DNA of 64,000 nucleotides from an uncultured Synechococcus sp. Its GTDB lineage: Bacteria; Cyanobacteriota; Cyanobacteriia; Gloeomargaritales; Gloeomargaritaceae. The translations under genes were made by a program, and so were the position numbers. Each line of letters begins with the position of its first letter. Position 1 is the stretch's first letter. The stretch is taken from contig CAYZTU010000001.1 of assembly GCA_964481635.1 (NCBI GenBank), positions 149,669 to 213,668 of the forward strand, written 5' to 3'. Shown piece by piece: positions 1 to 64,000 of this stretch. The notes under the pieces were generated by a model. It was not told where the DNA came from. It saw only the letters and a program-made list of their open reading frames with translations, and made no database searches.

Positions 1-47
1 ATCAATCCATTTCCCCCCCTGCTAAGGGGGGTTAGGGGGGTGAAAAC

Positions 48-170
48 TATAGCTAAGTAGGGTAAGGTTGTCGCCTCAAGATTCTGGAAAACCAGTGCGG
101 GGGCGGTGCCACTACGACTGCAATTAGCAGAAATTAATAAGAGTTCCCTATCGCTAAACAGGGTAACTTT
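48..170. repeat. MITE-like repeat copy R0 at the 3' flank of cysA. It starts TATAGCTAAG. Its core, gaaaaccagtgcgggggcggtgcc, matches the core of copies R1 and R6.
   Basis: Shared core motif with the other copies in this window. The right boundary is unclear. Confidence 0.4.
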
Positions 171-259
171 GTCCTCACAAAATTCCCTTTAGCCTGCGTG
201 ACGTAGCCAGGTTACGTCACCCTTTACGTCCTTACGCCATACATAAAAATGCCCATCAA

Positions 260-1279
260 TCAAATCGAATAATTCAACGGAAAAGACCGGGCTTCCCGGG
301 GGCGCACATAGACCCGTTGTTGCGGCTGAAGTTCCAATTGTAAAAAGCGTTCCCGATCCACTTGTGCGGTGAGTGCTTGCCCATCATCTAATGTCAATTC
401 CACCCGAATTTCCCGACCTAAATGCAACATCCGATGCACCCGTGCGGGGGTATGCGCCTCATGGGGGTCGGTACTGATGAGAATATCGTGGGGGCGCAGA
501 AAAGCCTGCCCATTCAGCACCGCCATTCCCTGGCGTTGGAGCAAACCCGCATCCCCAGGCAGGACATTCACGGGTCCGACAAAACTCATCACAAACGGGG
601 TCGCCGGATGGTCGTAAACTTCCGCCGGGGTACCCACCTGCTCCACCCGTCCCTTGTGGATCACCACAATCTGGTCGGAGAGTTCCATCGCCTCCTCCTG
701 GTCGTGGGTCACAAATACGGTTGTGACATGCACTTCATCGTGTAACCGGCGTAACCAGGTACGCAATTCCTGCCGTACCCGGGCATCCAACGCCCCAAAG
801 GGTTCATCCAAAAGCAGTACCTGCGGTTCCACTGCCAATGCCCGTGCCAGCGCTACCCGTTGCCGCTGCCCCCCGGAAAGCTGTGCTGGATAACGATTCC
901 CAAAACCCTGCAATTGCACCAATTCCAACAGAGTCTCCACCCGTTGCTTGATCCGCTGGCGGGGCACCTTGCGGACTTCCAAGCCAAACGCCACGTTCTG
1001 CCGCACGGTCATGTGCTTGAACAAGGCGTAATGCTGAAACACAAAACCGATATTCCGGTCTTGCACTTGGCGATGGGTGGCATCTTCCCCGGTAAGCCAG
1101 ACTTTGCCCGTATCCGGGGTTTCCAGGCCAGCAATGAGGCGCAGGAGGGTGGATTTTCCTGAACCCGATGGCCCCAACAACGCCACCAGGGAACCACTGC
1201 CAATTTCCAAACTGACCTCATCCACCGCCTGAAAACTACCAAAGCGTTTGGAAACCCGCTCCACCACAATCCCCATCAT
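260..1279 (-). CDS. cysA: Sulfate/thiosulfate import ABC transporter ATP-binding protein CysA (ABC ATPase with C-terminal TOBE domain).
   Basis: Walker [13 protein letters not shown] signature [15 protein letters not shown], Walker B LLLDEP, and a C-terminal TOBE-like region. Family assignment is from the translated ORF. Confidence 0.85.
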
Positions 1280-1301
1280 CAGCCTCCTAAATTACAACCA
1301 A

Positions 1302-1910
1302 CTACACTGACCAATCAGCTTTTGCTTCCTGTTGCCAGACCTGCAACCCCTGTTGGCGCAGGTAGTCCAACCCACTCTGAATTTGCGCTGGCGTTCCCTG
1401 CACGTCCAGGTCAAACCAACCGTCATCCTCGTGGCTGGGGCTGAGCAACCCCCCCCGTAGATTCACCACTAACCCGTGCGCCGACACCAGACCGAAGAGA
1501 ATGGGGACATCGCAGGCCGCCTTGGGAATCCGCACATGGATATGACTGCGCTGCACGCCCGCATCGGTCGCCGTCTGCACCGGCGTAGGCGTAACCACGC
1601 CCACCACCGCCGTCATGGTTGACAGGGAAACTAAATCCCACTGCCGAGCATTCATCACCGCCAAGCAGTCCTCCAAAGCCGCCGGGGCACCGTATAGTTC
1701 CAGGTCAAGCCAAGCTTCTGACTGATTTTGGGGGTCAAACAAAGCCGCCTGGATATTGACCGTCACCCCATACCGGGTAATCAACTGGGATAAAACCGGC
1801 TCCTCCTGTCCCCCTCCCGGCACCCGCACCCGCACTGTCAAGCGATTAATTCCTTCCATTCTGGGCATTTCCTTGCGTTGTGTCAGCTTCATTATCAACC
1901 TCAACGCCAC
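1302..1910 (-). CDS. Tandem NIL-domain protein. NIL is the MetN C-terminal-like ligand-binding domain.
   Basis: Two repeats with VTVNIQAA and VVNLRGG motifs that resemble the NIL-domain N-I-L motif. Gene is co-directional with cysA. Confidence 0.5.
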   Translation of the reverse strand: MALRLIMKLTQRKEMPRMEGINRLTVRVRVPGGGQEEPVLSQLITRYGVTVNIQAALFDPQNQSEAWLDLELYGAPAALEDCLAVMNARQWDLVSLSTMTAVVGVVTPTPVQTATDAGVQRSHIHVRIPKAACDVPILFGLVSAHGLVVNLRGGLLSPSHEDDGWFDLDVQGTPAQIQSGLDYLRQQGLQVWQQEAKADWSV

Positions 1911-2263
1911 ACCAAATACCGCAGACCCAACACCAGCAAAAAACCACCGTAGAGTTTTTTCATCAATTCGCTACTGACGTAGGGTTGGTTGGCAAACACC
2001 GCCCCCAGGCCGTTCCCCAGCAGTAACCCCACCACCATAATCACAGCGTAATTGACCTGCAAATTGCCGCTCCGGTGATAGACCCAAGCCCCCAATAGAC
2101 CAATGGGCAAAACCTGAGCCGCCAAAGACGTACCCGTTGCCACCTTCTGGTCTAAGCCCAGCCACAGCACCAGGGCAGGCACCATGATCGCCCCGCCCCC
2201 GATGCCAAACATCCCCCCGGCCAGACCAGCCACCAGCCCCACGGTCAACAATTGCCCCACCAA
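1901..2263 (-). CDS. TauE/SafE family sulfite exporter-like membrane protein (short, four predicted TM helices).
   Basis: Glycine-rich TM motif GGGAIMVPALVLWLG typical of DUF81/TauE. Overlaps the downstream NIL gene by 10 nt. Confidence 0.6.
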   Translation of the reverse strand: MVGQLLTVGLVAGLAGGMFGIGGGAIMVPALVLWLGLDQKVATGTSLAAQVLPIGLLGAWVYHRSGNLQVNYAVIMVVGLLLGNGLGAVFANQPYVSSELMKKLYGGFLLVLGLRYLVWR

Positions 2264-2507
2264 CCTCGCTACCTCTCATTTCAATGCTACTCATTCTACA
2301 GTAAATTCATCGGATTAGTGTTGATTTTGGATAAATTGCGGCAGATAGTGGTCATCCTATGGGTAGCTCTATTTATTGCAACCAGCAGAAAGCCATCTCG
2401 CTGGAATGCCACTGGCCTGCGTGGGGTAGCCTATTACCATAGAGGTGTTTTTAATCCTCTGGGATTCCCCTTGTACAATCGAATCAGTAATCTTGAAGGA
2501 ATAGACC

Positions 2508-3092
2508 ATGATTGCTATCCACGAAAAACCTGAACTCACCAAAAAGCAATGGACTGATGAAGAGTTTATGAATTTGCCGGATGACGAAAACCGTTACGAA
2601 CTCGTGGATGGAGAATTAATCATTATGAGTGGAGCCGGGGGAAGACATGGGTACTATGTAAGCCTGATTCACATTATTCTAGGCGGATATGTCCGCACTC
2701 AAAAAATTGGCTTTACTTTTGATTCCGACACATCTTTCAAGATGGCATCGGGGAATCGCCGCTCCCCCGATTGTTCATTTTTTTCTAAAGAACGCCTAAA
2801 ATCCCTAGGCGGTATCCCCAAAGGCTACATCGAGGGGTCACCCGACCTAGTAGTAGAAATTCTCTCCCCAGGAAATACGATTGAAGAAATGCACAAAAAA
2901 GTAGTGGAATATTTCCAAAACGGTTCTCGATTGGTTTGGATGATTCACCCCGATGAAGAGTATGTTTTGGTGTATCATCAACCTCAACCCGATCAATTAA
3001 AACGACCAGGAGATTGTTTAGAAGGGGAAGATGTCATTCCTGGATTTTCATTGGATTTATCCGACTTTTTTTCTGAACCAGATTTTAACTAA
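2508..3092 (+). CDS. Uma2 family endonuclease (DUF820).
   Basis: N-terminal YELVDGEL motif and PDLVVEI..S catalytic region typical of cyanobacterial Uma2 proteins. The gene is AT-rich relative to its surroundings. Confidence 0.8.
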   Translation: MIAIHEKPELTKKQWTDEEFMNLPDDENRYELVDGELIIMSGAGGRHGYYVSLIHIILGGYVRTQKIGFTFDSDTSFKMASGNRRSPDCSFFSKERLKSLGGIPKGYIEGSPDLVVEILSPGNTIEEMHKKVVEYFQNGSRLVWMIHPDEEYVLVYHQPQPDQLKRPGDCLEGEDVIPGFSLDLSDFFSEPDFN

Positions 3093-3108
3093 ATTGGTAA
3101 TATAGCAA

Positions 3109-3222
3109 TCCTATCCGATTTGCAAACAAAAATTCAGAAGAACCATACACCGCAGGTGCTTCTCTGACGGGGGCTGCGCCCCTGCGACCGCCGTTCTAAA
3201 TTCACTTAGGATTGCTATATGG
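3109..3222. repeat. MITE-like repeat copy R1. TIR is TATAGCAATCC ... GGATTGCTATA, with an internal GGGGGC-TGC-GCCCC hairpin.
   Basis: Terminal inverted repeats are visible in the sequence. The right TIR supplies the TAG stop of the histidine kinase gene (CTA at 3215-3217 on the plus strand). Confidence 0.7.
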
Positions 3223-6200
3223 GTAAACGCACTCGAAATTCAGTCGAATTATTCCCACTGGTCAAATGAATCTGTCCCTGCAATCGTTCTACTAACTTTT
3301 TCACCAAAGCCAAGCCCAAACCCGTCCCCCCGTGTTGCCAAGGGTCATGGGTTGGAATACGGTAAAAGTTATCAAAAACCCGCTCCTGTTCCTCTAGGGG
3401 AATCTCAACCCCCGTATTGATCACGCAAAAATTACAGTAATTCCCCGTTTCCCATTCAATCGCCAGGGTAATGTTTTCTTGAGCAGGAGTATATTTACAG
3501 GCATTGTGCAAAAGTTCTTGCAGGATACGTTCGAGGGAGTTGGCATGGGTTTGTAGGGGATAAAGCTGATCAGGAAGTTGTAGATGGAAATGTTGATTTT
3601 GAGATTGGGTACGCTCTTGAATCGGAGGTAAAAGATGATCTAAAATTTGTTCAATATCCACGGGTTCTAATTCTAAATCCACTTGTTCCGCATTCAAACG
3701 GGCGAGGTCGAGCAGGTCATTGATGAGTTCGGTTTCTCGTGTAGTTGCACTTTTGAGGATGTCGAGGTAGCGTTCAATGCCCAATTCTGGACTGTCTAAA
3801 ACCCCCGCTCTTTGCAACCGCAACTCTAACATTTTTATCGCCATGCCAATGTTGTGCATGGGGGAACGCAATTCATGGGAAACGGTACTAAGAAATTCAT
3901 CCTTGAGTTGATTCAACTTTTGCAATTCGACGACCTGAACTTGCGCCGCTTTATACAATTCTGCCTGACGCAGAGCAATCGCCAAATGCAACCCCACGTG
4001 TTGTAAAATTTCTATTTCATTGGTTTGCCAAATGCGAGGACTATCATTTTGATAAGCCGCTAACAGACCCCATAATTTCTGTTCCAAAAAAATGGGAATA
4101 GTAACTTGGGCACGGGCTTGAAATCGCTCTAATAACTCGATATGACAAGGGGTAAATCCTGATTTATAGATATCATTGCTGACCAGAATATAATGCTGAT
4201 GGAAGCGACCGCCTTGGGTTTCCTGTAGGCAATGGTCGGATAGGGTAGTCAAAGCTCCCGTGACCACGGGCACCCAACCCGCTGCCACCGATTCGGCCAG
4301 AAAATACCCTGTCCAATCATCATTAAATTGATAAACCACCACCCGGTCACAGGCCAGGGTGCTGCGGGTTTCATCGAGGACAATACCCAGCGTTTTTTCA
4401 ATATCTAAAGATTCATGGATGGTTTCAATAATCACCCGCAATAACCCTTCTGATTGGGCTTGCTGTTGCAACTGAACTGTCCGCTCTTGGATACGTTGCG
4501 CCAATTCTTGATTGAATCGCTGTAAGCGCAATTCGGCTTCTTTTTCAGGAGTTATATCCGTAAACACTGAATCCCATATGGTACTACCATCGGGTTGCCG
4601 CTCCGGTTGTCCTCGCCCCCGCAACCATTTGTGTTGACCTTGGGGGGTAATGATCCGCCATTCCGCTTGCCAAGTGGTTAAATGTTGGCGAGATTCTTCT
4701 GACAATCTGAGGATATGAGGCAAATCTTCGGGAACCGTCAAATCCCACATCATTTGAACATTTTGCCTCGCCTGTTCTGGCGGCACACCATACAATGCTT
4801 CACACCCCGCACTTACATAAAGCAGAGCCTCCCGCCCGTCCGGCCACAACTGATACCGCCACACCGTTACGGGTAAATTGGTCACCAGATTGTCTAAAAA
4901 TTTCTGGCTTTCTGCGAGTGCCAATTCCGTTGCCTTTAACTCAGTAATATCCGTTGCCACCCCCAACATTTGATTGGGAAGCCCTTGGGCATTGCGGCTC
5001 AGAACCCGATCTCGACTAAAGAGCCACCGCCATTCCCCGGATTTCGTCCGCATCCGATATTCAATTTGTATTCCTCCCGCTTGTATTTCTCCCGCAAAAC
5101 TCGGCTCAAATAGATGCGCTAAATTTGCTTCTATTTTTGGCAAGTCCTCCGGGTGAATTAGATTAGGGAATAGTTGGCTACCCATCGCTTGAATTTCCGC
5201 CACTGAATAACCCAAGACCGACTCGATCTCAGGATTGACAAAAACATTGCGATTCTCTTCCAAGTCATAGACATAGATAATCGATTGAGTGGCAGTAACA
5301 ATCCGATGCAAAAATTCCTGTTGCTTTTCTAATTCTGCTTGAGCAGTTTTTATTTCAGTAATATCCAAAACAATCCCATCCCAAAATGGTTCATTTTGAT
5401 GCTGGCGCATCTGAGAACGTCCCTCTAGCCACTTCAATTTCCCCGACGGCGTAGTGATCCGCCATTGACAATGCCAAGGGGCGGATTGGACAATAGCTGT
5501 CTGAATCGAAGTGAGTAATAAATCCAAATCCTCCGGGTGGGTAAATTTCATCCAGATAGCAGTGACATCGGCCATAATTTCTGGGACGGTCAATTCAAAT
5601 ATGTCTTCAGCACAATCACTCAAATAACTAAAGCGATGGGGGTGTTCTGCCGTTGCAGGATGATAGCGATAGACCATCCCCGGCATATTTTCCAGTAAGG
5701 TCAAAAATTGCTCTCGACTTTCTTGGAGTTCCTGTTTCAATTTTACTTTTTTGGTAATATCTACAGATATGCAGATAAAACCCACCACATCGCCGGTGTG
5801 ATTGCGTAGCACCAGCGCATTGTCCCGGATCCAAACCATAGAACCATCCCGGCGTTGCAGGCGATATTCTTCCGCATATTCATGGGGCGGTGTGTGAACA
5901 GCCTGTTCCCAAGCGTGGATCACCCTATAGCGGTCATCGGGATCAATGACATCCACCCAACCCTGCCCCAACATCTCCTGCGCTGACATTTGACATAGCT
6001 GCTGTGTGAGATATTCATTCACATAAATACAACATCCTGCGGCATCAGTTAATGCCACACCAACGGGTAAAGCGTTCAACAAAAAATGGTAAGGTTCATC
6101 TTCCGTAATAGGCAGGGGAAAATGATTGGAAGTATGACTAAAATTATGATTTAACGTATGATTTTCTCCCCACCCCGTCGCTGGAATGATTAAACCCAAA

Positions 6201-6550
6201 TGCGCTGTGAATAACTCCCACTCTGGCTCAATTTCTGGATTTACATTCCCTCGCCAATAACTCACCAACCAGCCCCACCCTTGCCGCCGCACCATGATGG
6301 GAAATAACCAGGCTTCCCCACTTTCACTTTGAATTTTTTCAGCTTGCCAAGTGTCGGGTAGCTGTTCATGCCCAACTGTTTCGCCAACCGCTAACACCAT
6401 CTGCTGACCCTGGTAGAGCGAGACTTGGTGTACGTTATACTTTCTTTGTAATTGCATCAGCGCAGATTGGATAACCTGATCTACCGCCCCTCCCGCCTGG
6501 ATTTGGAGCGTCATTTGGCTACACAATTCGACTACCGATGTCCTTTTCAA
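3215..6550 (-). CDS. Multi-sensor signal-transduction histidine kinase with several PAS/PAC domains, a GAF domain, HisKA and HATPase_c.
   Basis: H-box LSTVSHELRSPMHNI. G-boxes GTGLGLALVKKL. Repeated PAS-like blocks of the form WIRD.. /ITE.K.AQ. Confidence 0.85.
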   Translation of the reverse strand: MKRTSVVELCSQMTLQIQAGGAVDQVIQSALMQLQRKYNVHQVSLYQGQQMVLAVGETVGHEQLPDTWQAEKIQSESGEAWLFPIMVRRQGWGWLVSYWRGNVNPEIEPEWELFTAHLGLIIPATGWGENHTLNHNFSHTSNHFPLPITEDEPYHFLLNALPVGVALTDAAGCCIYVNEYLTQQLCQMSAQEMLGQGWVDVIDPDDRYRVIHAWEQAVHTPPHEYAEEYRLQRRDGSMVWIRDNALVLRNHTGDVVGFICISVDITKKVKLKQELQESREQFLTLLENMPGMVYRYHPATAEHPHRFSYLSDCAEDIFELTVPEIMADVTAIWMKFTHPEDLDLLLTSIQTAIVQSAPWHCQWRITTPSGKLKWLEGRSQMRQHQNEPFWDGIVLDITEIKTAQAELEKQQEFLHRIVTATQSIIYVYDLEENRNVFVNPEIESVLGYSVAEIQAMGSQLFPNLIHPEDLPKIEANLAHLFEPSFAGEIQAGGIQIEYRMRTKSGEWRWLFSRDRVLSRNAQGLPNQMLGVATDITELKATELALAESQKFLDNLVTNLPVTVWRYQLWPDGREALLYVSAGCEALYGVPPEQARQNVQMMWDLTVPEDLPHILRLSEESRQHLTTWQAEWRIITPQGQHKWLRGRGQPERQPDGSTIWDSVFTDITPEKEAELRLQRFNQELAQRIQERTVQLQQQAQSEGLLRVIIETIHESLDIEKTLGIVLDETRSTLACDRVVVYQFNDDWTGYFLAESVAAGWVPVVTGALTTLSDHCLQETQGGRFHQHYILVSNDIYKSGFTPCHIELLERFQARAQVTIPIFLEQKLWGLLAAYQNDSPRIWQTNEIEILQHVGLHLAIALRQAELYKAAQVQVVELQKLNQLKDEFLSTVSHELRSPMHNIGMAIKMLELRLQRAGVLDSPELGIERYLDILKSATTRETELINDLLDLARLNAEQVDLELEPVDIEQILDHLLPPIQERTQSQNQHFHLQLPDQLYPLQTHANSLERILQELLHNACKYTPAQENITLAIEWETGNYCNFCVINTGVEIPLEEQERVFDNFYRIPTHDPWQHGGTGLGLALVKKLVERLQGQIHLTSGNNSTEFRVRLPI

Positions 6551-6689
6551 TTTCCGAAGCCCCTATGCAATAAAATGTTACTATTTTCCAACTTCCAATG
6601 ATAAGGTAGACTTAGAAGGGAAGCCGATTTTTTTACACTCTGCAATAATTAGGCCACCGGCGTAGCTGTGAGCTAGACAACTTGTGCTT

Positions 6690-6735
6690 TTCTTAGAACG
6701 GGCGGTCGGCAATCCTTAGAGATTGCCATATAAAA
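6690..6735. repeat. Degenerate, internally deleted MITE-like fragment R2 (cttagaacgggcggtcggcaatcc ... gattgccatata).
   Basis: Partial match to the core and right TIR of the repeat family. Confidence 0.35.
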
Positions 6736-6766
6736 TCAGAGGTCAAACGATCAGGTAGATAGAATA

Positions 6767-7336
6767 ATGATTACCCAAATCCAAACCGGCTCCCATACCC
6801 TAGAGGAATATCTAGCCCTAGAAATTGCATCAGAAACCCGCCACGAATACATTCATGGAGCAATAATCCCCATGACTGGAGGAATGCCCAATCACAACCG
6901 CCTCATCCGTAATTTTTGCACGCTACTAACCGTTCAACTTCCTAAAGATTGTGAAGTATTTGTTAGCGATCAACGGCTTTGGATACCAACTCATCAGATA
7001 TATACTTACCCTGATGTCATGGTCATTAGAGGTGATCTCGTCCTGCAAGAAGGGCGAAAAGATACAATCACTAATCCGGTGCTGATTGTAGAAGTGTTGT
7101 CGGAATCCACTGCCTACTATGATCGTGGTCAAAAATTTACTTACTATCGCTCCATCCCTTCATTTCAAGAATATCTACTTGTAGATCAGTACACCTATTC
7201 CGTACAACACTATCAAAAAATTTCTGACACAAAATGGGAGTTTGAAGAATTTAACAACCTAGAGGAAGAAATTGAATTTACCAGTATTCCTTGCAGGATT
7301 TCACTTATGGATACCTACGAAAAAGTAGAGTTATAG
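6767..7336 (+). CDS. Uma2 family endonuclease (DUF820), second paralog.
   Basis: EYIHGAII, PDVMVI and LIVEVLSEST motifs. AT-rich. The stop TAG lies inside the TTATAG start of the next MITE copy. Confidence 0.8.
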   Translation: MITQIQTGSHTLEEYLALEIASETRHEYIHGAIIPMTGGMPNHNRLIRNFCTLLTVQLPKDCEVFVSDQRLWIPTHQIYTYPDVMVIRGDLVLQEGRKDTITNPVLIVEVLSESTAYYDRGQKFTYYRSIPSFQEYLLVDQYTYSVQHYQKISDTKWEFEEFNNLEEEIEFTSIPCRISLMDTYEKVEL

Positions 7337-7462
7337 CTAAACACGCAATATATGATTGTGAGAATCTCTATGAATTTAGTAACAGCAAGCGGTCGCAGGG
7401 GGGCACCCCCCGTCACTGGTTCTCCAGAATCTTTGTTCGCAAATCGAATCGTATTGCTATAT
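7333..7462. repeat. MITE-like repeat copy R3a (TTATAGCTAAAC ... GCGGTCGCAGGGGGGCACCCCCC ... GTATTGCTATAT).
   Basis: Core hairpin and right TIR. Sits in tandem with copy R3b. Confidence 0.6.
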
Positions 7463-7494
7463 TGTCAAAATTGTCAAGAATTTCTATAGCAATC

Positions 7495-7606
7495 CTAGAT
7501 GAATTTAGAACAGCGGTCGCAGGGGCGCAGCCCCCGTCTTTGGTTCTATAGCTATGCCACGCAAGCTATCAGAATCTTTGTTCGGCAATCAGATAGTATT
7601 GCTATA
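7495..7606. repeat. MITE-like repeat copy R3b (TATAGCAATCC ... GCGGTCGCAGGGGCGCAGCCCCCGTC ... GTATTGCTATAG).
   Basis: Full TIRs plus the core. Contains the cacgcaagctatc sub-motif shared with copies R4 and R7. Confidence 0.7.
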
Positions 7607-7680
7607 GTACTTTTGAGCTTAGCTGTTCATTACCCTGAAAATACCAAATAAAAGCATAGTATCTAGCAGAATATTCACGC

Positions 7681-7914
7681 TTACATATACTCCTTCAAAT
7701 CCTCAAGCGGTTCATCAAAATTTTCGGCCATCCAAATCTTATCTTTCAGGATTCCAAACCCGCATCGCTTTTTCTTTTGCTGTACTGTATCTATTTGTTC
7801 TGGTTCCACTCCAGAATAGGTCTCAAGTAGATGATGGGCATAATCAAGAAGCTTATTTTTCAGTGATTCTGGCAGGTGAGAAACTGTTTCTAAAATCTCT
7901 GTTTCAACAGTCAT
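7681..7914 (-). CDS. DUF2281-like small protein (putative orphan type II antitoxin).
   Basis: The KLLDYAHHLL motif is typical of DUF2281. No cognate PIN-domain toxin ORF is adjacent, and MITE copies lie on both sides. Confidence 0.5.
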   Translation of the reverse strand: MTVETEILETVSHLPESLKNKLLDYAHHLLETYSGVEPEQIDTVQQKKKRCGFGILKDKIWMAENFDEPLEDLKEYM

Positions 7915-8007
7915 TGTTATTTACCTTTCTAGTTTTGGTGCCGCTTTTACTGTTACCAGTATAACATCTATAACATCATGTAATTATAGATCACCTCTAT
8001 TAATTCA

Positions 8008-8119
8008 TATTAATTCAGGAATGGCGGTCGCAGGGGCGCTACACGCAGTGTGCCGGAGGCATTCCCCCGTCCTTAGTTCATGGCTACGTCACGCAAGCTA
8101 TCGGTAATATAAGCATTCC
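8008..8119. repeat. MITE-like repeat copy R4 (variant ends GGAATG ... CATTCC; core GCGGTCGCAGGGGCGC).
   Basis: Core motif plus the cacgcaagctatc sub-motif. Confidence 0.55.
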
Positions 8120-8257
8120 AACGAGATAATTTTCTACTGGTTCCAATAATATAGAGATGCTCTAGAGGTGTCCCACGGATGGGGTCTTTTTGACAATTTT
8201 TTGACAAAATTAATGGGAATTTGTTAGCTTAAGTAAAATTTACCTAACGCTCACGGA

Positions 8258-9460
8258 ATGTCAATCATGGAGGCACATATCCCAATCGGGCGGGGCAAGC
8301 GGGCACGGCGAGCCTACGGCATTGATGAGATTGCCCTTGTTCCCGGTTCAGGTACCCTTGACCCCGCATTGGCGGATACCACTTGGTCACTGGGCGGGAT
8401 TGTCCCAGGTAACCCGCCCGCTATCGTCCGTGAGATACCCATTATTGCCAGTGCCATGGATGGGGTAGTAGATGGGGCAGTAGCGGTAACCCTAACGGAG
8501 TTGGGGGCGTTGGGGGTCTTGAATCTGGAGGGTTTGCAAACCCGTTATGAAGACCCAACCCCAATTTTGGAGCGGATTACCCAGGTGGGCAATGAGGAAT
8601 TTGTCGGACTGATGCAAAAACTCTACCAAGAGCCAATTAAGCCGGAGTTGGTCACGGTGCGGATTCAGGAAATCAAGCAACGGGGGGGCATTGCGGCGGT
8701 CAGCACTACGCCGGGGCGGGCGACGACCTTGGCACCCTTGGCGGCGGCGGCGGGGGCGGATTTGTTTTTTGTCCAGGCCACGGTGGTTTCGACGGCACAT
8801 TTGGCCGTTGCGGGGGTGGAATCCCTGGATTTACATCGGTTTTGCCACGAATTACCCATCCCGGTGGTGCTGGGAAACTGTGTTACCTACGGGGTGGCTC
8901 TCAACTTGATGAAAGCGGGTGCCGCCGCTATTTTGGTGGGCATTGGCCCAGGGGCGGCCTGTACCTCCCGGGGCGTGTTGGGGGTGGGGGTGCCCCAAGC
9001 GACAGCAGTAGCGGATTGTGCCGCCGCCCGGGAGGACTACCAGGCGGAAACCGGTCGCTATGTGCCCGTGATTGCCGACGGGGGGCTGGTCACCGGCGGA
9101 GACATCTGTAAAGCGATTGCCTGTGGTGCCGATGGGGTGATGATCGGTTCCCCCTTGGCACGGGCGCAGGAAGCTCCTGGCCGGGGCTACCACTGGGGCA
9201 TGGCGACCCCCAGCCCGGTACTACCGCGGGGCACCCGGATTCGGGTGGGCACGACCGGCACCCTGGCGCAAATTCTCCGGGGGCCAGCCCTCCTGGATGA
9301 CGGCACCCACAACCTGCTGGGGGCGTTGAAAAACAGCATGGCGACCGTGGGTGCTAAAAATCTGCGGGAAATGCAACAAACCGAGGTGGTTATTGCCCCT
9401 TCTTTATTGACGGAAGGTAAGGTTTACCAACGGGCGCAGAAACTAGGCATGGGTAAATAG
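8258..9460 (+). CDS. IMP dehydrogenase family protein lacking CBS domains (GuaB3-type).
   Basis: Active-site loop [11 protein letters not shown] with the catalytic Cys. IADGGL motif. No CBS insertion. Confidence 0.8.
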
Positions 9461-9661
9461 TTTAGATAGTTTCAGACAAAAATCAGTACAATATCCTGTT
9501 AAACACACCCTAAACCTGTGGCTTCAATGTACTAGAACAACCCCCCTGGTGCCAATTCTTAAGAAATACAGACAAAGGGCTGGCCTTGTCTCAGGAAATT
9601 TGTTTATAATAGCAGAGTGCGGAGACGCAAGTTTCCGTTCACTCCTCACACCACACTCTGG

Positions 9662-9688
9662 CCTAAGCTGGTGCTTAGGTCTTTTTTT
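9662..9688 (+). terminator. Putative rho-independent terminator hairpin (CCTAAGC-TGGT-GCTTAGG followed by TCTTTTTTT).
   Basis: 7-bp perfect stem followed by a T-run. Located in the 327-bp intergenic region between the IMPDH-family gene and trxA. Confidence 0.4.
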
Positions 9689-9786
9689 GGGCATTTTTTG
9701 CAGACAGGTGGGGCTGGTGATGGCGAAAAGCCCAAATTTTTTGTGGTAAAATTAGGTTTGCTGATTTCGAATCATTCAGAGGATGG

Positions 9787-10122
9787 ATGCTTATGTCAGA
9801 TGCAGCCCCAGTCACGGATGCAACCTTTGAGCAAGAGGTAATTCACAGCCCGATTCCGGTGCTGGTTGACTTTTGGGCACCCTGGTGCGGGCCGTGTCGC
9901 ATGGTAGCTCCGGTGGTGGATGAGGTGGCGAAGGAGTTTGAAGGCCGGGTCAAAGTGGTCAAACTCAACACGGACGACAATCCCAAAATCGCCAATGAGT
10001 ACGGCATTCGGAGTATTCCCACCCTGATGATTTTCAAAGGCGGTCAGAAGGTGGACGTGGTGATGGGCGCAGTCCCGAAAACCACCCTGGTCAAAGCGTT
10101 ACAACAGCAATTATCCGCATAA
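9787..10122 (+). CDS. trxA: Thioredoxin.
   Basis: WCGPC active site. Typical size of about 110 aa. Confidence 0.95.
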
Positions 10123-10138
10123 GGAGCATCATTAAATC

Positions 10139-10375
10139 ATGGCACGGCGTTGTCAATTAACCGGAAAGCGGGCGAATAATGCCTTTTCGGTCTCCCACTC
10201 CCACCGGCGTACCAAGCGTCTCCAGGAAGTGAATTTGCAATGGAAGCGGGTCTGGTGGCCGGAGGGACAGCGCTGGGTGCGACTGCGGCTTTCCACCCAG
10301 GCAATTCGCACCTTGCAACGGCGGGGTTTGCAGGCTATGGCGCAGGCGGCGGGGATTGACCTCAACCAAGTGTGA
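10139..10375 (+). CDS. rpmB: 50S ribosomal protein L28.
   Basis: [23 protein letters not shown] matches the conserved L28 N-terminus. Confidence 0.9.
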
Positions 10376-10863
10376 TGCCGCCGTTCCGCATTGGCAATGG
10401 TTACGATATTCACCGGTTGGTGCCGGAACGGGCATTGATCCTGGGGGGGGTGACCATTCCCCATTCCCTGGGGCTATTGGGGCATAGTGATGCGGACGTC
10501 TTGACCCATGCGGTCATGGATGCCCTGCTGGGAGCCTTGGCTTTGGGGGATATTGGTCATTATTTTCCCCCGGATGACCCGCAGTGGGCAGGGGCGGATA
10601 GCGTGATGCTGTTGACCCAGGTGCGGCAACTGGTGGCGGAACGGGGGTGGCAGGTCGCCAACGTGGATGCGGTGGTGGTGGCGGAGCGACCGAAGCTGAA
10701 ACCCCATATCCCGCTGATGCAAGCTCGGTTGGCGGCGGCTTTGGGGGTAGCACCAGCCCAGGTGGGGGTGAAGGCAACGACGAATGAACAATTGGGACCG
10801 GTGGGGCGAGAAGAGGGAATTGCCGCCCATGCGGTCGCTTTATTAGTGCCCGTAAGTAGTTGA
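10372..10863 (+). CDS. ispF: 2-C-methyl-D-erythritol 2,4-cyclodiphosphate synthase.
   Basis: [11 protein letters not shown] and [18 protein letters not shown] motifs. Start overlaps the rpmB stop by 4 nt. Confidence 0.9.
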
Positions 10864-10999
10864 CGGATTGGGGAAATTTGATTAAGCTTGGAAGCGTCAA
10901 ACCATTGGTTTATCGCAGTTCACGGCCTTAAATGGAAAGCGAGTGCTACGACTAAACCAAGTACTGAGAGATTCTTAACTTTTTGGTGAGGCGCTCTGT

Positions 11000-11290
11000 A
11001 TGAATAAGGAAGAGTTGGTCACTGAAGTTGCCTCGAAAGCGGGGACAACAAAAAAGGTGGCTGAATCGGTTTTGGATGCTACCCTCGAAGCAATTATTGA
11101 TTCGGTGGCGGAGGGGCAAAAGGTGACCTTGGTGGGGTTTGGTTCCTTTGAAGCCCGCAAACGGCAAGCCCGAGAAGGTCGCAATCCAGGGACGGGTGAC
11201 CCGCTGCACATTCCTGCCAAAACCGTACCGACCTTTTCGGCGGGCAAGTTGTTTCGGGAAAAGGTGGCGGACGGGGGGGCTGAGGGTTAA
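11000..11290 (+). CDS. hup: HU family DNA-binding protein.
   Basis: MNKEELV..VA...G..KK and GFGSFE..KR.AR.GRNP motifs. Confidence 0.9.
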   Translation: MNKEELVTEVASKAGTTKKVAESVLDATLEAIIDSVAEGQKVTLVGFGSFEARKRQAREGRNPGTGDPLHIPAKTVPTFSAGKLFREKVADGGAEG

Positions 11291-13557
11291 ATCCCGGTTT
11301 GGTTTTTAGGGTTTAGGACGTTTGTTAATGCGGCGACCGGGGTACGGTACCAGGTTGCGAGGTTGGCGAGTTCGCTTTGCACCGATTGGGTGTCCGGCCA
11401 ATCCGGGTGGTTATAGCCCAGTTCCCGCAGGCCAGCGACCCATACCTGGGGGCTAACCCAGTATTGTTGCCCCAAGGCCAGAAGATTCCAGGGGGTGGTC
11501 TGGTCTTGACTCAAGGCCTCCTGGAGCCAGCGGTGTACCTGTGTCGCCGTCGGTAGCGGCGGGATGTGCCCAGAAACATAGAGGGTTTGGGGTTGGGCTA
11601 CGGCCACCAACCAGCGCAGATAAATCGGAGCCGGGGGTAACGTCCACAAAATTAACGCCCCATAGGTGCCGTGGGGGCGGTCGTAGTCTAGGTGGGGGTG
11701 GTGCGGCACATCTGGCCGTTGATAGCCGTATAAAAGTAGCTTTTTATTAGTACCATTTCCTAATAAATCTTCAAGGTTTCCCAAGGAAACACACTCAGGA
11801 ATGCAGTTGAGCGGCGGCGGGGGTTTGATTTCTAAATGGGGTAGGGGGTAACGCACCCCCAGGAGTTGCAACTCCAGCGTCGTTTGTCCCTGAAATTCGT
11901 TGGGGCGCAGGGTGTAGGCCAGGTCTAGCCATTCCGGGAGCGGTACATAATGCCCCCAATTCCAGGCCAGGACTTTTTTTTCACCCGTCCCGTCCGCCAC
12001 GGTCAACTTAAGGTGGTTTTTCTCCTTGCCCATCACCTGTTGGGACACCACCCGCACCCATTGGCTCCAGAATTGGGGAGCCGGGTTGGCCATGCCGTAG
12101 GGTTGGAGCCGTTGCAGTTCGTCGTATAGCTCCAGCGTCAATTCCCCCAACTGCGCCTGGGCGTGCAGTTCCACCAGGGGTCGCAGATGATAGGCGTGCA
12201 AAACCCGGCGGCCAAAGGCTTGCAACCGCTCCCACCACTGGGGAAAATCCGCCGCCTTGAGCGTAAATCCCCCCGCCGCCCGATGCCCGCCGTAGCGTTC
12301 CAGGCATTCACCACTGTCATGCAAAGCCTCGTACACATGAAATTCGGGAATCCCCCGGGCAGAACCCCGAATCACCGCCTGACGCTCATCCTCGTAGGTG
12401 CCCAAAAACACCGGCACCCCGTAGCGTTCCACCAAGCGAGAAGCCACAATGCCAATCACCCCATGATGCCAACCCGCTTGCACCAGCACCAGTACCGGCT
12501 CCTGGGCGAAATCCGGTGATTTTTTTTCGCATAAAGCGACCGCTTCCTGCTCAATTTGTTCACACAACTGCCGTCGGAGCAAATTGGTCGCCTCGCATTC
12601 CTGTGCCCGTCGCTGCGCTACCGTTTCATCCTCAGTCGTAAATAATTCAATCACCACCTGGGGGTCGCCAATCCGTCCCACGGCATTGATCCGGGGTCCT
12701 AACTGAAACCCCACATGATCCGGGTTCAATGCCTGCGCCGTCCCCAACCCCGCCGCCTGGATAAGGGTGCGTACCCCCAAAAGCTGGGAATCCGCCAACA
12801 ACCGCAGTCCCTGCTGCACCCACCTGCGGTTCACCCCCGTCAAGGGCGCAATATCCGCAATGGTTCCCAACGTACAAAGTTCTAACAACGGCTGGGTCAA
12901 CGCCTCCCCATAGCCCAGCCGTGCCGCCAACCCTAGCCCCAACAGATAGGCCACGCCCACCCCGGCCAAACTGCTGTAGGGTGAGTCCGCCGGGATCAAC
13001 CGGGGGTTCAAAATCACCTGGGCAGGGGGTAATTCCGGGGGCGGCTCGTGGTGGTCGGTAATCATCACCGTCATCCCCAACTCCCGAGCCAGGGCAATCG
13101 GGGCATGGGCGGCAATGCCATTATCCACGGTGATGATAATATCAATACCTTGTTCATAAAACTCTTGGACAATCCTTTCGTTGATCCCGTAGCCCTCCTG
13201 CATCCGACTGGGAATGGCATAGTCGGCCTTGGCTCCCACTCCCCGTAGTAGTCTTAGTAATAATGATGTACTGGTCATTCCATCCGCATCGTAGTCCCCG
13301 CAGATGGCGATGTTTTGCCCGGTTTTAGCGGCCTGTTCCAAAATATCCAAAGCCACGGGCAAATCCCGAAAATCTGGAAACGGGGGGGGGAGGGATTCCT
13401 GCTGCGGGTCAAAAAATTGGCTAATCGCCGCCGCTGTATGTAAACCCCGGTCTGCCAAAATCTGTACGGTCAGGGGTGATAACCCCAGGTTTTGAGCTAA
13501 ATCCGTCGTGTCAGGGTGGGTTGGGCTAATCAACCATCGTTGTACCGGCCAAGTCAT
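11287..13557 (-). CDS. recJ: Single-stranded-DNA-specific exonuclease RecJ.
   Basis: DHH motifs GDYDADG and ITDHH. The long C-terminal extension is typical of the cyanobacterial form. Confidence 0.9.
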   Translation of the reverse strand: MTWPVQRWLISPTHPDTTDLAQNLGLSPLTVQILADRGLHTAAAISQFFDPQQESLPPPFPDFRDLPVALDILEQAAKTGQNIAICGDYDADGMTSTSLLLRLLRGVGAKADYAIPSRMQEGYGINERIVQEFYEQGIDIIITVDNGIAAHAPIALARELGMTVMITDHHEPPPELPPAQVILNPRLIPADSPYSSLAGVGVAYLLGLGLAARLGYGEALTQPLLELCTLGTIADIAPLTGVNRRWVQQGLRLLADSQLLGVRTLIQAAGLGTAQALNPDHVGFQLGPRINAVGRIGDPQVVIELFTTEDETVAQRRAQECEATNLLRRQLCEQIEQEAVALCEKKSPDFAQEPVLVLVQAGWHHGVIGIVASRLVERYGVPVFLGTYEDERQAVIRGSARGIPEFHVYEALHDSGECLERYGGHRAAGGFTLKAADFPQWWERLQAFGRRVLHAYHLRPLVELHAQAQLGELTLELYDELQRLQPYGMANPAPQFWSQWVRVVSQQVMGKEKNHLKLTVADGTGEKKVLAWNWGHYVPLPEWLDLAYTLRPNEFQGQTTLELQLLGVRYPLPHLEIKPPPPLNCIPECVSLGNLEDLLGNGTNKKLLLYGYQRPDVPHHPHLDYDRPHGTYGALILWTLPPAPIYLRWLVAVAQPQTLYVSGHIPPLPTATQVHRWLQEALSQDQTTPWNLLALGQQYWVSPQVWVAGLRELGYNHPDWPDTQSVQSELANLATWYRTPVAALTNVLNPKNQTGI

Positions 13558-13943
13558 TACCGCACACCTTGGGACGACACCTGCACTTTAGCACGATGCA
13601 ATTCCATACTTATCTGGCCGGTGAAATCGGGAATGGGTGGTGCCACCTTGGTCACCCGCAGGGTCACCGCCTCTACCTGAGGAAAGGCCAAAACCTGTTG
13701 GGTCAGCACATAAGCCAGCCGTTCGAGGAGGAGAAAACGCTCGGTTGCAATGGTCGTTTTTATCTGGTCAATTACCCTGCGATAGTCCAACGTGTCCTCA
13801 ATATCATCACTTTGCCCCGCTTTTTCCAAGGGTAATTCCAAATATAAATCCACCGCAAACCACTGGCCGAGGGTGCGTTCTGCTGGTAAAAAACCCGTGT
13901 AGCCATAGGCGCGGATATTGTGTAAATAAATCATGTCATTCAT
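13557..13943 (-). CDS. folB: Dihydroneopterin aldolase.
   Basis: The IRAYGYTG...ER..GQ.F.VDL motif pattern matches the FolB family. Confidence 0.85.
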   Translation of the reverse strand: MNDMIYLHNIRAYGYTGFLPAERTLGQWFAVDLYLELPLEKAGQSDDIEDTLDYRRVIDQIKTTIATERFLLLERLAYVLTQQVLAFPQVEAVTLRVTKVAPPIPDFTGQISMELHRAKVQVSSQGVR

Positions 13944-13958
13944 GGGTCAACCCAGGGG

Positions 13959-14729
13959 TTAAAAATGGTCTTTGCGTTGGCGTAGTTGGGTAAAGGTTGC
14001 CACAGGAGATTGGGTTGCCATCGCCCGTTGCACCGTTGGTTGATCCCAACGTAAAAAGGGGTTGATGGCCTTTTCTAAACCGAGATTGCTGGGAATCGTT
14101 GCTTGTCCTTGTTGCCGTAATTCCCGTACCTGCTGGGTATAGTTTTTCAGGGCTAAATTCTCCGGTTCAACCGTCAGCGCAAACCGTAAATTTTGTTCCG
14201 TATATTCATGGGCACACCAGATGCGGGTATCGCCGGGTAAGGAGCGAATTTGACTGAGGGAATCGAGCATTTGGGCGGGTGTACCTTCAAACAGACGGCC
14301 ACATCCCCCGGAAAATAACGTATCCCCGATGAACAGTTCCCCCGGTTGTGCCTGGGTGGGCAAAAAATAGTAGGCAATGTGCGCCCGGGTATGCCCAGGG
14401 ACGAAATAAATTCTGGCCATTCGACCCGCAAAATGAATCTCATCCCCGGCTTCTAAAAAAACGTTTTGCCCAGGAATTCGACCCCGATCCTTGGCACCTC
14501 CATACACGGTTAAACCCGGAACGTAGTCCAACAAATCCGAATTGGCACCCACGTGATCCCCGTGGTGATGGGTATTGAAGATAGCCGTTAATTCTAATTG
14601 ATGCCTATGCAGAAAATCCAGAACGGGAGCCGGTTCTGCCGGGTCAACCACCGCTGCCTTACCCGCCCATTCATCCCACAGCATAAAAATGTAATTGTCT
14701 CTCAGAGCCGGGAGCCGTTCAATCCGCAT
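13959..14729 (-). CDS. gloB: Hydroxyacylglutathione hydrolase (glyoxalase II).
   Basis: THHHGDH metal-binding motif. Start placed at [15 protein letters not shown]. The ORF track extends 42 codons further upstream, which is probably not translated. Confidence 0.85.
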
Positions 14730-14730
14730 T

Positions 14731-15504
14731 TTAACCCCTTGCTCCCTGGCGAGCTGGAGCAAAGACCTGTTGAGCGGCGGGCGAACCCACATAGCGCCAG
14801 TGCCAGGGTTCATACATAACTCCCTGGGCATTATGGGGGGGATAGGAAAGTTCAAAACCGTAGGTCATTGCATTTTTTTGCAACCATTCATAAGCACGGG
14901 TTTGACCAAACCGCTCCGTAATATCGGGTATCCCCTCCCCGGCGGCAAAGCCATCCCCCAGATCAATCGCTAAACCGGTGTGATGTTCACTAAAACCCGG
15001 GGGTGCGCTAATGCGAGCAGCGGCGATTTCCGACCCTTGCCTTTGCACTTGCCGATTGAATAAATTGGCTTGGTATGCGACAGTTCTAAATCCCGAAACG
15101 GGGATAATCCATAGCCCCCGATCCCGCGCCGCATTGATGAGTTGGAACAGAGCCAATCCCGCTTCCCGTTCCATTTCTACCTGCCGTTGATATTCTTTTT
15201 GACCATAACTGGCAACCACAATTAAACGGTTGCGATTCACTTCTGGATAGGAGAAATGGCCGTATTTGGTGGGCGGATTGGCAATATTTGGGGTGGACAT
15301 GGGTTGCGTTGGGGGAGTTGCCGTAGGCGTAGTCATGGTCACCAATGGGGGTGAATTGGCCGTAATCGGACTGGATTGGCGTTGCGGGTTAGTAAAATAA
15401 CCAAACGCATAAACAGAGGAAATGACCACCATTGCCGCAACCAAAGTACCGAGACCGAATCCATACCAAGAACGCCAACGGTACATGATGAAAATCAGTT
15501 GCAA
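14731..15504 (-). CDS. D-alanyl-D-alanine carboxypeptidase family protein (peptidase M15, VanY-like) with an N-terminal TM segment and a Pro/Thr-rich linker.
   Basis: [20 protein letters not shown] and EPWHWRY motifs. Confidence 0.8.
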
Positions 15505-15643
15505 ATCAATGGGTTGTCAGTACAGTGGACTGTGGGTAATTCTAACCCCAGATTTATCTTGGAAGCAAATCCCCAGAAACCGCCCGTCAAAATTTACCAA
15601 CGGGGGCATGGTACCCTGGAAATCAGCAAGGGAGGGAATGCTC

Positions 15644-17029
15644 ATGTCTCGGTTTCGTTGGCTTCTCGGTCTAAACACCTTGGGTTTCGTCCTGGCTCTG
15701 CCGGTATTGGCGCAAACCGCAGCCGGGGGCGGCGGGTCGAGTTTGTTGGGGGTGTTGACCCTCGCCTTTTTAACCTTGTTCATCCTGGTGATGGTTCTGG
15801 TCATCCTTAGCCAGGTTATCTACATTTGCAATCCCAACGAAATTTTAATTTTTTCTGGGCGGGAACATCGGCTCAGTGGCGGTCAAAAAGTGGGCTACCG
15901 TGTGGTTTTTGGGGGGGCTTCGCTGCGGATTCCCATCATCGAAAGTGTTGACCGGATGGATTTGACTACCATGCCCGTCCAAGTGGAGGTTAAAAATGCC
16001 TATGCTGCCGGCGGCACTCCTCTGCAAATCCAAGCCATTGCCAACATCAAAGTTTCCAGTGCGCCAGCGATCGTGGGTAATGCGATTGAGCGGTTTTTGG
16101 GACGCAAGCGGGAGGAAATCATCCGGGTTGCCAAGGAAACTTTGGAAGGGAATTTGCGTGGGGTAGTGGCGACTTTGACCCCCGAACAAGTGAATGAAGA
16201 CCGGCTCGAATTTGCCGACCGCATTTCCCAGTATGTCGAGCGGGACTTATCGAAGTTGGGTTTGCAGTTAGATACCCTGAAAATTCAGAGTGTTTCCGAT
16301 GAAGTGGATTATCTCAATTCCATCGGCAGGCGACAAATCGCCAACATGATTCGGGATGCCAAAATTGCCGAATCCAATGCGGAGCGGGAAGCGGAATCTG
16401 CCGCCGCTGAGAGCCGTCGTGCCGCCGAAGTCGCCCAAAAAGAAGCCCAAGCTGCCATCCAACAAAAGCAAAATGAACTCCGCAAGATGCAGGCCGAACT
16501 AGAATTGCAGGCACGCTCCGAGGAAGAACGCACCGAAGCCACCGCCCAGGAGACCCGGGCACGGTCGGAACAGGAGCTACAAACCGTGCGGGCGGAATTG
16601 GAACGGTTGCGGTTAGAAGCGGACGTGGTACTACCGGCGCAAGCGCAACGGCAAGCCCAGGAATTGTTAGCCCGGGCGCAGGCGGCTCCCTTGGCGGCTA
16701 ATGCCAGAGCCACGGCTACCGTGACGGATATGCTCAATGAACTCTGGCAAGAGTATGGTCAGGATGCCAGTGCTATCTTATTGATTCAACAACTGGAGAT
16801 GCTCCTGACCACAGCGGCGCAAGTGCCCCAAAAGCTAAACTTGGGGCAGATCAACGTCATCGACAGCGGCGATGGTCGAGCCCTGTCCAGCCTCATGCGG
16901 GCTTATCCAGAAATGACCCAACAGTTCCTGCAACAGGCGGATCAAACCCTGGGGTTGAATTTAGCGGACACCCTCCGTTCCCCAACCCATCGCCAGCCAG
17001 CACCCCCAACAGACACGCCATCGGAGTAG
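15644..17029 (+). CDS. Flotillin/SPFH (band 7) family protein with an N-terminal membrane region and an Ala/Glu-rich coiled-coil.
   Basis: SPFH core followed by a long AEREAESAAAE...QELLARAQA coiled-coil. Start placed at MSRFRWLL (15644), because the longer ORF would overlap the convergent VanY-like gene. Confidence 0.75.
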   Translation: MSRFRWLLGLNTLGFVLALPVLAQTAAGGGGSSLLGVLTLAFLTLFILVMVLVILSQVIYICNPNEILIFSGREHRLSGGQKVGYRVVFGGASLRIPIIESVDRMDLTTMPVQVEVKNAYAAGGTPLQIQAIANIKVSSAPAIVGNAIERFLGRKREEIIRVAKETLEGNLRGVVATLTPEQVNEDRLEFADRISQYVERDLSKLGLQLDTLKIQSVSDEVDYLNSIGRRQIANMIRDAKIAESNAEREAESAAAESRRAAEVAQKEAQAAIQQKQNELRKMQAELELQARSEEERTEATAQETRARSEQELQTVRAELERLRLEADVVLPAQAQRQAQELLARAQAAPLAANARATATVTDMLNELWQEYGQDASAILLIQQLEMLLTTAAQVPQKLNLGQINVIDSGDGRALSSLMRAYPEMTQQFLQQADQTLGLNLADTLRSPTHRQPAPPTDTPSE

Positions 17030-17072
17030 TGCTTGAAACCGTTGGCCAATCAAATACGTTTGGGCAAACACC

Positions 17073-17483
17073 CTAACCGCCTCCAGAACGAGCCAAGCCC
17101 AAGGTCAAGACCAGAAGCAAACAGCCCACAAAAGTCAATCCCAAAAGAAATAGGGCGAACAATTCCCCCGCCGAGAGGGGGCGGTCCGTCGGGTCAAGAT
17201 AGGCCGAATACATCTGCTGAATTTGTTGCAACGTGGGGGTCGGGGGCAGGGTGCTTTGCCACAACTGCTGGTCATAATCCGCCCGTTGTTGCGGCGAAAT
17301 CAGTACCGTGTAGGCCGTATTGATCTGATGGAATTTTTCCTGGGCGACCGCAATTGGTAGCGTGGTGGTATCAGGGTGGTAGCGTTTACTCAATTCCCGA
17401 TAGGCTCGGCGAATCGTCTCCCCACTGGCAAAACGATGCACCCCCAGAATTTCGTAGTAGGTTGGCTTCGAGATACCCACCAT
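17073..17483 (-). CDS. J-domain (DnaJ-like) protein with a C-terminal TM helix.
   Basis: YYEILGV...YRELSKRYHPD (HPD motif). Hydrophobic C-terminus. Confidence 0.85.
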   Translation of the reverse strand: MVGISKPTYYEILGVHRFASGETIRRAYRELSKRYHPDTTTLPIAVAQEKFHQINTAYTVLISPQQRADYDQQLWQSTLPPTPTLQQIQQMYSAYLDPTDRPLSAGELFALFLLGLTFVGCLLLVLTLGLARSGGG

Positions 17484-17588
17484 GGGATTTGCCCAGCATT
17501 ACTTTTACCAATGTATTGCATTTAATGTCTTGCATCCCACCGGGGGGTGTGGGTCAATATAGAAACAGTACCAGTACCGGGGAACGCC

Positions 17589-18128
17589 ATGACCACACCG
17601 GAGTACGAAGAATTGCTGGCACAGGGTAGCCAGGTCAAAGGGGCAATGGCACTCCTGAAATCCTACCGCTCCTACCTGGAATTGCTCCCCAGTATGCGCC
17701 GTCAAGAAGATAGCTTGATTACCGTGGTTTTGCCCCTGGTGCGGCAGGAAGGTCGCTTGGTGCAACTGCCCTGTGAATTGGCCTTGCTCCCCTGTGACCC
17801 AACCTGGCAGGTAAAAACCGACCAGGAAATTTTGGTATTTATCCACCGGGAAGCGGAGGATTTTTCCCAACTGATGCACCGCTGGCGGCAAACCCAAATC
17901 ATCCTCGGCCAACCCTATGAATGGGTGATGCCCCCCCGCCACAGCCAGGTGTACAACGAAGGTGCCGAAAAAATTTACCCCCTGTTTATCCTCTGGCCGA
18001 GTAGTCCCCAGCGCATCCGCCACGGCTTGCAGGGGGCAGGTTTACCCGCAGTGATCCACACCCAACCCATCACAACCAGCCGTTCAGACGACTACCCTGA
18101 CCCGGTGCCAGACAGTGACCCGGTGTAA
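17589..18128 (+). CDS. Hypothetical protein.
   Basis: ORF with ordinary codon usage and no recognisable motif. Start assumed at MTTPEYEEL. Confidence 0.45.
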   Translation: MTTPEYEELLAQGSQVKGAMALLKSYRSYLELLPSMRRQEDSLITVVLPLVRQEGRLVQLPCELALLPCDPTWQVKTDQEILVFIHREAEDFSQLMHRWRQTQIILGQPYEWVMPPRHSQVYNEGAEKIYPLFILWPSSPQRIRHGLQGAGLPAVIHTQPITTSRSDDYPDPVPDSDPV

Positions 18129-18244
18129 TTTGTTCGTTAATTTTCTGCTATTATAAAAAATCGTGTGTTTAACCTTACCCCATCTGGTCACTACGGGTGT
18201 TCTTTGGGAACCCAACCAGGTGGCTTGAACCCGTAGGAGTCCCT

Positions 18245-19015
18245 ATGTCTATTTCCCTAGCCCAACTGTTGGAAGCGGGGGTGCATTTCGGCCACCAAGC
18301 CCGCCGCTGGAACCCCAAAATGTCCCCGTACATTTTCGCCGAGCGCAATGGGGTGCATATCATTGACCTGGTACAAACCGCCAGTTTGCTCAATGATGCC
18401 TACGAATATATGCGCCGTGCCGCTGAAGCGAACAAGAAGTTTTTGTTTATTGGCACTAAACGTCAGGCCGCTGGGATCGTTGCCCAGGAAGCCAGCCGCT
18501 GTGATGCCTATTACGTCAACCAACGCTGGTTGGGCGGGATGCTCACCAACTGGACAACGATCAAATCCCGGGTGGATCGCCTGAAGGATTTGGAGCGACG
18601 GGAAGAAACCGGCGGTTTAGACCTGTTACCCAAGAAAGAGGCGGCCACGCTCCGGCGGGAACTGGAACGGCTGCGTAAGTATTTGGGTGGCATCAAGCTG
18701 ATGCGGCGACCCCCCGACATTGTGGTGATCGTTGATCAAAAGCGGGAATACAATGCCGTTCAAGAATGTTTGAAGCTCAATATTCCCATCGTTTCTTTGT
18801 TGGACACCAACTGTGACCCGGATGTGGTGGACGTGCCCATCCCCGCTAATGACGATGCGATTCGCTCGATTAAGCTTGTGCTTGGCTCATTGGTGGATGC
18901 CATTTGTGAAGGGAAACACGGTCAGGTTGGGGCGATGGAGGACGGGGAAATGGGCGAAGAAGACCTGCCCTTGGAAGAAGATGAGGGGGACATCCCCGAT
19001 GAATCCGAATCCTGA
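18245..19015 (+). CDS. rpsB: 30S ribosomal protein S2.
   Basis: [26 protein letters not shown] matches the S2 N-terminus. Acidic C-terminal tail. Confidence 0.95.
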
Positions 19016-19051
19016 ACGGGTTAAAATAGACCAAGTTGAACAGGAGTAGTT

Positions 19052-19810
19052 ATGGCCGAAGTTTCCGCCCAAATGGTCAAAACCCTCCGGGAAAAAACCG
19101 GTGCGGGGATGATGGACTGCAAAAAAGCCCTCCAGCACAGTGAGGGTGACCTGGACAAGGCCATTGAATTTTTGCGGCAAAAAGGGTTGGCTTCGGCGGA
19201 GAAAAAAGCCGGTCGCAGCACCACCGAAGGGGTGATTTACAGCTACATCCACACCGGCAGTAAGTTGGGGGTGTTGCTGGAAATTAATTGCGAAACGGAT
19301 TTCGTCGCCAAAGGGGAGGATTTCCAAAGTTTGGCGCACAACATCGCCCTGCAAATTGCCGCTACTGAGAATGTGGAATACGTGGACATGAGTGAAATTC
19401 CCGTGGCGGCGATTGAACGGGAAAAGGCGATTGAGATGGGACGGGAAGACCTGGCCAAAAAACCGGAAGCGGTGCGGGAAAAAGTCGTCCAAGGCCGCTT
19501 GGATAAGCTGTTCAAAGAGCGGTGCCTGGTGGATCAGCCCTACATCAAAGACCCGAATATCACCGTCGGGGATTTGGTGAAACAGACCATCGCCAAGGTG
19601 GGTGAAAATATCCGGGTGCGTCGCTTCACCCGCTATCGTTTGGGCGAGGAGTTGGTGACTGCTGCCCCACCGGCGGAACCATCGGAAGCCGCAACCCCGG
19701 AGCCGACCCCAGCGGTACTTGAGGCGGTGGCGGTAGCAGTGGCGGTTACGGAGCCGACCCCGGCACCTGCGGCCAAAAAGGAAACCAAATCCCGTTCTAA
19801 GAAAAAGTAA
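19052..19810 (+). CDS. tsf: Elongation factor Ts with a C-terminal Pro/Ala/Glu-rich, lysine-terminated extension.
   Basis: [27 protein letters not shown] matches the EF-Ts N-terminus. Conserved rpsB-tsf gene order. Confidence 0.95.
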
Positions 19811-19811
19811 G

Positions 19812-20411
19812 GTGCTCACCCCGGAGCAGTACCGCCAGAAAATGCAACAACGCCAGCAGGTGCAGGCGGAGCGTTTAGCCCAATGTACGGAAAAAGGGCT
19901 AGTGATTGTCCATACGGGGGAGGGCAAGGGCAAAACCACGGCGGCCTTGGGGATGGTACTCCGTTCCCTGGGGCATGGTTATCGGGTGGCGGTGGTGCAG
20001 TTTATCAAGGGAGCCTGGTGTCCGGCGGAGCGGCGGGTTTTAGAACATTGGTCGGAGCAGATGACCTGGCACGCCCTGGGGGAGGGATTTACCTGGGATA
20101 CGCAAGACCGGGAGCGGGATCGGCAATGCGCTCAAGCCGCCTGGGTCATGGCGGGGAATTACCTGAAAAACCCAGATTATTACTTGACGGTTTTGGATGA
20201 GGTGAATGTGGCACTCAAGCTGGGTTATTTAGAAATCAACCAAGTATTAGCAGATTTGGCGGCAAAGCCCCCCCAGACCCATGTGGTGTTGACCGGGCGG
20301 GGTGCCCCCCCGGAATTGGTGGACTATGCCGACTTGGTGACGGAAATGACCCTGCGGAAGCACCCGTTTCGTACCCAGGGGGTCAAGGCTCAAGCGGGGA
20401 TTGAATTTTAG
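19812..20411 (+). CDS. cobO: Cob(I)yrinic acid a,c-diamide adenosyltransferase.
   Basis: P-loop GEGKGKTTAA and VLDEVN motifs typical of CobA/CobO/BtuR. Confidence 0.85.
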   Translation: MLTPEQYRQKMQQRQQVQAERLAQCTEKGLVIVHTGEGKGKTTAALGMVLRSLGHGYRVAVVQFIKGAWCPAERRVLEHWSEQMTWHALGEGFTWDTQDRERDRQCAQAAWVMAGNYLKNPDYYLTVLDEVNVALKLGYLEINQVLADLAAKPPQTHVVLTGRGAPPELVDYADLVTEMTLRKHPFRTQGVKAQAGIEF

Positions 20412-20481
20412 GCGCACCGGATGACTTTCCCCCAGGCTCACCCATTTGCTACAGTCAGAACCAACCTGCTGAAGGTGCCCT

Positions 20482-21804
20482 ATGGGTAAGTTCGCCCCGC
20501 CCCGACTGCGGCAATGGCTGAAGTGGCTGAAGCCGGGATTGCTGGTCAAACGCTGGTTGGTGGTGACCTTCGTCGGCACGGTGTTGGTGGTGCTGGGGTT
20601 GTCCATTTCCCTGCGCCTGACCCCGGTGAATAGTTTTTTGCAGTTGATGGAAAGTGTACTGCGGACGTTGGCGACCGTGATTCCCAGCTATATTTCCGGG
20701 CCGGTGGCGGTTTTGGTGGGGATTGGGTTAATTATTTGGAGCCAGACCCGCTCTGTCGGTAGCTTGAGTGAAGCCCTGCGTCCCGAAGGGGAACAAGCCC
20801 TGGTGGATGTGTTGATTGCCCAACGCCAGCGCAACCGGGGGCCAAAAATTGTCGCACTGGGGGGGGGGACGGGGTTATCCCGGCTGTTGCGGGGTCTGAA
20901 AGCCTACAGCAGTAATATCACGGCGATTGTCACCGTAGCGGACGATGGGGGTTCCTCCGGGCGGCTACGGCGGGAGGTGGGGGTGTTGCCGCCGGGGGAT
21001 ATTCGCAACTGTTTGGCAGCCCTGGCGCGGGAAGAACAACTGTTAACGGAATTGTTTCAGTATCGGTTTGAATCCGGGGAAGGGCTGAGCGGCCACAGTT
21101 TTGGGAATTTGTACCTGACGGCACTGACGACCATTACGGGCAATCTGGAGCAGGCGATTGCCGCCAGTTCCCGGGTGTTGGCGGTGCGGGGGCAGGTATT
21201 ACCAGCGACGATGGCGGATGTGCATCTCTGGGCGGATTTGGCCGACGGGCGGCGCATTGAGGGGGAATCCCAAATCCCCAAGGCCAAGGGGCACATTGTC
21301 CGTATTGGTTGTACCCCCGCCCATCCCCCGGCGTTACCCAAGGCGATTGAAGCGATTGAAGAGGCGGATTTGATTTTGATTGGGCCGGGAAGCCTCTATA
21401 CCAGTGTGATTCCCAACCTGCTGGTGCCGGAAATTACCCAGGCGATTGCCCGGGCGACGGTGCCCCGTATTTATATTTGTAATGCCATGACCGAGCCGGG
21501 GGAAACCCAGGGCTATCGGGTGTCCGACCACCTGCAGGCCATCGAGCGGGTGACGGGGCAACGGATATTTGATGTGGTGTTGGTGCAAAAAAAATCCCCC
21601 TCCGCCCAGGCGTTGCAACGGTATGCCCAGGTGGGGGCGGGGTTTGTGGACTTAGACCGGGAGCAGGTGGTGAAAATGGGCTACCGCCTGATCCTGGCGG
21701 ATGTGATCCAGGAAGACCCGGAAAAAGCCCAGGTGCAACACCATTCCCAGCGGCTGGCGCACGTCCTCATGCGCTGGTATAGCCGGGTGCAGGCGTGGTG
21801 GTAG
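20482..21804 (+). CDS. YvcK/CofD-like gluconeogenesis factor family protein (UPF0052) with an N-terminal TM extension.
   Basis: [28 protein letters not shown] signature. Confidence 0.85.
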
Positions 21805-22259
21805 CATTGCCTGACCCAGCGGCCACGGTGCGGTGGGGGGAAGCCCTGAGCCACCTTTTGCCCGCCGGGGCGATTCTGTTGCTTCAAGGGGATTTGGGTA
21901 GCGGCAAAACCACTCTTGTCCAGGGACTCGCCCAGGGGTTGGGTATTACCGCACCCGTCACCAGCCCCACCTTTGCTCTAATCCAGGAATATCCGGAGGG
22001 GCGCATCCCCCTGTACCACTTGGATTTGTACCGGTTAGATTCGCAAGAAGTACAGCAATTGTACCCAGAATATTACTGGCAGGAAGCGGCACCGGGTATT
22101 GTGGCGATTGAGTGGCCGGAGCGGTTGCCCATGTGGCCGGCCAGTTACCTGCATTTGTGCTGGCAAAGTATGGCATCCGGGCGGCGGGTGACCCTAACGG
22201 CGCAGGGGGAGGCACCGCAAGAGTGGCTTCGGCACCTGGAGCAGGCGGCGGGAAATTAG
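21795..22259 (+). CDS. tsaE: tRNA threonylcarbamoyladenosine biosynthesis protein TsaE.
   Basis: [20 protein letters not shown]-loop and the conserved [10 protein letters not shown] motif. Confidence 0.85.
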
Positions 22260-22293
22260 ATTAGCATGGAGGGTACCGTCAATTTTTAAGCCC

Positions 22294-23637
22294 ATGACCG
22301 CATGGTTGGCTTGGTGGGGGAACCAATGGCGCACACTCACCCTGTGGTGGCGGAGTTTGGTGCAGGTGGTGGCCGATTTGCGCCTAGCGATTGGCCTGCT
22401 GTTGGTGATTGCGGTGGCGAGTATTGCCGGTACGGTGATTGAGCAGGGAGAAACCCTAACGTTTTACCGGGAAAATTATCCAGAACATCCGGCATTATTT
22501 GGATTTTTAACTTGGCAGGTCATTCTTTTTTTAGGATTCAATCAGGTCTATCAAACCTGGTGGTATTTGAGTTTATTAATTTTATTTGGGGCGAGTTTGT
22601 TGGCCTGTACGTCTCGGCGGCAATGGCCTGCCTTGAAAGTTGCCCGTAAGTGGTACTATCACCAGCGACCGGAGCAAATTTTGCGATTGAATTTAAGTCA
22701 AGTCTGCCCGGAAATTTCTATTTCTCAGTTGGCATCTATTTTGCGTCAAAAGGGATATTGGGTGGCTACGGAAAAGGAGAAACTTTATGCCCGTAAAGGG
22801 TTGGCGGGCAAAATTGGCCCGATTGTTGTTCATGCCAGTCTGGTGGTAATTTTAATCGGGGGTTTGGTCGGAGCACTAACCGGTTTTTTGGCTCAAGAAT
22901 TAGTCCCGAGTGGGCAGGATTTTCAACTCAAGAAAGTGATTGAAGCCGGGGCATGGGTGCGGCGTTTACCGCCAGTGCAGGGGCGGGTACATCGGTTTTG
23001 GATTGACTATACAGCGGGGGGAGAGATTGACCAGTTTTACACCGATTTGGGATTGTTAAATGCTGCCGGAGAAGAAGTGACCCGCAAGACCATTCATGTG
23101 AATGAACCTTTGCGGTGGCGGGGGTTGACTTTTTACCAAACCAGTTGGGGTATTCAGGGGGTACGATTGCGCTTTAATAATAGCCCAATTTTAGAACTGC
23201 CCGTTACTCCGTTTACAGCGGGGAATGGCCGGAAATTGTGGGGAACCTGGTTACCCCTAAAACCCGATTTAAGCGAGGGGGTATCCTTGGTAATTCCTGA
23301 CCTACAGGGCTTATTTTTGCTCTACGACCAACAGGGACAATTGTTAACCACCAGCCGGGTAGGAACACCGGTACATATTGGGGGGGTGGATTTAACGCTG
23401 ACCGAATTAGTTGGCAGTACGGGTTTACAAATCAAATCTGACCCGGGTGTACCCATTGTATATTTAGGCTTTGCTGGTTTGATGTTGGGTGTGATGATGA
23501 GTTACATCTCCCATAGTCAGGTGTGGGGGTTACAAATAGAAAAACAGTTATATGTTGGGGGTAAAACCAATCGGGCGCAGGTGACTTTTGAACAGGAATT
23601 TCTCAATATCTTGCAACAATTACAAGCCAGAATATAG
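22294..23637 (+). CDS. ccsB: Cytochrome c biogenesis protein Ccs1/ResB (CcsB).
   Basis: ResB-like N-terminal TM region and a large soluble domain. Length and topology are typical of cyanobacterial Ccs1. Confidence 0.8.
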   Translation: MTAWLAWWGNQWRTLTLWWRSLVQVVADLRLAIGLLLVIAVASIAGTVIEQGETLTFYRENYPEHPALFGFLTWQVILFLGFNQVYQTWWYLSLLILFGASLLACTSRRQWPALKVARKWYYHQRPEQILRLNLSQVCPEISISQLASILRQKGYWVATEKEKLYARKGLAGKIGPIVVHASLVVILIGGLVGALTGFLAQELVPSGQDFQLKKVIEAGAWVRRLPPVQGRVHRFWIDYTAGGEIDQFYTDLGLLNAAGEEVTRKTIHVNEPLRWRGLTFYQTSWGIQGVRLRFNNSPILELPVTPFTAGNGRKLWGTWLPLKPDLSEGVSLVIPDLQGLFLLYDQQGQLLTTSRVGTPVHIGGVDLTLTELVGSTGLQIKSDPGVPIVYLGFAGLMLGVMMSYISHSQVWGLQIEKQLYVGGKTNRAQVTFEQEFLNILQQLQARI

Positions 23638-23764
23638 ACTCAAATAATTATTGAAAATTCTCTTTCACCTGCGGCACTTCCCCCCTGTTAGGAAATAAGG
23701 CTATCTCACAAAATAACGAGGTATTCGTTGGATTCTCCTAAAGTAATCATGTAGTGATCTAATT

Positions 23765-23862
23765 AGAATTTTGCATGGCGGTCACATCGCACCGCCCCGC
23801 TCTGGTTCTGGCAGACCTCTTCAATTCTTATGAATCCCATGAGATTGCTATATCAACCCCAA
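23765..23862. repeat. MITE-like repeat copy R5 (GGCGGTCAC...CCGCCCCGCTCTGGTTCTGGCAGA ... GAGATTGCTATA).
   Basis: Core and right TIR. Lies immediately 3' of the doc fragment. Confidence 0.5.
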
Positions 23863-23903
23863 TCAGAGGTAGAGAACAACCTCAAACGCACCGCCAATTG
23901 CCT

Positions 23904-24438
23904 TCAATTTTCCGCTGCATTGGGATTGTTAGCTGGTGCTATATGATGCTGTAGCCACTCCACAAATGCTTCACGTCCCAGTTCACCTGATATGATCGCC
24001 AAGACTACACGCTCTTGTTCATCCACGGAGGCGTTAATTTTCAACCTATTCAGAACTATACCAATCCTACGGCATTCGTGAGAATATAAAAACGCTGAAG
24101 AACCAAAAACGGGGCGGTGCCCTGCGACCCTTTACTGTTTGAACGTAAAAATTATTCTCATGATTCAAGTGTGATTGCTATAGAAAGGTTTCCATTGCCG
24201 CATGACCTGTACGTTTATTTCCATCTACAAATGGATGATTGATGATGATTGAGAACCCTAATGTTGTTGCTTTTTCTAGCAGGTTTGGGTACAGGTCTTG
24301 TCCACCGAATGTCATTCGGGGCTGGGCGATCGCTGATTCTAATAAACCCATATCTCGGATGCCCGATGACCCACCGGATTGTTCAAGAATTTTGCGATGT
24401 AGCTCTAATACCTCAATCATTGTCAAATAGCGAATCAT
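23904..24438 (-). pseudogene. doc: Doc (death-on-curing, Fic/Doc family) toxin gene split by a MITE insertion. N-terminal 86 codons are at 24178-24438 and the C-terminal ~50 codons at 23904-24057.
   Basis: The N fragment carries the Fic motif HPFVDGNKRTGHAAMETFL. The C fragment translates to VLNRLKINASVDEQERVVLAIISGELGREAFVEWLQHH, which continues the Doc consensus. The two are separated by MITE R6, whose CTATAG end supplies an in-frame TAG. Confidence 0.8.
24058..24184. mobile_element. MITE-like repeat copy R6 inserted in doc (TIR TATACCAATCC ... GATTGCTATAG; likely TA or CTA target duplication).
   Basis: Removing the element restores the contiguous Doc reading frame ...METFL-VLNRLKINASVDE... 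Confidence 0.75.
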
Positions 24439-24632
24439 GCTAAACGCCGATATAGTTCACTATTTTTCGCCACTACATAATCGGCGGCATTAATAAAATC
24501 GTCTTTTTGTAGACTTAGCCAATCCTCTAAACTTGCTTTCAAAAGCACTTCAGTCGCAATGCCATGTACTCTTGCTAAATTCTGTAGCCTTTGGAATTGG
24601 CTGTCTGAAAGATCAATTGTGATAGAAGCCAC
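24435..24632 (-). CDS. Putative ribbon-helix-helix-type antitoxin paired with Doc.
   Basis: 65 aa. ITIDLSDSQFQRLQNLARVHGIATEVLLKASLEDWL fits an RHH beta-alpha-alpha fold. Sits upstream of doc in the same orientation with a 4-nt ATGA overlap. Confidence 0.55.
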   Translation of the reverse strand: MASITIDLSDSQFQRLQNLARVHGIATEVLLKASLEDWLSLQKDDFINAADYVVAKNSELYRRLA

Positions 24633-24846
24633 AGCGATTACTCTCCTAGTTTTTCTGCATCAAGTTTAACACTCACGTCCAAATTAATAACCTCATTGTA
24701 CTGTCCCAGACCAAAAGCCAAGCCAGCCAACAATGGTACTAACCTAGAAGGCATGAATATATTCTTCCAAAATTGGTTGGCGGAGATGTTCTTTCACGGC
24801 ATCCAGTGTACCGAGATCGACCGGACGTTGAAGTAAATTTTTTAAA

Positions 24847-24990
24847 TATAGCAATCCCGATTTGCAAACAAAGATTCTGATAGCTTGCGTGTCGCTTTGC
24901 AACATTAGCTTGCGTGTCGCTTTGCGACATTGGCTTGCGTGTCGTAGCCATAGAATCAAGGCGGGGGCAGTGCCCCCGCGACCGCTATTC
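24847..24990. repeat. MITE-like repeat copy R7, containing a 3x tandem ~23-bp sub-repeat (agcttgcgtgtcgctttgc-aca) and a GGGGGC-AGT-GCCCCC hairpin.
   Basis: Left TIR TATAGCAATCC at 24847. Core is in reverse orientation. Abuts an orphan C-terminal gene fragment at 24744-24830. Confidence 0.6.
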
Positions 24991-25096
24991 CCGAATTAAT
25001 AGAGGTTCCCTTTAACTAAAAATTAAGGGAATCTCCCTTGCTCAAATTCTGATGATATACTGATACCGGAGTAACATTTTATTAACAACTCTTCCT

Positions 25097-28000
25097 ATGA
25101 AGTTCATTTCCTCGCTGCGTCATCTGGTTTGGTTTCCCCTGAAGGCGTTAGCGGTGCTGTTTGTCTGTCAGGTGCCGGGGCTGGCATTACCCCAGGGCGG
25201 TCAAGTCACCCAGGGAGCGGCCACGATTCAACAGGTGGGGGATACCAAGCTAAATATCAATCAATCCACTGATAGAGCCGTCATCAACTGGAATAGCTTT
25301 AGCATTGCCCCCCAGGAGTGGGTGAATTTTCAACAACCCAGCAGTACATCAGCGACGTTGAACCGAGTCACTGGAGCTACACCCTCAAGTATTGCGGGCA
25401 GATTAACCGCCAATGGGCAGGTATTTTTGGTAAACCCCAATGGCATTGCGTTTTTACCCACGGCACGGGTGGATGTGGCGGGCTTAGTCGCCAGTACGTT
25501 GAATATCCAAGATACTGACTTCATGCGGGGCGTTTTGCGCTTTGAACAAATGCCAGGGAAACCCCCTGCGAGTGTAGTCAATCAAGGTTTAATTACGGTG
25601 AAAGAAGCGGGTTTTGCGGCCTTGGTTGCTCCCGCCGTGCAGAATAGTGGCATCATTTCCGCTCGCTTGGGTAAGGTCGTTCTGGCATCGGGAACGACGG
25701 TGAGCTTGGATTTCTATGGGGATGGATTATTAAGCGTGACGGTTGACCCCACGTTGGCGGGGCAAATCACGGATATTTATGGGAATAAATTAAATTCGCT
25801 GATTGACAACCAAGGCAATATCACGGCACCGGGGGGGATAGTTACCCTGACGGCTCAGGCGGCTGGTCAGATTGTAGATCATGTGATTAATGTTGGCGGG
25901 ATGATTGAGGCGAAATATGCGGAAAATCGCAATGGCGTAATTGTTCTATCCGGCGGGCAAAAGGTTACGGTTGCGGTAAATGGTGCGTTAGATGTATCGG
26001 GAATTGTATCAGGAGAGAAAGGCGGTAAAGTTACTATCACTGGGGAAAAGATTGCGCTTAATAATGGCACAACCATAGACGCTTCGGGTGATCAAGGCGG
26101 TGGGATTGTCAATATCGGGGGTAGTTTCCAGGGGAAAGGGACGCTACAGAATGCGATAGAAACGACGGTTGCCAAGGATGTCCAAATCAAAGCAGATGCC
26201 CTCACCCAGGGGAATGGGGGGGAAGTGATTGTTTGGGCGGATGGGACGACGAAATTTGAGGGTTTTGTGAGTGCCAAGGGTGGCATTATCACTGGGGATG
26301 GTGGGTTTGTCGAAATATCAGGGAAAGAAGTCTTAAATCTTGCGCCCGGTTGGTCGGGTCGGATTAACTTGAATGCCCCGGCGGGTGTGGCGGGTACTTT
26401 GCTCCTTGACCCCAATGACATTACGATTTCTGGCACAGCCGGAGCGAGTACCATTACCAATCCTGAGAATGCGACCGATTCAGGTAATCAATTATTAGAT
26501 GATGATATTGCGGCATTTTTGGGCGGTAGCAATTTAACGATTCAAACCACGGGCACAGGTGGGGTTGGCACGATCACGATCACTGGCGATGTGAATATCA
26601 CTTGGGGTACATCAAAAACCTTGACCCTCAATGCTGACCGCAATATTGTGATGAACAGTGGTGCAGTGATTCAAAATACCAATGCGGGTGCCACGCCTTT
26701 TGATGCCATAGTCTTTAATGCCAATGGTACGGGTAGCGGTAGTTTTGATGGTATTAAGCTTAACGGCAGTACCTTGGCTACTAATCGAGGCAATATTACC
26801 CTGACGGGGCAGGGCGGTGACACACTGAGCGGCAACCACGGTATCGTTCAACAGTCAGGTGCCCAAGTCAGCACGGTGGATGGCAACATTACCTATACGG
26901 GCAAGGGGGGTAGTAGCTCCGGCGGCGGTAACTTCGGGATTGATTTGAGGGATGCCACCACGAGCATTCGTACCACCGGCACTGGCAACATTACCTTAAC
27001 CGGAATAGGGGGCAGTGGCAGTGATAACAACATCGGCATTAATCAAAGCAGTAATGCCCAAGTCAGCACCATCAATGGCAATATTACCTATACGGGCACG
27101 GGGGGTAGTGGCTCCGACGGTAACTTCGGGATTTCTCTGACTGCTACGAGCATTCGCAGCACCGGCACCGGCAACATTACCTTAACCGGAACAAGCAAAG
27201 GCAATGGAGATGGTAACTCGGGCATCTACCAACAGTCCGCAGCTCAAGTCAGCACGGTGGATGGCAACATTACCTATACAGGCACGGGAGGTAATGGCAT
27301 TGACGATAACTACGGGATTGATTTGGCTGGTACGAACACAAGCATTCGCAGCACCGGCACCGGCAACATTACCTTAACCGGAAAAGGCCAAGGCACTGGA
27401 ACAAATAACTACGGCATCTATCAAATCTTTGATGCCCAAGTCAGCACGGGGGCTGGCAACATCATCTACACCGGCACCGGAGCAGGCACAGCAGATGGCA
27501 TTCGCATTGGCATTATTGGATTTGGCAGTAACGTGATTGGCTCGGCAACTACCACGGGCAATATTAGCCTAACCGCCCTGACCAATGGCCTGACACTCAA
27601 TGATGTTACGGTTCAAACGACTGGGAACCTTACCCTTTCTAGCCCAGGCAACACCAGTCAAAACAGCAGCGGTGGCCTATTCGCCAATGGTTTAGAGCTT
27701 TTAGGAACTGGTTCATTTACCCTTAGCAATGTCAACAACAACATCACCACCCTAGCGGCGGCTACCACCAATGACATTAACTACACGGATGCAAATGGGT
27801 TTGAAATTGGGACGGTGAATACCACCAATGGCGTGAATGTCAGCACAATCAAAAATCTCACCTTGAAAGCCGGTGGAGCAGTTACGCAAACCCAGAAGAT
27901 TACGGCGGGTGGGTTGGAACTCAAGGGAACAGGTAGTTACACCCTCACTAAAAACACCAACAACATCAGTATTTTAGCGGCTAATACTACGAGTAACATC

Positions 28001-31000
28001 AGCTACACGGATACTGATTCCTTCACCGTTGGCACAGTCAATGCTACGAATGGCATTACCAACGATGGAAACTCTACCCTCACAGCGTTGAATAATGGCA
28101 CGATTACCATCAACAAAAACATCACCAACAACGACACAGGCACATCAACCATCACTGTAAATGCTGACAAAAATATCGTAGTTAATTCTGGAGTAGAAAT
28201 CAAAAATACCAGCACAAGTACCACATTTAATGCCATAGTATTTAACGCCAACACCGCCGGTACAGCGACAGGAAACTTCGCAGGGATTACACTGAGTAGT
28301 AATAGTACCTTGAAAACTAATGGTGGTGGTATCAAACTCACGGGCAAGGGCGGAGATACAGGCTCTGATAACTACGGTATTTATCAACTCAATGGAGCGC
28401 AGGTAACTACCGCAAATGGCAATATCACCTATAAAGGCACGGGGGGTAATGGACTTAATTCTAATCATGGTATTAAGTTAGAAGATTCAAATACCCTCAT
28501 CACTACCGGCACGGGTAATATTGAACTGATTGGCACAGGTAATGGCACTGGGAGTACCAACTATGGTATTCAGCAAACGGATAACGCCAAAGTAACTACC
28601 ACCAGTGGCAATATCACCTACACTGGTACAAGTAATGGAACAAGTATAAACAATTTAGGTATCTTTCAGACTACTGGTGCCCAAGTCATCAGTACGGATG
28701 GCAATATCACATTCGATGGTACAGGCGGCAATGGCACAACTGGCAATGACGGCATCTTAATAACAAGTGCTAACACGCTCATCCAAACTACAGGTAAAGG
28801 TGATATCAGCCTCACGGGTACTGGCAAGGGTTCCAACGCTGTGGGAATTGTGCAACAAACATCAGCCAAAGTAGAGACAAATCAGGGCGATATTACTTAC
28901 AAGGGTACGGGGGGCAATACTGGCTCTGATAACTACGGCATTCATCAACTTGCCGGGGCGGAAGTAGTCAGTACAAGTGGCAATATCACCTACAAAGGCA
29001 CGGGGGGTAATGGCACAGAGAATAACTATGGGATTTATTTACTTAATGATGACACCAAAATCAGTTCTAACTCAGGGGCGATTAGTCTCACCGGGATAGG
29101 AAACGGGTCAGGTGATTCTAACAACGGCATTTATCAGAAAAATGGCGCACAGGTGACGACCCAAGGCGGCAACATTACTTACACCGGTACCGGGGGGAGT
29201 GGCACAGATAATAATTACGGTATTTTTCTGAACGGTGCTAACACCAAAATCACCACAACGGGCAATGGCAAAATTGAACTCACTGGCACAAGTAATGGTG
29301 CTGGCAATGATAACTATGGCATTTTTCAACAATCATCAGCGCAGGTGACCACTACTTCGGGCAGTATTAGTTACAGAGGCACGGGGGGTAATGGGACAGA
29401 TAATAACTTTGGTGTTGTTCTGAGTGATGCGAGTACAACAATCAGTTCTGATACCGGGGCAATCTCTATCACCGGCACAGGAAAAGGGTCAGGTGATTCT
29501 AACTACGGCATTTATCAGAAAAATGACGCACAGGTAACTACCGATGGCAACATCACCTACGAAGGCACGGGTGGCAAAGGCACGAATTCAAATTTTGGTA
29601 TTTTGCTGAACGGCACTGGCACCAAAATCACCACAACGGGCAATGGCAAAATTGAACTCACTGGCACAAGTAATGGTGCTGGCAATGATAACTATGGCAT
29701 TTTTCAACAATCATCAGCGCAGGTGACCACTACTTCGGGCAGTATTAGTTACAGAGGCACGGGGGGTAATGGGACAGATAATAACTTTGGTGTTGTTCTG
29801 AGTGATGCGAGTACAACAATCAGTTCTGATACCGGGGCAATCTCTATCACCGGTACAGGAAAAGGGTCAGGTGATTCTAACTACGGCATTTATCAGAAAA
29901 ATGGCGCACAGGTGACGACCCAAGGCGGCAACATTACTTACACCGGTACCGGGGGGAGTGGCACAGATAATAATTACGGTATTTTTCTGAACGGTGCTAA
30001 CACCAAAATCAGCACTACTGGTACAGGCACTATCAACCTGACTGGTACAGCTCAGGGCACAGGTACTGGCATCATAGGCATTAGGCAACAATCGTCAGCG
30101 CAGGTGAGCAGTGTAGATGGCAATATCACCTACCAAGGCACGGGTGGCAACGGCACAAACTTTAACTATGGGATTTTGCTCTTAGATACAAACACCACTA
30201 CTAGCAGTACGGGGAAAGGCACTATCAACCTGACTGGTACAGGTCAGGGCACAGGTAGCAGCAACTTTGGCATTTATCAACTCAATGGCTCAAAAGTAAC
30301 CACCACCGATGGCAATATCATCTACCAAGGCACGGGTGGCGATGGCACAAACTTTAACTATGGGATTTTGCTCTTAGATACAAACACCACTACTAGCAGT
30401 ACGGGGAAAGGCACTATCAACCTGACTGGTACAGGTCAGGGCACAGGTAGCAGCAACTTTGGCATTTATCAACTCAATGGCGCACAAGTCAGCACCGATG
30501 ATGGCAATATCACCTACCAAGGCACGGGTGGCAATGGCACAAACTTTAACTATGGGATTTATTTGCAATCTGTCAACACCAAAATCAGCACTACCGGTAC
30601 AGGGGCGATTAATCTCACAGGTACTGGTAAAGGTTCAGGTAATGATAATTACGGTATCGCCCAATTAGGTGGACCACAGGTAACTACCACCGGTGGTAAT
30701 ATCACCTACATTGGCACGGGGGGAAATGGCACAAGCTTTAACTATGGTATTTTATTGCAGGATACTATTACCACCCTTAGCACCTCTGGTACTGGCAATA
30801 TCAACCTCACCGGCACAGGAAATGGCACTGGTAATTTTAATTATGGTATCGTGCAACAGTCTGGAGCGCAGGTAAATACCACGAAGGGAAACATCAGCTA
30901 CACAGGTACAGGCAATGGCACTGGTGCTAGTAATTTTGGTATCTACCAATTCAATGGAGCGCAGGTAAATACCACCGATGGCAATATCACCTACACCGGC

Positions 31001-32131
31001 ACGGGGGGTAAAGGTGCGGATTCAATACACACCAAAACTGGCACAAACCTAATCGGCAATAACACCACCGGTCAAATTACTTTTACTTCCACAAATAATG
31101 GCATTACTTTCAATGAACTCAAAGTAGAGACTAAGGGTAATATCATCATCACTTCCCCTGGCGATGTCAATCAGAATAACAAGGGCGGACTATTTTCTAA
31201 GGGTTTGGAATTATTAGGTGATGGCAAATTTACGCTAACAAATACAAACAATAACATCGCCATATTAGCGGCCAAGACCAATAATGAAATTCGCTATACT
31301 GATACGAGTGGGTTTGATATAGGCACTGTTAATACCATCAATGGCATCAGCACTACTGGAATTGTGGTTCTCACTGGGAATGGCACCATCACCCAAACCC
31401 AACCCATTACCACCCCAGGCTTAGCCATTTTGGGTTCTGGTGGTGCCACTTTAACTAACACCAACAATCAAATTAGTACCATTGCCGCCGATACCAGTGG
31501 GAACCTGAAAGTAATTACCCAAGGGGATTTAACGGTGGGTGTAGTCAACCCCGATGGCATTGAAAATGCGGCTAGTGTATTTCTGCAAAGCCTCACGGGA
31601 GATATTATTCTTGATGAATCTATCAATGTCACTGGTGGCATTACCCTAGTTGCAGGTAGAGATTTCATCAACAAGGTGGGTGCAGGTGCCTTAAATCTTG
31701 AAGATGGAAGATTTTTAGTTTATGCCACTAGCCCTGAGCCCACGGGAAATTTCCAAGGCTTCTCCGTCCTGAAAGGTTCTCAGCAATTTAATACCACATT
31801 CCCCCAACCCGCTCTGTTCGCAGGCAGTGGCTTTTTGTATAAAGGTTTAGCACCTATTATTCCTGGATTGCCAAGTAGTTCAGTATTCACAGAACCCGTT
31901 ACATTTGTGCTTAATTTCAATGACCGGCAGTGGCGGGATTTAACGGATTTGGGTGAAGCAGTGTTCTTCCCCGAAGCCCTATTGTGCGTGAATGTCCCCG
32001 TGAATCAAACGACGGGTTCACCGCCTTTGACTGACCCCATCATTCTGAGAAGTGAAAATCTACCTGATCTCAATATCCAATGGCAAACAGGTGAACTGCC
32101 TGAGTGTTCTTCCCCAATCGTTGCCGAATAG
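25097..32131 (+). CDS. Two-partner-secretion exoprotein (TpsA; filamentous-haemagglutinin-like). N-terminal signal peptide and TPS domain, followed by about 1400 aa of Gly/Thr/Asn-rich ~38-aa repeats.
   Basis: Conserved TPS motif NPNGIAF. Repeat unit resembles GNITYTGTGGNGTDNNYGI. Near-perfect internal DNA duplications at 29252-29520 = 29622-29890, 29140-29250 = 29890-30000, and 30130-30290 = 30320-30480. Confidence 0.85.
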   Translation: MKFISSLRHLVWFPLKALAVLFVCQVPGLALPQGGQVTQGAATIQQVGDTKLNINQSTDRAVINWNSFSIAPQEWVNFQQPSSTSATLNRVTGATPSSIAGRLTANGQVFLVNPNGIAFLPTARVDVAGLVASTLNIQDTDFMRGVLRFEQMPGKPPASVVNQGLITVKEAGFAALVAPAVQNSGIISARLGKVVLASGTTVSLDFYGDGLLSVTVDPTLAGQITDIYGNKLNSLIDNQGNITAPGGIVTLTAQAAGQIVDHVINVGGMIEAKYAENRNGVIVLSGGQKVTVAVNGALDVSGIVSGEKGGKVTITGEKIALNNGTTIDASGDQGGGIVNIGGSFQGKGTLQNAIETTVAKDVQIKADALTQGNGGEVIVWADGTTKFEGFVSAKGGIITGDGGFVEISGKEVLNLAPGWSGRINLNAPAGVAGTLLLDPNDITISGTAGASTITNPENATDSGNQLLDDDIAAFLGGSNLTIQTTGTGGVGTITITGDVNITWGTSKTLTLNADRNIVMNSGAVIQNTNAGATPFDAIVFNANGTGSGSFDGIKLNGSTLATNRGNITLTGQGGDTLSGNHGIVQQSGAQVSTVDGNITYTGKGGSSSGGGNFGIDLRDATTSIRTTGTGNITLTGIGGSGSDNNIGINQSSNAQVSTINGNITYTGTGGSGSDGNFGISLTATSIRSTGTGNITLTGTSKGNGDGNSGIYQQSAAQVSTVDGNITYTGTGGNGIDDNYGIDLAGTNTSIRSTGTGNITLTGKGQGTGTNNYGIYQIFDAQVSTGAGNIIYTGTGAGTADGIRIGIIGFGSNVIGSATTTGNISLTALTNGLTLNDVTVQTTGNLTLSSPGNTSQNSSGGLFANGLELLGTGSFTLSNVNNNITTLAAATTNDINYTDANGFEIGTVNTTNGVNVSTIKNLTLKAGGAVTQTQKITAGGLELKGTGSYTLTKNTNNISILAANTTSNISYTDTDSFTVGTVNATNGITNDGNSTLTALNNGTITINKNITNNDTGTSTITVNADKNIVVNSGVEIKNTSTSTTFNAIVFNANTAGTATGNFAGITLSSNSTLKTNGGGIKLTGKGGDTGSDNYGIYQLNGAQVTTANGNITYKGTGGNGLNSNHGIKLEDSNTLITTGTGNIELIGTGNGTGSTNYGIQQTDNAKVTTTSGNITYTGTSNGTSINNLGIFQTTGAQVISTDGNITFDGTGGNGTTGNDGILITSANTLIQTTGKGDISLTGTGKGSNAVGIVQQTSAKVETNQGDITYKGTGGNTGSDNYGIHQLAGAEVVSTSGNITYKGTGGNGTENNYGIYLLNDDTKISSNSGAISLTGIGNGSGDSNNGIYQKNGAQVTTQGGNITYTGTGGSGTDNNYGIFLNGANTKITTTGNGKIELTGTSNGAGNDNYGIFQQSSAQVTTTSGSISYRGTGGNGTDNNFGVVLSDASTTISSDTGAISITGTGKGSGDSNYGIYQKNDAQVTTDGNITYEGTGGKGTNSNFGILLNGTGTKITTTGNGKIELTGTSNGAGNDNYGIFQQSSAQVTTTSGSISYRGTGGNGTDNNFGVVLSDASTTISSDTGAISITGTGKGSGDSNYGIYQKNGAQVTTQGGNITYTGTGGSGTDNNYGIFLNGANTKISTTGTGTINLTGTAQGTGTGIIGIRQQSSAQVSSVDGNITYQGTGGNGTNFNYGILLLDTNTTTSSTGKGTINLTGTGQGTGSSNFGIYQLNGSKVTTTDGNIIYQGTGGDGTNFNYGILLLDTNTTTSSTGKGTINLTGTGQGTGSSNFGIYQLNGAQVSTDDGNITYQGTGGNGTNFNYGIYLQSVNTKISTTGTGAINLTGTGKGSGNDNYGIAQLGGPQVTTTGGNITYIGTGGNGTSFNYGILLQDTITTLSTSGTGNINLTGTGNGTGNFNYGIVQQSGAQVNTTKGNISYTGTGNGTGASNFGIYQFNGAQVNTTDGNITYTGTGGKGADSIHTKTGTNLIGNNTTGQITFTSTNNGITFNELKVETKGNIIITSPGDVNQNNKGGLFSKGLELLGDGKFTLTNTNNNIAILAAKTNNEIRYTDTSGFDIGTVNTINGISTTGIVVLTGNGTITQTQPITTPGLAILGSGGATLTNTNNQISTIAADTSGNLKVITQGDLTVGVVNPDGIENAASVFLQSLTGDIILDESINVTGGITLVAGRDFINKVGAGALNLEDGRFLVYATSPEPTGNFQGFSVLKGSQQFNTTFPQPALFAGSGFLYKGLAPIIPGLPSSSVFTEPVTFVLNFNDRQWRDLTDLGEAVFFPEALLCVNVPVNQTTGSPPLTDPIILRSENLPDLNIQWQTGELPECSSPIVAE
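26800..31050 (+). repeat. Intragenic tandem repeat array (~114-bp units) inside tpsA, with recent near-perfect duplications of 110-270 bp.
   Basis: Identical 74-aa shadow ORFs at 29108-29332 and 29867-30091. Long identical DNA stretches are visible directly. Confidence 0.8.
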
Positions 32132-32270
32132 TCGTATGTTTCTGGGAAACTGTATTAGATGCCCAGATTCTGAAGAACCCCAGAGACTACTTGCTATTTT
32201 CTTGGGCAAATTTGTTGCATACATCAATCTCTTCGAGATAATCTAACAAAGTGAGGAGTATGGAGTTAAT

Positions 32271-33959
32271 TTGATGAAAATCCTGTTCTGCGGCTTGATT
32301 GTCTTGGGAGTTATGGAAATTCAGGCTAATGCTTTAGCCCAGGTCGGACCCATTGACCCTAGCCGGATTCAACAGGAGTTGCAACCCCCTCAGGTGCCCA
32401 CCCGCCCCGAAGAAATTACCATTCCCCGTCGGGATGAACCCACCGCCCCCCCCGGCGCAGAAAATGTGCGCTTCATTTTGAAAACGTTGGACATTCAAGG
32501 GGTAACCGCCTTCACCCCGGAGCAACTACAACTTCTTTACCAAGCCAACATCAATACAGAAATTTCCCTCGCAGAATTGTATATTATTGCCGACCAATTA
32601 AATAATCTTTATCGTCAGGGAGGCTACATTTTAACCCGGGTCTTAGTGCCGGAACAAACCATCCAACAGGGTGTGGCTCGCATCGAGGTGGTAGAAGGCT
32701 TTGTGGAGGCGGTAAAGTTCGTCGGTACGACCCCGGCGCAGGAGAACAGGTTGCGGGGTTTTGGGGAGTGGATTCAACGCTCTCGTCCCCTCAAATCCTC
32801 TGCCCTGGAACGGAATCTATTATTGATGAATGATTTGGCGGGTTATGAGGTGCGGGCGAGGCTTGACCCTGGCCAGGAAGTCGGGGGCAGTGTGTTAACT
32901 TTAGAACTAATCTATGACCCATTTGACCCATTTTTTGAAGTGAATAATTGGGCACCCGATTCCGTGGGGCCAGTGCGATTGCAAGGGGGGGTATTTTTGA
33001 ATTCCTTGGGCAATCAGGGGGAACGGTTTAGTTTGAGTGCCGCCACCACACCTTTTGATTTTGAAGAATTAGCTAGTGGCCGGTTTGACTTCCAAATTCC
33101 CATCGGTTTTGACGGGGTGACCTTGGCCACCAGTGCCAGCTACACGGGCACCCAACCGGGGGCGGAAGTTGCGCCATTTCTGGTGACGGGGGAAAGTTTT
33201 AACTTTAATCTCGGCTTGAGTTATCCCCTGATTCGTTCCCGGCAATTAAATCTATCCTTAAATGGCTTATTTGATTTAACCAATAGCACGGTTGCCACCC
33301 GTTTTTTGGGGTTTCCCATTGTTCTCAGCCAAGACCGGATTCGTTCGTTGCGGGTGGGGGCGACCGTGGACAATATCAATGCCGTGGGGTTTACTTCCGC
33401 TTCGATTTTGCTCTCCCAGGGGTTGAGCGGTTTGGGGGCACGGTTGGAGGGCAGTGAAGGGGCACCCCTCTCCCGGGCGAATGGTCAGGCAACGGGGTTC
33501 AAGGTGAACTTGAATTTTGCCCAGTTGTTCACCCTACCCCAGCAATTTAATCTTTTGCTAACGGGAGCGGGGCAGGTGGCCAGTACCTCCTTGCTGGTAT
33601 CGGAGCAGTTTGGCTTGGGTGGACCCAGTTTTGGATCGGCCTACAACCCTTCCCAATTGTTGGGGGATGATGGCTACGGGTTGCGCCTAGAATTGCAACG
33701 GCCAGTGAATTATCGCGCCGGGACGACGCCGATGGTCAGCCAGCCCTATGCCTTTGTGGATTATGGACAGGTGTTTTTGAAACAACCCACGGCGGCGGAG
33801 CCGGGGAATCGGGAGTTGGCTTCCGCAGGGTTAGGACTGCGCCAATTTATTAGTAATTATCTGCAAATGCGTTTGGAATTAGCCTTTCCTTTGAGTAAAT
33901 TTGTGCCCCAGTTTGAGCAAACCCCCCGATTATTATTTAGCGTTCAGGGAGTGTTTTAG
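32271..33959 (+). CDS. TpsB outer-membrane transporter (ShlB/FhaC/HecB family haemolysin activation/secretion protein with POTRA domains).
   Basis: Signal peptide, a POTRA-like N-terminal region, and a C-terminal beta-barrel ending in a terminal F. Positioned immediately downstream of tpsA. Confidence 0.8.
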   Translation: MMKILFCGLIVLGVMEIQANALAQVGPIDPSRIQQELQPPQVPTRPEEITIPRRDEPTAPPGAENVRFILKTLDIQGVTAFTPEQLQLLYQANINTEISLAELYIIADQLNNLYRQGGYILTRVLVPEQTIQQGVARIEVVEGFVEAVKFVGTTPAQENRLRGFGEWIQRSRPLKSSALERNLLLMNDLAGYEVRARLDPGQEVGGSVLTLELIYDPFDPFFEVNNWAPDSVGPVRLQGGVFLNSLGNQGERFSLSAATTPFDFEELASGRFDFQIPIGFDGVTLATSASYTGTQPGAEVAPFLVTGESFNFNLGLSYPLIRSRQLNLSLNGLFDLTNSTVATRFLGFPIVLSQDRIRSLRVGATVDNINAVGFTSASILLSQGLSGLGARLEGSEGAPLSRANGQATGFKVNLNFAQLFTLPQQFNLLLTGAGQVASTSLLVSEQFGLGGPSFGSAYNPSQLLGDDGYGLRLELQRPVNYRAGTTPMVSQPYAFVDYGQVFLKQPTAAEPGNRELASAGLGLRQFISNYLQMRLELAFPLSKFVPQFEQTPRLLFSVQGVF

Positions 33960-33961
33960 GA

Positions 33962-34080
33962 TACCGCTATTGATTAGCTACACCACACCAGCCAACAAAA
34001 TAAGCGGTCGCAGGGGCATAACCACCGTCTCTGGTTCTCGTTAACTTTGATGATTCTCGTAAATCATCTGTGATTGCTAG
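33962..34080. repeat. MITE-like repeat copy R8 (AAGCGGTCGCAGGGGCATAACCACCGTCTCTGGTTCT ... GTGATTGCTAG).
   Basis: Core and right TIR. Sits directly next to the left end of the IS605-family element. Confidence 0.55.
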
Positions 34081-34094
34081 TTTAAGTATTTTTT

Positions 34095-35697
34095 ATAGAA
34101 TATGAGCGGAAAACCCGGCTGCTTGCGGCGGGGATGGATAGCGAATCAACAAACAGCGCGCGTAGCGCATCCTTACAAAATAAATGCTATAATGTAAGGT
34201 ATGACAGAACGTGCTTTCAAGTTCCGCTTCTACCCAACTCCTGAGCAAGAAACCTTGCTTAGAAGGACGCTTGGCTGTGTAAGGCTGGTGTATAACCGTG
34301 CCCTCGCAGCCAGAACAGAGGCTTGGTATCAGCGTCAAGAGCGAATTGGGTTTGACATACTCCACCGCCCTAAAGGGCAGGGATTCTAAACCTCACGATT
34401 TAGATTTCTGCTTCTTTCTCTTTCGAGCCTTTCGCAACTGCCTCTACTCTCAAGGAGTTTTGGTCTTATGTTCGCTCCACAGACTTCAAGCTATTCCCCG
34501 CTTTCCCGGATGCCCCTCGGTATGGGGTTGGAAAAACTTGTTTTTTGTTTTCCCGATGTAATTCTAACAAAGTTTTTGTAAAGCCGCCCTGAAAGGGCGG
34601 GGTTTTAGACCCAGTTTTTTGATAACCAATCGTCCGCAATGCTGACCGAGTGGAAGCGGGATGAGGGGCTGAGTTTTCTGAGCGAGGTAAGCTCTGTCCC
34701 TCTCCAACAAGGATTGAGGCATCTGCAAACCGCATTCAGCAACTTCTGGGCAGGCAGAGCGCAATATCCCAACTTCAAAAAGAAGCGGAACGGGGGTTCT
34801 GCTGAGTTCACCAAGTCGGCATTCAAGTTTAGAGATGGTCAGGTGTTCCTGGCTAAATGCTCTGAAGCCTTGCCGATTCGTTGGTCTAGGCAGCTTCCTA
34901 AAGGTGCTGAACCCTCTACCATCACAGTCAAGCTGGAGCCATCGGGTCGCTGGACTGTTTCGCTGTTGGTGGATGATCTGACTATTCAACCGCTACCAAA
35001 AACTGACAAAGCGATTGGGATTGATGCCGGAATTACCAGCCTGGTTACAACCAGTGACGGTGAGAAGGTGTCCAACCCTAAACACTTTGCCAAGCTCTAT
35101 CAGAAGTTGAAGAAGGCTCAGAAACGGCTAAGCCGCAAGCAAAAAGGCTCTCGCAATCGGGATAAGGCACGGCGCAAAGTTGCCCGTGTCCATGCCGAGA
35201 TTAGAGACTCTAGACACGATTTCCTGCACAAGTTGACAACGCAATTGGTGAGAGAAAACCAAACCATCGTTGCTGAGTCGCTGGCAGTGAAAAACATGGT
35301 CAAGAATCGGAAGTTGGCAAAGTCGATTTCTGATGCTGGATGGAGCGAAATGAACCGCCAACTGGCCTACAAAGCTGAGTGGTATGGTCGTAACTTTGTC
35401 CAGCTTGACCGATGGTTCCCTGGTTCTAAAACTTGCTCGAAGTGTGGGCATAAAGTTGATTTGCTTCCTCTAAATGTTCGTGAGTGGGATTGTCCTAAAT
35501 GCAATGCTCACCATGACCGGGATGTGAATGCTGCTATAAACCACTTAGCTGCTGGACAGGCAGTGTTAGTCTGTGGAGCGACCGTAAGACCTGAAGAGAG
35601 CAAATCTCGGAAGGCTGGTGCTATGAAACAGAAACCTAAGCCGTGAGTCTTAGGAATCCTCGCTGCTTGCGGCGAGGAGGATGTCAATCGCTGCCAA
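34095..35697 (+). mobile_element. IS200/IS605-family TnpB-only insertion element (IS1341-like). Subterminal hairpins share a GCTGCTTGCGGCG motif, at 34113-34134 on the left end and 35657-35678 on the right end.
   Basis: Imperfect palindromes at both ends flank a tnpB gene. No tnpA is present. The right end abuts the stop codon of the methyltransferase gene. Confidence 0.7.
34201..35646 (+). pseudogene. tnpB: tnpB (RNA-guided endonuclease TnpB/OrfB) interrupted after codon ~58 by a roughly 240-bp insertion (34376-34613) that carries in-frame stops.
   Basis: N fragment begins MTERAFKFRFYPTPEQETLLRRTLGCVRLVYN. C fragment has SEVSSVPLQQ, a RuvC-like D/E/D region and a CxxC...CxxC zinc finger. 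Both fragments are in the same frame. Confidence 0.75.
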
Positions 35698-35698
35698 C

Positions 35699-36436
35699 TC
35701 ACATTTTTTGTGCCATAAACCGTAATCGTACATAATCCACAACCCAGACCCCAGCCGGTTGATAAAGTTGGGGACGCAACCGTGCCACGACCTCAGCGAT
35801 AAAATCGTCCCGTTCCTCTGGCCGTATCCACGCCAGGGAGGACTGGGCAAACATCAGCAACCAATCCCGCAAATCTCCAGGTAAAGGGGTGGGACGCGGG
35901 ATTAGTTCAATGGTGGGCACCCGAAAGCCCTGGGCGGCCAGCAGTTGGCGATAGGTGGTGGGGTCGGGAAAAAAACACGGGTACGGCACGTTCAGTCCCC
36001 GGGCAGCAAAGGTCGTCTCCATGGCCGTGAGGATGGCGGCGATATTGCCCCGCCCCCCAAACTCCCCGACAAAACGGCCACCGGGTTTGAGGGCACGCCA
36101 CACCCCGGCGATCACCGCTGTCGGCTCCAGCATCCAATGCAAGGCCGCATTGGAAAAAACCGCATCAAATTCCTGGTCAAACGCCAGGGCGGTTCCATCC
36201 ATGACCTGGGCGGTCACTCCCCGGGATTGGGCGGCAGCGACCATCTCCGGGCTGGCATCCACACCGAGGACGGTCGCCCCCACTGCCTGGAGTTTCACGG
36301 TTAACGCCCCATCGCCACAGCCCAAATCCAGGATGTGTTCCCCCGGTTGGGGTGCGAGTAAACCCACAACTGCCTCGCCCAAATCGGAGACAAAGCGGGC
36401 GGTTTGGGCGTACTGCTCAGGATTCCAGGTTTGCAC
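35699..36436 (-). CDS. Class I SAM-dependent methyltransferase (trans-aconitate methyltransferase-like).
   Basis: SAM-binding motif ILDLGCGDG and an acidic loop VLGVDASPEM. Confidence 0.8.
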   Translation of the reverse strand: MQTWNPEQYAQTARFVSDLGEAVVGLLAPQPGEHILDLGCGDGALTVKLQAVGATVLGVDASPEMVAAAQSRGVTAQVMDGTALAFDQEFDAVFSNAALHWMLEPTAVIAGVWRALKPGGRFVGEFGGRGNIAAILTAMETTFAARGLNVPYPCFFPDPTTYRQLLAAQGFRVPTIELIPRPTPLPGDLRDWLLMFAQSSLAWIRPEERDDFIAEVVARLRPQLYQPAGVWVVDYVRLRFMAQKM

Positions 36437-36444
36437 TTGTCCAA

Positions 36445-37155
36445 CTACTGCATGGCACGGTTCAGGGTTTGATGGAGCCGCGCCACCACCGGCACCACCG
36501 GGATGCTGGGGTCATTAAAAACCGTCTGCGCCGACAGGGGGGAGCGGCCATAGAAGGCTTCCGTCCGGTCACGGTTGAAGGAAATACGGTTGCCAGAGAG
36601 GGTCACCCCGGCGAATAAACCGGCACTGCGGGAGTAGGCAAAAATGTCCGTATTCCCCGGCGTATCCGTAGGCATCACCGCATTACTCCCCACCGGGCCG
36701 GCGGCCACCCCCACATCCCCACCCAGATTTACCGACTGGCGCAGGAGACTGCGTACCGCCCGTTGGTTCATAAACACCAGCACAATATCCGAGGATTTTG
36801 CGCCCGCTTGCAGGCCAAAACTGCCCCCGGAAAGGCCGACAAAAATCGGGTTACCCCAGCGGCCTTTGTCATCTTTTACCGTAATAATGCCGGAACCGCC
36901 CGTGCCGCCAAAAATAAATCCCGCCGTGGTGACGTTGGGGATAATGGCAATCCCCTGGGCTTGGCGCATCACGCTACTGGGAATGCGTTGGTTGGGGTTG
37001 GCCATGAAGGAGGCAAAGGTGTCGGCGGCATTTTGGATTTGTTCTTCCCCATCTTCCGCCTGAGCCGGTACGGCGACGGTGATCACGACTGCGGGGATCA
37101 AACCCATGAGCATGGCATAGCGCATCCCATTCACTCCCAGAACTAGCGATTGCAA
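36445..37155 (-). CDS. SYLF (Ysc84-like, DUF500) lipid-binding domain protein with a signal peptide.
   Basis: Glycine-rich SYLF core (GGTGGSGIITVKDDKGRWGNPIFVGLSGGSFGLQAG). The start may be the internal MRYAML. Confidence 0.65.
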   Translation of the reverse strand: MQSLVLGVNGMRYAMLMGLIPAVVITVAVPAQAEDGEEQIQNAADTFASFMANPNQRIPSSVMRQAQGIAIIPNVTTAGFIFGGTGGSGIITVKDDKGRWGNPIFVGLSGGSFGLQAGAKSSDIVLVFMNQRAVRSLLRQSVNLGGDVGVAAGPVGSNAVMPTDTPGNTDIFAYSRSAGLFAGVTLSGNRISFNRDRTEAFYGRSPLSAQTVFNDPSIPVVPVVARLHQTLNRAMQ

Positions 37156-37309
37156 TTTAATGTACCACCCCTGAGACGGCGACAGACCGGACTCGGGTTC
37201 CCTGGGTTCGGTAAAAGTTATCCCCGGATGACCAACGGATGTTTCCCACTTGTGCTATTGATGTGATTATTAGTGATAATTCAAAACGTAAATTCATCCC
37301 TGCAAAACG

Positions 37310-39109
37310 ATGGTGCTTTGGCAACAGACCGCTCGCTTGAAGGAATCCCCCTGGGCAGAACCGGGAATTGGCCGGGGGCGGCAGGCGATGGTGCTGATTG
37401 GGGGCATCAGTTTTGTCTTGTTTGCTGGGTTTGGGAGCCGGTTGGCCTACCTGCAATTGGTCAAAGGCCAGGAACACCAGCAGATGGCGGATAGTAACCG
37501 CATTCGCCTGATTCCCAAACCGCCGGACCGGGGGCGGATTTTTGACCGGCAGGGACGTTTGTTGGCGGGCAGTCGCCTGTCCTATTCCGTATTTCTCTGG
37601 CCGATTGCCCAACGCCCCCAGGACTGGCAAAATACCCTTACCACCCTGGCGCAACTGCTGAATATTCCCGAAAAGGAGATGAAAAACCGCCTGGAGCAGG
37701 CCGGTTACTTTTCTCCCTACCTACTGCGCTTGGCGCGGGGGATTGGTCCGGCGCAAATCACCGCCTTGATGGAGCATAGCGACACCCTGCCGGGGGTGAT
37801 TTTGAACGCCGAACCGATCCGCTACTACCCCCAGGGGGAATTGTTCTCCCATGTGCTGGGCTACACAGGGGAAATTAGCGAGAAAGAACTCGAAGCCCGC
37901 CAAAAGGAAAACTACCGCATCGGCGATGTGATTGGCCAAATGGGGGTCGAATCTGCCCTAGAATCCCGCCTGCGGGGGGAGTGGGGGGGGCAACAGGTGG
38001 AGGTGGATGCCCAGGGGCAGGTCTTACGCATCCTGGGGAAAAAGCCTTCCGTGGCGGGGCAGGATGTCACCCTGACCTTGGATTTGGATTTGCAAAAAGC
38101 GGCGGTCAAGGCTCTGGGTACCCGCCGGGGGGCGGTGGTGGCGATTGACCCCAGGGACGGGGCGGTGCGGGCGATGGTCAGTTATCCGGGGTTTGACCCG
38201 AATATCTTTTCCGGGCGGGTCACGCCGCAGCAGTGGCAGGAACTGCAACGCCGGAGTTTTCCCTTTGTGAACCGGGCATTGCAGGGGTATCCTCCCGCCA
38301 GTACGTTTAAGATCATTACCACCACGGCGGCTCTAGAATCCGGTCGCTACCCGGCCAATACGGTCTTGGCGACGTTTCCGTTTTTGACCGTGGGGGGGAT
38401 TCAGTTTTGGGATTGGAATCGGGCGGGGTTTGGGCCGTTGGACTTCACCGGGGCGATGGCCTGGAGCAGTGATACGTTTTTTTATCAGATTGCCCTGGGG
38501 GTGAAGGAAAAACCGATCGCCGAGTGGTCTCGTCGCTACGGGTTTGGGGAAAAAACCGGCATTGAGTTGGCGGCGGAAGAAGCCAAGGGGTTGGTGCCCG
38601 ATGAGGCCTGGAAGCTCAAAAACCTCCAGGAGCCGTGGTACGTCGGGGATACGGTGAATATGTCCATCGGCCAGGGATTTATGCAGACTTCGCCTTTGCA
38701 AGTGGCGGTCATGTTTGCGGTGGTGGCGAATGGCGGTGACCGGGTGCGCCCCCACCTCTACCAAGCTTCCGGGGATAGTCCCAGCCAGTGGCGAACGCCC
38801 CTGGGTCTGCAACCCACCACCATTGATATTTTGAAGCGGGGGTTGCGCCAGGTGGTCACCGGGGGTACGGGTGGAAAATTAAACGTCAGCCATTTACCCC
38901 CAATTGCGGGCAAAAGCGGCACGGCGGAAGACCCCCCCCGCCAGAGCCATACCTGGTTTGGTGCCTACGCCCCGGCGGACAAACCGGAGTTGGTGGTGGT
39001 GGCCTTCGGGGAAAACTCCGGGGGCGGCGGCGGCAGTCTCACCGGACCGATGACCTTGCAGGTGTTAGAAGCCTACTTCGCCCAACAGAAAAAGCAGGGT
39101 CGCCGATGA
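37310..39109 (+). CDS. mrdA: Penicillin-binding protein 2 (class B transpeptidase).
   Basis: Active-site STFK, SSD and KSGT motifs. N-terminal TM helix and dimerisation domain. An alternative start at 37388 (MVLIGGISF) is plausible. Confidence 0.85.
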   Translation: MVLWQQTARLKESPWAEPGIGRGRQAMVLIGGISFVLFAGFGSRLAYLQLVKGQEHQQMADSNRIRLIPKPPDRGRIFDRQGRLLAGSRLSYSVFLWPIAQRPQDWQNTLTTLAQLLNIPEKEMKNRLEQAGYFSPYLLRLARGIGPAQITALMEHSDTLPGVILNAEPIRYYPQGELFSHVLGYTGEISEKELEARQKENYRIGDVIGQMGVESALESRLRGEWGGQQVEVDAQGQVLRILGKKPSVAGQDVTLTLDLDLQKAAVKALGTRRGAVVAIDPRDGAVRAMVSYPGFDPNIFSGRVTPQQWQELQRRSFPFVNRALQGYPPASTFKIITTTAALESGRYPANTVLATFPFLTVGGIQFWDWNRAGFGPLDFTGAMAWSSDTFFYQIALGVKEKPIAEWSRRYGFGEKTGIELAAEEAKGLVPDEAWKLKNLQEPWYVGDTVNMSIGQGFMQTSPLQVAVMFAVVANGGDRVRPHLYQASGDSPSQWRTPLGLQPTTIDILKRGLRQVVTGGTGGKLNVSHLPPIAGKSGTAEDPPRQSHTWFGAYAPADKPELVVVAFGENSGGGGGSLTGPMTLQVLEAYFAQQKKQGRR

Positions 39110-40701
39110 GTCCTGGGCAGACTGGGCTACCGGTGATTTTGCTGGCGAGTCGGGAACCCATCCTGCGTTTGGGGCTATCCCAGTGGCTAGAGCAACAAAA
39201 TTTGGCGCAGGTGGTGACCAGCGACCAACCCGGGGATTTACAAAATCTGCTCAATGAACGGCTACAACAGACCCAGCCCCTGGTAGATGTGCTGGTTTTG
39301 GATTGGGAACTGGCGGATATTCCCCTGTGTGAATCGCTGAAACGCCGTTACCCGCACCTGCCGATTGTCGCCCTCGGCCCCCCGGTGACCCGGGATCAGT
39401 TGCTCCGCTATCAACAATTGGGTTTGGCCGCCTATGTAGAACGATACACACCGGCGGCGACCCTCTGGCAATGGATACAAGCGATTTCGGGTGGCTATTC
39501 CCCCTGGTTGCAACCGGAAACCGTCGCCCCCCGCTGGCGTTCCCAGTTATACCAACAGGGCTTGAGGCAGATTGAGGCGGCACTTGACCAATGTCAGCGG
39601 TGGGCACACCGTCCCCGCCCCTGGCTGGAGCAACAGATCACGCGGGGGCGCATCCGGGAGTTGCACACCGCTCGCCGCCTTTTGACCTGGCTGTGGCGAC
39701 CGGGTGCGGTACTTGCCCCACCCCCCCAAGTCAGCCATCCCCCCCTGGCTCTGCCCCCTGGAGAACGCTTGAGCCGGGTGCGGCAACAGTTCAATCAACC
39801 CGTGACCAACGCCAGCGGTCTGCTGTTGGAAACCGACCTGCTCCGGTTTGAGAAGCAACGGGAACTCTGGAACACCATCCTCACCCGTTGGGAAACCCTG
39901 TTGGCGGAGTTGATCGAAGCCCGCATTACCCCAACCGACCTGGCAAGCCGTTGCTCCGACCTGGTACAACGCCTGTGGCAGGAAGCCCTGACGGATTTTA
40001 TCGGTCGCTACTATACCCTGGACGGCCAGGATGTGATCGATACCCTCCTTGCCCAGGAGGAGACGGTGCGGGGGTTAATTTTGGACAAAATTCCCCTGGT
40101 TTCTGACCTCTTTAATTTTTATCTGTTTCAAAACCCCCTACGGATTGATGAGGTGCTGTACGCAGCCAATAGCCAAATCGCCAGCGACCATGCCGCCATC
40201 TTGCTGGAAAATCTGGTTCTCCAGGTGGCCAATGGGGTGGTGCAACCCTTGGTCAACCGCTTTCCCCACCACGAATCGGTGAAGCAACGATTTTACCGGC
40301 GCAACCTCATCTCCACCCGAGAAACCGAGCGTCTGCGGAATCAACTTTCCCAACGCTATCGCTGGCAACGCTACTGGGACGAACCCCGCGCCATTTTTGA
40401 GAGCCGTTACCAACTCCTGCGGATTCAGAACCAAGCCATTGTCCGCTACCCAGTGTACAGCGGTCGTACTGCTGAACTCGCCCAACTCCAGGGCATTCCC
40501 TGGCTGGTTACCCTGGGGTTGGAATTTCAAGATGCGATTGCTCCGGTACTCCGGGCGGTGGCAAATTATATCGGACGCACCAGTGCTTATCTACTCACCC
40601 GCATTATTGGCCGGGGGTTGGGCTTGATTGGGCGGGGAATTTTGCAGGGTATTGGCAGTACATTGCAAAACAATCGTTCCCGGGAGACTTCCCAGTTGTA
40701 A
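39106..40701 (+). CDS. Degenerate receiver-like (pseudo-REC) N-terminal domain protein with a large C-terminal domain of unknown function (possibly DUF3685/Ycf55-like).
   Basis: N-terminal VILLASREP...VDVLVLDWELADIP...PIVAL resembles a CheY-like fold, but the first acidic residues are replaced. Translationally coupled to mrdA by an ATGA overlap. Confidence 0.5.
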   Translation: MSPGQTGLPVILLASREPILRLGLSQWLEQQNLAQVVTSDQPGDLQNLLNERLQQTQPLVDVLVLDWELADIPLCESLKRRYPHLPIVALGPPVTRDQLLRYQQLGLAAYVERYTPAATLWQWIQAISGGYSPWLQPETVAPRWRSQLYQQGLRQIEAALDQCQRWAHRPRPWLEQQITRGRIRELHTARRLLTWLWRPGAVLAPPPQVSHPPLALPPGERLSRVRQQFNQPVTNASGLLLETDLLRFEKQRELWNTILTRWETLLAELIEARITPTDLASRCSDLVQRLWQEALTDFIGRYYTLDGQDVIDTLLAQEETVRGLILDKIPLVSDLFNFYLFQNPLRIDEVLYAANSQIASDHAAILLENLVLQVANGVVQPLVNRFPHHESVKQRFYRRNLISTRETERLRNQLSQRYRWQRYWDEPRAIFESRYQLLRIQNQAIVRYPVYSGRTAELAQLQGIPWLVTLGLEFQDAIAPVLRAVANYIGRTSAYLLTRIIGRGLGLIGRGILQGIGSTLQNNRSRETSQL

Positions 40702-40755
40702 AGGGTTTAGGCTTACGTTAGGTTTCTTGGTTGTCTGCCCTAGTTGGAGAATTTT

Positions 40756-40850
40756 TATAGCAAAATCATCCAATTAGCGAACAGAAATTGTGAAGAACAG
40801 AAGCGGTATCCCTACAACCTTTGTTCCAAAATCAAGAGGGATTGCTATGG
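40756..40850. repeat. MITE-like repeat copy R9 (TATAGCAAAATC ... GAAGAACAGAAGCGGTATCCC ... GGGATTGCTATGG).
   Basis: TIRs and a partial core. Flanks the 3' end of the coiled-coil gene. Confidence 0.55.
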
Positions 40851-40859
40851 TATCAGCCA

Positions 40860-42608
40860 TCAAGAGTTTCTACGCCTGGGACTAATCAAATGTAAAACAT
40901 AGATAATCAAACCAGCAAAGCCCAACTCTTGATACAAAAAAGTGCGTAGTTGTTTGGATGTACGCTGTCTGCGAAATTCCCGTAGATAACTTTCAAATTG
41001 ACGGATAGCAATCATCTCCTGCTTACATACTTCTAATTGATTGCGTAGAAATCTTGACTCATCTAAAAGTTCGTTAGTTTTCTCTATAATATTATCGGTG
41101 ATTCCCAGTTCATTGAGTTTTTTGGGTATATTCCGAATTGGCTCTAACTCGGAGACAATTTTTTGAACTTGGTCTAAGAGTTTTTGAGTATTGGCTTCGG
41201 TTTGTTGGATGAAATTTTTAACTTGTTCTATTTTCTCCTGTTTAGTGTTTAGCTCAGTAATTGTCTGCTCGGAGAACGCTTTAGCTTGTTGTATCTCTTC
41301 AAGAATGCGTTGCATATCCTGTAAAACGTTCTCTCTGATGCCGAGTTGGTCTAATCTTTGAGGTAGATTCTTGAAATGTTCTAATTCTGAAGTGATTTTC
41401 TGTAGTTCTTGTAATTTCAGTTGAGTATCGGCTTCGGTTTGTTGGATGAAATTCTTGTTTTGCTCTATCCTTTCTTGATTGATTTGCAAATTAGTTAAGG
41501 TCTGTTCGGAAAATGCTTTAGCTTGTTGTACTTCTTCAAGAATACGTTGCATATCCTGTAAAACATTCTCCCTGATACCGAGTTGATCCAACCTTTGGGG
41601 TAAATTCTTGAAATGTTCTAATTCTGCAATGATTTTCTGTAGTTCTTGTAATTTCAGTTGAGTATCAGCTTCGGTTTGTTGGATGAAATTCTTGTTTTGC
41701 TCTATCCTTTCTTGATTGGTTTGCAGATCAGCAATTGTCTGCTCGGAGAACGCTTTAGCTTGTTGTATCTCTTCAAGAATGCGTTGCATATCCTGTAAAA
41801 CGTTCTCTCTGATACCGAGTTGGTCTAACCTTTGGGGTAGATTCTTAAAATATTCTAGTTCTATAATAATTCTCTGTAGCTCTTGCAATTTTAATTGAAT
41901 ATCAGCTTCGGTTTGTTGGATGAAATTCTTGTTTTGCTCTATCCTTTCGTGATTGGTTTGTAGCTCGGTAATTGTCTGCTCAGAAAATGTTTTAGCTTGT
42001 CGCACTTCTCCAAGAATACTTTGCATATCTTGTAAAACATTCTCTCTCATACCAAGTTGGTCTAACCTTTGGGATAGATTCTTAAAATATTCTAGTTCTA
42101 TAATAATTCTCTGTAGCTCTTGCAATTTTAATTGAATATCAGCTTCGGTTTGTTGGATGAAATTTTTGTTTTGCTCTATCTTTTCTTGATTGGTTTGTTG
42201 TTCAGCTAATGTCTGCTCGGAAAATGTTTTAGCTTGCCGTACCTCATCAAGAATGCGTTGTATATCCTGCAAAACATTCTCTTTGATGCCAGATTGGTCT
42301 AGGATGCCAAGTTGATCCAATCTTTGGGGTAAATTCTTGAAAGACTCTAATTCCGATAGAGTTTCGTCTAAGTCTGTTTTTGTTTTTTGTAATAGCTGTT
42401 TATTCAGTTCTAAATCTTGTGAAACAATTTCAATTCGTCGAATAAGTTCACTGACTTCATCAATTTGTTGTGCTTTTTGCAAAACTTCATCAATTTGTTG
42501 TGCTTTTTGCAAGAATTTACTCGCTTTTTCAAGAGCTTCATTAACTTTCTGACAGAGTAATTCTAAGTCCCTTGCAACTTCCAAATCAGTTTTGCTGTTG
42601 TAATCCAT
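40860..42608 (-). CDS. Tail-anchored coiled-coil protein built from about six near-identical 79-aa tandem repeats, with a single C-terminal TM helix.
   Basis: Repeat unit FKNLPQRLDQLGIRENVLQDMQRILEEIQQAKAFSEQTI.ELQTNQERIEQNKNFIQQTEADTQLKLQELQKI..ELE. C-terminal LYQELGFAGLIIYVLHLISPRRR. AT-rich. No match to any family I recognise. Confidence 0.7.
   Translation of the reverse strand: MDYNSKTDLEVARDLELLCQKVNEALEKASKFLQKAQQIDEVLQKAQQIDEVSELIRRIEIVSQDLELNKQLLQKTKTDLDETLSELESFKNLPQRLDQLGILDQSGIKENVLQDIQRILDEVRQAKTFSEQTLAEQQTNQEKIEQNKNFIQQTEADIQLKLQELQRIIIELEYFKNLSQRLDQLGMRENVLQDMQSILGEVRQAKTFSEQTITELQTNHERIEQNKNFIQQTEADIQLKLQELQRIIIELEYFKNLPQRLDQLGIRENVLQDMQRILEEIQQAKAFSEQTIADLQTNQERIEQNKNFIQQTEADTQLKLQELQKIIAELEHFKNLPQRLDQLGIRENVLQDMQRILEEVQQAKAFSEQTLTNLQINQERIEQNKNFIQQTEADTQLKLQELQKITSELEHFKNLPQRLDQLGIRENVLQDMQRILEEIQQAKAFSEQTITELNTKQEKIEQVKNFIQQTEANTQKLLDQVQKIVSELEPIRNIPKKLNELGITDNIIEKTNELLDESRFLRNQLEVCKQEMIAIRQFESYLREFRRQRTSKQLRTFLYQELGFAGLIIYVLHLISPRRRNS
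41050..42300 (-). repeat. About 237-bp tandem repeats (~6 units, above 90% identity) encoding the coiled-coil modules.
   Basis: Near-identical shadow ORFs at 41716-41898 and 41953-42135. The periodicity is visible in the DNA. Confidence 0.8.
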
Positions 42609-42617
42609 AATTAGACC

Positions 42618-44948
42618 TCACATTAATTTGATCCTATCAACAGCTAGTTTACACAAAATAGATACTAGAGGGGAGTCACTGTCTATGGGAAATTCATCAG
42701 CGAAGGGATATTGCTGCTCCTGCAGATGAGACGACCTCACTCTTGCTCTGATACGAGCGGCTTCGTAAGGTAACCTCTTTGCTTCCATTTCGTCAGCAAT
42801 AGCCAAAAGTATCCGATGATACTGTTTGCGGTTTAATGCTCGTATCCTAGATGCTTCGGCAACCGCATCCCAGGAACGGTCTAAGGCTCTCAGCATCAAA
42901 CATCGCAATCCCACTCGGTCTTCAATATCTGTCACTTCCTCCATTTCTCTAAATTGATTTTCCAAGAAATTTGTATCATGCTTTTTGAGTTTTGAAATAA
43001 GCTCTGATTCAACCCCATATATTTTTTCATCACTAGCTTTGATCAAATTTAGAACCGAGTAGGTATCAAAGTATAAATCTGGCACTTGATTGCGTATCCT
43101 ATTTAATACCCCATCAACATTTTCAAATGCACTTTCAGCATTAGATGATTGAGAAATCCAAGTTGCCAAACCATCGAGATGATCATCAGAGGCATCAAAA
43201 AATTCACAGTTCTGTAGCTTTTTTCGACCAATCTTTTCGATTTCAACCGATGTCATAACTACTAAAAGCCGTTGTCTCGGTCGAGTAGCCGCCGTGTACC
43301 AATTATTTGCCTCGACCAGTGATAGCCCTTTCTGTTCCTGGGCAAGAGATAATACAACGCATCCATCAAATTCTCGCCCCTTTGCACCTGCAACGCTCAA
43401 ATAATTGATACTTGGTAGTTGATTTGTCCTGTCTGGGATTTCTTGATCTTTAATATAAATAATGTAGGTTTGATTAGCTAGTCTATTTAACAAAAATCGC
43501 TCTGAATCTTTTGTTGATTTATTTATTTTATCGCTCAGTTTACTCAAAAATTTTTCTACATCATCAGGTGCAGAGACTTCTAATATCTTGATTGCCTCTC
43601 CCACTTCAAAAGCACTCTTAGGATCAGAAGGGGGCGGCGGATGAGCAACGCTATTAATTTTAGCAATTTGGTTTGAAATTTCATTACATATATTGGCAAA
43701 TTCAAGAATTTTCCGGGTGTTTCGATAATTATACTTTAGAGAATAACGCCGATTGAGATGTAGATCGCCCCAGTCAAAATCTACAGGTTGAATGCGTTGA
43801 TTCATGTCTCCCAACAACCAAAGTAAGGTAAAGTGTTGATGTTCTTTCTGCCATCGGCTTAGCATCTTATTACTAATCAATTTAAGTTCTTTGAGGAGAT
43901 AATCCTGCGCTTCATCTATGATAAGTACCGTTGAGTTTCTTGGCGTTATCGTTTCTGGAGTGAGTTTTTGACTTAGTTGTTCTAGAGCATCCACTCGCAG
44001 GATTTTGTTATTTAGATTTTCTTGGAATCTTGTTTTTCTGATCCCGCTAAGCTGTTCTATTTTTTCACGATTTTGTTTATAAAGAATCCGTTGTTGATAG
44101 TTTTTGACACTCTCATCAATTGCGTAAATAAAACTTGTGTATAGCTTTACGTCATTTTCATGTAGCTCGGCTAGATCAGTGATATGAATCCTTTTAGCTT
44201 CTTGTTGTAAGGCAATTTTTTGTTCTTCAATAGTAGCAATTTGAGAAAAGAGTTCCGGGTCTAGGCTTTCGATCCACTGCTCTAAAGTGCCAACAAAAAA
44301 GCTTTCGTTGTCATATTCTTTTTTGATCCGCTTAATCTGTTCATACTCTTGAATATCCCCACAAAGATTTTTAGGTAATATTAAAATGATATTAGAATAA
44401 TACTCATATAAATTGCAGGCCAACAATGCGGCACACACTGTTTTTCCTGTGCCTGGAGAACTTTGAATTAATAAGCTATCAATTTTTTCATGCGATGAAG
44501 AAACATTTAAGCTGGAAAGTAGTTGTTTTTGTTCCTCAGTTAAGCATGGTGAGTAGAGATAGCCGCCATAGAAAAATTGACGTAAAGAACTGGTTTGTGG
44601 AAGTAATTCATACGTGGGTAAATCTTCAACCTTTGTATCCTCAATGCCTAAATCAGCCCAGCTTAACTCCTCTGGCTCCATCTCTTCAATCGCTTGCTCA
44701 ACAGAGCTAAACCTACCTCTATAAACATCTTTCCGATCACCTACTTTGACAACTAAAATAGCATTTTCATCAATTCTTGTCCAAATAATCCTATAATTAC
44801 CTGTACGTGTACGCAATAACTTACTACAACCACTTAGTGCTTTATGTTCTCCAAAATGCCCTTCCCGAAAACGAGTTACTGTGTCTATTACATCAGGATA
44901 CCTCTGTATTCCTAAGATGGCAAAGCGGGTGAACCTGACCGTGTACAT
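42618..44948 (-). CDS. Fusion protein: N-terminal RelE/ParE-fold toxin-like domain (~80 aa), a central SF1 UvrD-like helicase/ATPase core, and a C-terminal ~170-aa unknown domain.
   Basis: N-terminus LSGCSKLLRTRTGNYRIIWTRIDENAILVVKVGDRKDVY matches the RelE/ParE C-terminal signature. Helicase motifs are present: Walker A SSPGTGKTV, motif II VLIIDEAQDY, motif III LLGDMNQRI, motif IV YNYRNT, motif V GAKGREFDGCVV, and motif VI AATRPRQRLLVV. AT-rich. Confidence 0.7.
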   Translation of the reverse strand: MYTVRFTRFAILGIQRYPDVIDTVTRFREGHFGEHKALSGCSKLLRTRTGNYRIIWTRIDENAILVVKVGDRKDVYRGRFSSVEQAIEEMEPEELSWADLGIEDTKVEDLPTYELLPQTSSLRQFFYGGYLYSPCLTEEQKQLLSSLNVSSSHEKIDSLLIQSSPGTGKTVCAALLACNLYEYYSNIILILPKNLCGDIQEYEQIKRIKKEYDNESFFVGTLEQWIESLDPELFSQIATIEEQKIALQQEAKRIHITDLAELHENDVKLYTSFIYAIDESVKNYQQRILYKQNREKIEQLSGIRKTRFQENLNNKILRVDALEQLSQKLTPETITPRNSTVLIIDEAQDYLLKELKLISNKMLSRWQKEHQHFTLLWLLGDMNQRIQPVDFDWGDLHLNRRYSLKYNYRNTRKILEFANICNEISNQIAKINSVAHPPPPSDPKSAFEVGEAIKILEVSAPDDVEKFLSKLSDKINKSTKDSERFLLNRLANQTYIIYIKDQEIPDRTNQLPSINYLSVAGAKGREFDGCVVLSLAQEQKGLSLVEANNWYTAATRPRQRLLVVMTSVEIEKIGRKKLQNCEFFDASDDHLDGLATWISQSSNAESAFENVDGVLNRIRNQVPDLYFDTYSVLNLIKASDEKIYGVESELISKLKKHDTNFLENQFREMEEVTDIEDRVGLRCLMLRALDRSWDAVAEASRIRALNRKQYHRILLAIADEMEAKRLPYEAARIRARVRSSHLQEQQYPFADEFPIDSDSPLVSILCKLAVDRIKLM

Positions 44949-45001
44949 AGGTTACATAACTTAAAATTTGGATGCCCTCATATTTTTACAATACAACTTT
45001 T

Positions 45002-46063
45002 TTAGGGTTTAACTTGTAGCGAAGCCAACACCTGCGCCACCCGTTGGGCACTATCGGGTACAGCTGACGCTCCCATCGCGTGTGCCATTTGCACTAATTG
45101 TTCGGGATGATCCGCTAGTTCTCTAACCAAGGAATCAAGTTTTTCAGGAGCTAAATCCGCCTGTTTGATGACCACCGCCGCCCCCTGTGCCGCAAATATA
45201 TCCGCATTGTACTGTTGGTGATTTTCCGCCGCCCAGGGGTAGGGGATCAAAATCGCCGGTTTGTGCAACAAGGTTAGTTCGCTTAACGTGCCCGCCCCCG
45301 CCCGTGCCACCACCACCTGCGCCCGCCCCATCCAGGCGGCCATATCCGGGAAAAATGCCCGTTCTATGTACTGCGGATGACTGAGATTGCCCCGCTCCGG
45401 GTCCTGGTCGCCCGTCTGATGCACCACCCACCAACCCCGCTCTAGCCAATTTGGGACGCAGGCACGCACCATACGATTTAAACTCACTGCTCCTTGGCTA
45501 CCGCCGGTAATAAGCACTACAAACGCATCACAAGGAATCGCCAAAGCTTCTTCAGCTAAGGTAATTTGGGCAAAATCAGGACGCACCGGCGTACCCACGA
45601 CCACGGTTTTCATCCCCGGCAAATAGCTCTGCGCTTCGGCAAATCCCAGGGCGACCACCGCACACCAGCGTCCCAACCAGCGGGTGACTTTCCCCGGTAA
45701 CACATTGGATTCGTGCAAGACCACGGGTATGCCCAGGGAACGGGCGGCCAGAATAGCGGGGGCGGCAATATAGCCCCCGGTGGTAAACACCTGGTCAAAG
45801 CTCCCCGATTTTAATAACCGGCGGACGTGCCAGGTGGCGTTTAGCAATTCTCCCAGCACCCGCACCGTGCGCCAGTTCACCCCCCCCGGCAGGCCGGACA
45901 AGCGTACCCGATGCAGGGGATAATTCTGCGGCACCAACTGATTTTCCAACCGCTCCGGCACCCCCAGCCACTCCATCCGCCAATCCGGTAGTGCCTGCGC
46001 CACGGCCAAGGCCGGAAACACGTGCCCGCCGGTGCCACTAGCGGCGATCAACAATTTGGGCAT
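45002..46063 (-). CDS. murG: Undecaprenyldiphospho-muramoylpentapeptide beta-N-acetylglucosaminyltransferase.
   Basis: GTGGHVFPALAVA motif. Start taken at MPKLLIAASGTGGH, although the ORF track extends 9 codons further upstream. Confidence 0.85.
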   Translation of the reverse strand: MPKLLIAASGTGGHVFPALAVAQALPDWRMEWLGVPERLENQLVPQNYPLHRVRLSGLPGGVNWRTVRVLGELLNATWHVRRLLKSGSFDQVFTTGGYIAAPAILAARSLGIPVVLHESNVLPGKVTRWLGRWCAVVALGFAEAQSYLPGMKTVVVGTPVRPDFAQITLAEEALAIPCDAFVVLITGGSQGAVSLNRMVRACVPNWLERGWWVVHQTGDQDPERGNLSHPQYIERAFFPDMAAWMGRAQVVVARAGAGTLSELTLLHKPAILIPYPWAAENHQQYNADIFAAQGAAVVIKQADLAPEKLDSLVRELADHPEQLVQMAHAMGASAVPDSAQRVAQVLASLQVKP

Positions 46064-47046
46064 TAGGCCATCCCCCGCTGGCGAAACCATTGCACCGCCT
46101 CGTGAATCGCCCGGTCTAAATCCGTTTGCGGTAAACCCAGTTCCTGAATCGCCCGCTGGGCACTGTAATACATGGTTTGTTGCGCCATGCGTACCCCGTC
46201 CAGGGCAAGACTGGGCGTTTTCCCCAGGGCACCCAACAGGATTTCATCCACCCACGCCACGGCCAGGGGAATCTGCACGGGAATCTGCCACCCGGGGGCG
46301 GGTAGACCGGTGGTCTGCGCCAGTTTTTGCAAAAATTCCTGCAAGGATAAATTACTGTGCCCCAAAATGTACCTGCGCCCAGATTGGCCTTTTTGCCAAG
46401 CGAGAATATGCCCCCAGGCCACATCCTGCACGGGAATAAAATTCAAACCCGTATTGACATAAGCAGGCATTTGCCCCCGCAAAAACCGCAGGATAATCTC
46501 CCCCGTGGGGGTGGGTTTGCCATCCCAGGCACCGATCGGGGTGGTGGGGTTGACGATTACCACATCCTGTCCCGCTTGGGCGGCTTGCATCGCTGCCTGC
46601 TCAGCCCAGTACTTGGACTGTTTGTAATGGCCGATGAGTGATGCCACCGGGCTTTGGTGGGTTTCATCCACGACTGCTCCCGGTTTCCCCACACCAATGG
46701 CAGCCACAGAACTGGTATAGACCGTGCGGGGTACGCCCACGGATTGGGCTGCCCTGAGGATGGAGCGGGTGCCCAGGACATTGGCCTGATACAGTTGGTC
46801 TTTGTCCTTTTGCCAGAGGGAATAATGGGCAGCCACATGGAACAGCACATCGCACCCGCTCAAATACCGGGGCAATGCGGGACTGAGCAAATCCCCCGTT
46901 ACCCACTCCACCGGCAATCCTTGGAGATTCGTCAGGGTACTCTGGGGGCGCACCAGCACCCGCACCTGATGCCCCTGGGTGAGGAGCAACCGGACGAGGT
47001 TGGCTCCCACAAACCCGGTGGCTCCCGTGACCAACGCCTGCGCCAT
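46063..47046 (-). CDS. NAD(P)-dependent epimerase/dehydratase family protein (extended SDR; dihydroflavonol-reductase/HpnA-like).
   Basis: N-terminal TGATGFVG Rossmann motif and the YxxxK region (YKQSKYWAE). Confidence 0.75.
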   Translation of the reverse strand: MAQALVTGATGFVGANLVRLLLTQGHQVRVLVRPQSTLTNLQGLPVEWVTGDLLSPALPRYLSGCDVLFHVAAHYSLWQKDKDQLYQANVLGTRSILRAAQSVGVPRTVYTSSVAAIGVGKPGAVVDETHQSPVASLIGHYKQSKYWAEQAAMQAAQAGQDVVIVNPTTPIGAWDGKPTPTGEIILRFLRGQMPAYVNTGLNFIPVQDVAWGHILAWQKGQSGRRYILGHSNLSLQEFLQKLAQTTGLPAPGWQIPVQIPLAVAWVDEILLGALGKTPSLALDGVRMAQQTMYYSAQRAIQELGLPQTDLDRAIHEAVQWFRQRGMA

Positions 47047-47056
47047 GGGGCTGGGG

Positions 47057-50000
47057 CTATTCTTCTTCCAACAGGACTTGACGGGGGTCGGTGGAGTCGT
47101 CCACCATGTCCTCGCTCAGCACCAGCACCTCTTCTTCGTTATCAGGAACATCCACGGTGCGGTGACGGTAGCCACTGGAGCTTTCGGCAAAAAAGCCCGT
47201 CCCCGCCGGGATTAGCCGCCCGATGATCACGTTTTCTTTTAACCCCCGCAGGTAATCCACCCGCCCTTCAATGGCTGCTTCCGTGAGTACCTTGGTGGTT
47301 TCCTGGAAGCTGGCCGCTGAAATGAAACTGTCCGTATTCAAGGCGGCTTTGGTGATCCCCATCAACTTAGGACGGTACTGGGCGGGCGCACCGGGCACCG
47401 TGTTGTTTAGGCTTTCGATTTCCCGCAGGATCATCATTTCCCCCGGGAGCCGCATGGTGTCGCCCCCGTCTTCCACCAGCACCTTGGCGGTCATTTGCCG
47501 CACCACGACCTCGATGTGCTTGTCGGAAATTTCGATCCCCTGGTTGCGGTACACCCCCTGCACCTCGTTGACCAGGTGGGTTTGCACCTTTTCCAAACTG
47601 TGGCGGCAGGCTTCGTAGGGGGACTCGGTTTCCCGGTACAGTTCAAAGAAGAGTTCCAGCAGTTCGTGGGGGTTAATCGGGCCGTCCGTAAGGGGTTCCC
47701 CGGCCTGCACCAGTTCCCCGTCCGTCACCACCAGGTTCTGCCCCGGGTCGGTACTCAGGTCATTCACCACCTGACCATCGCTGGCAATGATTTTGATCTG
47801 GTAGGTATCATCCGGGCGGCGGGTCACCTGCACCTGCCCAGAACGGCGAGCCAGATGGCAGGAATCCTTGGGATTACGGGCTTCCAGCAGTTCCTCAATC
47901 CGGGGCAAACCCTGGATAATATCGCTGTTTTTTACCCGCTCAAATACCAACGTCACCAGGCGTTCATTCCGTTGCACCAAATCCCCATGCCCCACGTGCA
48001 GGGTCGCCCCCGCCGAGGCCAGATAGGGACGGGCTAACCGCAAGGTAACCCGGTCTTTGCTGACCTGCACCACTTGACCCGATTCGGGCGTGACCACCCC
48101 CGGAGCCAATTCATCCCCCGCCCGGAGCATCTCTCCGGCACGTACCTGGGCTTTTGCCCCGCCCAAGGGTACCTGGAACTGGTCTTCCGAGGTGACCACC
48201 ACGAGTTTGCGGGTCGTGCCGCCCTCCTGGATGATCCGCCCCACAAACCCGCCTGTACGGCTGAGCATCACCGTGCGCGCCACGGGTGAACCGGGCAGGA
48301 TCGTCTGCCCATCCTGCACCAAAATTTGGGTCTGGGTGCGCCCTTGGATTTGGTCAGCTTCCTCGTCCGCCCGCACCACCAGGGATTCCAGGATCACCAA
48401 CTGCAAGCGGCTGATCGCCTCGTCCTGGCCGTCCGGGATAAATTCAATGTCAGCAGCCAGTTGGGGCGCATCTTCGCCAATCTCCAGAACCAGTTGGGTG
48501 CGGAGCAATTCCACCCCATCCTTGGCCTTGACCCGCTCCCCATCCTTGTAACTCAACCGTTGCACCGCCCGTAAGCGAATCCCCGCCCCGGACTCGTGCA
48601 TGGCTTCCTGGCTGGGCACCGCCGGTTCCGTGGCAATCGCATATTCCACCACCGGGCGCAACAACAAGGCCGCCCCCGTCGGGGTGTCCACGTACTCCAG
48701 GAAACTCAATGTCTCTACCGACAAACCGGGCAAGACCGTTTCCCCCGGATGCGCCAGGGTTTCGTGCCGCTCCATCGCCAGGTTGGGGTCATCCACCAAA
48801 AATACCTGCCCCGGCTTGATCACTACCTCCCGGAGGATGTCATTTTTTTCCATCACTTCCACCACCCCGGTGGTTTGACAGAAAATGTCTTTGACAATTT
48901 CCGTCCCGGCTTCCACGGACTCCCCGGCGGCCACCTGCAACAGGGAAATGTCCTTGTTCACCTCGTGGGTTTCCTCGGGAATCCACAGCAGGGTGCCCCC
49001 TTGGGTCACCTCGTAGCCCTGCTTGCTCCCCCGTCCCTTGCGGATGGTTTCCAACCCGGCACTGTAGCGGACAATCCCGCCGGTTTGGGTGCGGTATTGG
49101 CTATCTTGGAGTTCCGCCACCACGGTCGCATGGGTGACTTTGCTACCGGGGCTGACCTTGAGGGCAAACCGCTGGCCGGTGCGGGTTTCTAGCACATAAT
49201 GCTCGCTCCCGTGCAGGGTTTCTTTGATCACTTTGGCCTGGTCAAGAAGTACCGATGATGTAATAATTTTAATCTCCCGACTGCCCCGGTGATTTTCCCC
49301 GTGGCTCAGGCGCACCAACCCCCCGTGCTCGCTGATTAAATCCGTCTGGGACAAAATGCTTTCCGCCTGGATTTCCTGACCGGTTTGTACCACGGGTTCG
49401 GCACCGGGGGGCAAATTGTACACCTCCCCGGCCAGTACCCAGATCAACCCCGCCCGTTGGGTACTGCGGATGGTCGCCGACTGGCCGTCACTGCCTGCGC
49501 TACGATCCAGCTTTTCCTCCACCTGGAGATCAGCGCAGTACACCTCGCCGGGAATGTCGGTGGATACGTCCCGGGTGGCTTTTTCCGTGGTACGGCGGGT
49601 GTGTCCCGTGGTGGGTTTTTCCGCCAGCACCTGCCCCGGACGGACTGAGGTGCCCGGTTGCACCAACACCACACTCCCCTTGGTGAGGGTAAATTCCCGG
49701 GTCTCTGTCTCACCCACCAGTCTCAAAATGGTGTCCCCTTCGGCCACCAGGGCATCCTCCCCGTGGCGGGTACGGTGGGCACGGGTGGGGGCTTCCTGAC
49801 CCAGTTCCATCACGCCCGCAAAGGGTGCCCGGGTCAGTTCCGCCACATCCCCGGTAAAGACCCCGCCCGTGTGGAAAGTACGCATGGTCAACTGGGTGCC
49901 GGGTTCGCCGATGGACTGGGCGGCAATGATCCCCACCGCCTCTCCCATGTCCACCAACTGGCCGTGGGCGAGGTTCCAGCCGTAGCAGTTTTGGCAAATC

Positions 50001-50896
50001 GAATGGCTGGCCTCACAGGTCAAGGGGGAACGCACCATCACCTCCGTCACTCCGGCTTTGACAATGGCCTTGGCCAAATCAGCACTGATACTCTGATTGC
50101 GGGCGGCCAAAATTTCCCCAGTTTCGGGATGCAGGACATCCCGGGCAGCCACCCGCCCGATCAACCGCTCCCGCAACTGGATTTGCCGTTCCCCCACCTG
50201 CAGGGTACGCAAAACCATCCCTTTCTGGGTGCCGCAATCCACTTCTCGGATGATCATATCCTGCGCCACATCCACCAACCGGCGGGTGAGGTAGCCGGAA
50301 TCTGCCGTGCGTAAGGCCGTATCCACCAAGCCTTTGCGGGCACCGTAGGAGGAGATAATGTAATCCGTCACGGTCAACCCCTCCCGGAAGTTGGCCTTGA
50401 TCGGCTGCTCAATAATTTCCCCGTTCGGGTCGGCCATTAACCCCCGCATCCCCACCAACTGCCGCACCTGGGAGACATTCCCCCGCGCCCCGGAGGTCGC
50501 CATCATATACACGGGATTGAGGGGGTCGGTCTGCTCAAAATTCCGCATCAGGTCGTCTTTGAGGGTTTCGCTGGTGGCATTCCAGGTATCAATGACTTTT
50601 TGGAACTGCTCGACTTTGGTAATTTCCCCCCGGTCGTAGCGCTCCTTGGTGGTTTGGATGGCCTCTTCCGCCAGTTGGAGCAATTCCGGCTTGCTGGGGG
50701 GCACCCGCAGGTCGTCAATGCTGATGGATACCCCCGCTTGGGTGGCGTACCGGAACCCCATACTCTTGATAAAGTCGGCCATCTGGGCGGTGCGGGCGGT
50801 GCCGTAGCGGCTAAAAGCCCAGCCGATGAGCTCTTTCAACTGGCCTTTGCCAATGACCTTGTTGCGAAACAGGGGACGGGGGGCGGGTTGGTTCAT
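47057..50896 (-). CDS. rpoC2: DNA-directed RNA polymerase subunit beta' (the cyanobacterial split C-terminal portion).
   Basis: 1279 aa. Conserved beta' C-terminal blocks. Sits immediately downstream of rpoC1. Confidence 0.95.
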
Positions 50897-50939
50897 GGTC
50901 AGACCTCCGGCGGTAAAGGGATAGGAAACGGACAGGGAA

Positions 50940-52901
50940 TCAGTTGACTAGAGCATCTTGGATGGTTTTGTTGAAAATCACCCGCCCCGGTGTCGTGCAA
51001 ACATACTGCACTCGGTAACCGTTGCTGGTACTGCGAATTTTGCGGGTTTCCTGGACACGCTCTCCCCGGCGTTTTTGGCCGTAGAGTTCCAAGGTTTCCG
51101 TGATGCCATCACTGCGGGTCTGGGTGTCTGACCGCAAAAGGGTTTCTTCGCCAATGCCTTTTTTGCGATCCGGCGGCTCTACCTCCACTTCCCCTTCGTA
51201 TCGCAACCAAACCCAGGCGTGCAAATCCACTTGTTTTTGTTCATAGGCCAGAATGACATCGTTCATACTGGCAAAGTGGCGACCCTGGCCTTTTTGGGGG
51301 GTGGGATTTTCCGCCGTCAGGTAGTAGGCTCCCAGCACCATGTCCTGACTGGGGGCGATGATGGGTTGGCCGGTGGCGGGGGAGAGCAAGTTCCCGGCGG
51401 CCAACATCAACACCCGCGCTTCCGCCTGGGCTTCCAAGGACAGGGGGACGTGGACGGCCATCTGATCCCCGTCAAAGTCGGCGTTGAAGGCGGGACAGAC
51501 CAGGGGATGGAGTTGGATCGCCCGCCCTTCGACCAAAATCGGCTCAAAGGCTTGAATTCCCAGACGGTGTAGGGTCGGTGCCCGGTTGAGCAGGATGGGA
51601 TGGCCTTGGATGACTTCCTGGAGGATGTCCCACACGTCCGGGTCTTCCCGTTGGATTTTTTTCTTGGCGGCCTTGATATTGTTGACAATTCCCAGGTGGA
51701 TCAGGCGGTGGATGACGAAGGGTTGAAACAATTCAATCGCCATTTCCCGGGGCAGACCACACTGGTAGAGCTTGAGTTTTGGCCCGACGACGATCACCGA
51801 ACGCCCGGAGTAGTCCACCCGTTTGCCCAGCAGGTTTTGCCGGAACCGCCCCTGTTTCCCCTCAATGATGTCGGAGAGGGATTTCAAGGGACGGTTGTTG
51901 GGGCCGGCCACGGTACGTCCCCGGCGGCCATTGTCAATCAGGGCATCCACCGCTTCCTGGAGCATCCGTTTTTCGTTACGGACGATGATCTCCGGAGCGA
52001 GGATTTCCTGTAACCGGGCGAGCCGGTTGTTGCGGTTGATCACCCGGCGGTACAGGTCGTTCAAATCCGAGGTGGCGAAGCGTCCCCCGTCCAACTGCAC
52101 CATGGGGCGCAACTCCGGCGGGATCACCGGGATCACGTCCAAGACCATCCATTCCGGTTGGGCACCCGTGGCGATAAAGCTGTCAATCACCCGCAGGCGT
52201 TTGATCAGCTTGGGTTTGCGTTGCCCCTTGGCAGTGGCGATTTCCTGGCGCAGGTTTTCCGCTTCGATTTCCAAGCCCCGCCGACCGTCCTGTTCCTTAT
52301 CTAGGTCTTGGAGCAGTTGCTGGATGGCCTCCGCCCCAAAGCCGATTTCTACCCCGCTCAGGTGGGTGTCCTCCCGGTACAGCTCGTCTTCGATGTCCAT
52401 GCGCTGGTCTTCGGTGAGGAGTTGCTTGTAGCTGAGGTTTTCGGCGTTGCCGGGGTTCAAGACCACGTAGGCGTTGAAATAAACCACCTGCTCCACGTCC
52501 CGCAGTGCCATGTCCAGCAAAATGGCAATGTAGCTGGGAATCCCCTTCAAATACCAGACGTGGGTGACGGGGGCGGCCAGCTTGATGTAGCCCATGCGGT
52601 GGCGGCGCACCCGGGATTCGGTCACCTCCACGCCGCACCGTTCGCAGACGATGCCCCGGTAGCGGACTCGTTTGTACTTACCGCAGTGGCATTCCCAGTC
52701 CTTGACCGGGCCAAATATCCGCTCGCAGAACAGCCCATCCATCTCCGGCTTGAGGGTGCGGTAGTTGATGGTTTCCGGTTTGGTGACCTCCCCCACTACT
52801 TGACCATTAGGCAGGGTGCGTTCTCCCCAGTGACGGATGCGCTCCGGGGAGGCGATGCGGATTTTCACAAAATCAAAACTACCAGAATCAGTCCGGGTCA
52901 C
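50940..52901 (-). CDS. rpoC1: DNA-directed RNA polymerase subunit gamma (the N-terminal portion of beta').
   Basis: Zinc-binding [23 protein letters not shown] and the catalytic [12 protein letters not shown] motif. Confidence 0.95.
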
Positions 52902-52951
52902 GGTTTACCTCCATGCAGTAGATCAGCGGCAACGGTACATCAGCGGCAAGG

Positions 52952-55900
52952 TTAATCCTCGTCCTCATCCCGCCCCAGGGATTCGTAGGCGGTGGGTCGG
53001 GGCGGCACCCGGCGGGCACCGGCGGGGTCGGTCATCAGGTCTACTTCCACCACGCTCGTTTCTCCGGTGGTTTCGTCCTCCTTGTTTTTGTAGGCGGCAA
53101 TGTCAATACAGAGCGATTGCAACTCTCGCATCAACACCTTGAAGGATTCCGGGGTGCCAGGTTCGGGGATGGGACGGCCTTTGACGATGGCATTCAGGGC
53201 TTCGTTACGCCCCCGGGTGTCATCGGATTTGACGGTGAGCAATTCCTGCAAAATGTGCGCCACCCCGAAGGCTTCCAGTGCCCAGACCTCCATTTCCCCA
53301 AACCGTTGGCCGCCCTGCTGGGCTTTCCCCCCTAGGGGTTGCTGGGTGACCAGGGAGTAGGGGCCGGTGGAGCGGGCGTGGATTTTGTCGTCCACCAAAT
53401 GCACCAGCTTCAGCATATAAGCACAACCCACGGTCACCGGGCGGTCAAAGGGTTCACCGGTACGGCCATCGGTCAAAATCACCTTGCCGGGATGCTCGGT
53501 GCTGAATAACCAAGGTTTGCGGGTTTTGCGGGCGGCCTCCTGGAGCTTGCCATGCACCAGTTTTTTGGAGGCTTCCGGGCCGTACATTTCATCAAAGGGA
53601 ATCAGCTTAAAGCGTTTGCCCAGGTGCAGACCAGCCAGCCCCAGCAGGCATTCAAACACCTGTCCCACGTTCATCCGCGAGGGCACCCCCAGGGGATTCA
53701 ACACAATATCAATCGGGGTGCCATCGGGCAGGTGGGGCATATCCTGGCGGGCGAGAATCCGGGAAATAATCCCCTTGTTGCCGTGGCGACCGGCCATTTT
53801 ATCCCCCACCTGGATTTTGCGCTTTTGCGCCACGTACACCCGCACCACCATGTTCACGCCGGGGGGCAGTTCGTCCTTGTAGTCTTTATTAAAAACCCGC
53901 ACGTCCACCACCCGGCCTTTTTCGCCGTTGGGCACCCGCAGGGAATTGTCCCGCACATCCCGGGCTTTTTCCCCAAAAATCGCCCGTAGCAGTTTCTCCT
54001 CCGGCGGCTGGTCGGATTCCCCTTTGGGAGTGACTTTGCCCACCAAAATTGCCCCGGATTCCACCCAGGCACCCACCCGGATGATGCCGTTTTCATCCAA
54101 CTGGCCGAGGGCATCTTCCCCCACGTTGGGCAATTCCCGGGTGATCTCCTCCGGTCCAAGCTTGGTCTGGCGGGCTTCAATTTCGTACTTCTCTACGTGG
54201 ATGGTGGTATAGACATCCTCGGAGACCAACCGCTCGGAAATGAGAATGGCATCCTCGTAGTTGTACCCTTCCCAGGGCATATAGGCCACCAGCACGTTCC
54301 GCCCTAAGGCCAATTCCCCCCCCTCGGTGGCGGAGCCGTCGGCCAGCACCTGCCCCCGCTTCACCTCATCCCCCACATAGACCAAGGGGCGTTGATTGAT
54401 GCAGGTGTCCTGGTTGGAACGTTGGTACTTCTGCATCGGGTAGGTGATTTCCATCCCCTGGGTACTCCGCACCGTGATGCGACTGGCATCCACGTAGGTC
54501 ACCTCCCCGTCCGTGCGGCTCACCGCCACCATCCCGGAATCTCGGGCGGCCTGGGCTTCCAAACCGGTGCCCACAAACGGACGCTGGGGACGCAACAGGG
54601 GCACCGCCTGCCGTTGCATATTGGAACCCATCAGCGCCCGGTTGGCATCGTCGTGTTCCAAAAAGGGAATCATGGAAGTCGCCACGGACACCACCTGCAC
54701 GGGCGACACGGCCACAAATTCCACCTCCTGCCGCTCGCACTGGGTCACGGCGCGGTTGTAGCGCACGGTGATCAGCGGCTCCAGAATGTTGCCCGCTTCA
54801 TCGGCACGAATATCCCCCGGGGCTACCCGGCGTTCATCCTCTTGGTCGGCGGTCATATAAACGGGGGGCAAATCCCGGCGAATCCTGCCGTGATCCACCC
54901 GGTAAAAGGGGGTTTCGATAAAGCCGTACTGGTTCACCCGGGCGTAGGTCGCCAGGGAACCAATTAGCCCCGCATTCGGCCCTTCCGGGGTTTCGATCGG
55001 GCAGATGCGCCCGTAGTGAGAGGGGTGAATGTCCCGCACCGCAAACCCCGCCCGCTCCCGGCTCAAGCCCCCCGGACCGAGGGCACTGATCCGACGTTTG
55101 TGGGTCAATTCCGCCAGGGGATTGGTCTGATCCATGAACTGGGAAAGTTGGGAGGAACCGAAAAATTCCTTAATGGCGGCCACCAAGGGCTTGGGATTCA
55201 CCAAATTCACCGGGGTGAGCCGCTCCGCTTCGGCACTGGTCATCCGGTCTTTAATAATGCGTTCCAACCGATTCAACCCCACCCGCACCTGGTTCTGTAG
55301 CAGTTCCCCCACGGAGCGCACCCGCCGGTTGCCCAGGTGGTCAATGTCGTCCACCTCGCCGGTGCCGTGTTCCAGGTTAATCAGGTAATTCACCGCCTTG
55401 AGAATGTCATCCCGGGTCAAGACCCGAATCTCTTCCGGCACCGCCAGTTCCAGCTTTTTGTTGAGCTTGTGCCGCCCCACCTTGCCTAGGTCGTAGCGTT
55501 TTGGGTCAAAAAACCGGGAATGCAATAACTGTTCTCCCCCGCCCACGGTGGGCGGTTCGCCGGGACGCAGTTTGCGGTACAGTTCCAGCAAGGCCTCTTC
55601 TTCGGTGGGGTTCCCCTCTTTGGCGGAGGTTTTCGCCAGGTAATCGGGATAGCGTAAACCGTCAAAAATTTCGTTATCCGCCAACCCCATCGCCTTCAGC
55701 AACACCAGCAGGGACAATTTGCGGGTTTTGTCAATCCGCACCCACACCAAATCGTTTTTGTCCGTCTCGAATTTCAACCAGGCACCCCGGCTGGGGATCA
55801 AGCTGGCACTGTAGGTACGGCGGTTATTTTTGTCCTTATCTTCCTTGTAGTAAATCCCCGGACTGCGGACAATTTGGTTGACGATGACCCGCTCGGCACC

Positions 55901-56242
55901 GTTGATAATAAACGTCCCCCGGTCGGTCATCAAGGGCAGGTCGCCAATAAACACTTCCTGGGTGATAATTTCCCCAGTTTCCTTGTTCATCAATTGGGCG
56001 GGCACATAAACCTGCACCGCATAGGAGGCATCCCGCCGCTTGGCTTCCTCGACATCATATTTGGGGCGTTTGAGTTTGTATTGATCCCCCAGAAAATGCA
56101 GTTCAACTTTGCCCGTGTAGTCCGTAATCGGTGAGAAATTTTTTAATTCTTCAATCAAGCCCTCTTCCAAAAACCAACGGAAACTCGACCGTTGAATTTC
56201 AATCAAATCCGGCAGAAGAAACGAAGTATCATACTGACTCAT
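52952..56242 (-). CDS. rpoB: DNA-directed RNA polymerase subunit beta.
   Basis: 1096 aa with conserved beta-subunit blocks, including the rifampicin-region consensus. Gene order rpoB-rpoC1-rpoC2. Confidence 0.95.
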
Positions 56243-56263
56243 AACATCATCCCCTGAACGACA

Positions 56264-57055
56264 TTAAGCGACCGCAACCGGCAACCGAAATAAACGCTGG
56301 GCATTCTCGGTGGTTTGATGCGCCACCTTCGCTAAGGATTCCCCCCGCAGAGATGCCACTTTTTCCGCCACGGACAGCACATAGCTGGGTTCATTGCGCT
56401 GACCCCGATGGGGCACGGGTGCCAAAAACGGGCAGTCCGTTTCCACCACCAACCGCTCCGCTGGCACCAAGGGGGCACAGGCATGGAGAGCATGGGCATT
56501 TTTGAAGGTAATAATGCCGCTGAAACTGATGTAAAACCCCAAGTCCAAAAACCATTGCATCTCCTCCGGTGTACCGCCCCAACAATGCATCACCCCCCGT
56601 ACCCGCCCGTGTTTTGCCCAAAACTTTTCTAACAATTCTCGCATCGCTAGAGCCGCCTCCCGACAGTGGATAATTACGGCGAGGTTATGATTTTGCGCCA
56701 AAAGCAATTGCTCCCAAAACGCCGTTTCCTGCTCGGTGCGATTGGTGGCTTTGTAATAATCCAAACCCGTTTCTCCCACGGCCACCACCCGTTGCCCCTG
56801 GCGAATGCCCGCCTCGATGGCCTGCCAGGTATCCCGCCCCCACTGCTGGGCTTCCAAGGGATGCAATCCCACGGCACAACTAAGTTCCGGCATTTGCCGC
56901 ACGAGGGCTTGAATCGCCGGAAACTCCGCCGGAGTCACGCAGGAGTGAACCAACCCCACTACCCCCGCCGCTTGCCAACGCCGCCGTACCTCCCCCTCCT
57001 GACCGGCGAAGTCCCGAAAGTTGATATGCACATGGGTATCAACCAAAGGCGGCAT
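56264..57055 (-). CDS. tatD: TatD family metal-dependent hydrolase.
   Basis: DTHVHINF N-terminal motif. TIM-barrel hydrolase signature. Confidence 0.85.
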   Translation of the reverse strand: MPPLVDTHVHINFRDFAGQEGEVRRRWQAAGVVGLVHSCVTPAEFPAIQALVRQMPELSCAVGLHPLEAQQWGRDTWQAIEAGIRQGQRVVAVGETGLDYYKATNRTEQETAFWEQLLLAQNHNLAVIIHCREAALAMRELLEKFWAKHGRVRGVMHCWGGTPEEMQWFLDLGFYISFSGIITFKNAHALHACAPLVPAERLVVETDCPFLAPVPHRGQRNEPSYVLSVAEKVASLRGESLAKVAHQTTENAQRLFRLPVAVA

Positions 57056-57060
57056 GGCGA

Positions 57061-57387
<327 letters not shown>

Positions 57388-57613
57388 TTAAAACACAGGA
57401 CAGGAAAACATGAGAATAAGTCATAACCCTGGAAGAGCAGATTTACACTTGGCCTACAAGATAAGTGCTTTATAAGCCTAGAGCATTGGATGCGGATTCG
57501 TCAAGGAGTGGGAGCCTAATGCGGCGGATTCTTAACAGGACTTAACCAACTGCCCTGAATGACGGTCAGATTAAGCTACAACAGGGAAAAGACATGAAGC
57601 GGGGGTCAACCCG

Positions 57614-58906
57614 ATGATGCTACGTGTTGTCACCCAAGGGGCAGAGGCAAAAGCCGAGTTGGGACGGATTGGTCAGCGATTGGCGGACACCCAGGCTCAG
57701 GCGGATCAGGTGCGGGAGATTCTCGCCCAGGTGCAACAACGGGGGGATCAGGCGTTGGTGGACTACACCCGCCGGTTTGACCAGTGGGAGGTTACCCCAG
57801 CGGACTTTTTGGTGTCGGGTTCGGCGCTGGATGCGGCCTACCAGCAGGTGTCCCCGGAATTATTGTCGGCGATTCGCTTGGCGCACAAACGCATTACGGA
57901 GTTTCACCAGCAACGGGTGCCCCAAACCTGGGTGCAGTTTGCCCCGGACGGGATGGTGCTGGGCAAGCGCTACACGGCGGTGGAACGGGCGGGGGTGTAC
58001 GTACCGGGGGGGCGGGCAAGCTATCCCAGTACGGTGTTGATGAATTGCATCCCGGCGAAGGTGGCGGGGGTGGAGCGGGTGGTCATGGTGACCCCGCCGG
58101 GGGGAGAAGGCGTGGTGCATCCGGCGGTGTTGGTGGCCGCCCAGGAATGCGGGGTGCAGGAAATTTATCGCATCGGGGGGGCGCAGGCGATTGGAGCGTT
58201 GGCGTTTGGCACGCAGACCATCCCGCAGGTGGATGTGATCACTGGGCCGGGGAATGTGTACGTGACGTTGGCGAAAAAACAGGTCTATGGCCGGGTGGGG
58301 ATTGACGCTCTGGCGGGGCCTTCCGAGGTGTTGATTATTGCGGATGAGTCGGCGAAGGCCAATCAGGTGGCGGCGGATTTACTGGCGCAGGCGGAGCATG
58401 ACCCCTTGGCGGCGGCGATTTTACTGACCACGGATGCCACCCTCGCGCAGGCGGTGGTGCAGGAGGTGGCAGTGCAACTAGAACACCATCCCCGCCGATT
58501 ATTAACCGAAAAATCCATCGCCCATTACGGGTTGGTGGTGGTGGTGGAATCCCTGGCGCAGGCAGCGGTTTTGACCAATGAATTTGCCCCGGAGCATCTG
58601 GAGTTGGCGGTGGCGGAACCCTGGGATTTGCTCCCCCAGATTCGCCATGCGGGGGCGATTTTCCTGGGGCATTACACCCCGGAGGCGTTGGGGGATTATT
58701 TGGCCGGACCGAATCACACGCTACCCACGTCCGGGGCAGCCCGCTACAGTTCTGCTTTGGGGGTGGAGACATTCCTCAAGTCCACCAGCATTGTCTGTGC
58801 GTCCCCGGCGGCCTTGCACCAGTTGGGCGAAGCTGTGGTAGTGTTAGCGGAAACCGAGGGCTTGCATTCCCATGCTGAATCGGTGCGCCTGCGTTTGGAA
58901 TCCTGA
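57614..58906 (+). CDS. hisD: Histidinol dehydrogenase.
   Basis: Conserved HisD blocks, including the region around the catalytic histidines (AEHDPLAA and GPNHTLPT). Confidence 0.9.
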   Translation: MMLRVVTQGAEAKAELGRIGQRLADTQAQADQVREILAQVQQRGDQALVDYTRRFDQWEVTPADFLVSGSALDAAYQQVSPELLSAIRLAHKRITEFHQQRVPQTWVQFAPDGMVLGKRYTAVERAGVYVPGGRASYPSTVLMNCIPAKVAGVERVVMVTPPGGEGVVHPAVLVAAQECGVQEIYRIGGAQAIGALAFGTQTIPQVDVITGPGNVYVTLAKKQVYGRVGIDALAGPSEVLIIADESAKANQVAADLLAQAEHDPLAAAILLTTDATLAQAVVQEVAVQLEHHPRRLLTEKSIAHYGLVVVVESLAQAAVLTNEFAPEHLELAVAEPWDLLPQIRHAGAIFLGHYTPEALGDYLAGPNHTLPTSGAARYSSALGVETFLKSTSIVCASPAALHQLGEAVVVLAETEGLHSHAESVRLRLES

Positions 58907-59304
58907 TGCTAAAAACGATTCTGGTGGCTGTGGATGGTGCGGGTATCGCCTCCGGGGTACTGCAAAGCCTGCATTGGTTACGGGTGGCACCGGATGGTCA
59001 AGTCCAGCTTGTGTATGTCCGTCCCCCCCTCGCTGATGATAGTCCGGCGGATGCGCCCCACCCGGAACCGGATTTTGCCCCTTGTTTGGAATTTTGTCGG
59101 CAAATTTTGCCCTGCGATTGTCGCGTAAAAATACTAACGGGTGACCCGGCAACGGAGATTGTGGGTTGGGCGGGGGTGATGGGGGCAGAGTTGATTCTCA
59201 TTGGTAGCCGGGGGTTGACGGGGGTAGAGCGGATTTTGCAACGGTCGGTGAGTGCCCAGGTGGTGGCGGATGCGCCCTGTGCGGTGTTGGTGGTGCATGG
59301 CTGA
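58906..59304 (+). CDS. Universal stress protein (UspA family).
   Basis: ILVAVDGA N-terminus and the C-terminal G..RG..G......GSV...V....CPVLVV ATP-binding motif. Confidence 0.8.
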   Translation: MLKTILVAVDGAGIASGVLQSLHWLRVAPDGQVQLVYVRPPLADDSPADAPHPEPDFAPCLEFCRQILPCDCRVKILTGDPATEIVGWAGVMGAELILIGSRGLTGVERILQRSVSAQVVADAPCAVLVVHG

Positions 59305-60835
59305 ACACCTGCCCGCTTTGATCCAGCAGATGCAGCGGGCGGAATTTTATCCCCATCCGGTGGGGGAAATTAGCGTCACCCAAACCCATATTTCCTGGGT
59401 GATTTTAACGGGTGATTATGCCTATAAGGTGAAGAAACCCGCTAATTTTGGATTTTTAGATTTTTCTACCCTGGACAAACGCCAAAAATTTTGCCAGGAG
59501 GAGTTGCGGCTCAATCAACGGTTAGCCCCGGCCTTGTATGGGGAAGTTTTGCCAATTACGGTTAATTCTGAAGGTAAATATGCGTTGGGAACTGCGGGTG
59601 AAATCATAGAATATACACTCAAAATGCGCCAGTTTGAGCAACGGGATTTGTGGTTAAACTGTTTTGAGCAGGGTAGATTAACCGTTCAGGATTTAGAGAA
59701 TTTGGGGGGACAAATCGCCCAGTTTCATCAGGAATCCCCCACGAATGAATACATCACCCGTTTTGGCTCTTTGGCAATGATTAAGATGGTGGTGGATAGC
59801 AACTATGATGCAACGGAATCCTACACAACGGATTGGGGTTTGGCGAGAGAATTTCAGGAAATTCGTGGGTTCACCGATAATTATTTAGAAACGCATCAGG
59901 ATTGGTTTATCGAGCGGCAAAATCTAGGGAAAATCCGGGAATGTCACGGGGACTTACATCTGGGCAATATCTGTTTTTTTCAAGGGCGTGCCTGTGTGTT
60001 TGATTGCATTGAATTTAACGAAGAATTTCGCTTGACCGATGGGGTGTATGATGTGGCTTTTTTGGTGATGGATTTGGAGTTTCGGGGGCGCAAGGATTTA
60101 GCCTATGCTTTTTTGAGTCGTTATTTAGAATTAACCGGAGATTATTTGGCAGCTAGATTACTGCCCTTTTACTGTAGTATTCGGGCGTACATTCGGGCAA
60201 AGGTGAACTCTTTTTTGTCCAGCGATCCGGGCGCACCGGTAGCGTTACGAGAGGAGGCCAAAACAACGGCAATTCACTACTATCGAGCCGCCTGGAATTA
60301 TAGTCAAAAGCAAAAACCCCAGTTATGGATCATGGCGGGTTTATCCGGTTCGGGAAAATCTACAGTTGCCCGTTTTCTCAGCCAAAAGTATGGGGCAATT
60401 CACATTCGTTCCGATGCGGTGCGTAAGCATTTGGGGGGGGTGCCATTACAGCAAAAGGGCGGCGCAGAGCTTTACACTCCCGCCATGACCGAGCGTACCT
60501 ACGGGGAGTTATTACGTTTAGCCGTTGCCCTGTTAACGGCGGGACAATCGGTGGTTTTGGATGCCAAATATGACCGGGTGAATTTACGTCAGCAGGTATT
60601 AAATGCGGTGGGGGATTTACCGATTTCCGGGCGCATTATTCACATTCAAGCTCCGGTCGCCGTCCTGCAAGAACGCTTGGATAACCGCACGGGAGATATT
60701 GCCGATGCCACGGCGGATTTGATTGCCCAACAATCGGCGCAGTGGGAACCTTTTACGGAAGCAGAACAGGCTTGGGTAACCACCGTGGATACCACCCTAG
60801 CCCCTTCGGCATGGCAACTCCTCCTATCCGCATGA
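59297..60835 (+). CDS. Bifunctional protein: an N-terminal aminoglycoside-phosphotransferase-like kinase domain fused to a C-terminal P-loop (AAA_33/gluconokinase-like) ATPase.
   Basis: Brenner motif HGDLHLGNICFF and DFxE-like region. C-terminal Walker A MAGLSGSGKSTVA. Start ATG overlaps the usp stop. Confidence 0.7.
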   Translation: MAEHLPALIQQMQRAEFYPHPVGEISVTQTHISWVILTGDYAYKVKKPANFGFLDFSTLDKRQKFCQEELRLNQRLAPALYGEVLPITVNSEGKYALGTAGEIIEYTLKMRQFEQRDLWLNCFEQGRLTVQDLENLGGQIAQFHQESPTNEYITRFGSLAMIKMVVDSNYDATESYTTDWGLAREFQEIRGFTDNYLETHQDWFIERQNLGKIRECHGDLHLGNICFFQGRACVFDCIEFNEEFRLTDGVYDVAFLVMDLEFRGRKDLAYAFLSRYLELTGDYLAARLLPFYCSIRAYIRAKVNSFLSSDPGAPVALREEAKTTAIHYYRAAWNYSQKQKPQLWIMAGLSGSGKSTVARFLSQKYGAIHIRSDAVRKHLGGVPLQQKGGAELYTPAMTERTYGELLRLAVALLTAGQSVVLDAKYDRVNLRQQVLNAVGDLPISGRIIHIQAPVAVLQERLDNRTGDIADATADLIAQQSAQWEPFTEAEQAWVTTVDTTLAPSAWQLLLSA

Positions 60836-60971
60836 GGTGCCAGTGGCGAGGTTGGGGCGGAGGGGATGGGCTTGCTGTTGTCCGTTGGCAACCGCCCTGC
60901 TGTCAAAAATGATACAATTTTTAATAAATTTAGATTTTGATTATCTGGCCTAGGAGTCAGCGGGGGGCGAT

Positions 60972-62165
60972 GTGCCGGGAGGTTTGGGGCGGTTGTTCGG
61001 GTCAGCCTTATTGTTTTGGTTGGGGCTGACGTTGCTTTTGCCGACGCTACCGCTTTATCTGGATGAGGTACTAGGGGCGAGCGATTCGCAGATTGGCTGG
61101 GTGATTGGGGCGTTTGCGGTGGGGATGTTGCTGTTCCGGGAGCCGGTCGGACGCTTGACGGATGAACGGGGGCGCAAGCTGGGGATTCAAATTGGGTTGA
61201 TGGTGTTGGCGACGGCTCCCCTGGGGTATCTCTGGTTGCAGGGGATTCCCGCCCTGTTGGTGTTGCGGGCGTACCACGGGTTGAGTGTGGCGGCCTTTGC
61301 GACGGGGTATTTGGCTTTGGTGACGGATTTGGCTCCGGTGGCTCGGCGGGGGCAGGTGTTGGGGTACATGACCTTAGCGCAACCGGTGGGGGTGGCGTTG
61401 GGACCGGCCATCGGGGGATTCTTGGCGGATCAGGGGCAATACCCAGCGATTTTTGGGCTGTCGGCGCTGTTGGGGGGGTTGAGTTGGGGGCTGTGTACCT
61501 GGGGGGTGCAGGAACCGCAACGGGTGCGGGCGGAAACGAGCCGGGGGGCTTCCTGGGGGTTATTGCTCACGCCCCGGTTACGCACGCCCGCTTTGGTGTT
61601 TTTGCTGGTGGGGTTGTTGTTTGGCAGTTTGCAGATTTTTATTCCCCTTTTTATCAAACGCCAGGGAATTCCGATGAATCCGGGTTTGTTTTACACGGCG
61701 GTGGCCATTGCCAGCTTCTCGGTGCGGCTCGCTTTGGGGCAGGCCGCCGACCGGTGGGGGCGGGGGCGGTTGATTACGGTCAGCTTGGGCTGCTATTGGT
61801 TGGCGATGGTGACGCTGTGGTGGGCGCAGGGGGTGCCCTGGTTGCTGCTGGCCGGGGGATTGGAAGGTATCGGGGCGGGGTTGTTGATTCCTGGTATGGC
61901 GGCTTTGATTGCCGACCGTTCCCACGCCCGGGAGCGGGGACGTAGTTTTGGGCTGTGTTTGGGGGGTTTTGACCTGGGAATTGCCCTCGCTGGTCCGGTG
62001 TTGGGCAATTTAGCGGCGGAATTGGGGTTGCGGGAGGTGTTTGGCGGGTTGGCCGGGGTGGCCTTGCTGGCCTTGGGGGTGTATATGCTGTGGATTGGTA
62101 AAAATCCCCGGGACTCCCTTGCTTTTGCCTTGAGCAATAGCCCGGATGCCTACCGCATCTCCTAA
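60972..62165 (+). CDS. MFS transporter.
   Basis: About 12 predicted TM helices. GRLTDERGRK MFS loop motif. Confidence 0.8.
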   Translation: MPGGLGRLFGSALLFWLGLTLLLPTLPLYLDEVLGASDSQIGWVIGAFAVGMLLFREPVGRLTDERGRKLGIQIGLMVLATAPLGYLWLQGIPALLVLRAYHGLSVAAFATGYLALVTDLAPVARRGQVLGYMTLAQPVGVALGPAIGGFLADQGQYPAIFGLSALLGGLSWGLCTWGVQEPQRVRAETSRGASWGLLLTPRLRTPALVFLLVGLLFGSLQIFIPLFIKRQGIPMNPGLFYTAVAIASFSVRLALGQAADRWGRGRLITVSLGCYWLAMVTLWWAQGVPWLLLAGGLEGIGAGLLIPGMAALIADRSHARERGRSFGLCLGGFDLGIALAGPVLGNLAAELGLREVFGGLAGVALLALGVYMLWIGKNPRDSLAFALSNSPDAYRIS

Positions 62166-62217
62166 ACACGGCGGAAATCAATTGTGTTAATATCTTGACA
62201 AACCTTGCCCTGGGGAA

Positions 62218-62718
62218 GTGATGGCGAAGGTCTTGGTACTGAATGCTTCCTATGAGCCATTGAATATCACCACCTGGAAGCGGGCGGCGGTGCTGGTACT
62301 CAAGGGCAAGGCGGAGCAGTTAGAACACAATGGCAAGGTGGTTTATCCCAATTTTTCCCTACCTACGGTGATTCGCCTGCGGCATTACGTGAACATTCCC
62401 CACAAGGAAATCCCCCTCACTCGCCGCAATGTCCTACACCGGGATGGGCATAGCTGTCAGTACTGTGGCTATACGGGGGAGGATTTAACCCTGGATCATG
62501 TGGTACCCAAATCCCGGGGCGGGGGGGAATCCTGGGAGAATATCGTTACCGCCTGTGTCCGGTGCAATATCAAAAAGGGTAACCGTACCCCAGATGAAGC
62601 GCGTTTGCCCCTGCGCCAACGCCCCCGCCGTCCCCACAGTAGCTTACATTTTGAGGTGAGCAAGCATCTGCGGGGTGGTTCTAACCAGGAATGGCGGAAG
62701 TATGTGATTGGTTTGTAG
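62218..62718 (+). CDS. HNH endonuclease.
   Basis: CQYCG...DLTLDHVVPKSRGG...N...AC..CN HNH motif. Confidence 0.85.
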   Translation: MMAKVLVLNASYEPLNITTWKRAAVLVLKGKAEQLEHNGKVVYPNFSLPTVIRLRHYVNIPHKEIPLTRRNVLHRDGHSCQYCGYTGEDLTLDHVVPKSRGGGESWENIVTACVRCNIKKGNRTPDEARLPLRQRPRRPHSSLHFEVSKHLRGGSNQEWRKYVIGL

Positions 62719-62739
62719 TGTTAATGTGATGTCGCAAAG

Positions 62740-63324
62740 ATGACAATTCCACAGATTACGGCGGAACAACTGCGGCAGAGGTACCTAGACGGGGAACGGA
62801 GTTTCCGGCGGGTGGACTTGAACCGGGTGGATTTGCACGGCATGAAGCTCGCCGGAATTGACCTGGAGCGGGCAAATCTATATCGGGCGGATTTATTCGA
62901 GGCTGACCTCACGGGCGCTCACCTGGGGGGAACCATTCTCTGCCGGTGTAATCTCACCCGTGCCCGGCTCAATCAGGCGGGGTTGCGGGAGGCGGATATG
63001 ATTTTTGCTAATTTTGGGGAGGCACAACTCCAGGAGGCCGATTTACGAGGGGCTTATCTGCGGGGGGTGGATGGGTTAAATGCCCAGATGCAGGGTTGTA
63101 CCTTGGCGCATAGCAACCTCACGGAGGCCAATCTTTATCACGCCAACCTGTCCGGGGCGGATTTGACGGGGGCATTTTTGGTGGTAGCGATTTTACGGGG
63201 TGCCAATCTCTCCGGTGCTAATCTTTCTGGGGCGAATTTGGCGGGTGCGAGTATGCGGGGGGCGAATTTAGCGGGTGCCAATCTCACCGGGGCAGTGATG
63301 CCGGATGGAACGATCCATCCCTAA
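62740..63324 (+). CDS. Pentapeptide repeat protein.
   Basis: Tandem A(D/N)L..(A/G) pentapeptides throughout the ORF. Confidence 0.9.
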   Translation: MTIPQITAEQLRQRYLDGERSFRRVDLNRVDLHGMKLAGIDLERANLYRADLFEADLTGAHLGGTILCRCNLTRARLNQAGLREADMIFANFGEAQLQEADLRGAYLRGVDGLNAQMQGCTLAHSNLTEANLYHANLSGADLTGAFLVVAILRGANLSGANLSGANLAGASMRGANLAGANLTGAVMPDGTIHP

Positions 63325-63389
63325 TGTTTGTAGTACGTTGTCGTTACAAAACTCTGCTCAATAATCCAATGAAATAACTGGCGGCTTCC

Positions 63390-63968
63390 CTAAAAAGGGT
63401 AAGGAGATTCAGGGGCTGGGTGCCCCATCGCCTTTTGGAATGCCAACCGTGCCCCACAACGCCCTAAATAGGCTCCGATCTGCGGGTAGGGGCTGAAATC
63501 CAGACCGAACATCTGCACCGCAAATCCCAAAATTGACCCCAGGGCTATATCCGCTACGCTTAACTCAGCACCGGCAATGTAGTCCTGGTCACTCAAAATC
63601 TGCTGGAGGGGGGGCAAAAGTTTGCCCATTTCCGCCTCCCGTTTGTCTGCTTGGGCAATCGCCTGCACCAGGGTCGCATTGCTAAACAAAACCCACTGAT
63701 ACATCTGCCCCCGTTGCCCCACATCCGCAGGCAGGTGCCCGTACTTATCCGCTAAGTACAACAAAATCGCCCCGGACTCCCAGACTACGGTCTCCCCATC
63801 AACGAGGGCAGGCACTTTACCCATCGGATTGATGCTGAGGTAATCCGCCTGCCGGTGTGCCCCCTGCGCCATATCCAGACGGACAAATTCATAGGGAACC
63901 TGCAACTCTTCCAAATACCAAGCAACAATCACCGCCCGGGAGCGGCTTCCCCCATAGAGTTTTAGCAT
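63390..63968 (-). CDS. Glutathione S-transferase.
   Basis: N-terminal thioredoxin-like GST domain (KLYGGSRSRA...NPMGKVPAL..GE..VWESGAIL.YL) and a C-terminal helical domain. Confidence 0.85.
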   Translation of the reverse strand: MLKLYGGSRSRAVIVAWYLEELQVPYEFVRLDMAQGAHRQADYLSINPMGKVPALVDGETVVWESGAILLYLADKYGHLPADVGQRGQMYQWVLFSNATLVQAIAQADKREAEMGKLLPPLQQILSDQDYIAGAELSVADIALGSILGFAVQMFGLDFSPYPQIGAYLGRCGARLAFQKAMGHPAPESPYPF

Positions 63969-64000
63969 CTTGTCCGATTAAATTACAGCCAATTACCGCT

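What the first reader, a model, noticed from the sequence alone, without database searches (positions are those of the whole stretch)
34095..35697. TnpB-only IS200/IS605-family element whose tnpB is interrupted by a ~240-bp insertion flanked by 29-bp hairpin-forming direct repeats
The tnpB N-terminal 58 codons (34201-34375) and the remaining ~335 codons (34639-35646) are in the same frame. They are separated by an insert bounded by imperfect direct repeats, CGCCCTAAAGGGCAGGGATTCTAAACC at 34364-34390 and CGCCCTGAAAGGGCGGGGTTTTAGACC at 34584-34610. Each can form a CCGCCC/GGGCGG stem-loop, and the second is followed by a T-run, which resembles a terminator. The insert is unrelated to the TATAGCAATCC MITE family. 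It may be a different small mobile or structured element, or a duplication associated with insertion. The element ends carry GCTGCTTGCGGCG subterminal hairpins, which are presumably the binding sites for a TnpA encoded elsewhere in the genome. The right end abuts the methyltransferase stop codon. The 3' end of tnpB plus the right end would normally encode the omega RNA guide.
Basis: seen in the sequence. Interest (0 to 1): 0.55.

Follow-up and report, generated by a model that had tools for sequence, protein, structure and literature searches.

The report
Mini-transposon nested inside a tnpB gene
A tnpB-only insertion sequence of a cyanobacterium has been knocked out by a 270-bp protein-less relative of itself that landed backwards inside the tnpB gene and carries its own guide-RNA-like module; both are clear examples of known kinds of element.

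Summary
The host is a tnpB-only IS200/IS605 (IS1341-type) element at 34097-35687. It sits 3' of TTAT with no target duplication. A related strain has the empty site TTTTTTAT|TCGCTGCC.

Its tnpB is split by an exactly 270-bp insert at 34352-34621. Intact homologues (90-94% identical, 390-393 aa) read straight through as ...ERIGY-NQSSAML....

The two "direct repeat" hairpins lie inside the insert, not beside it. They are the left- and right-end subterminal hairpins of a reverse-oriented, protein-less mini IS200/IS605 element (a PATE). On the minus strand it reads TTAT|CAAAAAACTGGG...hairpin...omega-RNA-like module...hairpin...GTATGTCAA|.

A covariance model built only from 27 such elements of other cyanobacteria hits the window twice. 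One hit is the insert (138 bits, E 2e-35). The other is the 3' end of the host tnpB (107 bits, E 3.5e-27).

About 36 related copies in more than 12 cyanobacterial genera lack tnpB, follow TTAT/TCAT and end in TGTCAA.

PATEs that encode omega RNAs used in trans are already described (Meers et al. 2023). This is therefore a new member of a known kind. No evidence was found for targeted homing into tnpB.

The parts
34093..34096 (+). TTAT target / transposon-adjacent motif (TAM) 5' of the host element's left end
   Evidence: The empty site in related strain L056 reads ...TTTTTTAT|TCGCTGCC.... The window's flanks match up to 34096 and again from 35688.
34097..35687 (+). Host element: tnpB-only IS200/IS605 (IS1341-type) insertion sequence. 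It is 1591 bp, or 1321 bp without the nested insert, and has no target duplication.
   Evidence: Comparison of empty and filled sites. The right end ...GGATGTCAA| is conserved in 4 of 4 homologous elements, after which the flanks diverge.
34114..34133 (+). Host left-end subterminal imperfect hairpin CCCGGCTGCTTGCGGCGGGG
   Evidence: Direct repeat of the right-end hairpin (D2). It folds only weakly as ssDNA, which is consistent with an imperfect palindrome.
34185..34193 (+). TGCTATAAT, an extended -10-like box 7 nt upstream of the tnpB ATG (inferred promoter)
   Evidence: Read from the sequence. TAAAAT, TATGAT or TAGAAT sits at the same place in homologues. This is inference only.
34201..34351 (+). 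tnpB 5' part: codons 1-50 plus the first base of codon 51
   Evidence: Pfam HTH_OrfB_IS605. Alignment to intact homologues stops at ...ERIG(Y).
34352..34621 (-). Nested 270-bp protein-less mini IS200/IS605 element (PATE), in reverse orientation
   Evidence: It is absent from intact homologues. Read on the minus strand it aligns to the host right end. Relatives with the same architecture occur in 36 cyanobacterial loci.
34622..34625 (-). TTAT (minus strand), the target/TAM 5' of the PATE left end
   Evidence: The reconstructed empty site GGGT|ATAACC gives GGG TAT AAC, as in homologue L003. The flanks of 19 PATE copies are 12 TTAT, 4 TCAT, 2 TTAT/TTATC with the border shifted by one base, and 1 GTAT.
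34584..34600 (-). PATE left-end hairpin CCGCCCTTTCAGGGCGG (minus strand)
   Evidence: ssDNA fold of -8.6 kcal/mol, z -2.6. A hairpin sits at the equivalent position in other copies, and its stems covary.
34561..34569 (-). TGTTAGAAT (minus strand), an extended -10-like box that could drive the PATE's RNA (inferred)
   Evidence: Read from the sequence. TAGAAT- or TAAAAT-like boxes sit at the same place in most short-class copies. Not tested.
34352..34537 (-). Omega-RNA-like structured module of the PATE, ending at TCAA
   Evidence: Covariance model R1, built from 27 copies outside the window, scores 138.2 bits, E 2.1e-35, over the full model length.
34362..34382 (-). PATE right-end hairpin CCCTGCCCTTTAGGGCGGTGG (minus strand)
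   Evidence: ssDNA fold. In the family alignment, 6 of the 7 pairs of this helix show compensatory changes.
34332..34351 (-). Predicted guide of the PATE's omega RNA (ACCCAATTCGCTCTTGACGC), which is antisense to tnpB codons 44-50
   Evidence: Inferred from its position immediately 3' of the right end, by analogy with characterised TnpB systems (Meers et al. 2023). Not tested.
34622..35646 (+). tnpB 3' part, from the rest of codon 51 to the stop. The RuvC D-E-D triad and the CxxC...CxxC zinc finger are intact.
   Evidence: Pfam OrfB_IS605 plus Cas12f1-like TNB. D186, E270, D352, C323, C326, C342 and C345 are invariant in the alignment with intact homologues.
35532..35687 (+). Host element's omega-RNA-like module, overlapping the tnpB 3' end and the right end
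   Evidence: R1 scores 107.4 bits, E 3.5e-27. The same model hits the 3' end of every full-length homologue at 101-128 bits. There is a weak, sub-threshold Rfam HgcC hit.
35658..35677 (+). Host right-end hairpin CCTCGCTGCTTGCGGCGAGG
   Evidence: ssDNA fold of -8.1 kcal/mol, z -2.6. Stems covary among homologues.
35688..35707 (+). Predicted guide of the host omega RNA (TCGCTGCCAACTCACATTTT). It overlaps the methyltransferase stop codon at 35699-35701.
   Evidence: Inferred from position. The flank is identical in register to the empty site in L056.

Best explanation
These are two nested single-strand ('peel-and-paste') transposons of the IS200/IS605 family.

**Outer element.** The outer element (34097-35687) is a tnpB-only, IS1341-type insertion sequence. 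It inserted 3' of a TTAT between a ShlB-type gene and a methyltransferase gene. It encodes an RNA-guided TnpB nuclease and an omega-RNA module at its right end.

**Inner element.** Later, a 270-bp non-autonomous relative (a PATE) inserted in the opposite orientation 3' of a TTAT on the minus strand, inside codon 51 of tnpB. The PATE has no ORF. It keeps the left-end hairpin, a -10-like box, an omega-RNA-like scaffold of about 185 nt and the right-end hairpin ending in TCAA.

**Consequence.** The insertion brings in stop codons and separates the N-terminal part of TnpB from the rest, so the nuclease is inactivated. Both elements must be moved in trans by a Y1 TnpA encoded elsewhere.

**Shown versus inferred.** Shown: the borders, the absence of target duplication, the shared TTAT target and TCAA end, homology of the RNA modules, and the family distribution. 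Inferred: that the PATE's RNA is transcribed, is loaded onto a TnpB supplied in trans, and is used for retention or homing, as described for other PATEs.
For: - **Intact homologues lack the segment.** They are 390-393 aa and 90-94% identical. The DNA junctions reconstruct GGG TAT AAC.
- **An empty site exists for the outer element** in a strain whose neighbourhood is 94-97% identical.
- **The insert resembles the host right end.** Read on the minus strand, the insert aligns to the host right end. Its 3' half matches the 3' ends of annotated tnpB genes in cyanobacterial plasmids, in the same orientation.
- **A protein-less family exists.** 36 cyanobacterial loci carry the same module without a tnpB.
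- **Ends are consistent across copies.** 19 copies have the left end preceded by TTAT, TCAT or GTAT. All copies with a recognisable right end finish in TGTCAA (28 with [GT]ATGTCAA, 2 with AATGTCAA), followed by unrelated flanks.
- **An independent covariance model finds both modules.** It hits the window only at 34352-34537 (-) and 35532-35687 (+). It also hits the 3' end of every full-length tnpB fetched.
- **The structure is conserved.** 97.6% of cells are paired, against 38-48% when the partners are slid. 11 pairs show compensatory changes.
- **tnpB is otherwise intact.** All catalytic residues are present, so the inactivation looks recent.
- **Literature.** PATEs that encode omega RNAs used in trans are described. 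A TTAT TAM is known for TnpB.
Against: - No Y1 TnpA was found in the 64-kb window or in the fetched loci, so current mobility is unproven.
- Only one copy of the PATE is in the window. Its copy number in the source genome could not be measured, because that genome was not among the hits of the genome scan.
- The window's PATE is only about 70% identical over its full length to the other short-class copies.
- Expression of either RNA was not tested. The promoter scan (which requires a -35) did not flag the -10-like boxes.
- Much of the covariation lies in the right-end hairpin, which is also a DNA hairpin needed by TnpA, so it does not by itself prove an RNA function.
- The retrieval pattern forced one helix to be invariant.
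Confidence: 0.88

Rival explanations
1. The insert is a targeted ('homing') insertion. The PATE's omega RNA, whose guide is now ACCCAATTCGCTCTTGACGC next to TTAT, directs a TnpB supplied in trans to cut uninterrupted copies of this tnpB family. Recombination then copies the PATE into them. On this view the PATE is a hyperparasite of tnpB genes, not a chance insertion.
For: The predicted guide plus TAM exactly matches the reconstructed uninterrupted site. TnpB-mediated homing of this kind is established for IS605 elements. The PATE module and the host module are homologous.
Against: - A metagenome scan for the junction of the right end with this tnpB site returned only 4 unrelated chance matches.
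- The other 36 PATE copies have diverse flanks that are not tnpB.
- The closest intact homologue differs from the guide at position 2 of the seed.
- Any IS200/IS605 insertion automatically creates such a guide/site match, so the match carries no information.
Confidence: 0.05
2. The insert is a dead fragment. It would be a leftover of an old rearrangement or an internal deletion derivative of a second IS copy that is no longer mobile, with no RNA function. The conserved 3' module would then reflect only the DNA requirements of transposition.
For: There is a single copy in the window, and no TnpA nearby. It is only about 70% identical to its relatives. The strongest covariation is in the right-end DNA hairpin.
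Against: - Both ends are complete and precisely bounded by TTAT and TCAA, with no loss of target sequence.
- About 130 nt upstream of the right-end hairpin are conserved across more than 12 genera in elements free of coding constraint. Compensatory changes occur in two helices outside that hairpin. To my recollection of the IS608 literature, this is more than TnpA needs; I did not test it here.
- A Logan assembly contig breaks 26 nt inside the PATE left end, as expected at a repeat.
Confidence: 0.1
3. The insert is a self-splicing intron, an IStron-like element or a natural variable segment of TnpB, so the gene is still functional.
For: The insert length is a multiple of 3 (270 nt), so the two tnpB parts stay in frame.
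Against: - The plus strand has an in-frame stop at 34387-34389.
- Rfam finds no intron or other family in 33500-36500 at E<=1.
- The homologous RNA module is on the opposite strand.
- None of the nine aligned homologues has an extra segment there, and the top 120 listed hits are mostly 389-393 aa, the length expected without it.
Confidence: 0.01

Closest known systems
PATEs (palindrome-associated transposable elements): protein-less derivatives of IS1341/IS605-type elements. They were first named in Haloquadratum (PMC3119063) and later noted in Geobacillus stearothermophilus and Clostridioides, where they often encode omega RNAs (Meers et al. 2023, PMC10055086; Zedaveinyte et al. 2023).
   Same: The insert is short (270 bp) and has no ORF. 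Its left- and right-end subterminal hairpins lie on the same strand. It has no terminal inverted repeats and no target duplication. It inserts 3' of a fixed tetranucleotide and carries an omega-RNA-like module. It depends on TnpA and TnpB supplied in trans.
   Different: This is a cyanobacterial lineage with its own conserved motif (AAACTCCTTGAGRGTAGAGGC), which was not seen in any tnpB-bearing element fetched here. It is spread over more than 12 genera in two size classes (270-300 and 368-410 nt). This copy is nested, in reverse orientation, inside a tnpB gene.
IS1341-type (tnpB-only) members of the IS200/IS605 family, together with characterised TnpB/omega-RNA systems such as ISDra2 and ISDge10
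   Same: TnpB has the HTH/WED N-terminus, the RuvC D-E-D triad and the zinc finger. The omega-RNA module overlaps the 3' end of tnpB and the right end. The TAM equals the target site; TTAT is also the ISDge10 TAM. No tnpA is present in the element.
   Different: The gene is interrupted here. Nuclease activity, TAM and guide length were not tested for this clade.
IS608 (Helicobacter pylori), the mechanistic model for peel-and-paste transposition
   Same: It inserts 3' of a tetranucleotide (TTAC in IS608, TTAT here). The element ends in TCAA, has subterminal hairpins, and makes no target duplication. The IS608 values are recalled from the literature, not tested here.
   Different: IS608 carries tnpA. 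Here TnpA is absent from both elements and from the window.
Classical cyanobacterial MITEs such as Nezha
   Same: They are small, non-coding, multi-copy mobile elements in cyanobacteria.
   Different: Nezha has terminal inverted repeats and flanking direct repeats. The element here has neither.
Rfam HgcC family RNA (RF00062)
   Same: There is a weak resemblance over the GGAAUCC-hairpin-GGAGGAUGUCAA right-end portion of the host module.
   Different: The score is 17 bits against a gathering score of 50. It is not a member.

Membership tests
IS200/IS605 family (host element, IS1341-type) | Subterminal imperfect palindromes at both ends on the same strand, with no terminal inverted repeats | tested here: met
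   Hairpins at 34114-34133 and 35658-35677 form a direct repeat. The right-end fold has z -2.6. Stems covary among homologues.
IS200/IS605 family (host element, IS1341-type) | Insertion 3' of a fixed tetra- or pentanucleotide without target-site duplication | tested here: met
   The empty site in L056 is TTTTTTAT|TCGCTGCC. The filled site is TTAT|AGAATATG...GTCAA|TCGCTGCC.
IS200/IS605 family (host element, IS1341-type) | Encodes TnpB (OrfB) with a RuvC triad and zinc finger | tested here: met
   Pfam HTH_OrfB_IS605, OrfB_IS605 and Cas12f1-like TNB. The catalytic residues are invariant. The gene is interrupted.
IS200/IS605 family (host element, IS1341-type) | Mobilised by a Y1 (HUH) TnpA | not testable with these tools
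   No Y1_Tnp was found in the 64-kb window by tblastn with a validated IS608 TnpA. The rest of the genome is not available.
PATE (protein-less IS200/IS605 derivative), the insert | Short, without ORF, bounded by left and right ends of an IS1341/IS605-type element including both palindromes | tested here: met
   It is 270 bp. The left-end hairpin is at 34584-34600 and the right-end hairpin at 34362-34382. The right-end half aligns to the host right end and to plasmid tnpB 3' ends. Only a remnant of about 20 aa with similarity to TnpB is left.
PATE (protein-less IS200/IS605 derivative), the insert | Same target and cleavage rules as the parent family (no target duplication, fixed 5' target, fixed 3' end) | tested here: met
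   The site reads TTAT|C...GTCAA| with the empty site reconstructed. 19 relatives follow TTAT, TCAT or GTAT, and all those with a recognisable right end finish in TGTCAA.
PATE (protein-less IS200/IS605 derivative), the insert | Multi-copy or dispersed (evidence of mobility) | tested here: inconclusive
   The family is dispersed. There are 3-5 copies in each of five draft genomes or MAGs, all with different flanks, and one tandem pair. The copy number in the source genome of this window could not be measured; only an assembly break inside the left end hints at repetition.
Omega RNA (TnpB guide RNA) | Structured scaffold overlapping the 3' end of tnpB and the right end, followed by a guide taken from the flank | tested here: met
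   The same covariance model hits the 3' end and right end of six tnpB genes and ends exactly at the transposon border. 11 of 35 pairs covary.
Omega RNA (TnpB guide RNA) | Transcribed and bound by TnpB, and directs TAM-dependent DNA cleavage | not testable with these tools
   No expression or biochemical data are available. Only -10-like boxes were read from the sequence.
Classical MITE (Nezha-type) | Terminal inverted repeats and flanking direct repeats (target duplication) | tested here: not met
   The ends CAAAAAAC... and ...ATGTCAA are not inverted repeats. There is no duplication at the reconstructed site.
Group I intron / IStron | Intron covariance-model match, sense orientation, restores the ORF on splicing | tested here: not met
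   Rfam at E<=1 gives no intron. The structured module is on the antisense strand.
   The scan flags only the small stem at 34600-34612 plus a T-run. It found 3 sites in the region against 2.2 expected from shuffles. The structure is explained as the complement of the PATE left end.

The most novel reading that the evidence does not exclude
The cyanobacterial PATE lineage found here may be a long-lived, horizontally spreading 'guide-RNA satellite'. On this reading it has kept and reshaped an omega-RNA scaffold without any tnpB of its own, and it lives off TnpB and TnpA made by other elements. In this window it has inserted into a tnpB of the clade it probably exploits. Its guide would then be aimed at uninterrupted copies of that gene, so it could spread through, and disable, the tnpB population (hyperparasitism with RNA-guided drive).
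Probability: 0.06. Interest if true: 0.6.

Novelty: new member of a known kind. Interest (0 to 1): 0.3.

Why it matters
- **Annotated example.** This is a cleanly resolved natural example of nested IS200/IS605 elements. Both sets of borders are verified by empty sites. Together they give the TAM (TTAT), the transposon end (TCAA) and the omega-RNA scaffold for a widespread cyanobacterial TnpB clade.
- **A conserved protein-less lineage.** A protein-less lineage has kept the omega-RNA scaffold across many genera. This supports the view that guide RNAs and nucleases of these transposons are modular and can be parasitised in trans.
- **Practical use.** The covariance model and the TTAT|...TCAA| rule could be used to annotate such mini-elements, which are currently left unannotated, and to avoid calling the 335-aa fragment a gene.
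- **Limit.** It does not open a new mechanism.

Tried and rejected
- **Rfam scan of 33500-36500 at E<=1.** Only a sub-threshold HgcC hit on the host right end; nothing on the insert.
- **Other copies in the window.** Neither the insert nor tnpB has another copy there.
- **Viral contig scan with the PATE motif.** No hits.
- **Metagenome scan for the junction of the right end with this tnpB site (test of recurrent homing).** 4 hits, all AT-rich chance matches with no PATE or tnpB. This used the only metagenome scan.
- **P0101, a 335-aa homologue suspected of carrying the same interruption.** tblastn shows a full-length uninterrupted tnpB, so it is a gene-calling truncation.
- **Y1 TnpA in the window and all loci.** None found. 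The query was validated as Y1_Tnp.
- **Organism identification through cluster names.** No names are on record. The NCBI contig itself was not returned.
- **Five of the 41 genome hits.** The Legionella (2), Solibacteraceae, Bacillota and Anaerolineae hits are chance matches to the 19-nt pattern and give no hit with the covariance model.
- **Terminator reading of the left-end hairpin.** At background level.
- **Classical MITE reading.** Rejected: there are no terminal inverted repeats and no target duplication.
Full report
**1. Checking the observation**

The region contains an N-terminal tnpB ORF (34201-34389; Pfam HTH_OrfB_IS605, E 5e-23) and a C-terminal ORF (34639-35646; OrfB_IS605, E 2e-33, and Cas12f1-like TNB, E 5e-24), both in the same frame. 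The two hairpin-forming repeats are at 34365-34392 and 34584-34611. The GCTGCTTGCGGCG hairpins are at 34111-34134 and 35655-35678. A pattern for the insert's repeat occurs once in 64 kb, and 0 of 100 shuffles gave a match.

**2. It is a true insertion, and its exact borders**

I joined the two tnpB halves and searched the protein database. This returned thousands of TnpB proteins. The best are 390-393 aa, 90-94% identical and cover 99% of the query.
- In the alignment all of them read ...QERIGY-NQSSAMLTEWK... with no extra segment.
- At the DNA level the closest intact locus (L003) reads GAATTGGCTATAACCAATCG. The window reads GAATTGGGT|[34352-34621]|ATAACCAATCG.
- The insert is therefore exactly 270 bp, lies inside codon 51, and causes no duplication or loss of target bases.
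- The rest of tnpB has no frameshift or stop. It keeps the RuvC D/E/D residues and the four zinc-finger cysteines, so the inactivation looks recent.
- An independent Logan assembly of SRR12989705 reproduces the right junction.

**3. What the insert is**

Read on the minus strand, the insert aligns to the right end of the host element ([pair I1], 6, 8):
- GTCTGTGGAGCGAACATAAGACC in the insert against GTCTGTGGAGCGACCGTAAGACC in the host.
- ...AAGCAGAAATCTAAATCGTGAGGTTTAGAATCC-hairpin-TGGAGTATGTCAA in the insert against ...AAACAGAAACCTAAGCCGTGAGTCTTAGGAATCC-hairpin-GGAGGATGTCAA in the host.

A BLASTN search against plasmids matched the insert's 3' half to the 3' ends of annotated tnpB genes of Calothrix, Trichormus, Stanieria, Tolypothrix and others, always in the same orientation. 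It also found a complete 283-bp protein-less counterpart in an intergenic region of a Picosynechococcus plasmid.

One scan of species-representative genomes with a motif shared by these two mini-elements gave 41 loci, of which 36 are cyanobacterial. The genera include Pseudanabaena, Snowella, Merismopediaceae, Geitlerinema, Coleofasciculaceae, Nostoc, Phormidesmis, Planktothrix, Chlorogloea, Chroococcopsis, Aliterella and Microcoleus. Several genomes carry 3-5 copies.
- None has a tnpB upstream. Only remnants of 30-36 aa remain.
- The left end could be located in nineteen copies. The element follows TTAT (12), TCAT (4) or GTAT (1); in two more (TTATC) the border is ambiguous by one base.
- These copies begin C(A/G)A(A/G)A...TGGGT.TAAAACC-hairpin. 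Every copy with a recognisable right end finishes in TGTCAA (28 with (G/T)ATGTCAA, 2 with AATGTCAA), after which the flanks are unrelated.
- Sizes fall into two classes, about 270-300 nt and 368-410 nt.
- The window's insert fits exactly: TTAT|CAAAAAACTGGGTCTAAAACC-CCGCCCTTTCAGGGCGG...CTGCCCTTTAGGGCGG-TGGAGTATGTCAA|ACCC.

The hairpin with a T-run on the plus strand is simply the complement of its left end. The terminator scan does not rise above shuffles.

**4. The RNA module**

I aligned the 3' modules of 27 copies from outside the window (A6).
- RNAalifold predicts 35 pairs, of which 11 show compensatory changes.
- With the named structure, 97.6% of cells pair, against 38-48% when the partners are slid by 1-3 columns. 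The covariation score is 0.279 against 0.136 in shuffles (0 of 500 shuffles reach it).
- The compensatory changes lie in the right-end hairpin (6 of 7 pairs), the CCUAAG/CUUAGG stem and the 5' ACCGCAGGGCUUGCGGG stem.
- The central helices are invariant. One of them was forced to be invariant by the retrieval pattern, so they give no information either way.

A covariance model built from this alignment (R1) hits the 64-kb window exactly twice:
- 34537-34352 on the minus strand (138.2 bits, E 2e-35, full model length). This is the insert.
- 35532-35687 on the plus strand (107.4 bits, E 3.5e-27). This is the host tnpB 3' end and right end.

Both hits end at the TCAA border. The same model hits the 3' end of every full-length tnpB fetched (L003-L006, L009; 101-128 bits). 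It hits none of the five non-cyanobacterial chance loci. The module is therefore the homologue of the omega-RNA region of tnpB elements. Rfam has no family for it; there is only a 17-bit HgcC resemblance on the host right end.

**5. The host element**

A related strain (Logan SRR24236062; neighbourhood 94-97% identical) has the ShlB-type gene and the methyltransferase gene separated by 129 nt. It reads ...GTTTAAGTGTTTTTTAT|TCGCTGCCAACC... there. The window matches this up to 34096 and again from 35688.
- The host element is therefore 34097-35687: 1591 bp, or 1321 bp without the PATE.
- It is inserted 3' of TTAT, ends in TCAA, and has no target duplication.
- Its right end stops 11 nt before the methyltransferase stop codon. 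The predicted omega-RNA guide (35688-35707) would overlap that stop codon.
- The hairpins at its two ends match each other and differ from those of homologous copies through compensatory changes.

**6. Mechanism**

Shown here:
- Two nested elements follow the same target (TTAT) and end (TCAA) rules.
- Neither makes a target duplication.
- Both have subterminal hairpins.
- Both carry homologous structured modules.
- tnpB is disrupted.

Known from the literature:
- IS200/IS605 elements move as single strands through a Y1 TnpA that recognises the hairpins.
- TnpB loaded with omega RNA cuts the TAM-flanked empty site and promotes re-copying of the element.
[quoted passage not shown] 2023).
- TTAT is a known TnpB TAM, for ISDge10.

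Inferred:
- The PATE is transcribed from a -10-like TGTTAGAAT (34561-34569, minus strand). A similar box sits at the same place in most short-class copies.
- Its RNA is used by a TnpB supplied in trans.
- TnpA is supplied from elsewhere. No Y1 TnpA is in the window (the query was validated).

**7. The homing idea, tested and not supported**

The PATE's predicted guide (ACCCAATTCGCTCTTGACGC) next to TTAT equals the uninterrupted tnpB site. This match arises automatically for any insertion of this family.
- A metagenome scan for the junction of a PATE right end with this tnpB site gave only four unrelated chance matches.
- The other PATE copies sit in diverse sites that are not tnpB.
- A suspected second interrupted gene (P0101) is an intact gene truncated by gene calling.
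- The nested position is best read as a chance hit on a TTAT.

**8. Comparison with known systems, and novelty**

The insert meets the structural definition of a PATE. The host meets the definition of an IS1341-type member of IS200/IS605. Classical MITEs such as Nezha have terminal inverted repeats and direct repeats and are a different kind. The intron and IStron readings are excluded.

Everything here is a known kind of element. What is new is a well-delimited cyanobacterial PATE lineage with its own conserved scaffold motif, and a nested insertion into tnpB. Interest is modest (0.3).

**9. Limits**

- The source genome could not be searched, so the copy number of this PATE, the presence of a matching TnpA and the presence of intact tnpB paralogues are unknown.
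- No expression data exist.
- E-values from the model are rough, because the calibration was shortened.

Noticed in passing
L056 4754-4882 (Logan SRR24236062), corresponding to window 34096|35688: A closely related strain lacks the whole host IS. Its ShlB-type and methyltransferase genes are 129 nt apart, which gives a clean empty site, TTTTTTAT|TCGCTGCC. Its methyltransferase is called 5 aa longer (250 aa against 245 aa).
   Followed up: yes
L001/L002 (Logan SRR12989705 contig of 6693 bp), end of contig = window about 34596: An independent assembly of what appears to be the same organism breaks 26 nt inside the PATE left end. This is what a repeat would cause, and it hints that the PATE or its left end is multi-copy in that genome.
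   Followed up: partly
L014 5948-6105 and 6323-6507 (Planktothrix sp. PCC 11201): Two PATE modules lie close together. The sequence right after one TGTCAA end is CGAAAAAATGGGTAGAAACCCCG, which is a new left end. The arrangement is therefore tandem or nested, and TCAA may itself serve as a target.
   Followed up: partly
window 34185-34201; L003-L005 at equivalent positions: The -10-like box (TGCTATAAT in the window; TAAAAT, TATGAT and TAGAAT in the homologues) lies only about 7 nt upstream of the tnpB ATG. No room is left for a ribosome-binding site, which suggests a leaderless tnpB mRNA in this clade.
   Followed up: no
window 35554-35700: A weak Rfam hit to the archaeal HgcC RNA family (17 bits, gathering score 50) covers the host right end. 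The shared part is GGAAUCC-hairpin-GGAGGAUGUCAA, which hints at very old conservation of this right-end/omega-RNA 3' portion.
   Followed up: no
L006 496-2345 (ENA ERZ27257313): A full-length homologous tnpB (86% identical) lies directly downstream of, and overlaps the call of, a TniB/AAA_22 gene. The gene caller truncated it to 335 aa. The context may be Tn7-like.
   Followed up: partly
L003 and L005: The two closest intact homologues of the host tnpB sit among phage- or plasmid-like genes (Prim-Pol/VapE in L003; HNH and AAA_25 in L005). This suggests transfer of this IS clade on mobile replicons.
   Followed up: no
A6 columns 111-126; The PATE RNA modules come in two forms, with or without an extra stem (GAAACCCCAGCAAUGGGAAG). 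The window's PATE and the full-length Microcystis element (L009) have a stem at that place with a different sequence (CUCGAAAGAG in the window's PATE).
   Followed up: no

Follow-up and report, generated by a model that had tools for sequence, protein, structure and literature searches.

The locus lies in a 64,000-nt stretch of DNA (hereafter the window) from an uncultured Synechococcus sp. of the Gloeomargaritaceae. Two ORFs on the minus strand, gene 1 (42618..44948, 776 aa) and gene 2 (40860..42608, 582 aa), are found in the ORF list exactly where the initial annotation had placed them. The GC content is 0.381 for gene 1 and 0.356 for gene 2 versus 0.589 for murG, which agrees with the description of an AT-rich operon. 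Both genes are in the same frame and are separated by a 9-nt intergenic spacer (42609..42617, minus strand), and in the sequence a GAGG overlaps the stop codon of gene 1 (TGAGGTCTAATTATG). This arrangement suggests that gene 2 is translationally coupled to gene 1.

The surroundings of the operon differ in part from the first description. An insertion between two peptidoglycan genes had been proposed. murG (GT28 domains) is indeed located 53 nt upstream, but a DUF3685/response-regulator-like gene (39106-40701) separates gene 2 from the PBP2 gene. Similarly, of the supposed flanking MITEs a copy is present on the gene 2 side only. This degenerate MITE-like copy (~40754-40851, no strand assigned) is found just past the gene 2 stop, bounds the cassette there and has the terminal inverted repeats TATAGCAA...GGATTGCTAT. 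The 10-mer GGATTGCTAT occurs 5 times versus 0.14 expected, and further MITE-like copies are located in the window at 3102-3218, 7486-7610 and ~24848.

Three domains (RelE-like, SF1 helicase and TPR-like CTD) were assigned to gene 1 from the ORF, a set of 102 full-length homologues and an AF2 model (pLDDT 88, pTM 0.84). The RelE-type mRNA-interferase domain comprises residues 1-80 (44709..44948, minus strand), with the predicted secondary structure beta-alpha-alpha-beta-beta-beta-beta. RelE chemistry is ribosome- and A-site-specific. The RelE/ParE signature, initially recognized in the sequence alone, is statistically supported by profile matches to solved structures (Rv2866, 1.2e-6; archaeal RelE 1wmi, 4e-6; E. 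coli RelE, 1.7e-5), and the domain also matches stand-alone RelE/StbE toxins of 86-93 aa (best E-value 2.9e-9, with 5.8 billion sequences searched). All five catalytic positions of E. coli RelE have conserved equivalents: K52, K54, R61, R81 and Y87 align to R46, R48, R53, R72 and Y76, which are kept in 131, 131 (R or K), 133, 132 and 132 of 134 domains, respectively. Judged by its sequence, the N-terminal domain is a genuine RelE homologue with an intact catalytic constellation. It shares homology, predicted topology and catalytic positions with the toxins of type II RelBE systems. In contrast to these, it is the N-terminal part of a multidomain ATPase of 776 aa, and the adjacent gene encodes a large downstream coiled-coil protein instead of a small antitoxin of the RelB, Phd or RHH type. 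In 41 loci, the upstream region has no conserved ORF resembling a small antitoxin, consistent with its reported absence here.

The RelE domain is followed by a divergent SF1 (Rep/PcrA/UvrD/HelD-like) helicase or ATPase core (residues ~136-575; 43224..44543, minus strand). The fold of this motor is SF1, with HelD among its closest structural relatives. The fusion to a complete helicase stands as claimed, with all motifs intact: Q140, Walker A GTGK (166-169), DEAQD (345-349), LGDMNQRI (379-386), YNYRNT (406-411), KGREFD (523-528) and YTAATRPRQRL (551-561). Across 89 homologues, none of the ATPase and helicase motifs varies. The C-terminal domain (residues 576-776; 42621..43223, minus strand) is all-helical and TPR-like/alpha-solenoid, and is a putative docking module.

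Database matches of gene 2 are weak and of the coiled-coil type only (SMC, Rad50, LmuB). A motif of ~38 aa at its N-terminus (residues 5-42, TDLEVARDLELL...ALEKA...LQKAQ; 42483..42596, minus strand) was captured in an HMM that scores 10 bits or more at the N-terminus of 49 of 51 partner proteins (maximum 7.4 bits for reversed and 6.3 bits for shuffled controls) and does not match the internal repeats of the partner. This N-terminal helix is the only family-wide conserved part of the partner and a putative binding site for the gene 1 protein. The tandem repeats of 237 nt (79 aa) extend over 41184..42301 (minus strand; Tandem Repeats Finder, 4.7 copies, 87% matches), and one more degenerate unit is discernible in the protein sequence. 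The 79-aa repeats are thus present, numbering about five plus a degenerate one instead of some six near-identical copies. Across loci the partner measures between 140 and 652 aa, and the repeat region is a length-variable spacer. At the C-terminus, a hydrophobic segment (residues 557-575, FLYQELGFAGLIIYVLHLI, followed by SPRRRNS; 40884..40940, minus strand; hydropathy 2.09 over 15 residues) was found where a single TM tail anchor had been annotated. The anchor is probable but not certain, because the hydrophobic stretch is short (LGFAGLIIYVLHLI). A tail anchor is predicted for 36 of the 51 partners, four carry a Trp-rich tail (PWWWPxNWWWK) and 11, including Slr7083 of Synechocystis, have neither.

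The coiled-coil gene is located directly downstream of the helicase gene in ~40 of 45 genome loci, often with a 4-nt overlap (gap -7 to +59 nt). It is a conserved operon partner at almost every scorable locus, and a chance juxtaposition was therefore rejected. Most of these loci are cyanobacterial, with further pairs in Tanganyikabacteria, Gemmatales and Thermotogota. The distribution is patchy, the neighborhoods vary and the cassette is absent from most cyanobacteria. Plasmid copies are found in Synechocystis 6803 and 6714 and in Picosynechococcus 7002 and 7003. The pSYSA pair has the CRISPR2 cas cassette on one side and the CRISPR3 cas cassette on the other. Of 57 copies, about 6 are disrupted, those of both laboratory model strains among them. 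In 6803 and 7002 the toxin gene is inactivated and the partner intact, the pSYSA helicase homologue slr7081/slr7082 being interrupted by an in-frame TAG. A location in defence islands was not borne out: chromosomal copies are mostly found among housekeeping genes, occasionally with TA, R-M or TnpB genes nearby. The search found no phage-borne homologues.

In Gloeomargarita, the cassette has a GC content of 0.36-0.38 versus 0.59 for the genome. Gloeomargarita lithophora carries it at the identical site, so that the insertion is not recent and predates the split from that species. GC content, plasmid copies and variable contexts make the horizontal acquisition first proposed plausible, but not as a recent event. 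The dN/dS ratios to the G. lithophora orthologue (0.23 for gene 1, 0.26 for the first 140 residues of gene 2) indicate that both genes are under purifying selection, and the dS of the cassette resembles that of its neighbors in the two Gloeomargarita lineages.

In PADLOC-2023, no system model matches and neither protein belongs to a system, as expected from the earlier statement that this is not a named defence system; only weak generic helicase matches were obtained (GajB-type, mad8, RTasHel, AbiO). The closest known systems include defence helicases of the UvrD type, such as Gabija GajB. The RelE-helicase configuration, in contrast, is less unusual than initially thought, with precedents in ArmD of ARMADA II and CnuH of CoCoNuT. 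ArmD, a GajB-like UvrD helicase with a RelE-like domain at its N-terminus, is needed for ARMADA type II anti-phage defence (bioRxiv 10.1101/2025.09.15.676423); it is therefore a precedent for such a fusion as an immune component. In a direct comparison with ArmD of ATCC 8739 (704 aa), motifs II-IV alone align (hhalign probability 87%, E 4e-6, 78 columns; BLASTP 30% identity over 81 aa), and the RelE domain and C-terminus do not. The Walker A lysine is K266 in ArmD and K169 in gene 1, and ArmD has neither the TPR-like CTD nor a coiled-coil partner. Its partners ArmA, ArmB and ArmC comprise two helicases and a methyltransferase, and the genes next to the cassette here include none of them. On the direct comparison, gene 1 was rejected as an ArmD orthologue.

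CnuH of type II/III-A CoCoNuT likewise carries a RelE/colicin-D-like 'RNase toxin-like' domain N-terminal to an SF1 motor, in coiled-coil-rich systems with a predicted action on RNA or ribosomes (PMC11090510). Unlike gene 1, CnuH is UPF1-like, with an SmpB-like OB domain and a coiled coil inserted within the helicase, and resides within McrBC-type operons, whereas McrB and McrC genes are absent here. Its RelE-like domain has no sequence similarity to RelE, whereas that of gene 1 is sequence-detectable with the catalytic residues kept. Cami1, a CARF-RelE fusion, is a type III CRISPR effector that cleaves mRNA at the A site, and in one Cami1 subset the next gene downstream invariably encodes a membrane protein, Cam3 (PMC11229360). 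It resembles gene 1 in joining a sensor domain to a RelE-family nuclease, and is a regulated translation-arrest effector. Cami1, however, is CRISPR-dependent, its sensor is a cyclic-oligoadenylate-binding CARF domain in place of the helicase, and Cam3 is a six-TM protein, not a tail-anchored coiled coil.

One member of the partner family has been characterized. Slr7083, encoded directly after slr7081/slr7082 on pSYSA, has the N-terminal motif (19.6 bits) and shares position and coiled-coil body with gene 2, but measures 377 aa and lacks a tail anchor and 79-aa repeats. It was published as a strain-specific, filament-forming cytoskeletal protein that self-assembles, forms nets in vitro, localizes to the cell periphery and has HmpF as a two-hybrid partner (PMC7002697). 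Deletion lowers motility in the motile strain, and introducing a Slr7083-GFP expression construct into this strain failed. The motility and cytokinesis phenotypes were read as cytoskeletal, with no mention of the neighboring RelE-helicase gene (PMC7002697). These experiments do not probe the intact system, because the helicase gene of the strain has an in-frame stop. slr7083 was also picked up as a type III-B-associated cluster ('C3a168'), and III-B interference was unaffected by knocking out slr7080 to slr7084 (PMC6546367).

Our preferred reading, to which we assign an even chance, is a toxin or abortive-infection-type conflict module. Gene 1 would combine a RelE-type ribosome-dependent mRNA endonuclease, an SF1 ATPase motor and a TPR-like CTD in one polypeptide. 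The gene 2 product would be elongated, with a C-terminus that usually inserts into or hugs the membrane, and its N-terminal helix would dock on the enzyme, with the TPR-like domain as the probable site, and keep the enzyme restrained at the cell periphery. The helicase/ATPase would act as a nucleic-acid-sensing switch; upon release or activation, the RelE domain would enter ribosomal A sites and cleave mRNA, resulting in translation arrest. Here we infer enzyme-partner binding, its surface, toxicity, trigger and an anti-phage role. In favor of the module count the RelE homology with its conserved catalytic residues, the invariant helicase motifs, purifying selection on both genes, the conserved operon and the accessory, mobile character of the cassette. 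The RelE domains of the immune effectors Cami1, ArmD and CnuH are precedents in its favor, and the peripheral localization of Slr7083 and the failed introduction of Slr7083-GFP also count for it. Against it count the lack of a PADLOC system model match and of phage-borne homologues in the search, a partner unlike classical labile, DNA-binding antitoxins, the 11 of 51 partners without tail anchor or Trp-rich tail, unchanged III-B interference in the knock-outs and the cytoskeletal reading of the Slr7083 phenotypes. The housekeeping neighborhoods also argue against it but are not decisive in cyanobacteria.

These neighborhoods, together with stable inheritance under purifying selection beside murG in two Gloeomargarita lineages, would suit a physiological quality-control factor for membrane-proximal translation surveillance that is neither selfish nor a defence element. 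RelE would then target stalled or mislocalized ribosomes at the plasma or thylakoid membrane, with the SF1 motor stripping or feeding mRNA and the tail-anchored coiled coil setting the enzyme near membrane-bound ribosomes. The ribosome and A-site specificity of RelE, as in Cami1 (PMC11229360), and the clearing of stalled RNA polymerase by HelD are in line with such a role. We consider it unlikely: patchy distribution, plasmid copies, foreign GC and ~10% pseudogenization are atypical of a core quality-control factor, a spacer of 140 to 652 aa and some anchorless partners argue against a precise geometric role, and no surveyed neighborhood has a tmRNA or rescue-gene link.

Rather improbable as well is a plain addiction or stabilization module, i.e. 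an atypical TA pair without immune role that persists selfishly on plasmids and chromosomes, with the coiled-coil protein as stoichiometric antitoxin. In higBA-type systems, too, the toxin gene comes first, and the tight operon, catalytically intact RelE toxin domain, plasmid locations and frequent inactivation of the toxin gene alone (6803, 7002) would fit. The partner, however, is large, membrane-anchored and without DNA-binding or degron-like features, and such a module would not need a helicase and TPR appendage of ~700 aa; its strictly conserved ATPase motifs suggest a regulated, signal-dependent activity instead.

The Slr7083 findings (in vitro nets, peripheral localization, HmpF interaction and reduced motility upon deletion; PMC7002697) come from a true family member by motif and gene position, and could point to a submembrane filament former with an effect on twitching motility and division. 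In that case, the helicase would be a recruited DNA- or plasmid-handling enzyme and the RelE-like domain merely nucleic-acid- or ribosome-binding. This is very unlikely. A domain that only binds would not be expected to conserve five catalytic residues in at least 131 of 134 cases. The coiled-coil region of the partner, unlike structural cytoskeletal proteins, varies in length, is repeat-expanded and shows the lowest conservation. In addition, the family is missing from most cyanobacteria, and the strain used has the stop in its helicase gene. An accessory role in type III CRISPR-Cas immunity, suggested by the pSYSA location and the 'C3a168' assignment, has hardly any probability left, being largely refuted by the neighborhood survey (almost all other loci lack CRISPR genes nearby). 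The interference retained in the knock-outs (PMC6546367) and a domain search that found no CARF or SAVED sensor also speak against it.

The two-gene cassette, for which a conflict module is the preferred reading, is real, conserved, mobile and mainly cyanobacterial. Its stable inheritance at one site in two Gloeomargarita lineages is compatible with any useful function. The architecture has precedents, and the cassette itself probably represents a toxin or defence module not described before.

Both genes of the cassette were recovered by ORF calling as co-directional reading frames on the minus strand, with exactly the coordinates of the initial annotation. Gene 1 (42618..44948) encodes a protein of 776 aa and gene 2 (40860..42608) one of 582 aa. 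The two are separated by 9 nt in the same frame, and a GAGG that overlaps the stop codon of gene 1 precedes the gene 2 ATG by 7 nt; spacing and motif together suggest that they are translationally coupled. A scan for promoters and terminators was uninformative, returning fewer sites than in shuffled sequence. The low GC content initially ascribed to the operon was borne out: it falls from ~0.59 in the flanks to 0.38 (gene 1) and 0.36 (gene 2), and GC3 amounts to 0.31-0.32 in the cassette genes compared to 0.64 in murG, which is located 53 nt upstream of gene 1. Past gene 2, a DUF3685/receiver-like gene (39106-40701, plus strand, 531 aa; weak receiver domain, strong DUF3685 match of 1.8e-75) is followed by a PBP2-type transpeptidase gene, both on the opposite strand. 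The DUF3685 gene is convergent with gene 2, and its first bases coincide with the stop of the PBP2-type gene in a 4-nt overlap.

A degenerate copy of a MITE-like element (~40754-40851) with the terminal inverted repeats TATAGCAATCC...GGATTGCTATA adjoins the gene 2 stop. Members of this family are ~120 nt long, and further copies are found in the window at 3102-3218, 7486-7610 and ~24848-24960; a 10-mer of the element occurs five times in the window versus 0.14 expected occurrences. The cassette had been described as flanked by MITEs. This holds for the gene 2 side only and was rejected for the other, as the 53-nt spacer towards murG carries no copy. In a repeat search, the copies at ~3.2 kb and ~7.5 kb were found to be mutually inverted (repeat pair I1), bracketing ~4.3 kb. 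The window also contains a 2,344-aa ORF (25097-32131, plus strand) for a giant repeat protein that consists mostly of 192-nt and related tandem repeats, corresponding to the direct repeat families D1, D2, D4 and D5.

RelE domains are classic ribosome-dependent toxins. As a single sequence, gene 1 gives sub-threshold matches to ParE_toxin in Pfam (E 0.27) and to TIGR02683 in NCBIfam (E 0.06). A profile built from 28 N-termini of the helicase family, i.e. the gene 1 homologues, yielded full-length matches to Rv2866 of M. tuberculosis (1.2e-6), aRelE of P. horikoshii (4.2e-6) and RelE (1.7e-5) and YoeB (2e-3) of E. coli in the PDB. The N-domain also matches stand-alone RelE/StbE toxins of 86-93 aa (PF05016), the best at 2.9e-9 among 5.8 billion database sequences. 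In the HMMER alignment, R46, R48, R53, R72 and Y76 of gene 1 correspond to K52, K54, R61, R81 and Y87 of E. coli RelE, which make up the catalytic set of that toxin. In the wider family, the first position is R in 131 of 134 N-domains and the second R/K in 131; the third and fourth are R in 133 and 132, respectively, and the fifth is Y in 132. An AlphaFold2 model of the gene 1 protein, based on an 89-sequence alignment, reached a pLDDT of 88 and a pTM of 0.84. Its residues 3-71 (pLDDT 85-93) adopt the RelE-type order beta-alpha-alpha-beta-beta-beta-beta (E3-7, H8-16, H18-28, E35-37, E44-49, E52-60, E63-71). The RelE/ParE signature noted initially at the N-terminus is thus confirmed by profiles and model alike, and the domain can be assigned on this basis to the RelE branch of the RelE/ParE superfamily, with ribosome-dependent mRNA cleavage and toxicity as predicted properties.

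The remainder of the protein comprises the helicase core and, after the motor, a TPR-like domain. Across 89 homologues, all SF1 motifs show no or almost no variation; they comprise Q140, GTGK (166-169), DEAQD (345-349), LGDxNQRI, YNYRNT, KGREFD and YTxxTRPRxRL. With motifs Q, I, II, III, IV, V and VI and a two-RecA-domain fold, the core is a complete UvrD/Rep/PcrA-like SF1 helicase, as had been proposed, and is predicted to translocate on or unwind DNA or RNA in an ATP-dependent manner. Its structural neighbors include the DNA helicases Rep and PcrA as well as the RNA-polymerase- or RNA-associated HelD and Upf1. In sequence, the core is far from all solved structures: a close relative was looked for, and the best match (E 9e-5) is a helicase C-terminal fragment.

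Gene 1 homologues form 102 clusters at 90% identity, nearly all of them full-length with ~780 aa, and those with a named source all stem from cyanobacteria. The N-domain is present in 97 clusters, the other five being fragments, and several homologues are labelled 'RelE' by JGI. When 1.84 billion representatives were searched exhaustively with HMMER, 85 clusters were retrieved at E <=1e-30 and 220 at E <=1e-10. These include a second tier of 810-910-aa proteins, whose named members stem from MAGs of Thermotogota, Bacteroidales and Calditrichota. A search of 50,697 phage records yielded no homologue, and a phage-encoded form was rejected on this count.

The gene arrangement is conserved along with the enzyme. 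At ~40 of 45 scorable genome loci, a coiled-coil ORF (80 aa or longer) starts between -7 and +59 nt relative to the helicase stop, frequently with a 4-nt overlap of the two genes, and loci with the pair include Tanganyikabacteria and Gemmatales. All further loci fetched, second-tier loci included, also encode the coiled-coil partner downstream, and no third gene is conserved at the cassette loci. The cassette is a genuine, conserved two-gene system. Upstream of the helicase gene, no small ORF is conserved in 41 loci; a hidden upstream antitoxin was rejected on this basis, and the result agrees with the initial observation that none accompanies gene 1.

For gene 2, scans of Pfam, NCBIfam and PADLOC returned nothing beyond coiled-coil noise (e.g. 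SMC, Rad50, LmuB). The protein had been described as about six near-identical 79-aa repeats ending in a membrane anchor. The 79-aa (237-nt) unit is real; it is present in 4.7 copies with 87% matches (41184-42301), and the protein sequence shows a further degenerate unit, in addition to a perfect 30-nt duplication. Likewise, a C-terminal hydrophobic stretch exists (FLYQELGFAGLIIYVLHLI, followed by SPRRRNS; hydropathy 2.09 over 15 residues), but it is short and only probably a tail anchor.

Partners at other loci vary from 140 to 652 aa in length, and their coiled-coil sequence is also highly variable. Common to them is an N-terminal motif of ~38 residues, [TSN]D.E[IVT]A..LE.L...I..GI..A...L.QA. 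With an HMM built from it, 49 of 51 partners reach 10 bits or more at their N-terminus, the value for gene 2 being 54.6 bits, and no reversed or shuffled control exceeds 7.4 bits. Internal segments of gene 2 score no more than 6 bits, and a multivalent scaffold in which the 79-aa repeats are extra copies of the N-motif was hence rejected. The C-terminus is a hydrophobic tail anchor in 36 of the 51 partners, a Trp-rich PWWWPxNWWWK tail in four and neither in 11. In the partner of Anabaenopsis elenkinii (L060 12507-14024), the N-motif is duplicated in tandem. Several Nostocales helicases, including P0026 and P0045, have acquired insertions of (SQKDE)n or 'ELNSQD' within their 1B region and C-terminal domain, with QKDES repeats in the latter. 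Such tandem expansions are lineage-specific and are found in enzymes and partners.

One member of the partner family has been studied experimentally. On plasmid pSYSA of Synechocystis PCC 6803, the gene order is slr7080, the helicase gene (split into slr7081 and slr7082), slr7083, slr7084 and the type III-Bv cmr genes, which identifies the partner directly after the helicase as the 377-aa Slr7083 (19.6 bits with the N-motif HMM). Judged by its N-motif, coiled-coil body and position directly downstream of the RelE-helicase gene, gene 2 belongs to the Slr7083-type family as defined here. A proteogenomics paper lists Slr7080, Slr7081 and Slr7082 merely as uncharacterised P-loop proteins, and no account of the RelE-helicase/coiled-coil pair as one unit was found in the literature searched.

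The history of the cassette can be traced by comparison with Gloeomargarita lithophora, a close relative of the window source with 95% identity in RpoC2 and 81% in MurG. The cassette of G. lithophora is located at the same place (rpoB-rpoC1-rpoC2-epimerase-murG-cassette), has a similarly low GC content (0.375 versus 0.60) and shares 69% protein identity with that of the window; dS is 0.83 for the cassette and 0.67-0.76 for its neighbors. Because site, base composition, identity and neighbor-like dS coincide, the cassette entered before the two lineages split. The sequences indicate that it has since been kept under purifying selection (dN/dS of 0.23 in gene 1 and, over the first 140 gene 2 residues, of 0.26), its base composition not being ameliorated. 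The annotated G. lithophora partners of 143 and 245 aa are truncated artefacts, since the repeat region consists of Ns in the complete-genome locus (L002 10750-11840) and is broken in a second assembly (L001 ~11057-11180).

Elsewhere, cassette neighborhoods are mutually unrelated and mostly metabolic, with TA, R-M, TnpB or caspase-like genes now and then. Two unrelated cyanobacteria, Calothrix NIES-2100 (L003 4416-6326, 11219-12574) and a Phormidium MAG (L061 2123-4084, 20686-22319), encode dynamin-like and DUF697 GTPases within 4-10 kb of the cassette, which may be coincidence. Plasmid copies were identified by tblastn in Synechocystis PCC 6803 (pSYSA), PCC 6714 and B12 and in Picosynechococcus PCC 7002 (pAQ6) and PCC 7003. 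Disruption of the helicase gene, scored by tblastn because some of these genes use non-ATG starts, affects ~6 of 57 copies. In PCC 6803, a single in-frame TAG divides slr7081 from slr7082 (L062, NC_005230.1 76204-78591), and the pAQ6 gene of PCC 7002 (L066) is frameshifted. The partner gene is intact in both strains despite the inactivated enzyme gene, and close relatives (S. salina and PCC 7003, respectively) have intact enzyme genes.

Fusions of a RelE-like domain to an SF1 motor have precedents. In E. coli, phage defence by ARMADA depends on ArmD jointly with ArmA, ArmB and ArmC (bioRxiv 10.1101/2025.09.15.676423), and CnuH of CoCoNuT carries a RelE/colicin-D-like domain ahead of its SF1 motor (PMC11090510). 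The armD gene of E. coli ATCC 8739 was located via published mutagenesis primers (L070, NZ_CP022959.1 4240257-4242371); it is annotated only as 'UvrD-helicase domain-containing protein', with IS1 directly downstream, and the primer-derived 48-mer is matched in 526 of 5,426 complete E. coli genomes. The helicase family profile aligns with ArmD in hhalign over 78 columns around motifs II-IV (probability 87%, E 4e-6), and BLASTP aligns 81 residues at 30% identity. Orthology was rejected, as only the generic motifs II-IV align and the RelE domain and C-terminus do not; ArmD, in contrast to the gene 1 cassette, has neither a TPR-like domain nor a coiled-coil partner. ArmA (BrxHII-like helicase), ArmB (PglX-like methyltransferase) and ArmC (YprA-like helicase) are absent from the window neighbors and from 12 annotated related loci.

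PADLOC models match the helicase family weakly and partially, with GajB-type matches in 24 of 31 members (best ~1e-8) and others to mad8, RTasHel and AbiO. Gabija was rejected, as no GajA-like gene is adjacent. CoCoNuT was likewise rejected, since no McrB/McrC-type partner or SmpB-like OB domain was detected in Pfam, NCBIfam and PADLOC scans or among the neighbors. Given the restricted ArmD alignment, the absent Arm partners and the weak PADLOC matches, the locus represents a separate family that is analogous in design to ARMADA, Gabija and CoCoNuT and a member of none, in line with the initial statement that the locus is not a named defence system. The two-gene system is apparently undescribed. 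A further RelE effector, Cami1, is a CARF-RelE protein that cleaves A-site mRNA; in one of its subsets, a gene for a membrane protein invariably comes next (PMC11229360).

The enzyme of the cassette combines a RelE domain whose catalytic residues are conserved, a motor whose ATPase motifs are intact and a TPR-like domain. It is tightly linked to a partner whose N-terminal helix is the only conserved element and whose C-terminus is usually membrane-anchoring; in its genomic behavior the cassette is accessory, mobile and decay-prone. The N-terminal helix of the partner may bind the enzyme, most plausibly via the TPR-like domain, so that the partner would tether and restrain the enzyme at the cell periphery. 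By analogy with the helicases in ARMADA, Gabija or Hachiman, the SF1 module could act as a nucleic-acid-dependent switch. Activation would release the RelE domain, leading to cleavage of ribosome-bound mRNA and a stop of translation.

The initial annotation proposed a toxin or defence-like module. Its observations stand with minor corrections, and its interpretation is supported in part, given that fusion precedents exist and that one partner homologue was studied under another interpretation. The favored reading is a conflict module, serving defence or addiction, with about even odds of being right. Anti-phage defence specifically is a possible but tentative assignment. Equally tentative is the proposal of a new class of two-gene systems with an immune or toxin function, common across cyanobacteria and sporadic in other phyla, in which a membrane-tethered coiled coil serves as scaffold, antitoxin or sensor for an ATP-driven, translation-stopping RelE-helicase.

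Membrane-proximal translation quality control is an unlikely function; the patchy, plasmid-borne, foreign-GC and occasionally pseudogenised pattern speaks against any core housekeeping role. Plain addiction is improbable to a similar degree. The canonical type II toxin-antitoxin form was rejected, as a small DNA-binding antitoxin gene is lacking: the downstream neighbor encodes a coiled-coil protein of 140-652 aa, and no Pfam DNA-binding domain was found in these partners.

Published work on Slr7083 points to a cytoskeletal or motility role, under which the RelE-like domain would be non-catalytic. Springstein et al. chose it as a coiled-coil-rich protein and reported filamentous nets in vitro, peripheral localisation in the cell and an interaction with HmpF in a two-hybrid assay; in the motile strain, a clone expressing Slr7083-GFP was unobtainable, and deletion of slr7083 reduced twitching motility and disturbed division (PMC7002697). 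The protein was termed strain-specific and the adjoining genes were not discussed (PMC7002697). A purely structural role is opposed by the strict conservation of the RelE catalytic residues, and we consider the cytoskeletal explanation very unlikely. Finally, slr7083 was listed among 'unknown' type III-B-associated clusters by Shah et al. (PMC6546367), but a CRISPR accessory role is highly improbable and was rejected, as the pair adjoins a cas cassette on pSYSA only, a Pfam scan detected no CARF or SAVED domain in the cassette proteins, and knock-outs of slr7080 to slr7084 left interference unimpaired (PMC6546367).

The combination of a RelE domain, a helicase motor and a membrane-anchored coiled coil in more than 100 lineages suggests a regulated, spatially confined shut-off of translation. 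The system may have gone unnoticed because the enzyme gene is broken in the common laboratory strains 6803 and PCC 7002. As a defence system, it would add a compact two-gene type to the poorly charted immune repertoire of cyanobacteria and, as a third independent RelE-SF1 fusion beside ArmD and CnuH, would point to a recurrent design principle. For Slr7083, experimentally studied in the model Synechocystis 6803, a concrete new hypothesis arises: if the proposal of a new class is true, this 'cytoskeletal' protein would be a regulatory subunit, and its published motility and division phenotypes would need reinterpretation.

Follow-up and report, generated by a model that had tools for sequence, protein, structure and literature searches.

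What does a long, internally repetitive coiled-coil protein do directly downstream of a helicase gene in a cyanobacterial genome? The question is raised by a stretch of 64,000 nucleotides from an uncultured Synechococcus sp. (hereafter the window, meaning that whole stretch), for which a preliminary description had pointed to a tandem-repeat gene at 40860-42608, proposed very recent expansion or ongoing concerted evolution of its repeats, and likened its product to a length-defined spacer or sensor. The gene itself is a genuine open reading frame of 582 codons on the minus strand. It is one of two genes of a 4.3-kb island which, in a composition profile, has a GC content of about 36-38% and a GC3 of 22-32%, against 58-61% GC in the surrounding region. 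The island is flanked by a DUF3685 response-regulator gene and by murG, and the same island lies next to murG in Gloeomargarita lithophora and in the sister lineage L081. Amino acid identity is 70% and about 60% for the cassette versus 83-97% for the flanking genes, which marks the cassette as fast-evolving. A scan for promoters and terminators returned nothing exceeding shuffle expectation. The main elements of the locus are the following:

40702..45001, no strand: low-GC two-gene island (composition profile, GC and GC3 figures)
42618..44948, minus strand: 776-aa fusion of a RelE-like domain, an SF1 (UvrD-like) helicase and an all-helical C-terminal domain (ORF, Pfam, AF2, Foldseek)
44715..44948, minus strand: RelE-like toxin domain of the fusion, aa 1-78 (family profile against solved structures)
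42606..42620, minus strand: junction of the helicase and partner genes (read directly from the sequence)
40860..42608, minus strand: 582-aa repeat protein, putative coiled-coil partner of the Slr7083 family (ORF, hhalign, phmmer)

The arrangement of the junction indicates that the two genes are translationally coupled. The stop codon of the helicase gene (TGA, 42618-42620) overlaps a GAGG Shine-Dalgarno sequence (42616-42619), which is followed by the ATG of the partner (42606-42608), and in many homologous loci the two genes overlap by 4 bp or are separated by a few bases.

The helicase open reading frame gives weak Pfam matches to ResIII and UvrD_C, and its hits across Pfam, NCBIfam, and PADLOC are of the generic P-loop or UvrD_C kind. 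Its AF2 model (pLDDT 85, pTM 0.82) retrieves only generic SF1 helicases with Foldseek, at 10-16% identity, and the homologues, about 100 in number, are nearly all cyanobacterial, the closest JGI-derived one being 46% identical. The nature of the N-terminal domain emerges from the family profile, which matches RelE structures (1wmi, 2.7e-6; 3g5o, 1.2e-5; 9g12, 5e-5; 4v7k, 4e-4). Residues R46, R48, R53, R72, and Y76 are the equivalents of K52, K54, R61, R81, and Y87 of E. coli RelE, and these catalytic-equivalent columns are invariant in the helicase family. Helicase fusions are absent from the listing of a paper on RelE/ParE multidomain toxins. Two assignments to known defence systems were considered and rejected: the PADLOC match to GajB of Gabija is weak (E 0.0037, over 48 aa only) and GajA is absent, while the PADLOC match to mad8 (2.5e-7) spans just the Walker A-B region of the helicase and was not taken as membership.

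The repeat protein consists of a conserved N-terminal amphipathic helix, a segmented α-helical stalk, and a C-terminal hydrophobic segment predicted to act as an anchor. Its features are:

42474..42596, minus strand: conserved N-terminal helix, aa 5-45, putative docking element (alignment columns)
42454..42513, minus strand: 30-bp tandem duplication, two copies 97-100% identical, encoding LQKAQQIDEV twice
42087..42341, minus strand: unit U1, aa 90-174, 85 aa, with an 18-nt LDQLGI/LDQSGI duplication
41850..42086, minus strand: unit U2, aa 175-253, 79 aa
41613..41849, minus strand: unit U3, aa 254-332, 79 aa
41376..41612, minus strand: unit U4, aa 333-411, 79 aa
41139..41375, minus strand: unit U5, aa 412-490, 79 aa, the most divergent of the units
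40902..41138, minus strand: degenerate terminal (sixth) unit, aa 491-569, leading into the anchor
40884..40940, minus strand: C-terminal hydrophobic segment, aa 557-575, with a ELGFAGLIIYVLHLI core followed by PRRRNS; predicted tail anchor

The N-terminal helix carries the motif D8-x6-L15-x2-L18-x3-I22, whose four named residues show little or no variation in alignment A3 and line up, in register, with D9/L16/L19/I23 of the Slr7083 subfamily (A5). The LQKAQQIDEV duplication is missing from every aligned homologue. In the stalk, each module is made of one long helix and an 'LP..L..LG(I/G)' break: in the AF2 model, which has low confidence (pLDDT 57), every unit forms a single helix some 66-79 residues long, interrupted at each 'NLP..LDQLGIREN' motif, and proline and glycine are confined almost wholly to these breaks. 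Tested against 1000 shuffles, the heptad periodicity is significant (z = 5.6), with moderate core occupancy and a shifting register. The AF2 helices and the heptad signal agree with the modular coiled-coil protein first described, and the protein is all-α. As for the proposed C-terminal transmembrane anchor, a hydrophobic segment is indeed present; it is conserved within the subfamily of the window protein (hydrophobicity 1.55-1.61), is covered by an AF2 helix at 551-574, and has positive charges on either side, but its Kyte-Doolittle means (1.61 for a 19-mer, 1.55 for a 17-mer) are borderline, and the tails of other partner subfamilies are clearly hydrophobic (2.0-3.05). The protein lacks a signal peptide, and most of it is predicted to reside in the cytoplasm. 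Searches of Pfam and NCBIfam found no RelB, HigA, HTH, or RHH domain in it and recognised no antitoxin or DNA-binding domain; together with PADLOC they yielded only sub-threshold coiled-coil noise (SMC, Rad50, LmuB, Ppl). An ATPase of the SMC, Rad50, or Lamassu LmuB type was also rejected, as LmuB scores 4e-4, Rad50 and SMC reach 13-21 bits against cut-offs of 567-1000, and there is no Walker motif.

The array at the centre of the gene is real as well: Tandem Repeats Finder reports a period of 237 bp, in frame, with 4.7 copies and 87% matches at 41184-42301 (score 1532, far above chance). Several of its reported properties have to be revised, however. Rather than about six units of 79 aa, there are five clear ones, of which U1 has 85 aa because of its local 18-nt duplication, and a degenerate sixth, which shows 17-25% amino acid and 65-69% DNA identity and still retains the break motif as 'IPKKLNELGI'. 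This terminal unit is orthologous to the terminal segment of the G. lithophora protein (76% DNA identity). The units had been judged above 90% identical at the DNA level; pairwise identity among U1-U5 is in fact 76-91%, with only U3/U4 attaining 90.7%, and 87 of the 237 sites vary. Likewise, the shadow ORFs said to be identical are two plus-strand ORFs (41716-41898 and 41953-42135) that share 51 of 60 residues and 163 of 183 nucleotides.

These figures bear on the age of the array. At synonymous sites the units have diverged from one another (dS 0.42-2.2) as much as the window species has from G. lithophora (0.59-0.83). The expansion can therefore not be called recent, contrary to the initial proposal, and the 237-bp unit is also found in G. 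lithophora. The concerted evolution offered as the other option holds in part. Identity is distributed as a mosaic, U1 and U2 being 100% identical in their last 57 nt and 78-82% in the first half, and U3 and U5 matching at 93-98% over the first half and at 60-75% over the second. Units are also more alike within this genome (76-91% DNA identity) than between it and G. lithophora (65-74%), which, with the mosaic, indicates partial concerted evolution. The low dN/dS between units (0.06-0.17) reveals purifying selection and means that the stalk cannot be just a passive spacer. Tandem duplication of a single stalk module in this genome has produced five copies and a degenerate terminal one, by events about as ancient as the divergence from G. 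lithophora; purifying selection maintains the units, and recombination or gene conversion has partly homogenised them.

The repeat protein is not alone. The gene pair is seen in about 70 cyanobacterial loci, and of 76 genome loci nearly all have a partner gene immediately after the helicase gene, the only exceptions being L027, L043, and L044; no conserved third gene was found among the loci examined. Word-indexed homology searches, with either the repeat protein or the partner alignment, retrieved nothing beyond the protein itself and a partial G. lithophora fragment, but coiled-coil words swamp the candidate list in such searches, so that this meagre result reflects a limit of the method and is not evidence of an orphan. 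An exhaustive phmmer search with the repeat protein recovered 36 clusters among 1.84 billion representatives, which makes the family small and patchy; an exact look-up of contigs encoding the protein had nothing on record, and Pfam, NCBIfam, and PADLOC have no model for the gene pair, nor do Pfam and NCBIfam have one for the partner family. A loose form of the N-terminal motif occurs in 63 of 63 partners. The window protein fits the family pattern, with (T/S)D-x6-L-x2-L-x3-I inside its first ~45 residues and a helical, coiled-coil-rich middle broken by (L/I)G(G/I) motifs. Tail hydrophobicity is at least 1.6 in 41 of the 63, and about one third have no hydrophobic tail. One member has been studied experimentally, Slr7083 of Synechocystis sp. 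PCC 6803, encoded on the plasmid pSYSA. When the window protein is compared with the Slr7083 subfamily by hhalign, the probability is 96.4% (E 1.1e-9) and the alignment starts at residue 1; on this basis the repeat gene product appears to be one of the coiled-coil-rich cyanobacterial proteins that make up the Slr7083 family.

Within this family the length of the partner varies from 140 to 652 aa and differs between close relatives. Comparing repeat number across homologues, as had been suggested, uncovered near-identical alleles that differ by whole units: partners of 181 aa (P0110) and 274 aa (P0107) are one 93-aa unit apart, and partners of 187 aa (P0127) and 212 aa (in locus L004) one 25-aa unit apart, with termini 95-100% identical in both pairs. 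Independent arrays have periods of 25, 100, ~93, ~62, and 11-58 aa, and at least seven independent module expansions have taken place within the same region of the protein. Since module gain and loss recurs in this way, stalk length is evolutionarily plastic.

This plasticity weighs on the ruler that the repeat had first suggested, in which the number of 79-aa units would be selected to set the distance between the membrane and a binding partner. Purifying selection on the units fits such a ruler, as does the conservation of the anchor and of the N-terminal motif at opposite ends of the protein, and the G. lithophora orthologue, at ~583 aa, nearly matches the 582 aa found here, provided that a 1090-N gap is correctly sized. 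That length is nevertheless an assembly-gap estimate, every short-read assembly breaks within the array, the sister lineage L081 has a partner of 274 aa with a close allele of 181 aa, and the range of the family together with the whole-unit differences between alleles is hard to reconcile with a fixed length; a ruler is thus quite improbable. The same gaps raise the more radical doubt that the array is itself an assembly artefact made of collapsed, expanded, or chimeric units, its copy number and mosaic then not being biological. Short-read contigs with the same locus (L077 and L080) do terminate within the array, and both G. lithophora assemblies have N gaps there, of 96 N with mismatched frames in one and of 1090 N in the other, where the gene is annotated as 'partial'; the 641-bp difference between them is really an assembly gap and was rejected as strain copy-number variation. 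The window array, however, is free of N and its 582-aa frame is uninterrupted, an independent Logan contig is identical over the first 158 aa, and G. lithophora carries the same unit. Given the 87 variable sites and a longest inter-unit exact match of 81 nt, the array is resolvable by long k-mers or long reads, and we give the idea of an artefact very little credence. Arrays of this kind break short-read assemblies and explain the gap in the 'complete' genome of G. lithophora D10.

A different function is suggested by the literature on Slr7083, which has been studied as a cytoskeleton-like coiled-coil-rich protein (Springstein et al., 2020; PMC7002697). The window protein and its relatives could accordingly be structural proteins forming a sub-membrane lattice for motility, cell shape, or thylakoid partitioning, with a helicase that is unrelated or only regulatory. 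Slr7083 self-interacts, makes filament-like nets in vitro and sits at the cell periphery, its knockout in PCC-M causes motility and cytokinesis defects, and it bound HmpF in a two-hybrid assay, all of which favours such a role (PMC7002697). Against it stand the strict coupling to a RelE-helicase gene in about 70 loci, with reading frames abutting or overlapping, the patchiness and small size of the family, the location of the pair in a fast-evolving low-GC island, the weak transcription of slr7083 (PMC7002697), and a hypervariable length that is unusual in a housekeeping scaffold. A purely structural role therefore seems unlikely, though less so than the fixed ruler. Slr7083 and the window protein do share the key features of the pair. 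Both are encoded directly downstream of a homologous RelE-helicase gene (slr7081/slr7082, the helicase homologue of pSYSA), and both have the in-register N-terminal motif and a coiled-coil middle with LGG/LGI breaks, although identity beyond the N-terminal motif is very low. Slr7083 differs in having 377 aa, three non-repetitive modules, and no hydrophobic tail, its sequence ending in 'KCDRPVW'; its gene is plasmid-borne, in a cassette placed between two type III CRISPR loci, and the cognate helicase of PCC 6803 is split by a nonsense codon. Slr7083 has been listed as the type III-B CRISPR-associated cluster C3a168 (Shah et al., 2019; PMC6546367). In the searchable papers that mention slr7081, slr7082, or slr7083, no link is made between Slr7083 and the helicase.

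Taken together, we consider it probable that the repeat protein is the obligate, translationally coupled partner of the RelE-helicase, belonging to the Slr7083 family and serving as a membrane tether or regulator of variable length and not as a fixed ruler. The N-terminal helix would bind the RelE-helicase, as a tether or as an antitoxin-like restraint, the C-terminus would fix the complex to the membrane, and a self-associating stalk would set reach, valency, or a sub-membrane lattice. The pair would act as a self-contained conflict module, anti-phage or toxin-antitoxin-like, and its effector would be a ribosome-dependent RNase domain, helicase-driven or helicase-targeted. The borderline anchor (1.55-1.61), the one third of partners that are tail-less, the lack of a recognisable antitoxin or DNA-binding domain in the partner, the low-confidence AF2 model, and the constraint on the units count against this reading.

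Parallels for such an architecture exist elsewhere. Streptococcal M proteins have in-frame tandem units in an α-helical coiled-coil stalk anchored at one end, and the number of units shifts via inter-repeat recombination. The repeat protein shares with them size-variable, in-frame tandem units in a coiled-coil stalk that is probably anchored; M proteins, however, are surface antigens that are secreted, anchored in the wall, and subject to immune selection, in contrast to a protein devoid of signal peptide and predicted to be mostly cytoplasmic. In Zorya, the ZorA tail is a long membrane-anchored helix that cooperates with a cytoplasmic helicase/nuclease effector in defence. Here the likeness is one of analogy only, as the MotA/ZorA-like multi-pass domain, ZorB, ZorC, and ZorD are all absent and neither Pfam nor PADLOC matches any of them.

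With the RelBE and HigBA toxin-antitoxin systems, the pair has in common a RelE fold with catalytic equivalents and a coupled, bicistronic organisation in which the toxin gene comes first, as in higBA. Yet the toxin domain is here fused to a helicase of ~700 aa, and the second gene encodes a coiled-coil protein of 140-652 aa, usually with a hydrophobic tail, instead of a small DNA-binding antitoxin. ToxM is the only RelE-family toxin reported to be membrane-associated, and there the TM segment lies in the toxin itself (PMC11980606). In architecture, the helicase matches a component of ARMADA type II of E. coli NCTC 12900, a validated anti-phage system in which a RelE-UvrD fusion is essential (preprint, PMC12458937). 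Its ArmD protein combines, like the helicase described here, a RelE-like N-terminal domain with a GajB/UvrD-like helicase. ARMADA II differs in having ArmA (a BrxHII-like helicase), ArmB (a PglX-like methyltransferase), and ArmC (a YprA helicase), no counterpart of which was found in the neighbourhood of the window genes or among 135 neighbours in 24 loci, and in lacking a coiled-coil membrane partner. As the RelE-UvrD fusion is essential in ARMADA II, the cyanobacterial pair may be a minimal, membrane-linked relative of that system.

A more tentative proposal, which we regard as possible rather than probable, is that the pair may be a hitherto overlooked immune or addiction module of two genes, largely confined to cyanobacteria, whose usually membrane-anchored stalk would hold or gate a ribosome-targeting RNase-helicase; module turnover in the stalk would be adaptive for reach, valency, or recognition. 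The RelE catalytic equivalents, the ArmD-like architecture, the fast-evolving low-GC island, and the CRISPR neighbours on pSYSA count for a conflict role. Counting against it, a test for enrichment of defence genes was negative in 24 loci, whose neighbours are housekeeping genes and not defence islands, neither phage genomes nor IMG/VR viral contigs yielded a copy of the cassette when searched, and inheritance of the cassette in Gloeomargarita looks vertical. CRISPR3 interference was moreover unchanged in slr7080-slr7084 knockouts (PMC6546367), and the phenotypes of Slr7083 concern motility and cytokinesis (PMC7002697), though in a strain whose helicase is nonsense-split.

What had looked like an orphan repeat protein is now tied to a family with one experimentally studied member, Slr7083, and the Slr7083-type partner family is shown to be always paired with a RelE-helicase fusion. 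If the conflict role is true, Slr7083, published as cytoskeletal, would become one half of a conflict system. With at least seven independent expansions and whole-unit differences between alleles, the importance of stalk length is directly testable, the partner family being a natural experiment on the length of the stalk.

The repeat protein is encoded by the second of two minus-strand genes that form a sharp low-GC island (40702-45001), which lies downstream of rpoB-rpoC1-rpoC2 and has murG on one side and a DUF3685 response-regulator gene on the other:

42618..44948, minus strand: first gene of the pair, a RelE-like domain fused to an SF1 helicase, 776 aa
40860..42608, minus strand: repeat-protein ORF, 582 aa
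Residues 90-174 of the repeat protein: U1, the first repeat unit, 85 aa, its extra length being due to an 18-nt local duplication (LDQLGI/LDQSGI)

GC content is about 36-38% in the island (GC3 22-32%) versus 58-61% in its flanks (GC3 64-74%). The island also adjoins murG in Gloeomargarita lithophora D10 (L079, CP017675.1, 8001-12073) and in a third, sister lineage (L081, 6001-9187). Core protein identities with G. lithophora (RpoC1 97%, RpoC2 95%, MurG 83%) identify the window organism as a close relative; the cassette proteins diverge faster (helicase 70%, partner termini about 60%), and L081 is more distant than G. lithophora on every gene. The shared murG-side position, together with divergence that follows the species relationships, is consistent with a vertically inherited, fast-evolving island of unameliorated base composition. 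Of note, the low GC3 persists in the three lineages even though cassette divergence tracks species relationships (dS 0.6-0.8), with no sign of amelioration across the window, L079 and L081. Elsewhere in the window, 2000-8000 and 23000-35000 are also lower in GC (39-52%, versus a 55-61% background) and may be additional islands. A second, unrelated tandem-repeat coding region (26849-31002, 44-50% GC; periods of 93, 186/192 and 378/384 bp, 74-88% matches) encodes Gly/Thr-rich repeats of the 'GTG..GS.N.GI...GAQV.T.DGNITY' type.

Tandem Repeats Finder delimits the array at 41184-42301 (237-bp period, 4.7 copies, 87% matches, score 1532), a real tandem array far beyond chance. Its units are nonetheless fewer and less alike than the preliminary description had stated: instead of about six units above 90% DNA identity, there are five in register (U1, then U2 to U5 of 79 aa each) and a degenerate sixth (65-69% DNA identity) that continues into the hydrophobic segment at the C-terminus. 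Compared pairwise at the DNA level, U1-U5 are 76-91% identical, with 90.7% reached only by U3/U4, and the two plus-strand 'shadow' ORFs over the array, thought to be identical, share 51/60 aa and 163/183 nt.

Nor is the expansion very recent. Synonymous divergence (NG86) within U1-U4 is 0.42-0.75 and reaches 2.2 versus U5, which is comparable to the dS of 0.59-0.83 between orthologous genes of the window and G. lithophora; the duplications are therefore about as old as the species split. Purifying selection acts on the protein sequence of the units, and the low dN/dS between units (0.06-0.17, NG86) shows that the stalk sequence matters. The suggestion of ongoing concerted evolution fares better. 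U1 and U2 match at 100% across their final 57 nt and at 78-82% across the first half, while U3 and U5 match at 93-98% across the first half and at 60-75% across the second, a mosaic that indicates recombination or gene conversion between units. The 237-bp unit is also found in G. lithophora, where visible copies match at 89-94%. Unit identity is 76-91% within each genome versus 65-74% between the two (76% for the single-copy terminal segment), the pattern left by partial concerted evolution or turnover. The N-terminal helix, otherwise conserved, contains a nearly perfect tandem duplication of 30 bp (42454-42513, LQKAQQIDEV twice); no homologue has it, and it therefore looks truly recent.

The orthologous ORF of G. 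lithophora D10 spans 583 aa, and its count of about five units is only an estimate from gap size, because the array includes a run of 1090 N: the gap (L079 10753-11842) lies exactly in the array of this 'complete' genome, and GlitD10_2291 is called 'partial' in GenBank. In a second assembly (L078 11058-11153) the array is interrupted by 96 N and the frame is mismatched, and short-read Logan contigs stop inside the array.

Across the family, the pairing is obligate: a same-strand gene directly follows the helicase in 76 genome loci, save L027, L043 and L044, often with a 4-bp overlap; in the window, the helicase stop codon overlaps a GAGG Shine-Dalgarno, 8 nt ahead of the repeat-gene ATG. All 63 compiled partners carry a loose N-terminal (T/S)D-x6-L-x2-L-x3-I motif, and 41 a clearly hydrophobic C-terminal tail. 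The window protein's own subfamily comprises 36 clusters among 1.84 billion representatives (exhaustive phmmer). Phage genomes and IMG/VR contigs yielded no copies. Independent arrays of differing units recur, all in the partner middle region.

Tandem arrays in partner proteins (unit length and copies)
Window: 79 aa x5
L004 and P0127: 25 aa x4-5
L051 and P0123: 100 aa x2.4-4
L081 and L083: about 93 aa x2-3
L024: about 62 aa x5
Microcoleus group: units of 11-58 aa
L057: 14 aa x3

Repeat number, expected to vary, does so by whole units between close alleles: P0110 (181 aa) and P0107 (274 aa), as well as P0127 (187 aa) and the L004 partner (212 aa), are exactly one unit apart with termini 95-100% identical, and length differences of 70-251 aa separate further close pairs, although some of these differences could reflect repeats collapsed in metagenome assemblies. 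With partners of 140 to 652 aa (median 260, n=63), these comparisons argue against the length-defined ruler proposed initially and for a stalk that is evolutionarily labile. P0108 (L083 2555-3598), encoded next to a helicase of 57% identity, contains three units of about 93 aa and lacks the hydrophobic tail; its C-terminus could be frameshifted or otherwise altered. Other tail-less partners have conserved Trp-rich ends (L059, L060, L071; 'APWWWPSNWWWKTK') or the end motif 'KCDRP.W..SN' (L063, L064, L073, L088), which might be alternative membrane-interface anchors.

The single-sequence AF2 model of the repeat protein is of low confidence (pLDDT 57) with clear secondary structure: each unit of this all-alpha protein forms one helix of about 66-79 residues, a break falls at each 'NLP..LDQLGIREN' motif, to which Pro and Gly are almost confined, and a terminal helix spans the hydrophobic segment. 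The anticipated coiled-coil character is borne out by hydrophobic periodicity at 3.5 residues (z = 5.6, exceeding all 1000 shuffles), but heptad core occupancy is moderate, with register shifts. As for the predicted C-terminal membrane anchor, the segment is present and conserved, but its hydrophobicity is borderline (1.55-1.61).

In the helicase, a profile covering the first 90 residues hits solved structures of RelE-family mRNA interferases (1wmi, 2.7e-6; 3g5o, 1.2e-5; 9g12, 5e-5) and E. coli RelE (4v7k, 4e-4). R46, R48, R53, R72 and Y76 align with RelE K52, K54, R61, R81 and Y87, all but R48 being invariant in the helicase family. From an alignment of 30 sequences, AF2 gives a confident model (pLDDT 85, pTM 0.82) in which a RelE-like beta/alpha domain is joined to two RecA-like domains and a C-terminal domain that is entirely helical; Foldseek retrieves only generic SF1 helicases at 10-16% identity, including UvrD, PcrA, Rep, Ighmbp2, Upf1, Sen1, HelD, SLFN11 and nsp13. 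Nearly all of the approximately 100 homologues are cyanobacterial. The only others (L068, a Gemmatales MAG, and L070, a Tanganyikabacteria MAG; about 27-28% identity) each have a downstream gene with the N-terminal partner motif, suggesting occasional transfer outside cyanobacteria.

Cyanobacterial plasmids, pSYSA of Synechocystis PCC 6803 (L088) among them, carry helicase homologues at 30% identity. On pSYSA, within slr7080-slr7084, slr7081 and slr7082 correspond to the helicase and slr7083 to the partner. Slr7083 is a homologue of the window protein: when the profiles of the two subfamilies are compared, the match has a probability of 96.4% (E 1.1e-9) and begins at residue 1 of both, with N-terminal motifs in register. 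Known only as uncharacterised P-loop proteins (PMC10243305), Slr7081 and Slr7082 derive from one gene, interrupted at one in-frame stop codon ('KLLV*PDL' versus 'KLLVYPDR' in S. salina; L088 7036-7038, about 77590 in NC_005230.1), so that the strains used for the published Slr7083 knockouts already had a truncated helicase. Slr7083 has been described as a coiled-coil-rich protein, located at the cell periphery, that interacts with itself and assembles into nets in vitro; motility and cytokinesis are affected when it is deleted in a motile strain (PMC7002697). It has also been listed as a CRISPR type III-B associated gene with no assigned function, whose deletion left interference unaltered (PMC6546367). 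In domain architecture the helicase matches ArmD, a RelE-UvrD fusion of the anti-phage ARMADA II system (PMC12458937); the remaining ARMADA genes are absent from the window locus.

Structural and family assignments can be made with high confidence, and the function of the pair with moderate confidence. The pair might act as a conflict module, in defence or in a toxin-antitoxin-like manner. Against this stand the housekeeping neighbourhoods (135 neighbouring proteins from 24 loci, which show neither a recurrent third gene nor enrichment for defence islands), a cassette that looks vertically inherited in Gloeomargarita, a partner without an antitoxin-type domain, and the cytoskeletal phenotypes published for Slr7083 (PMC7002697). 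The explanation as a whole, from architecture through to conflict-module function, is still somewhat favoured: the N-terminal helix would dock or restrain the RelE-helicase, the C-terminus would attach the complex to a membrane, and a putatively self-associating stalk between them may set reach, valency or a lattice.
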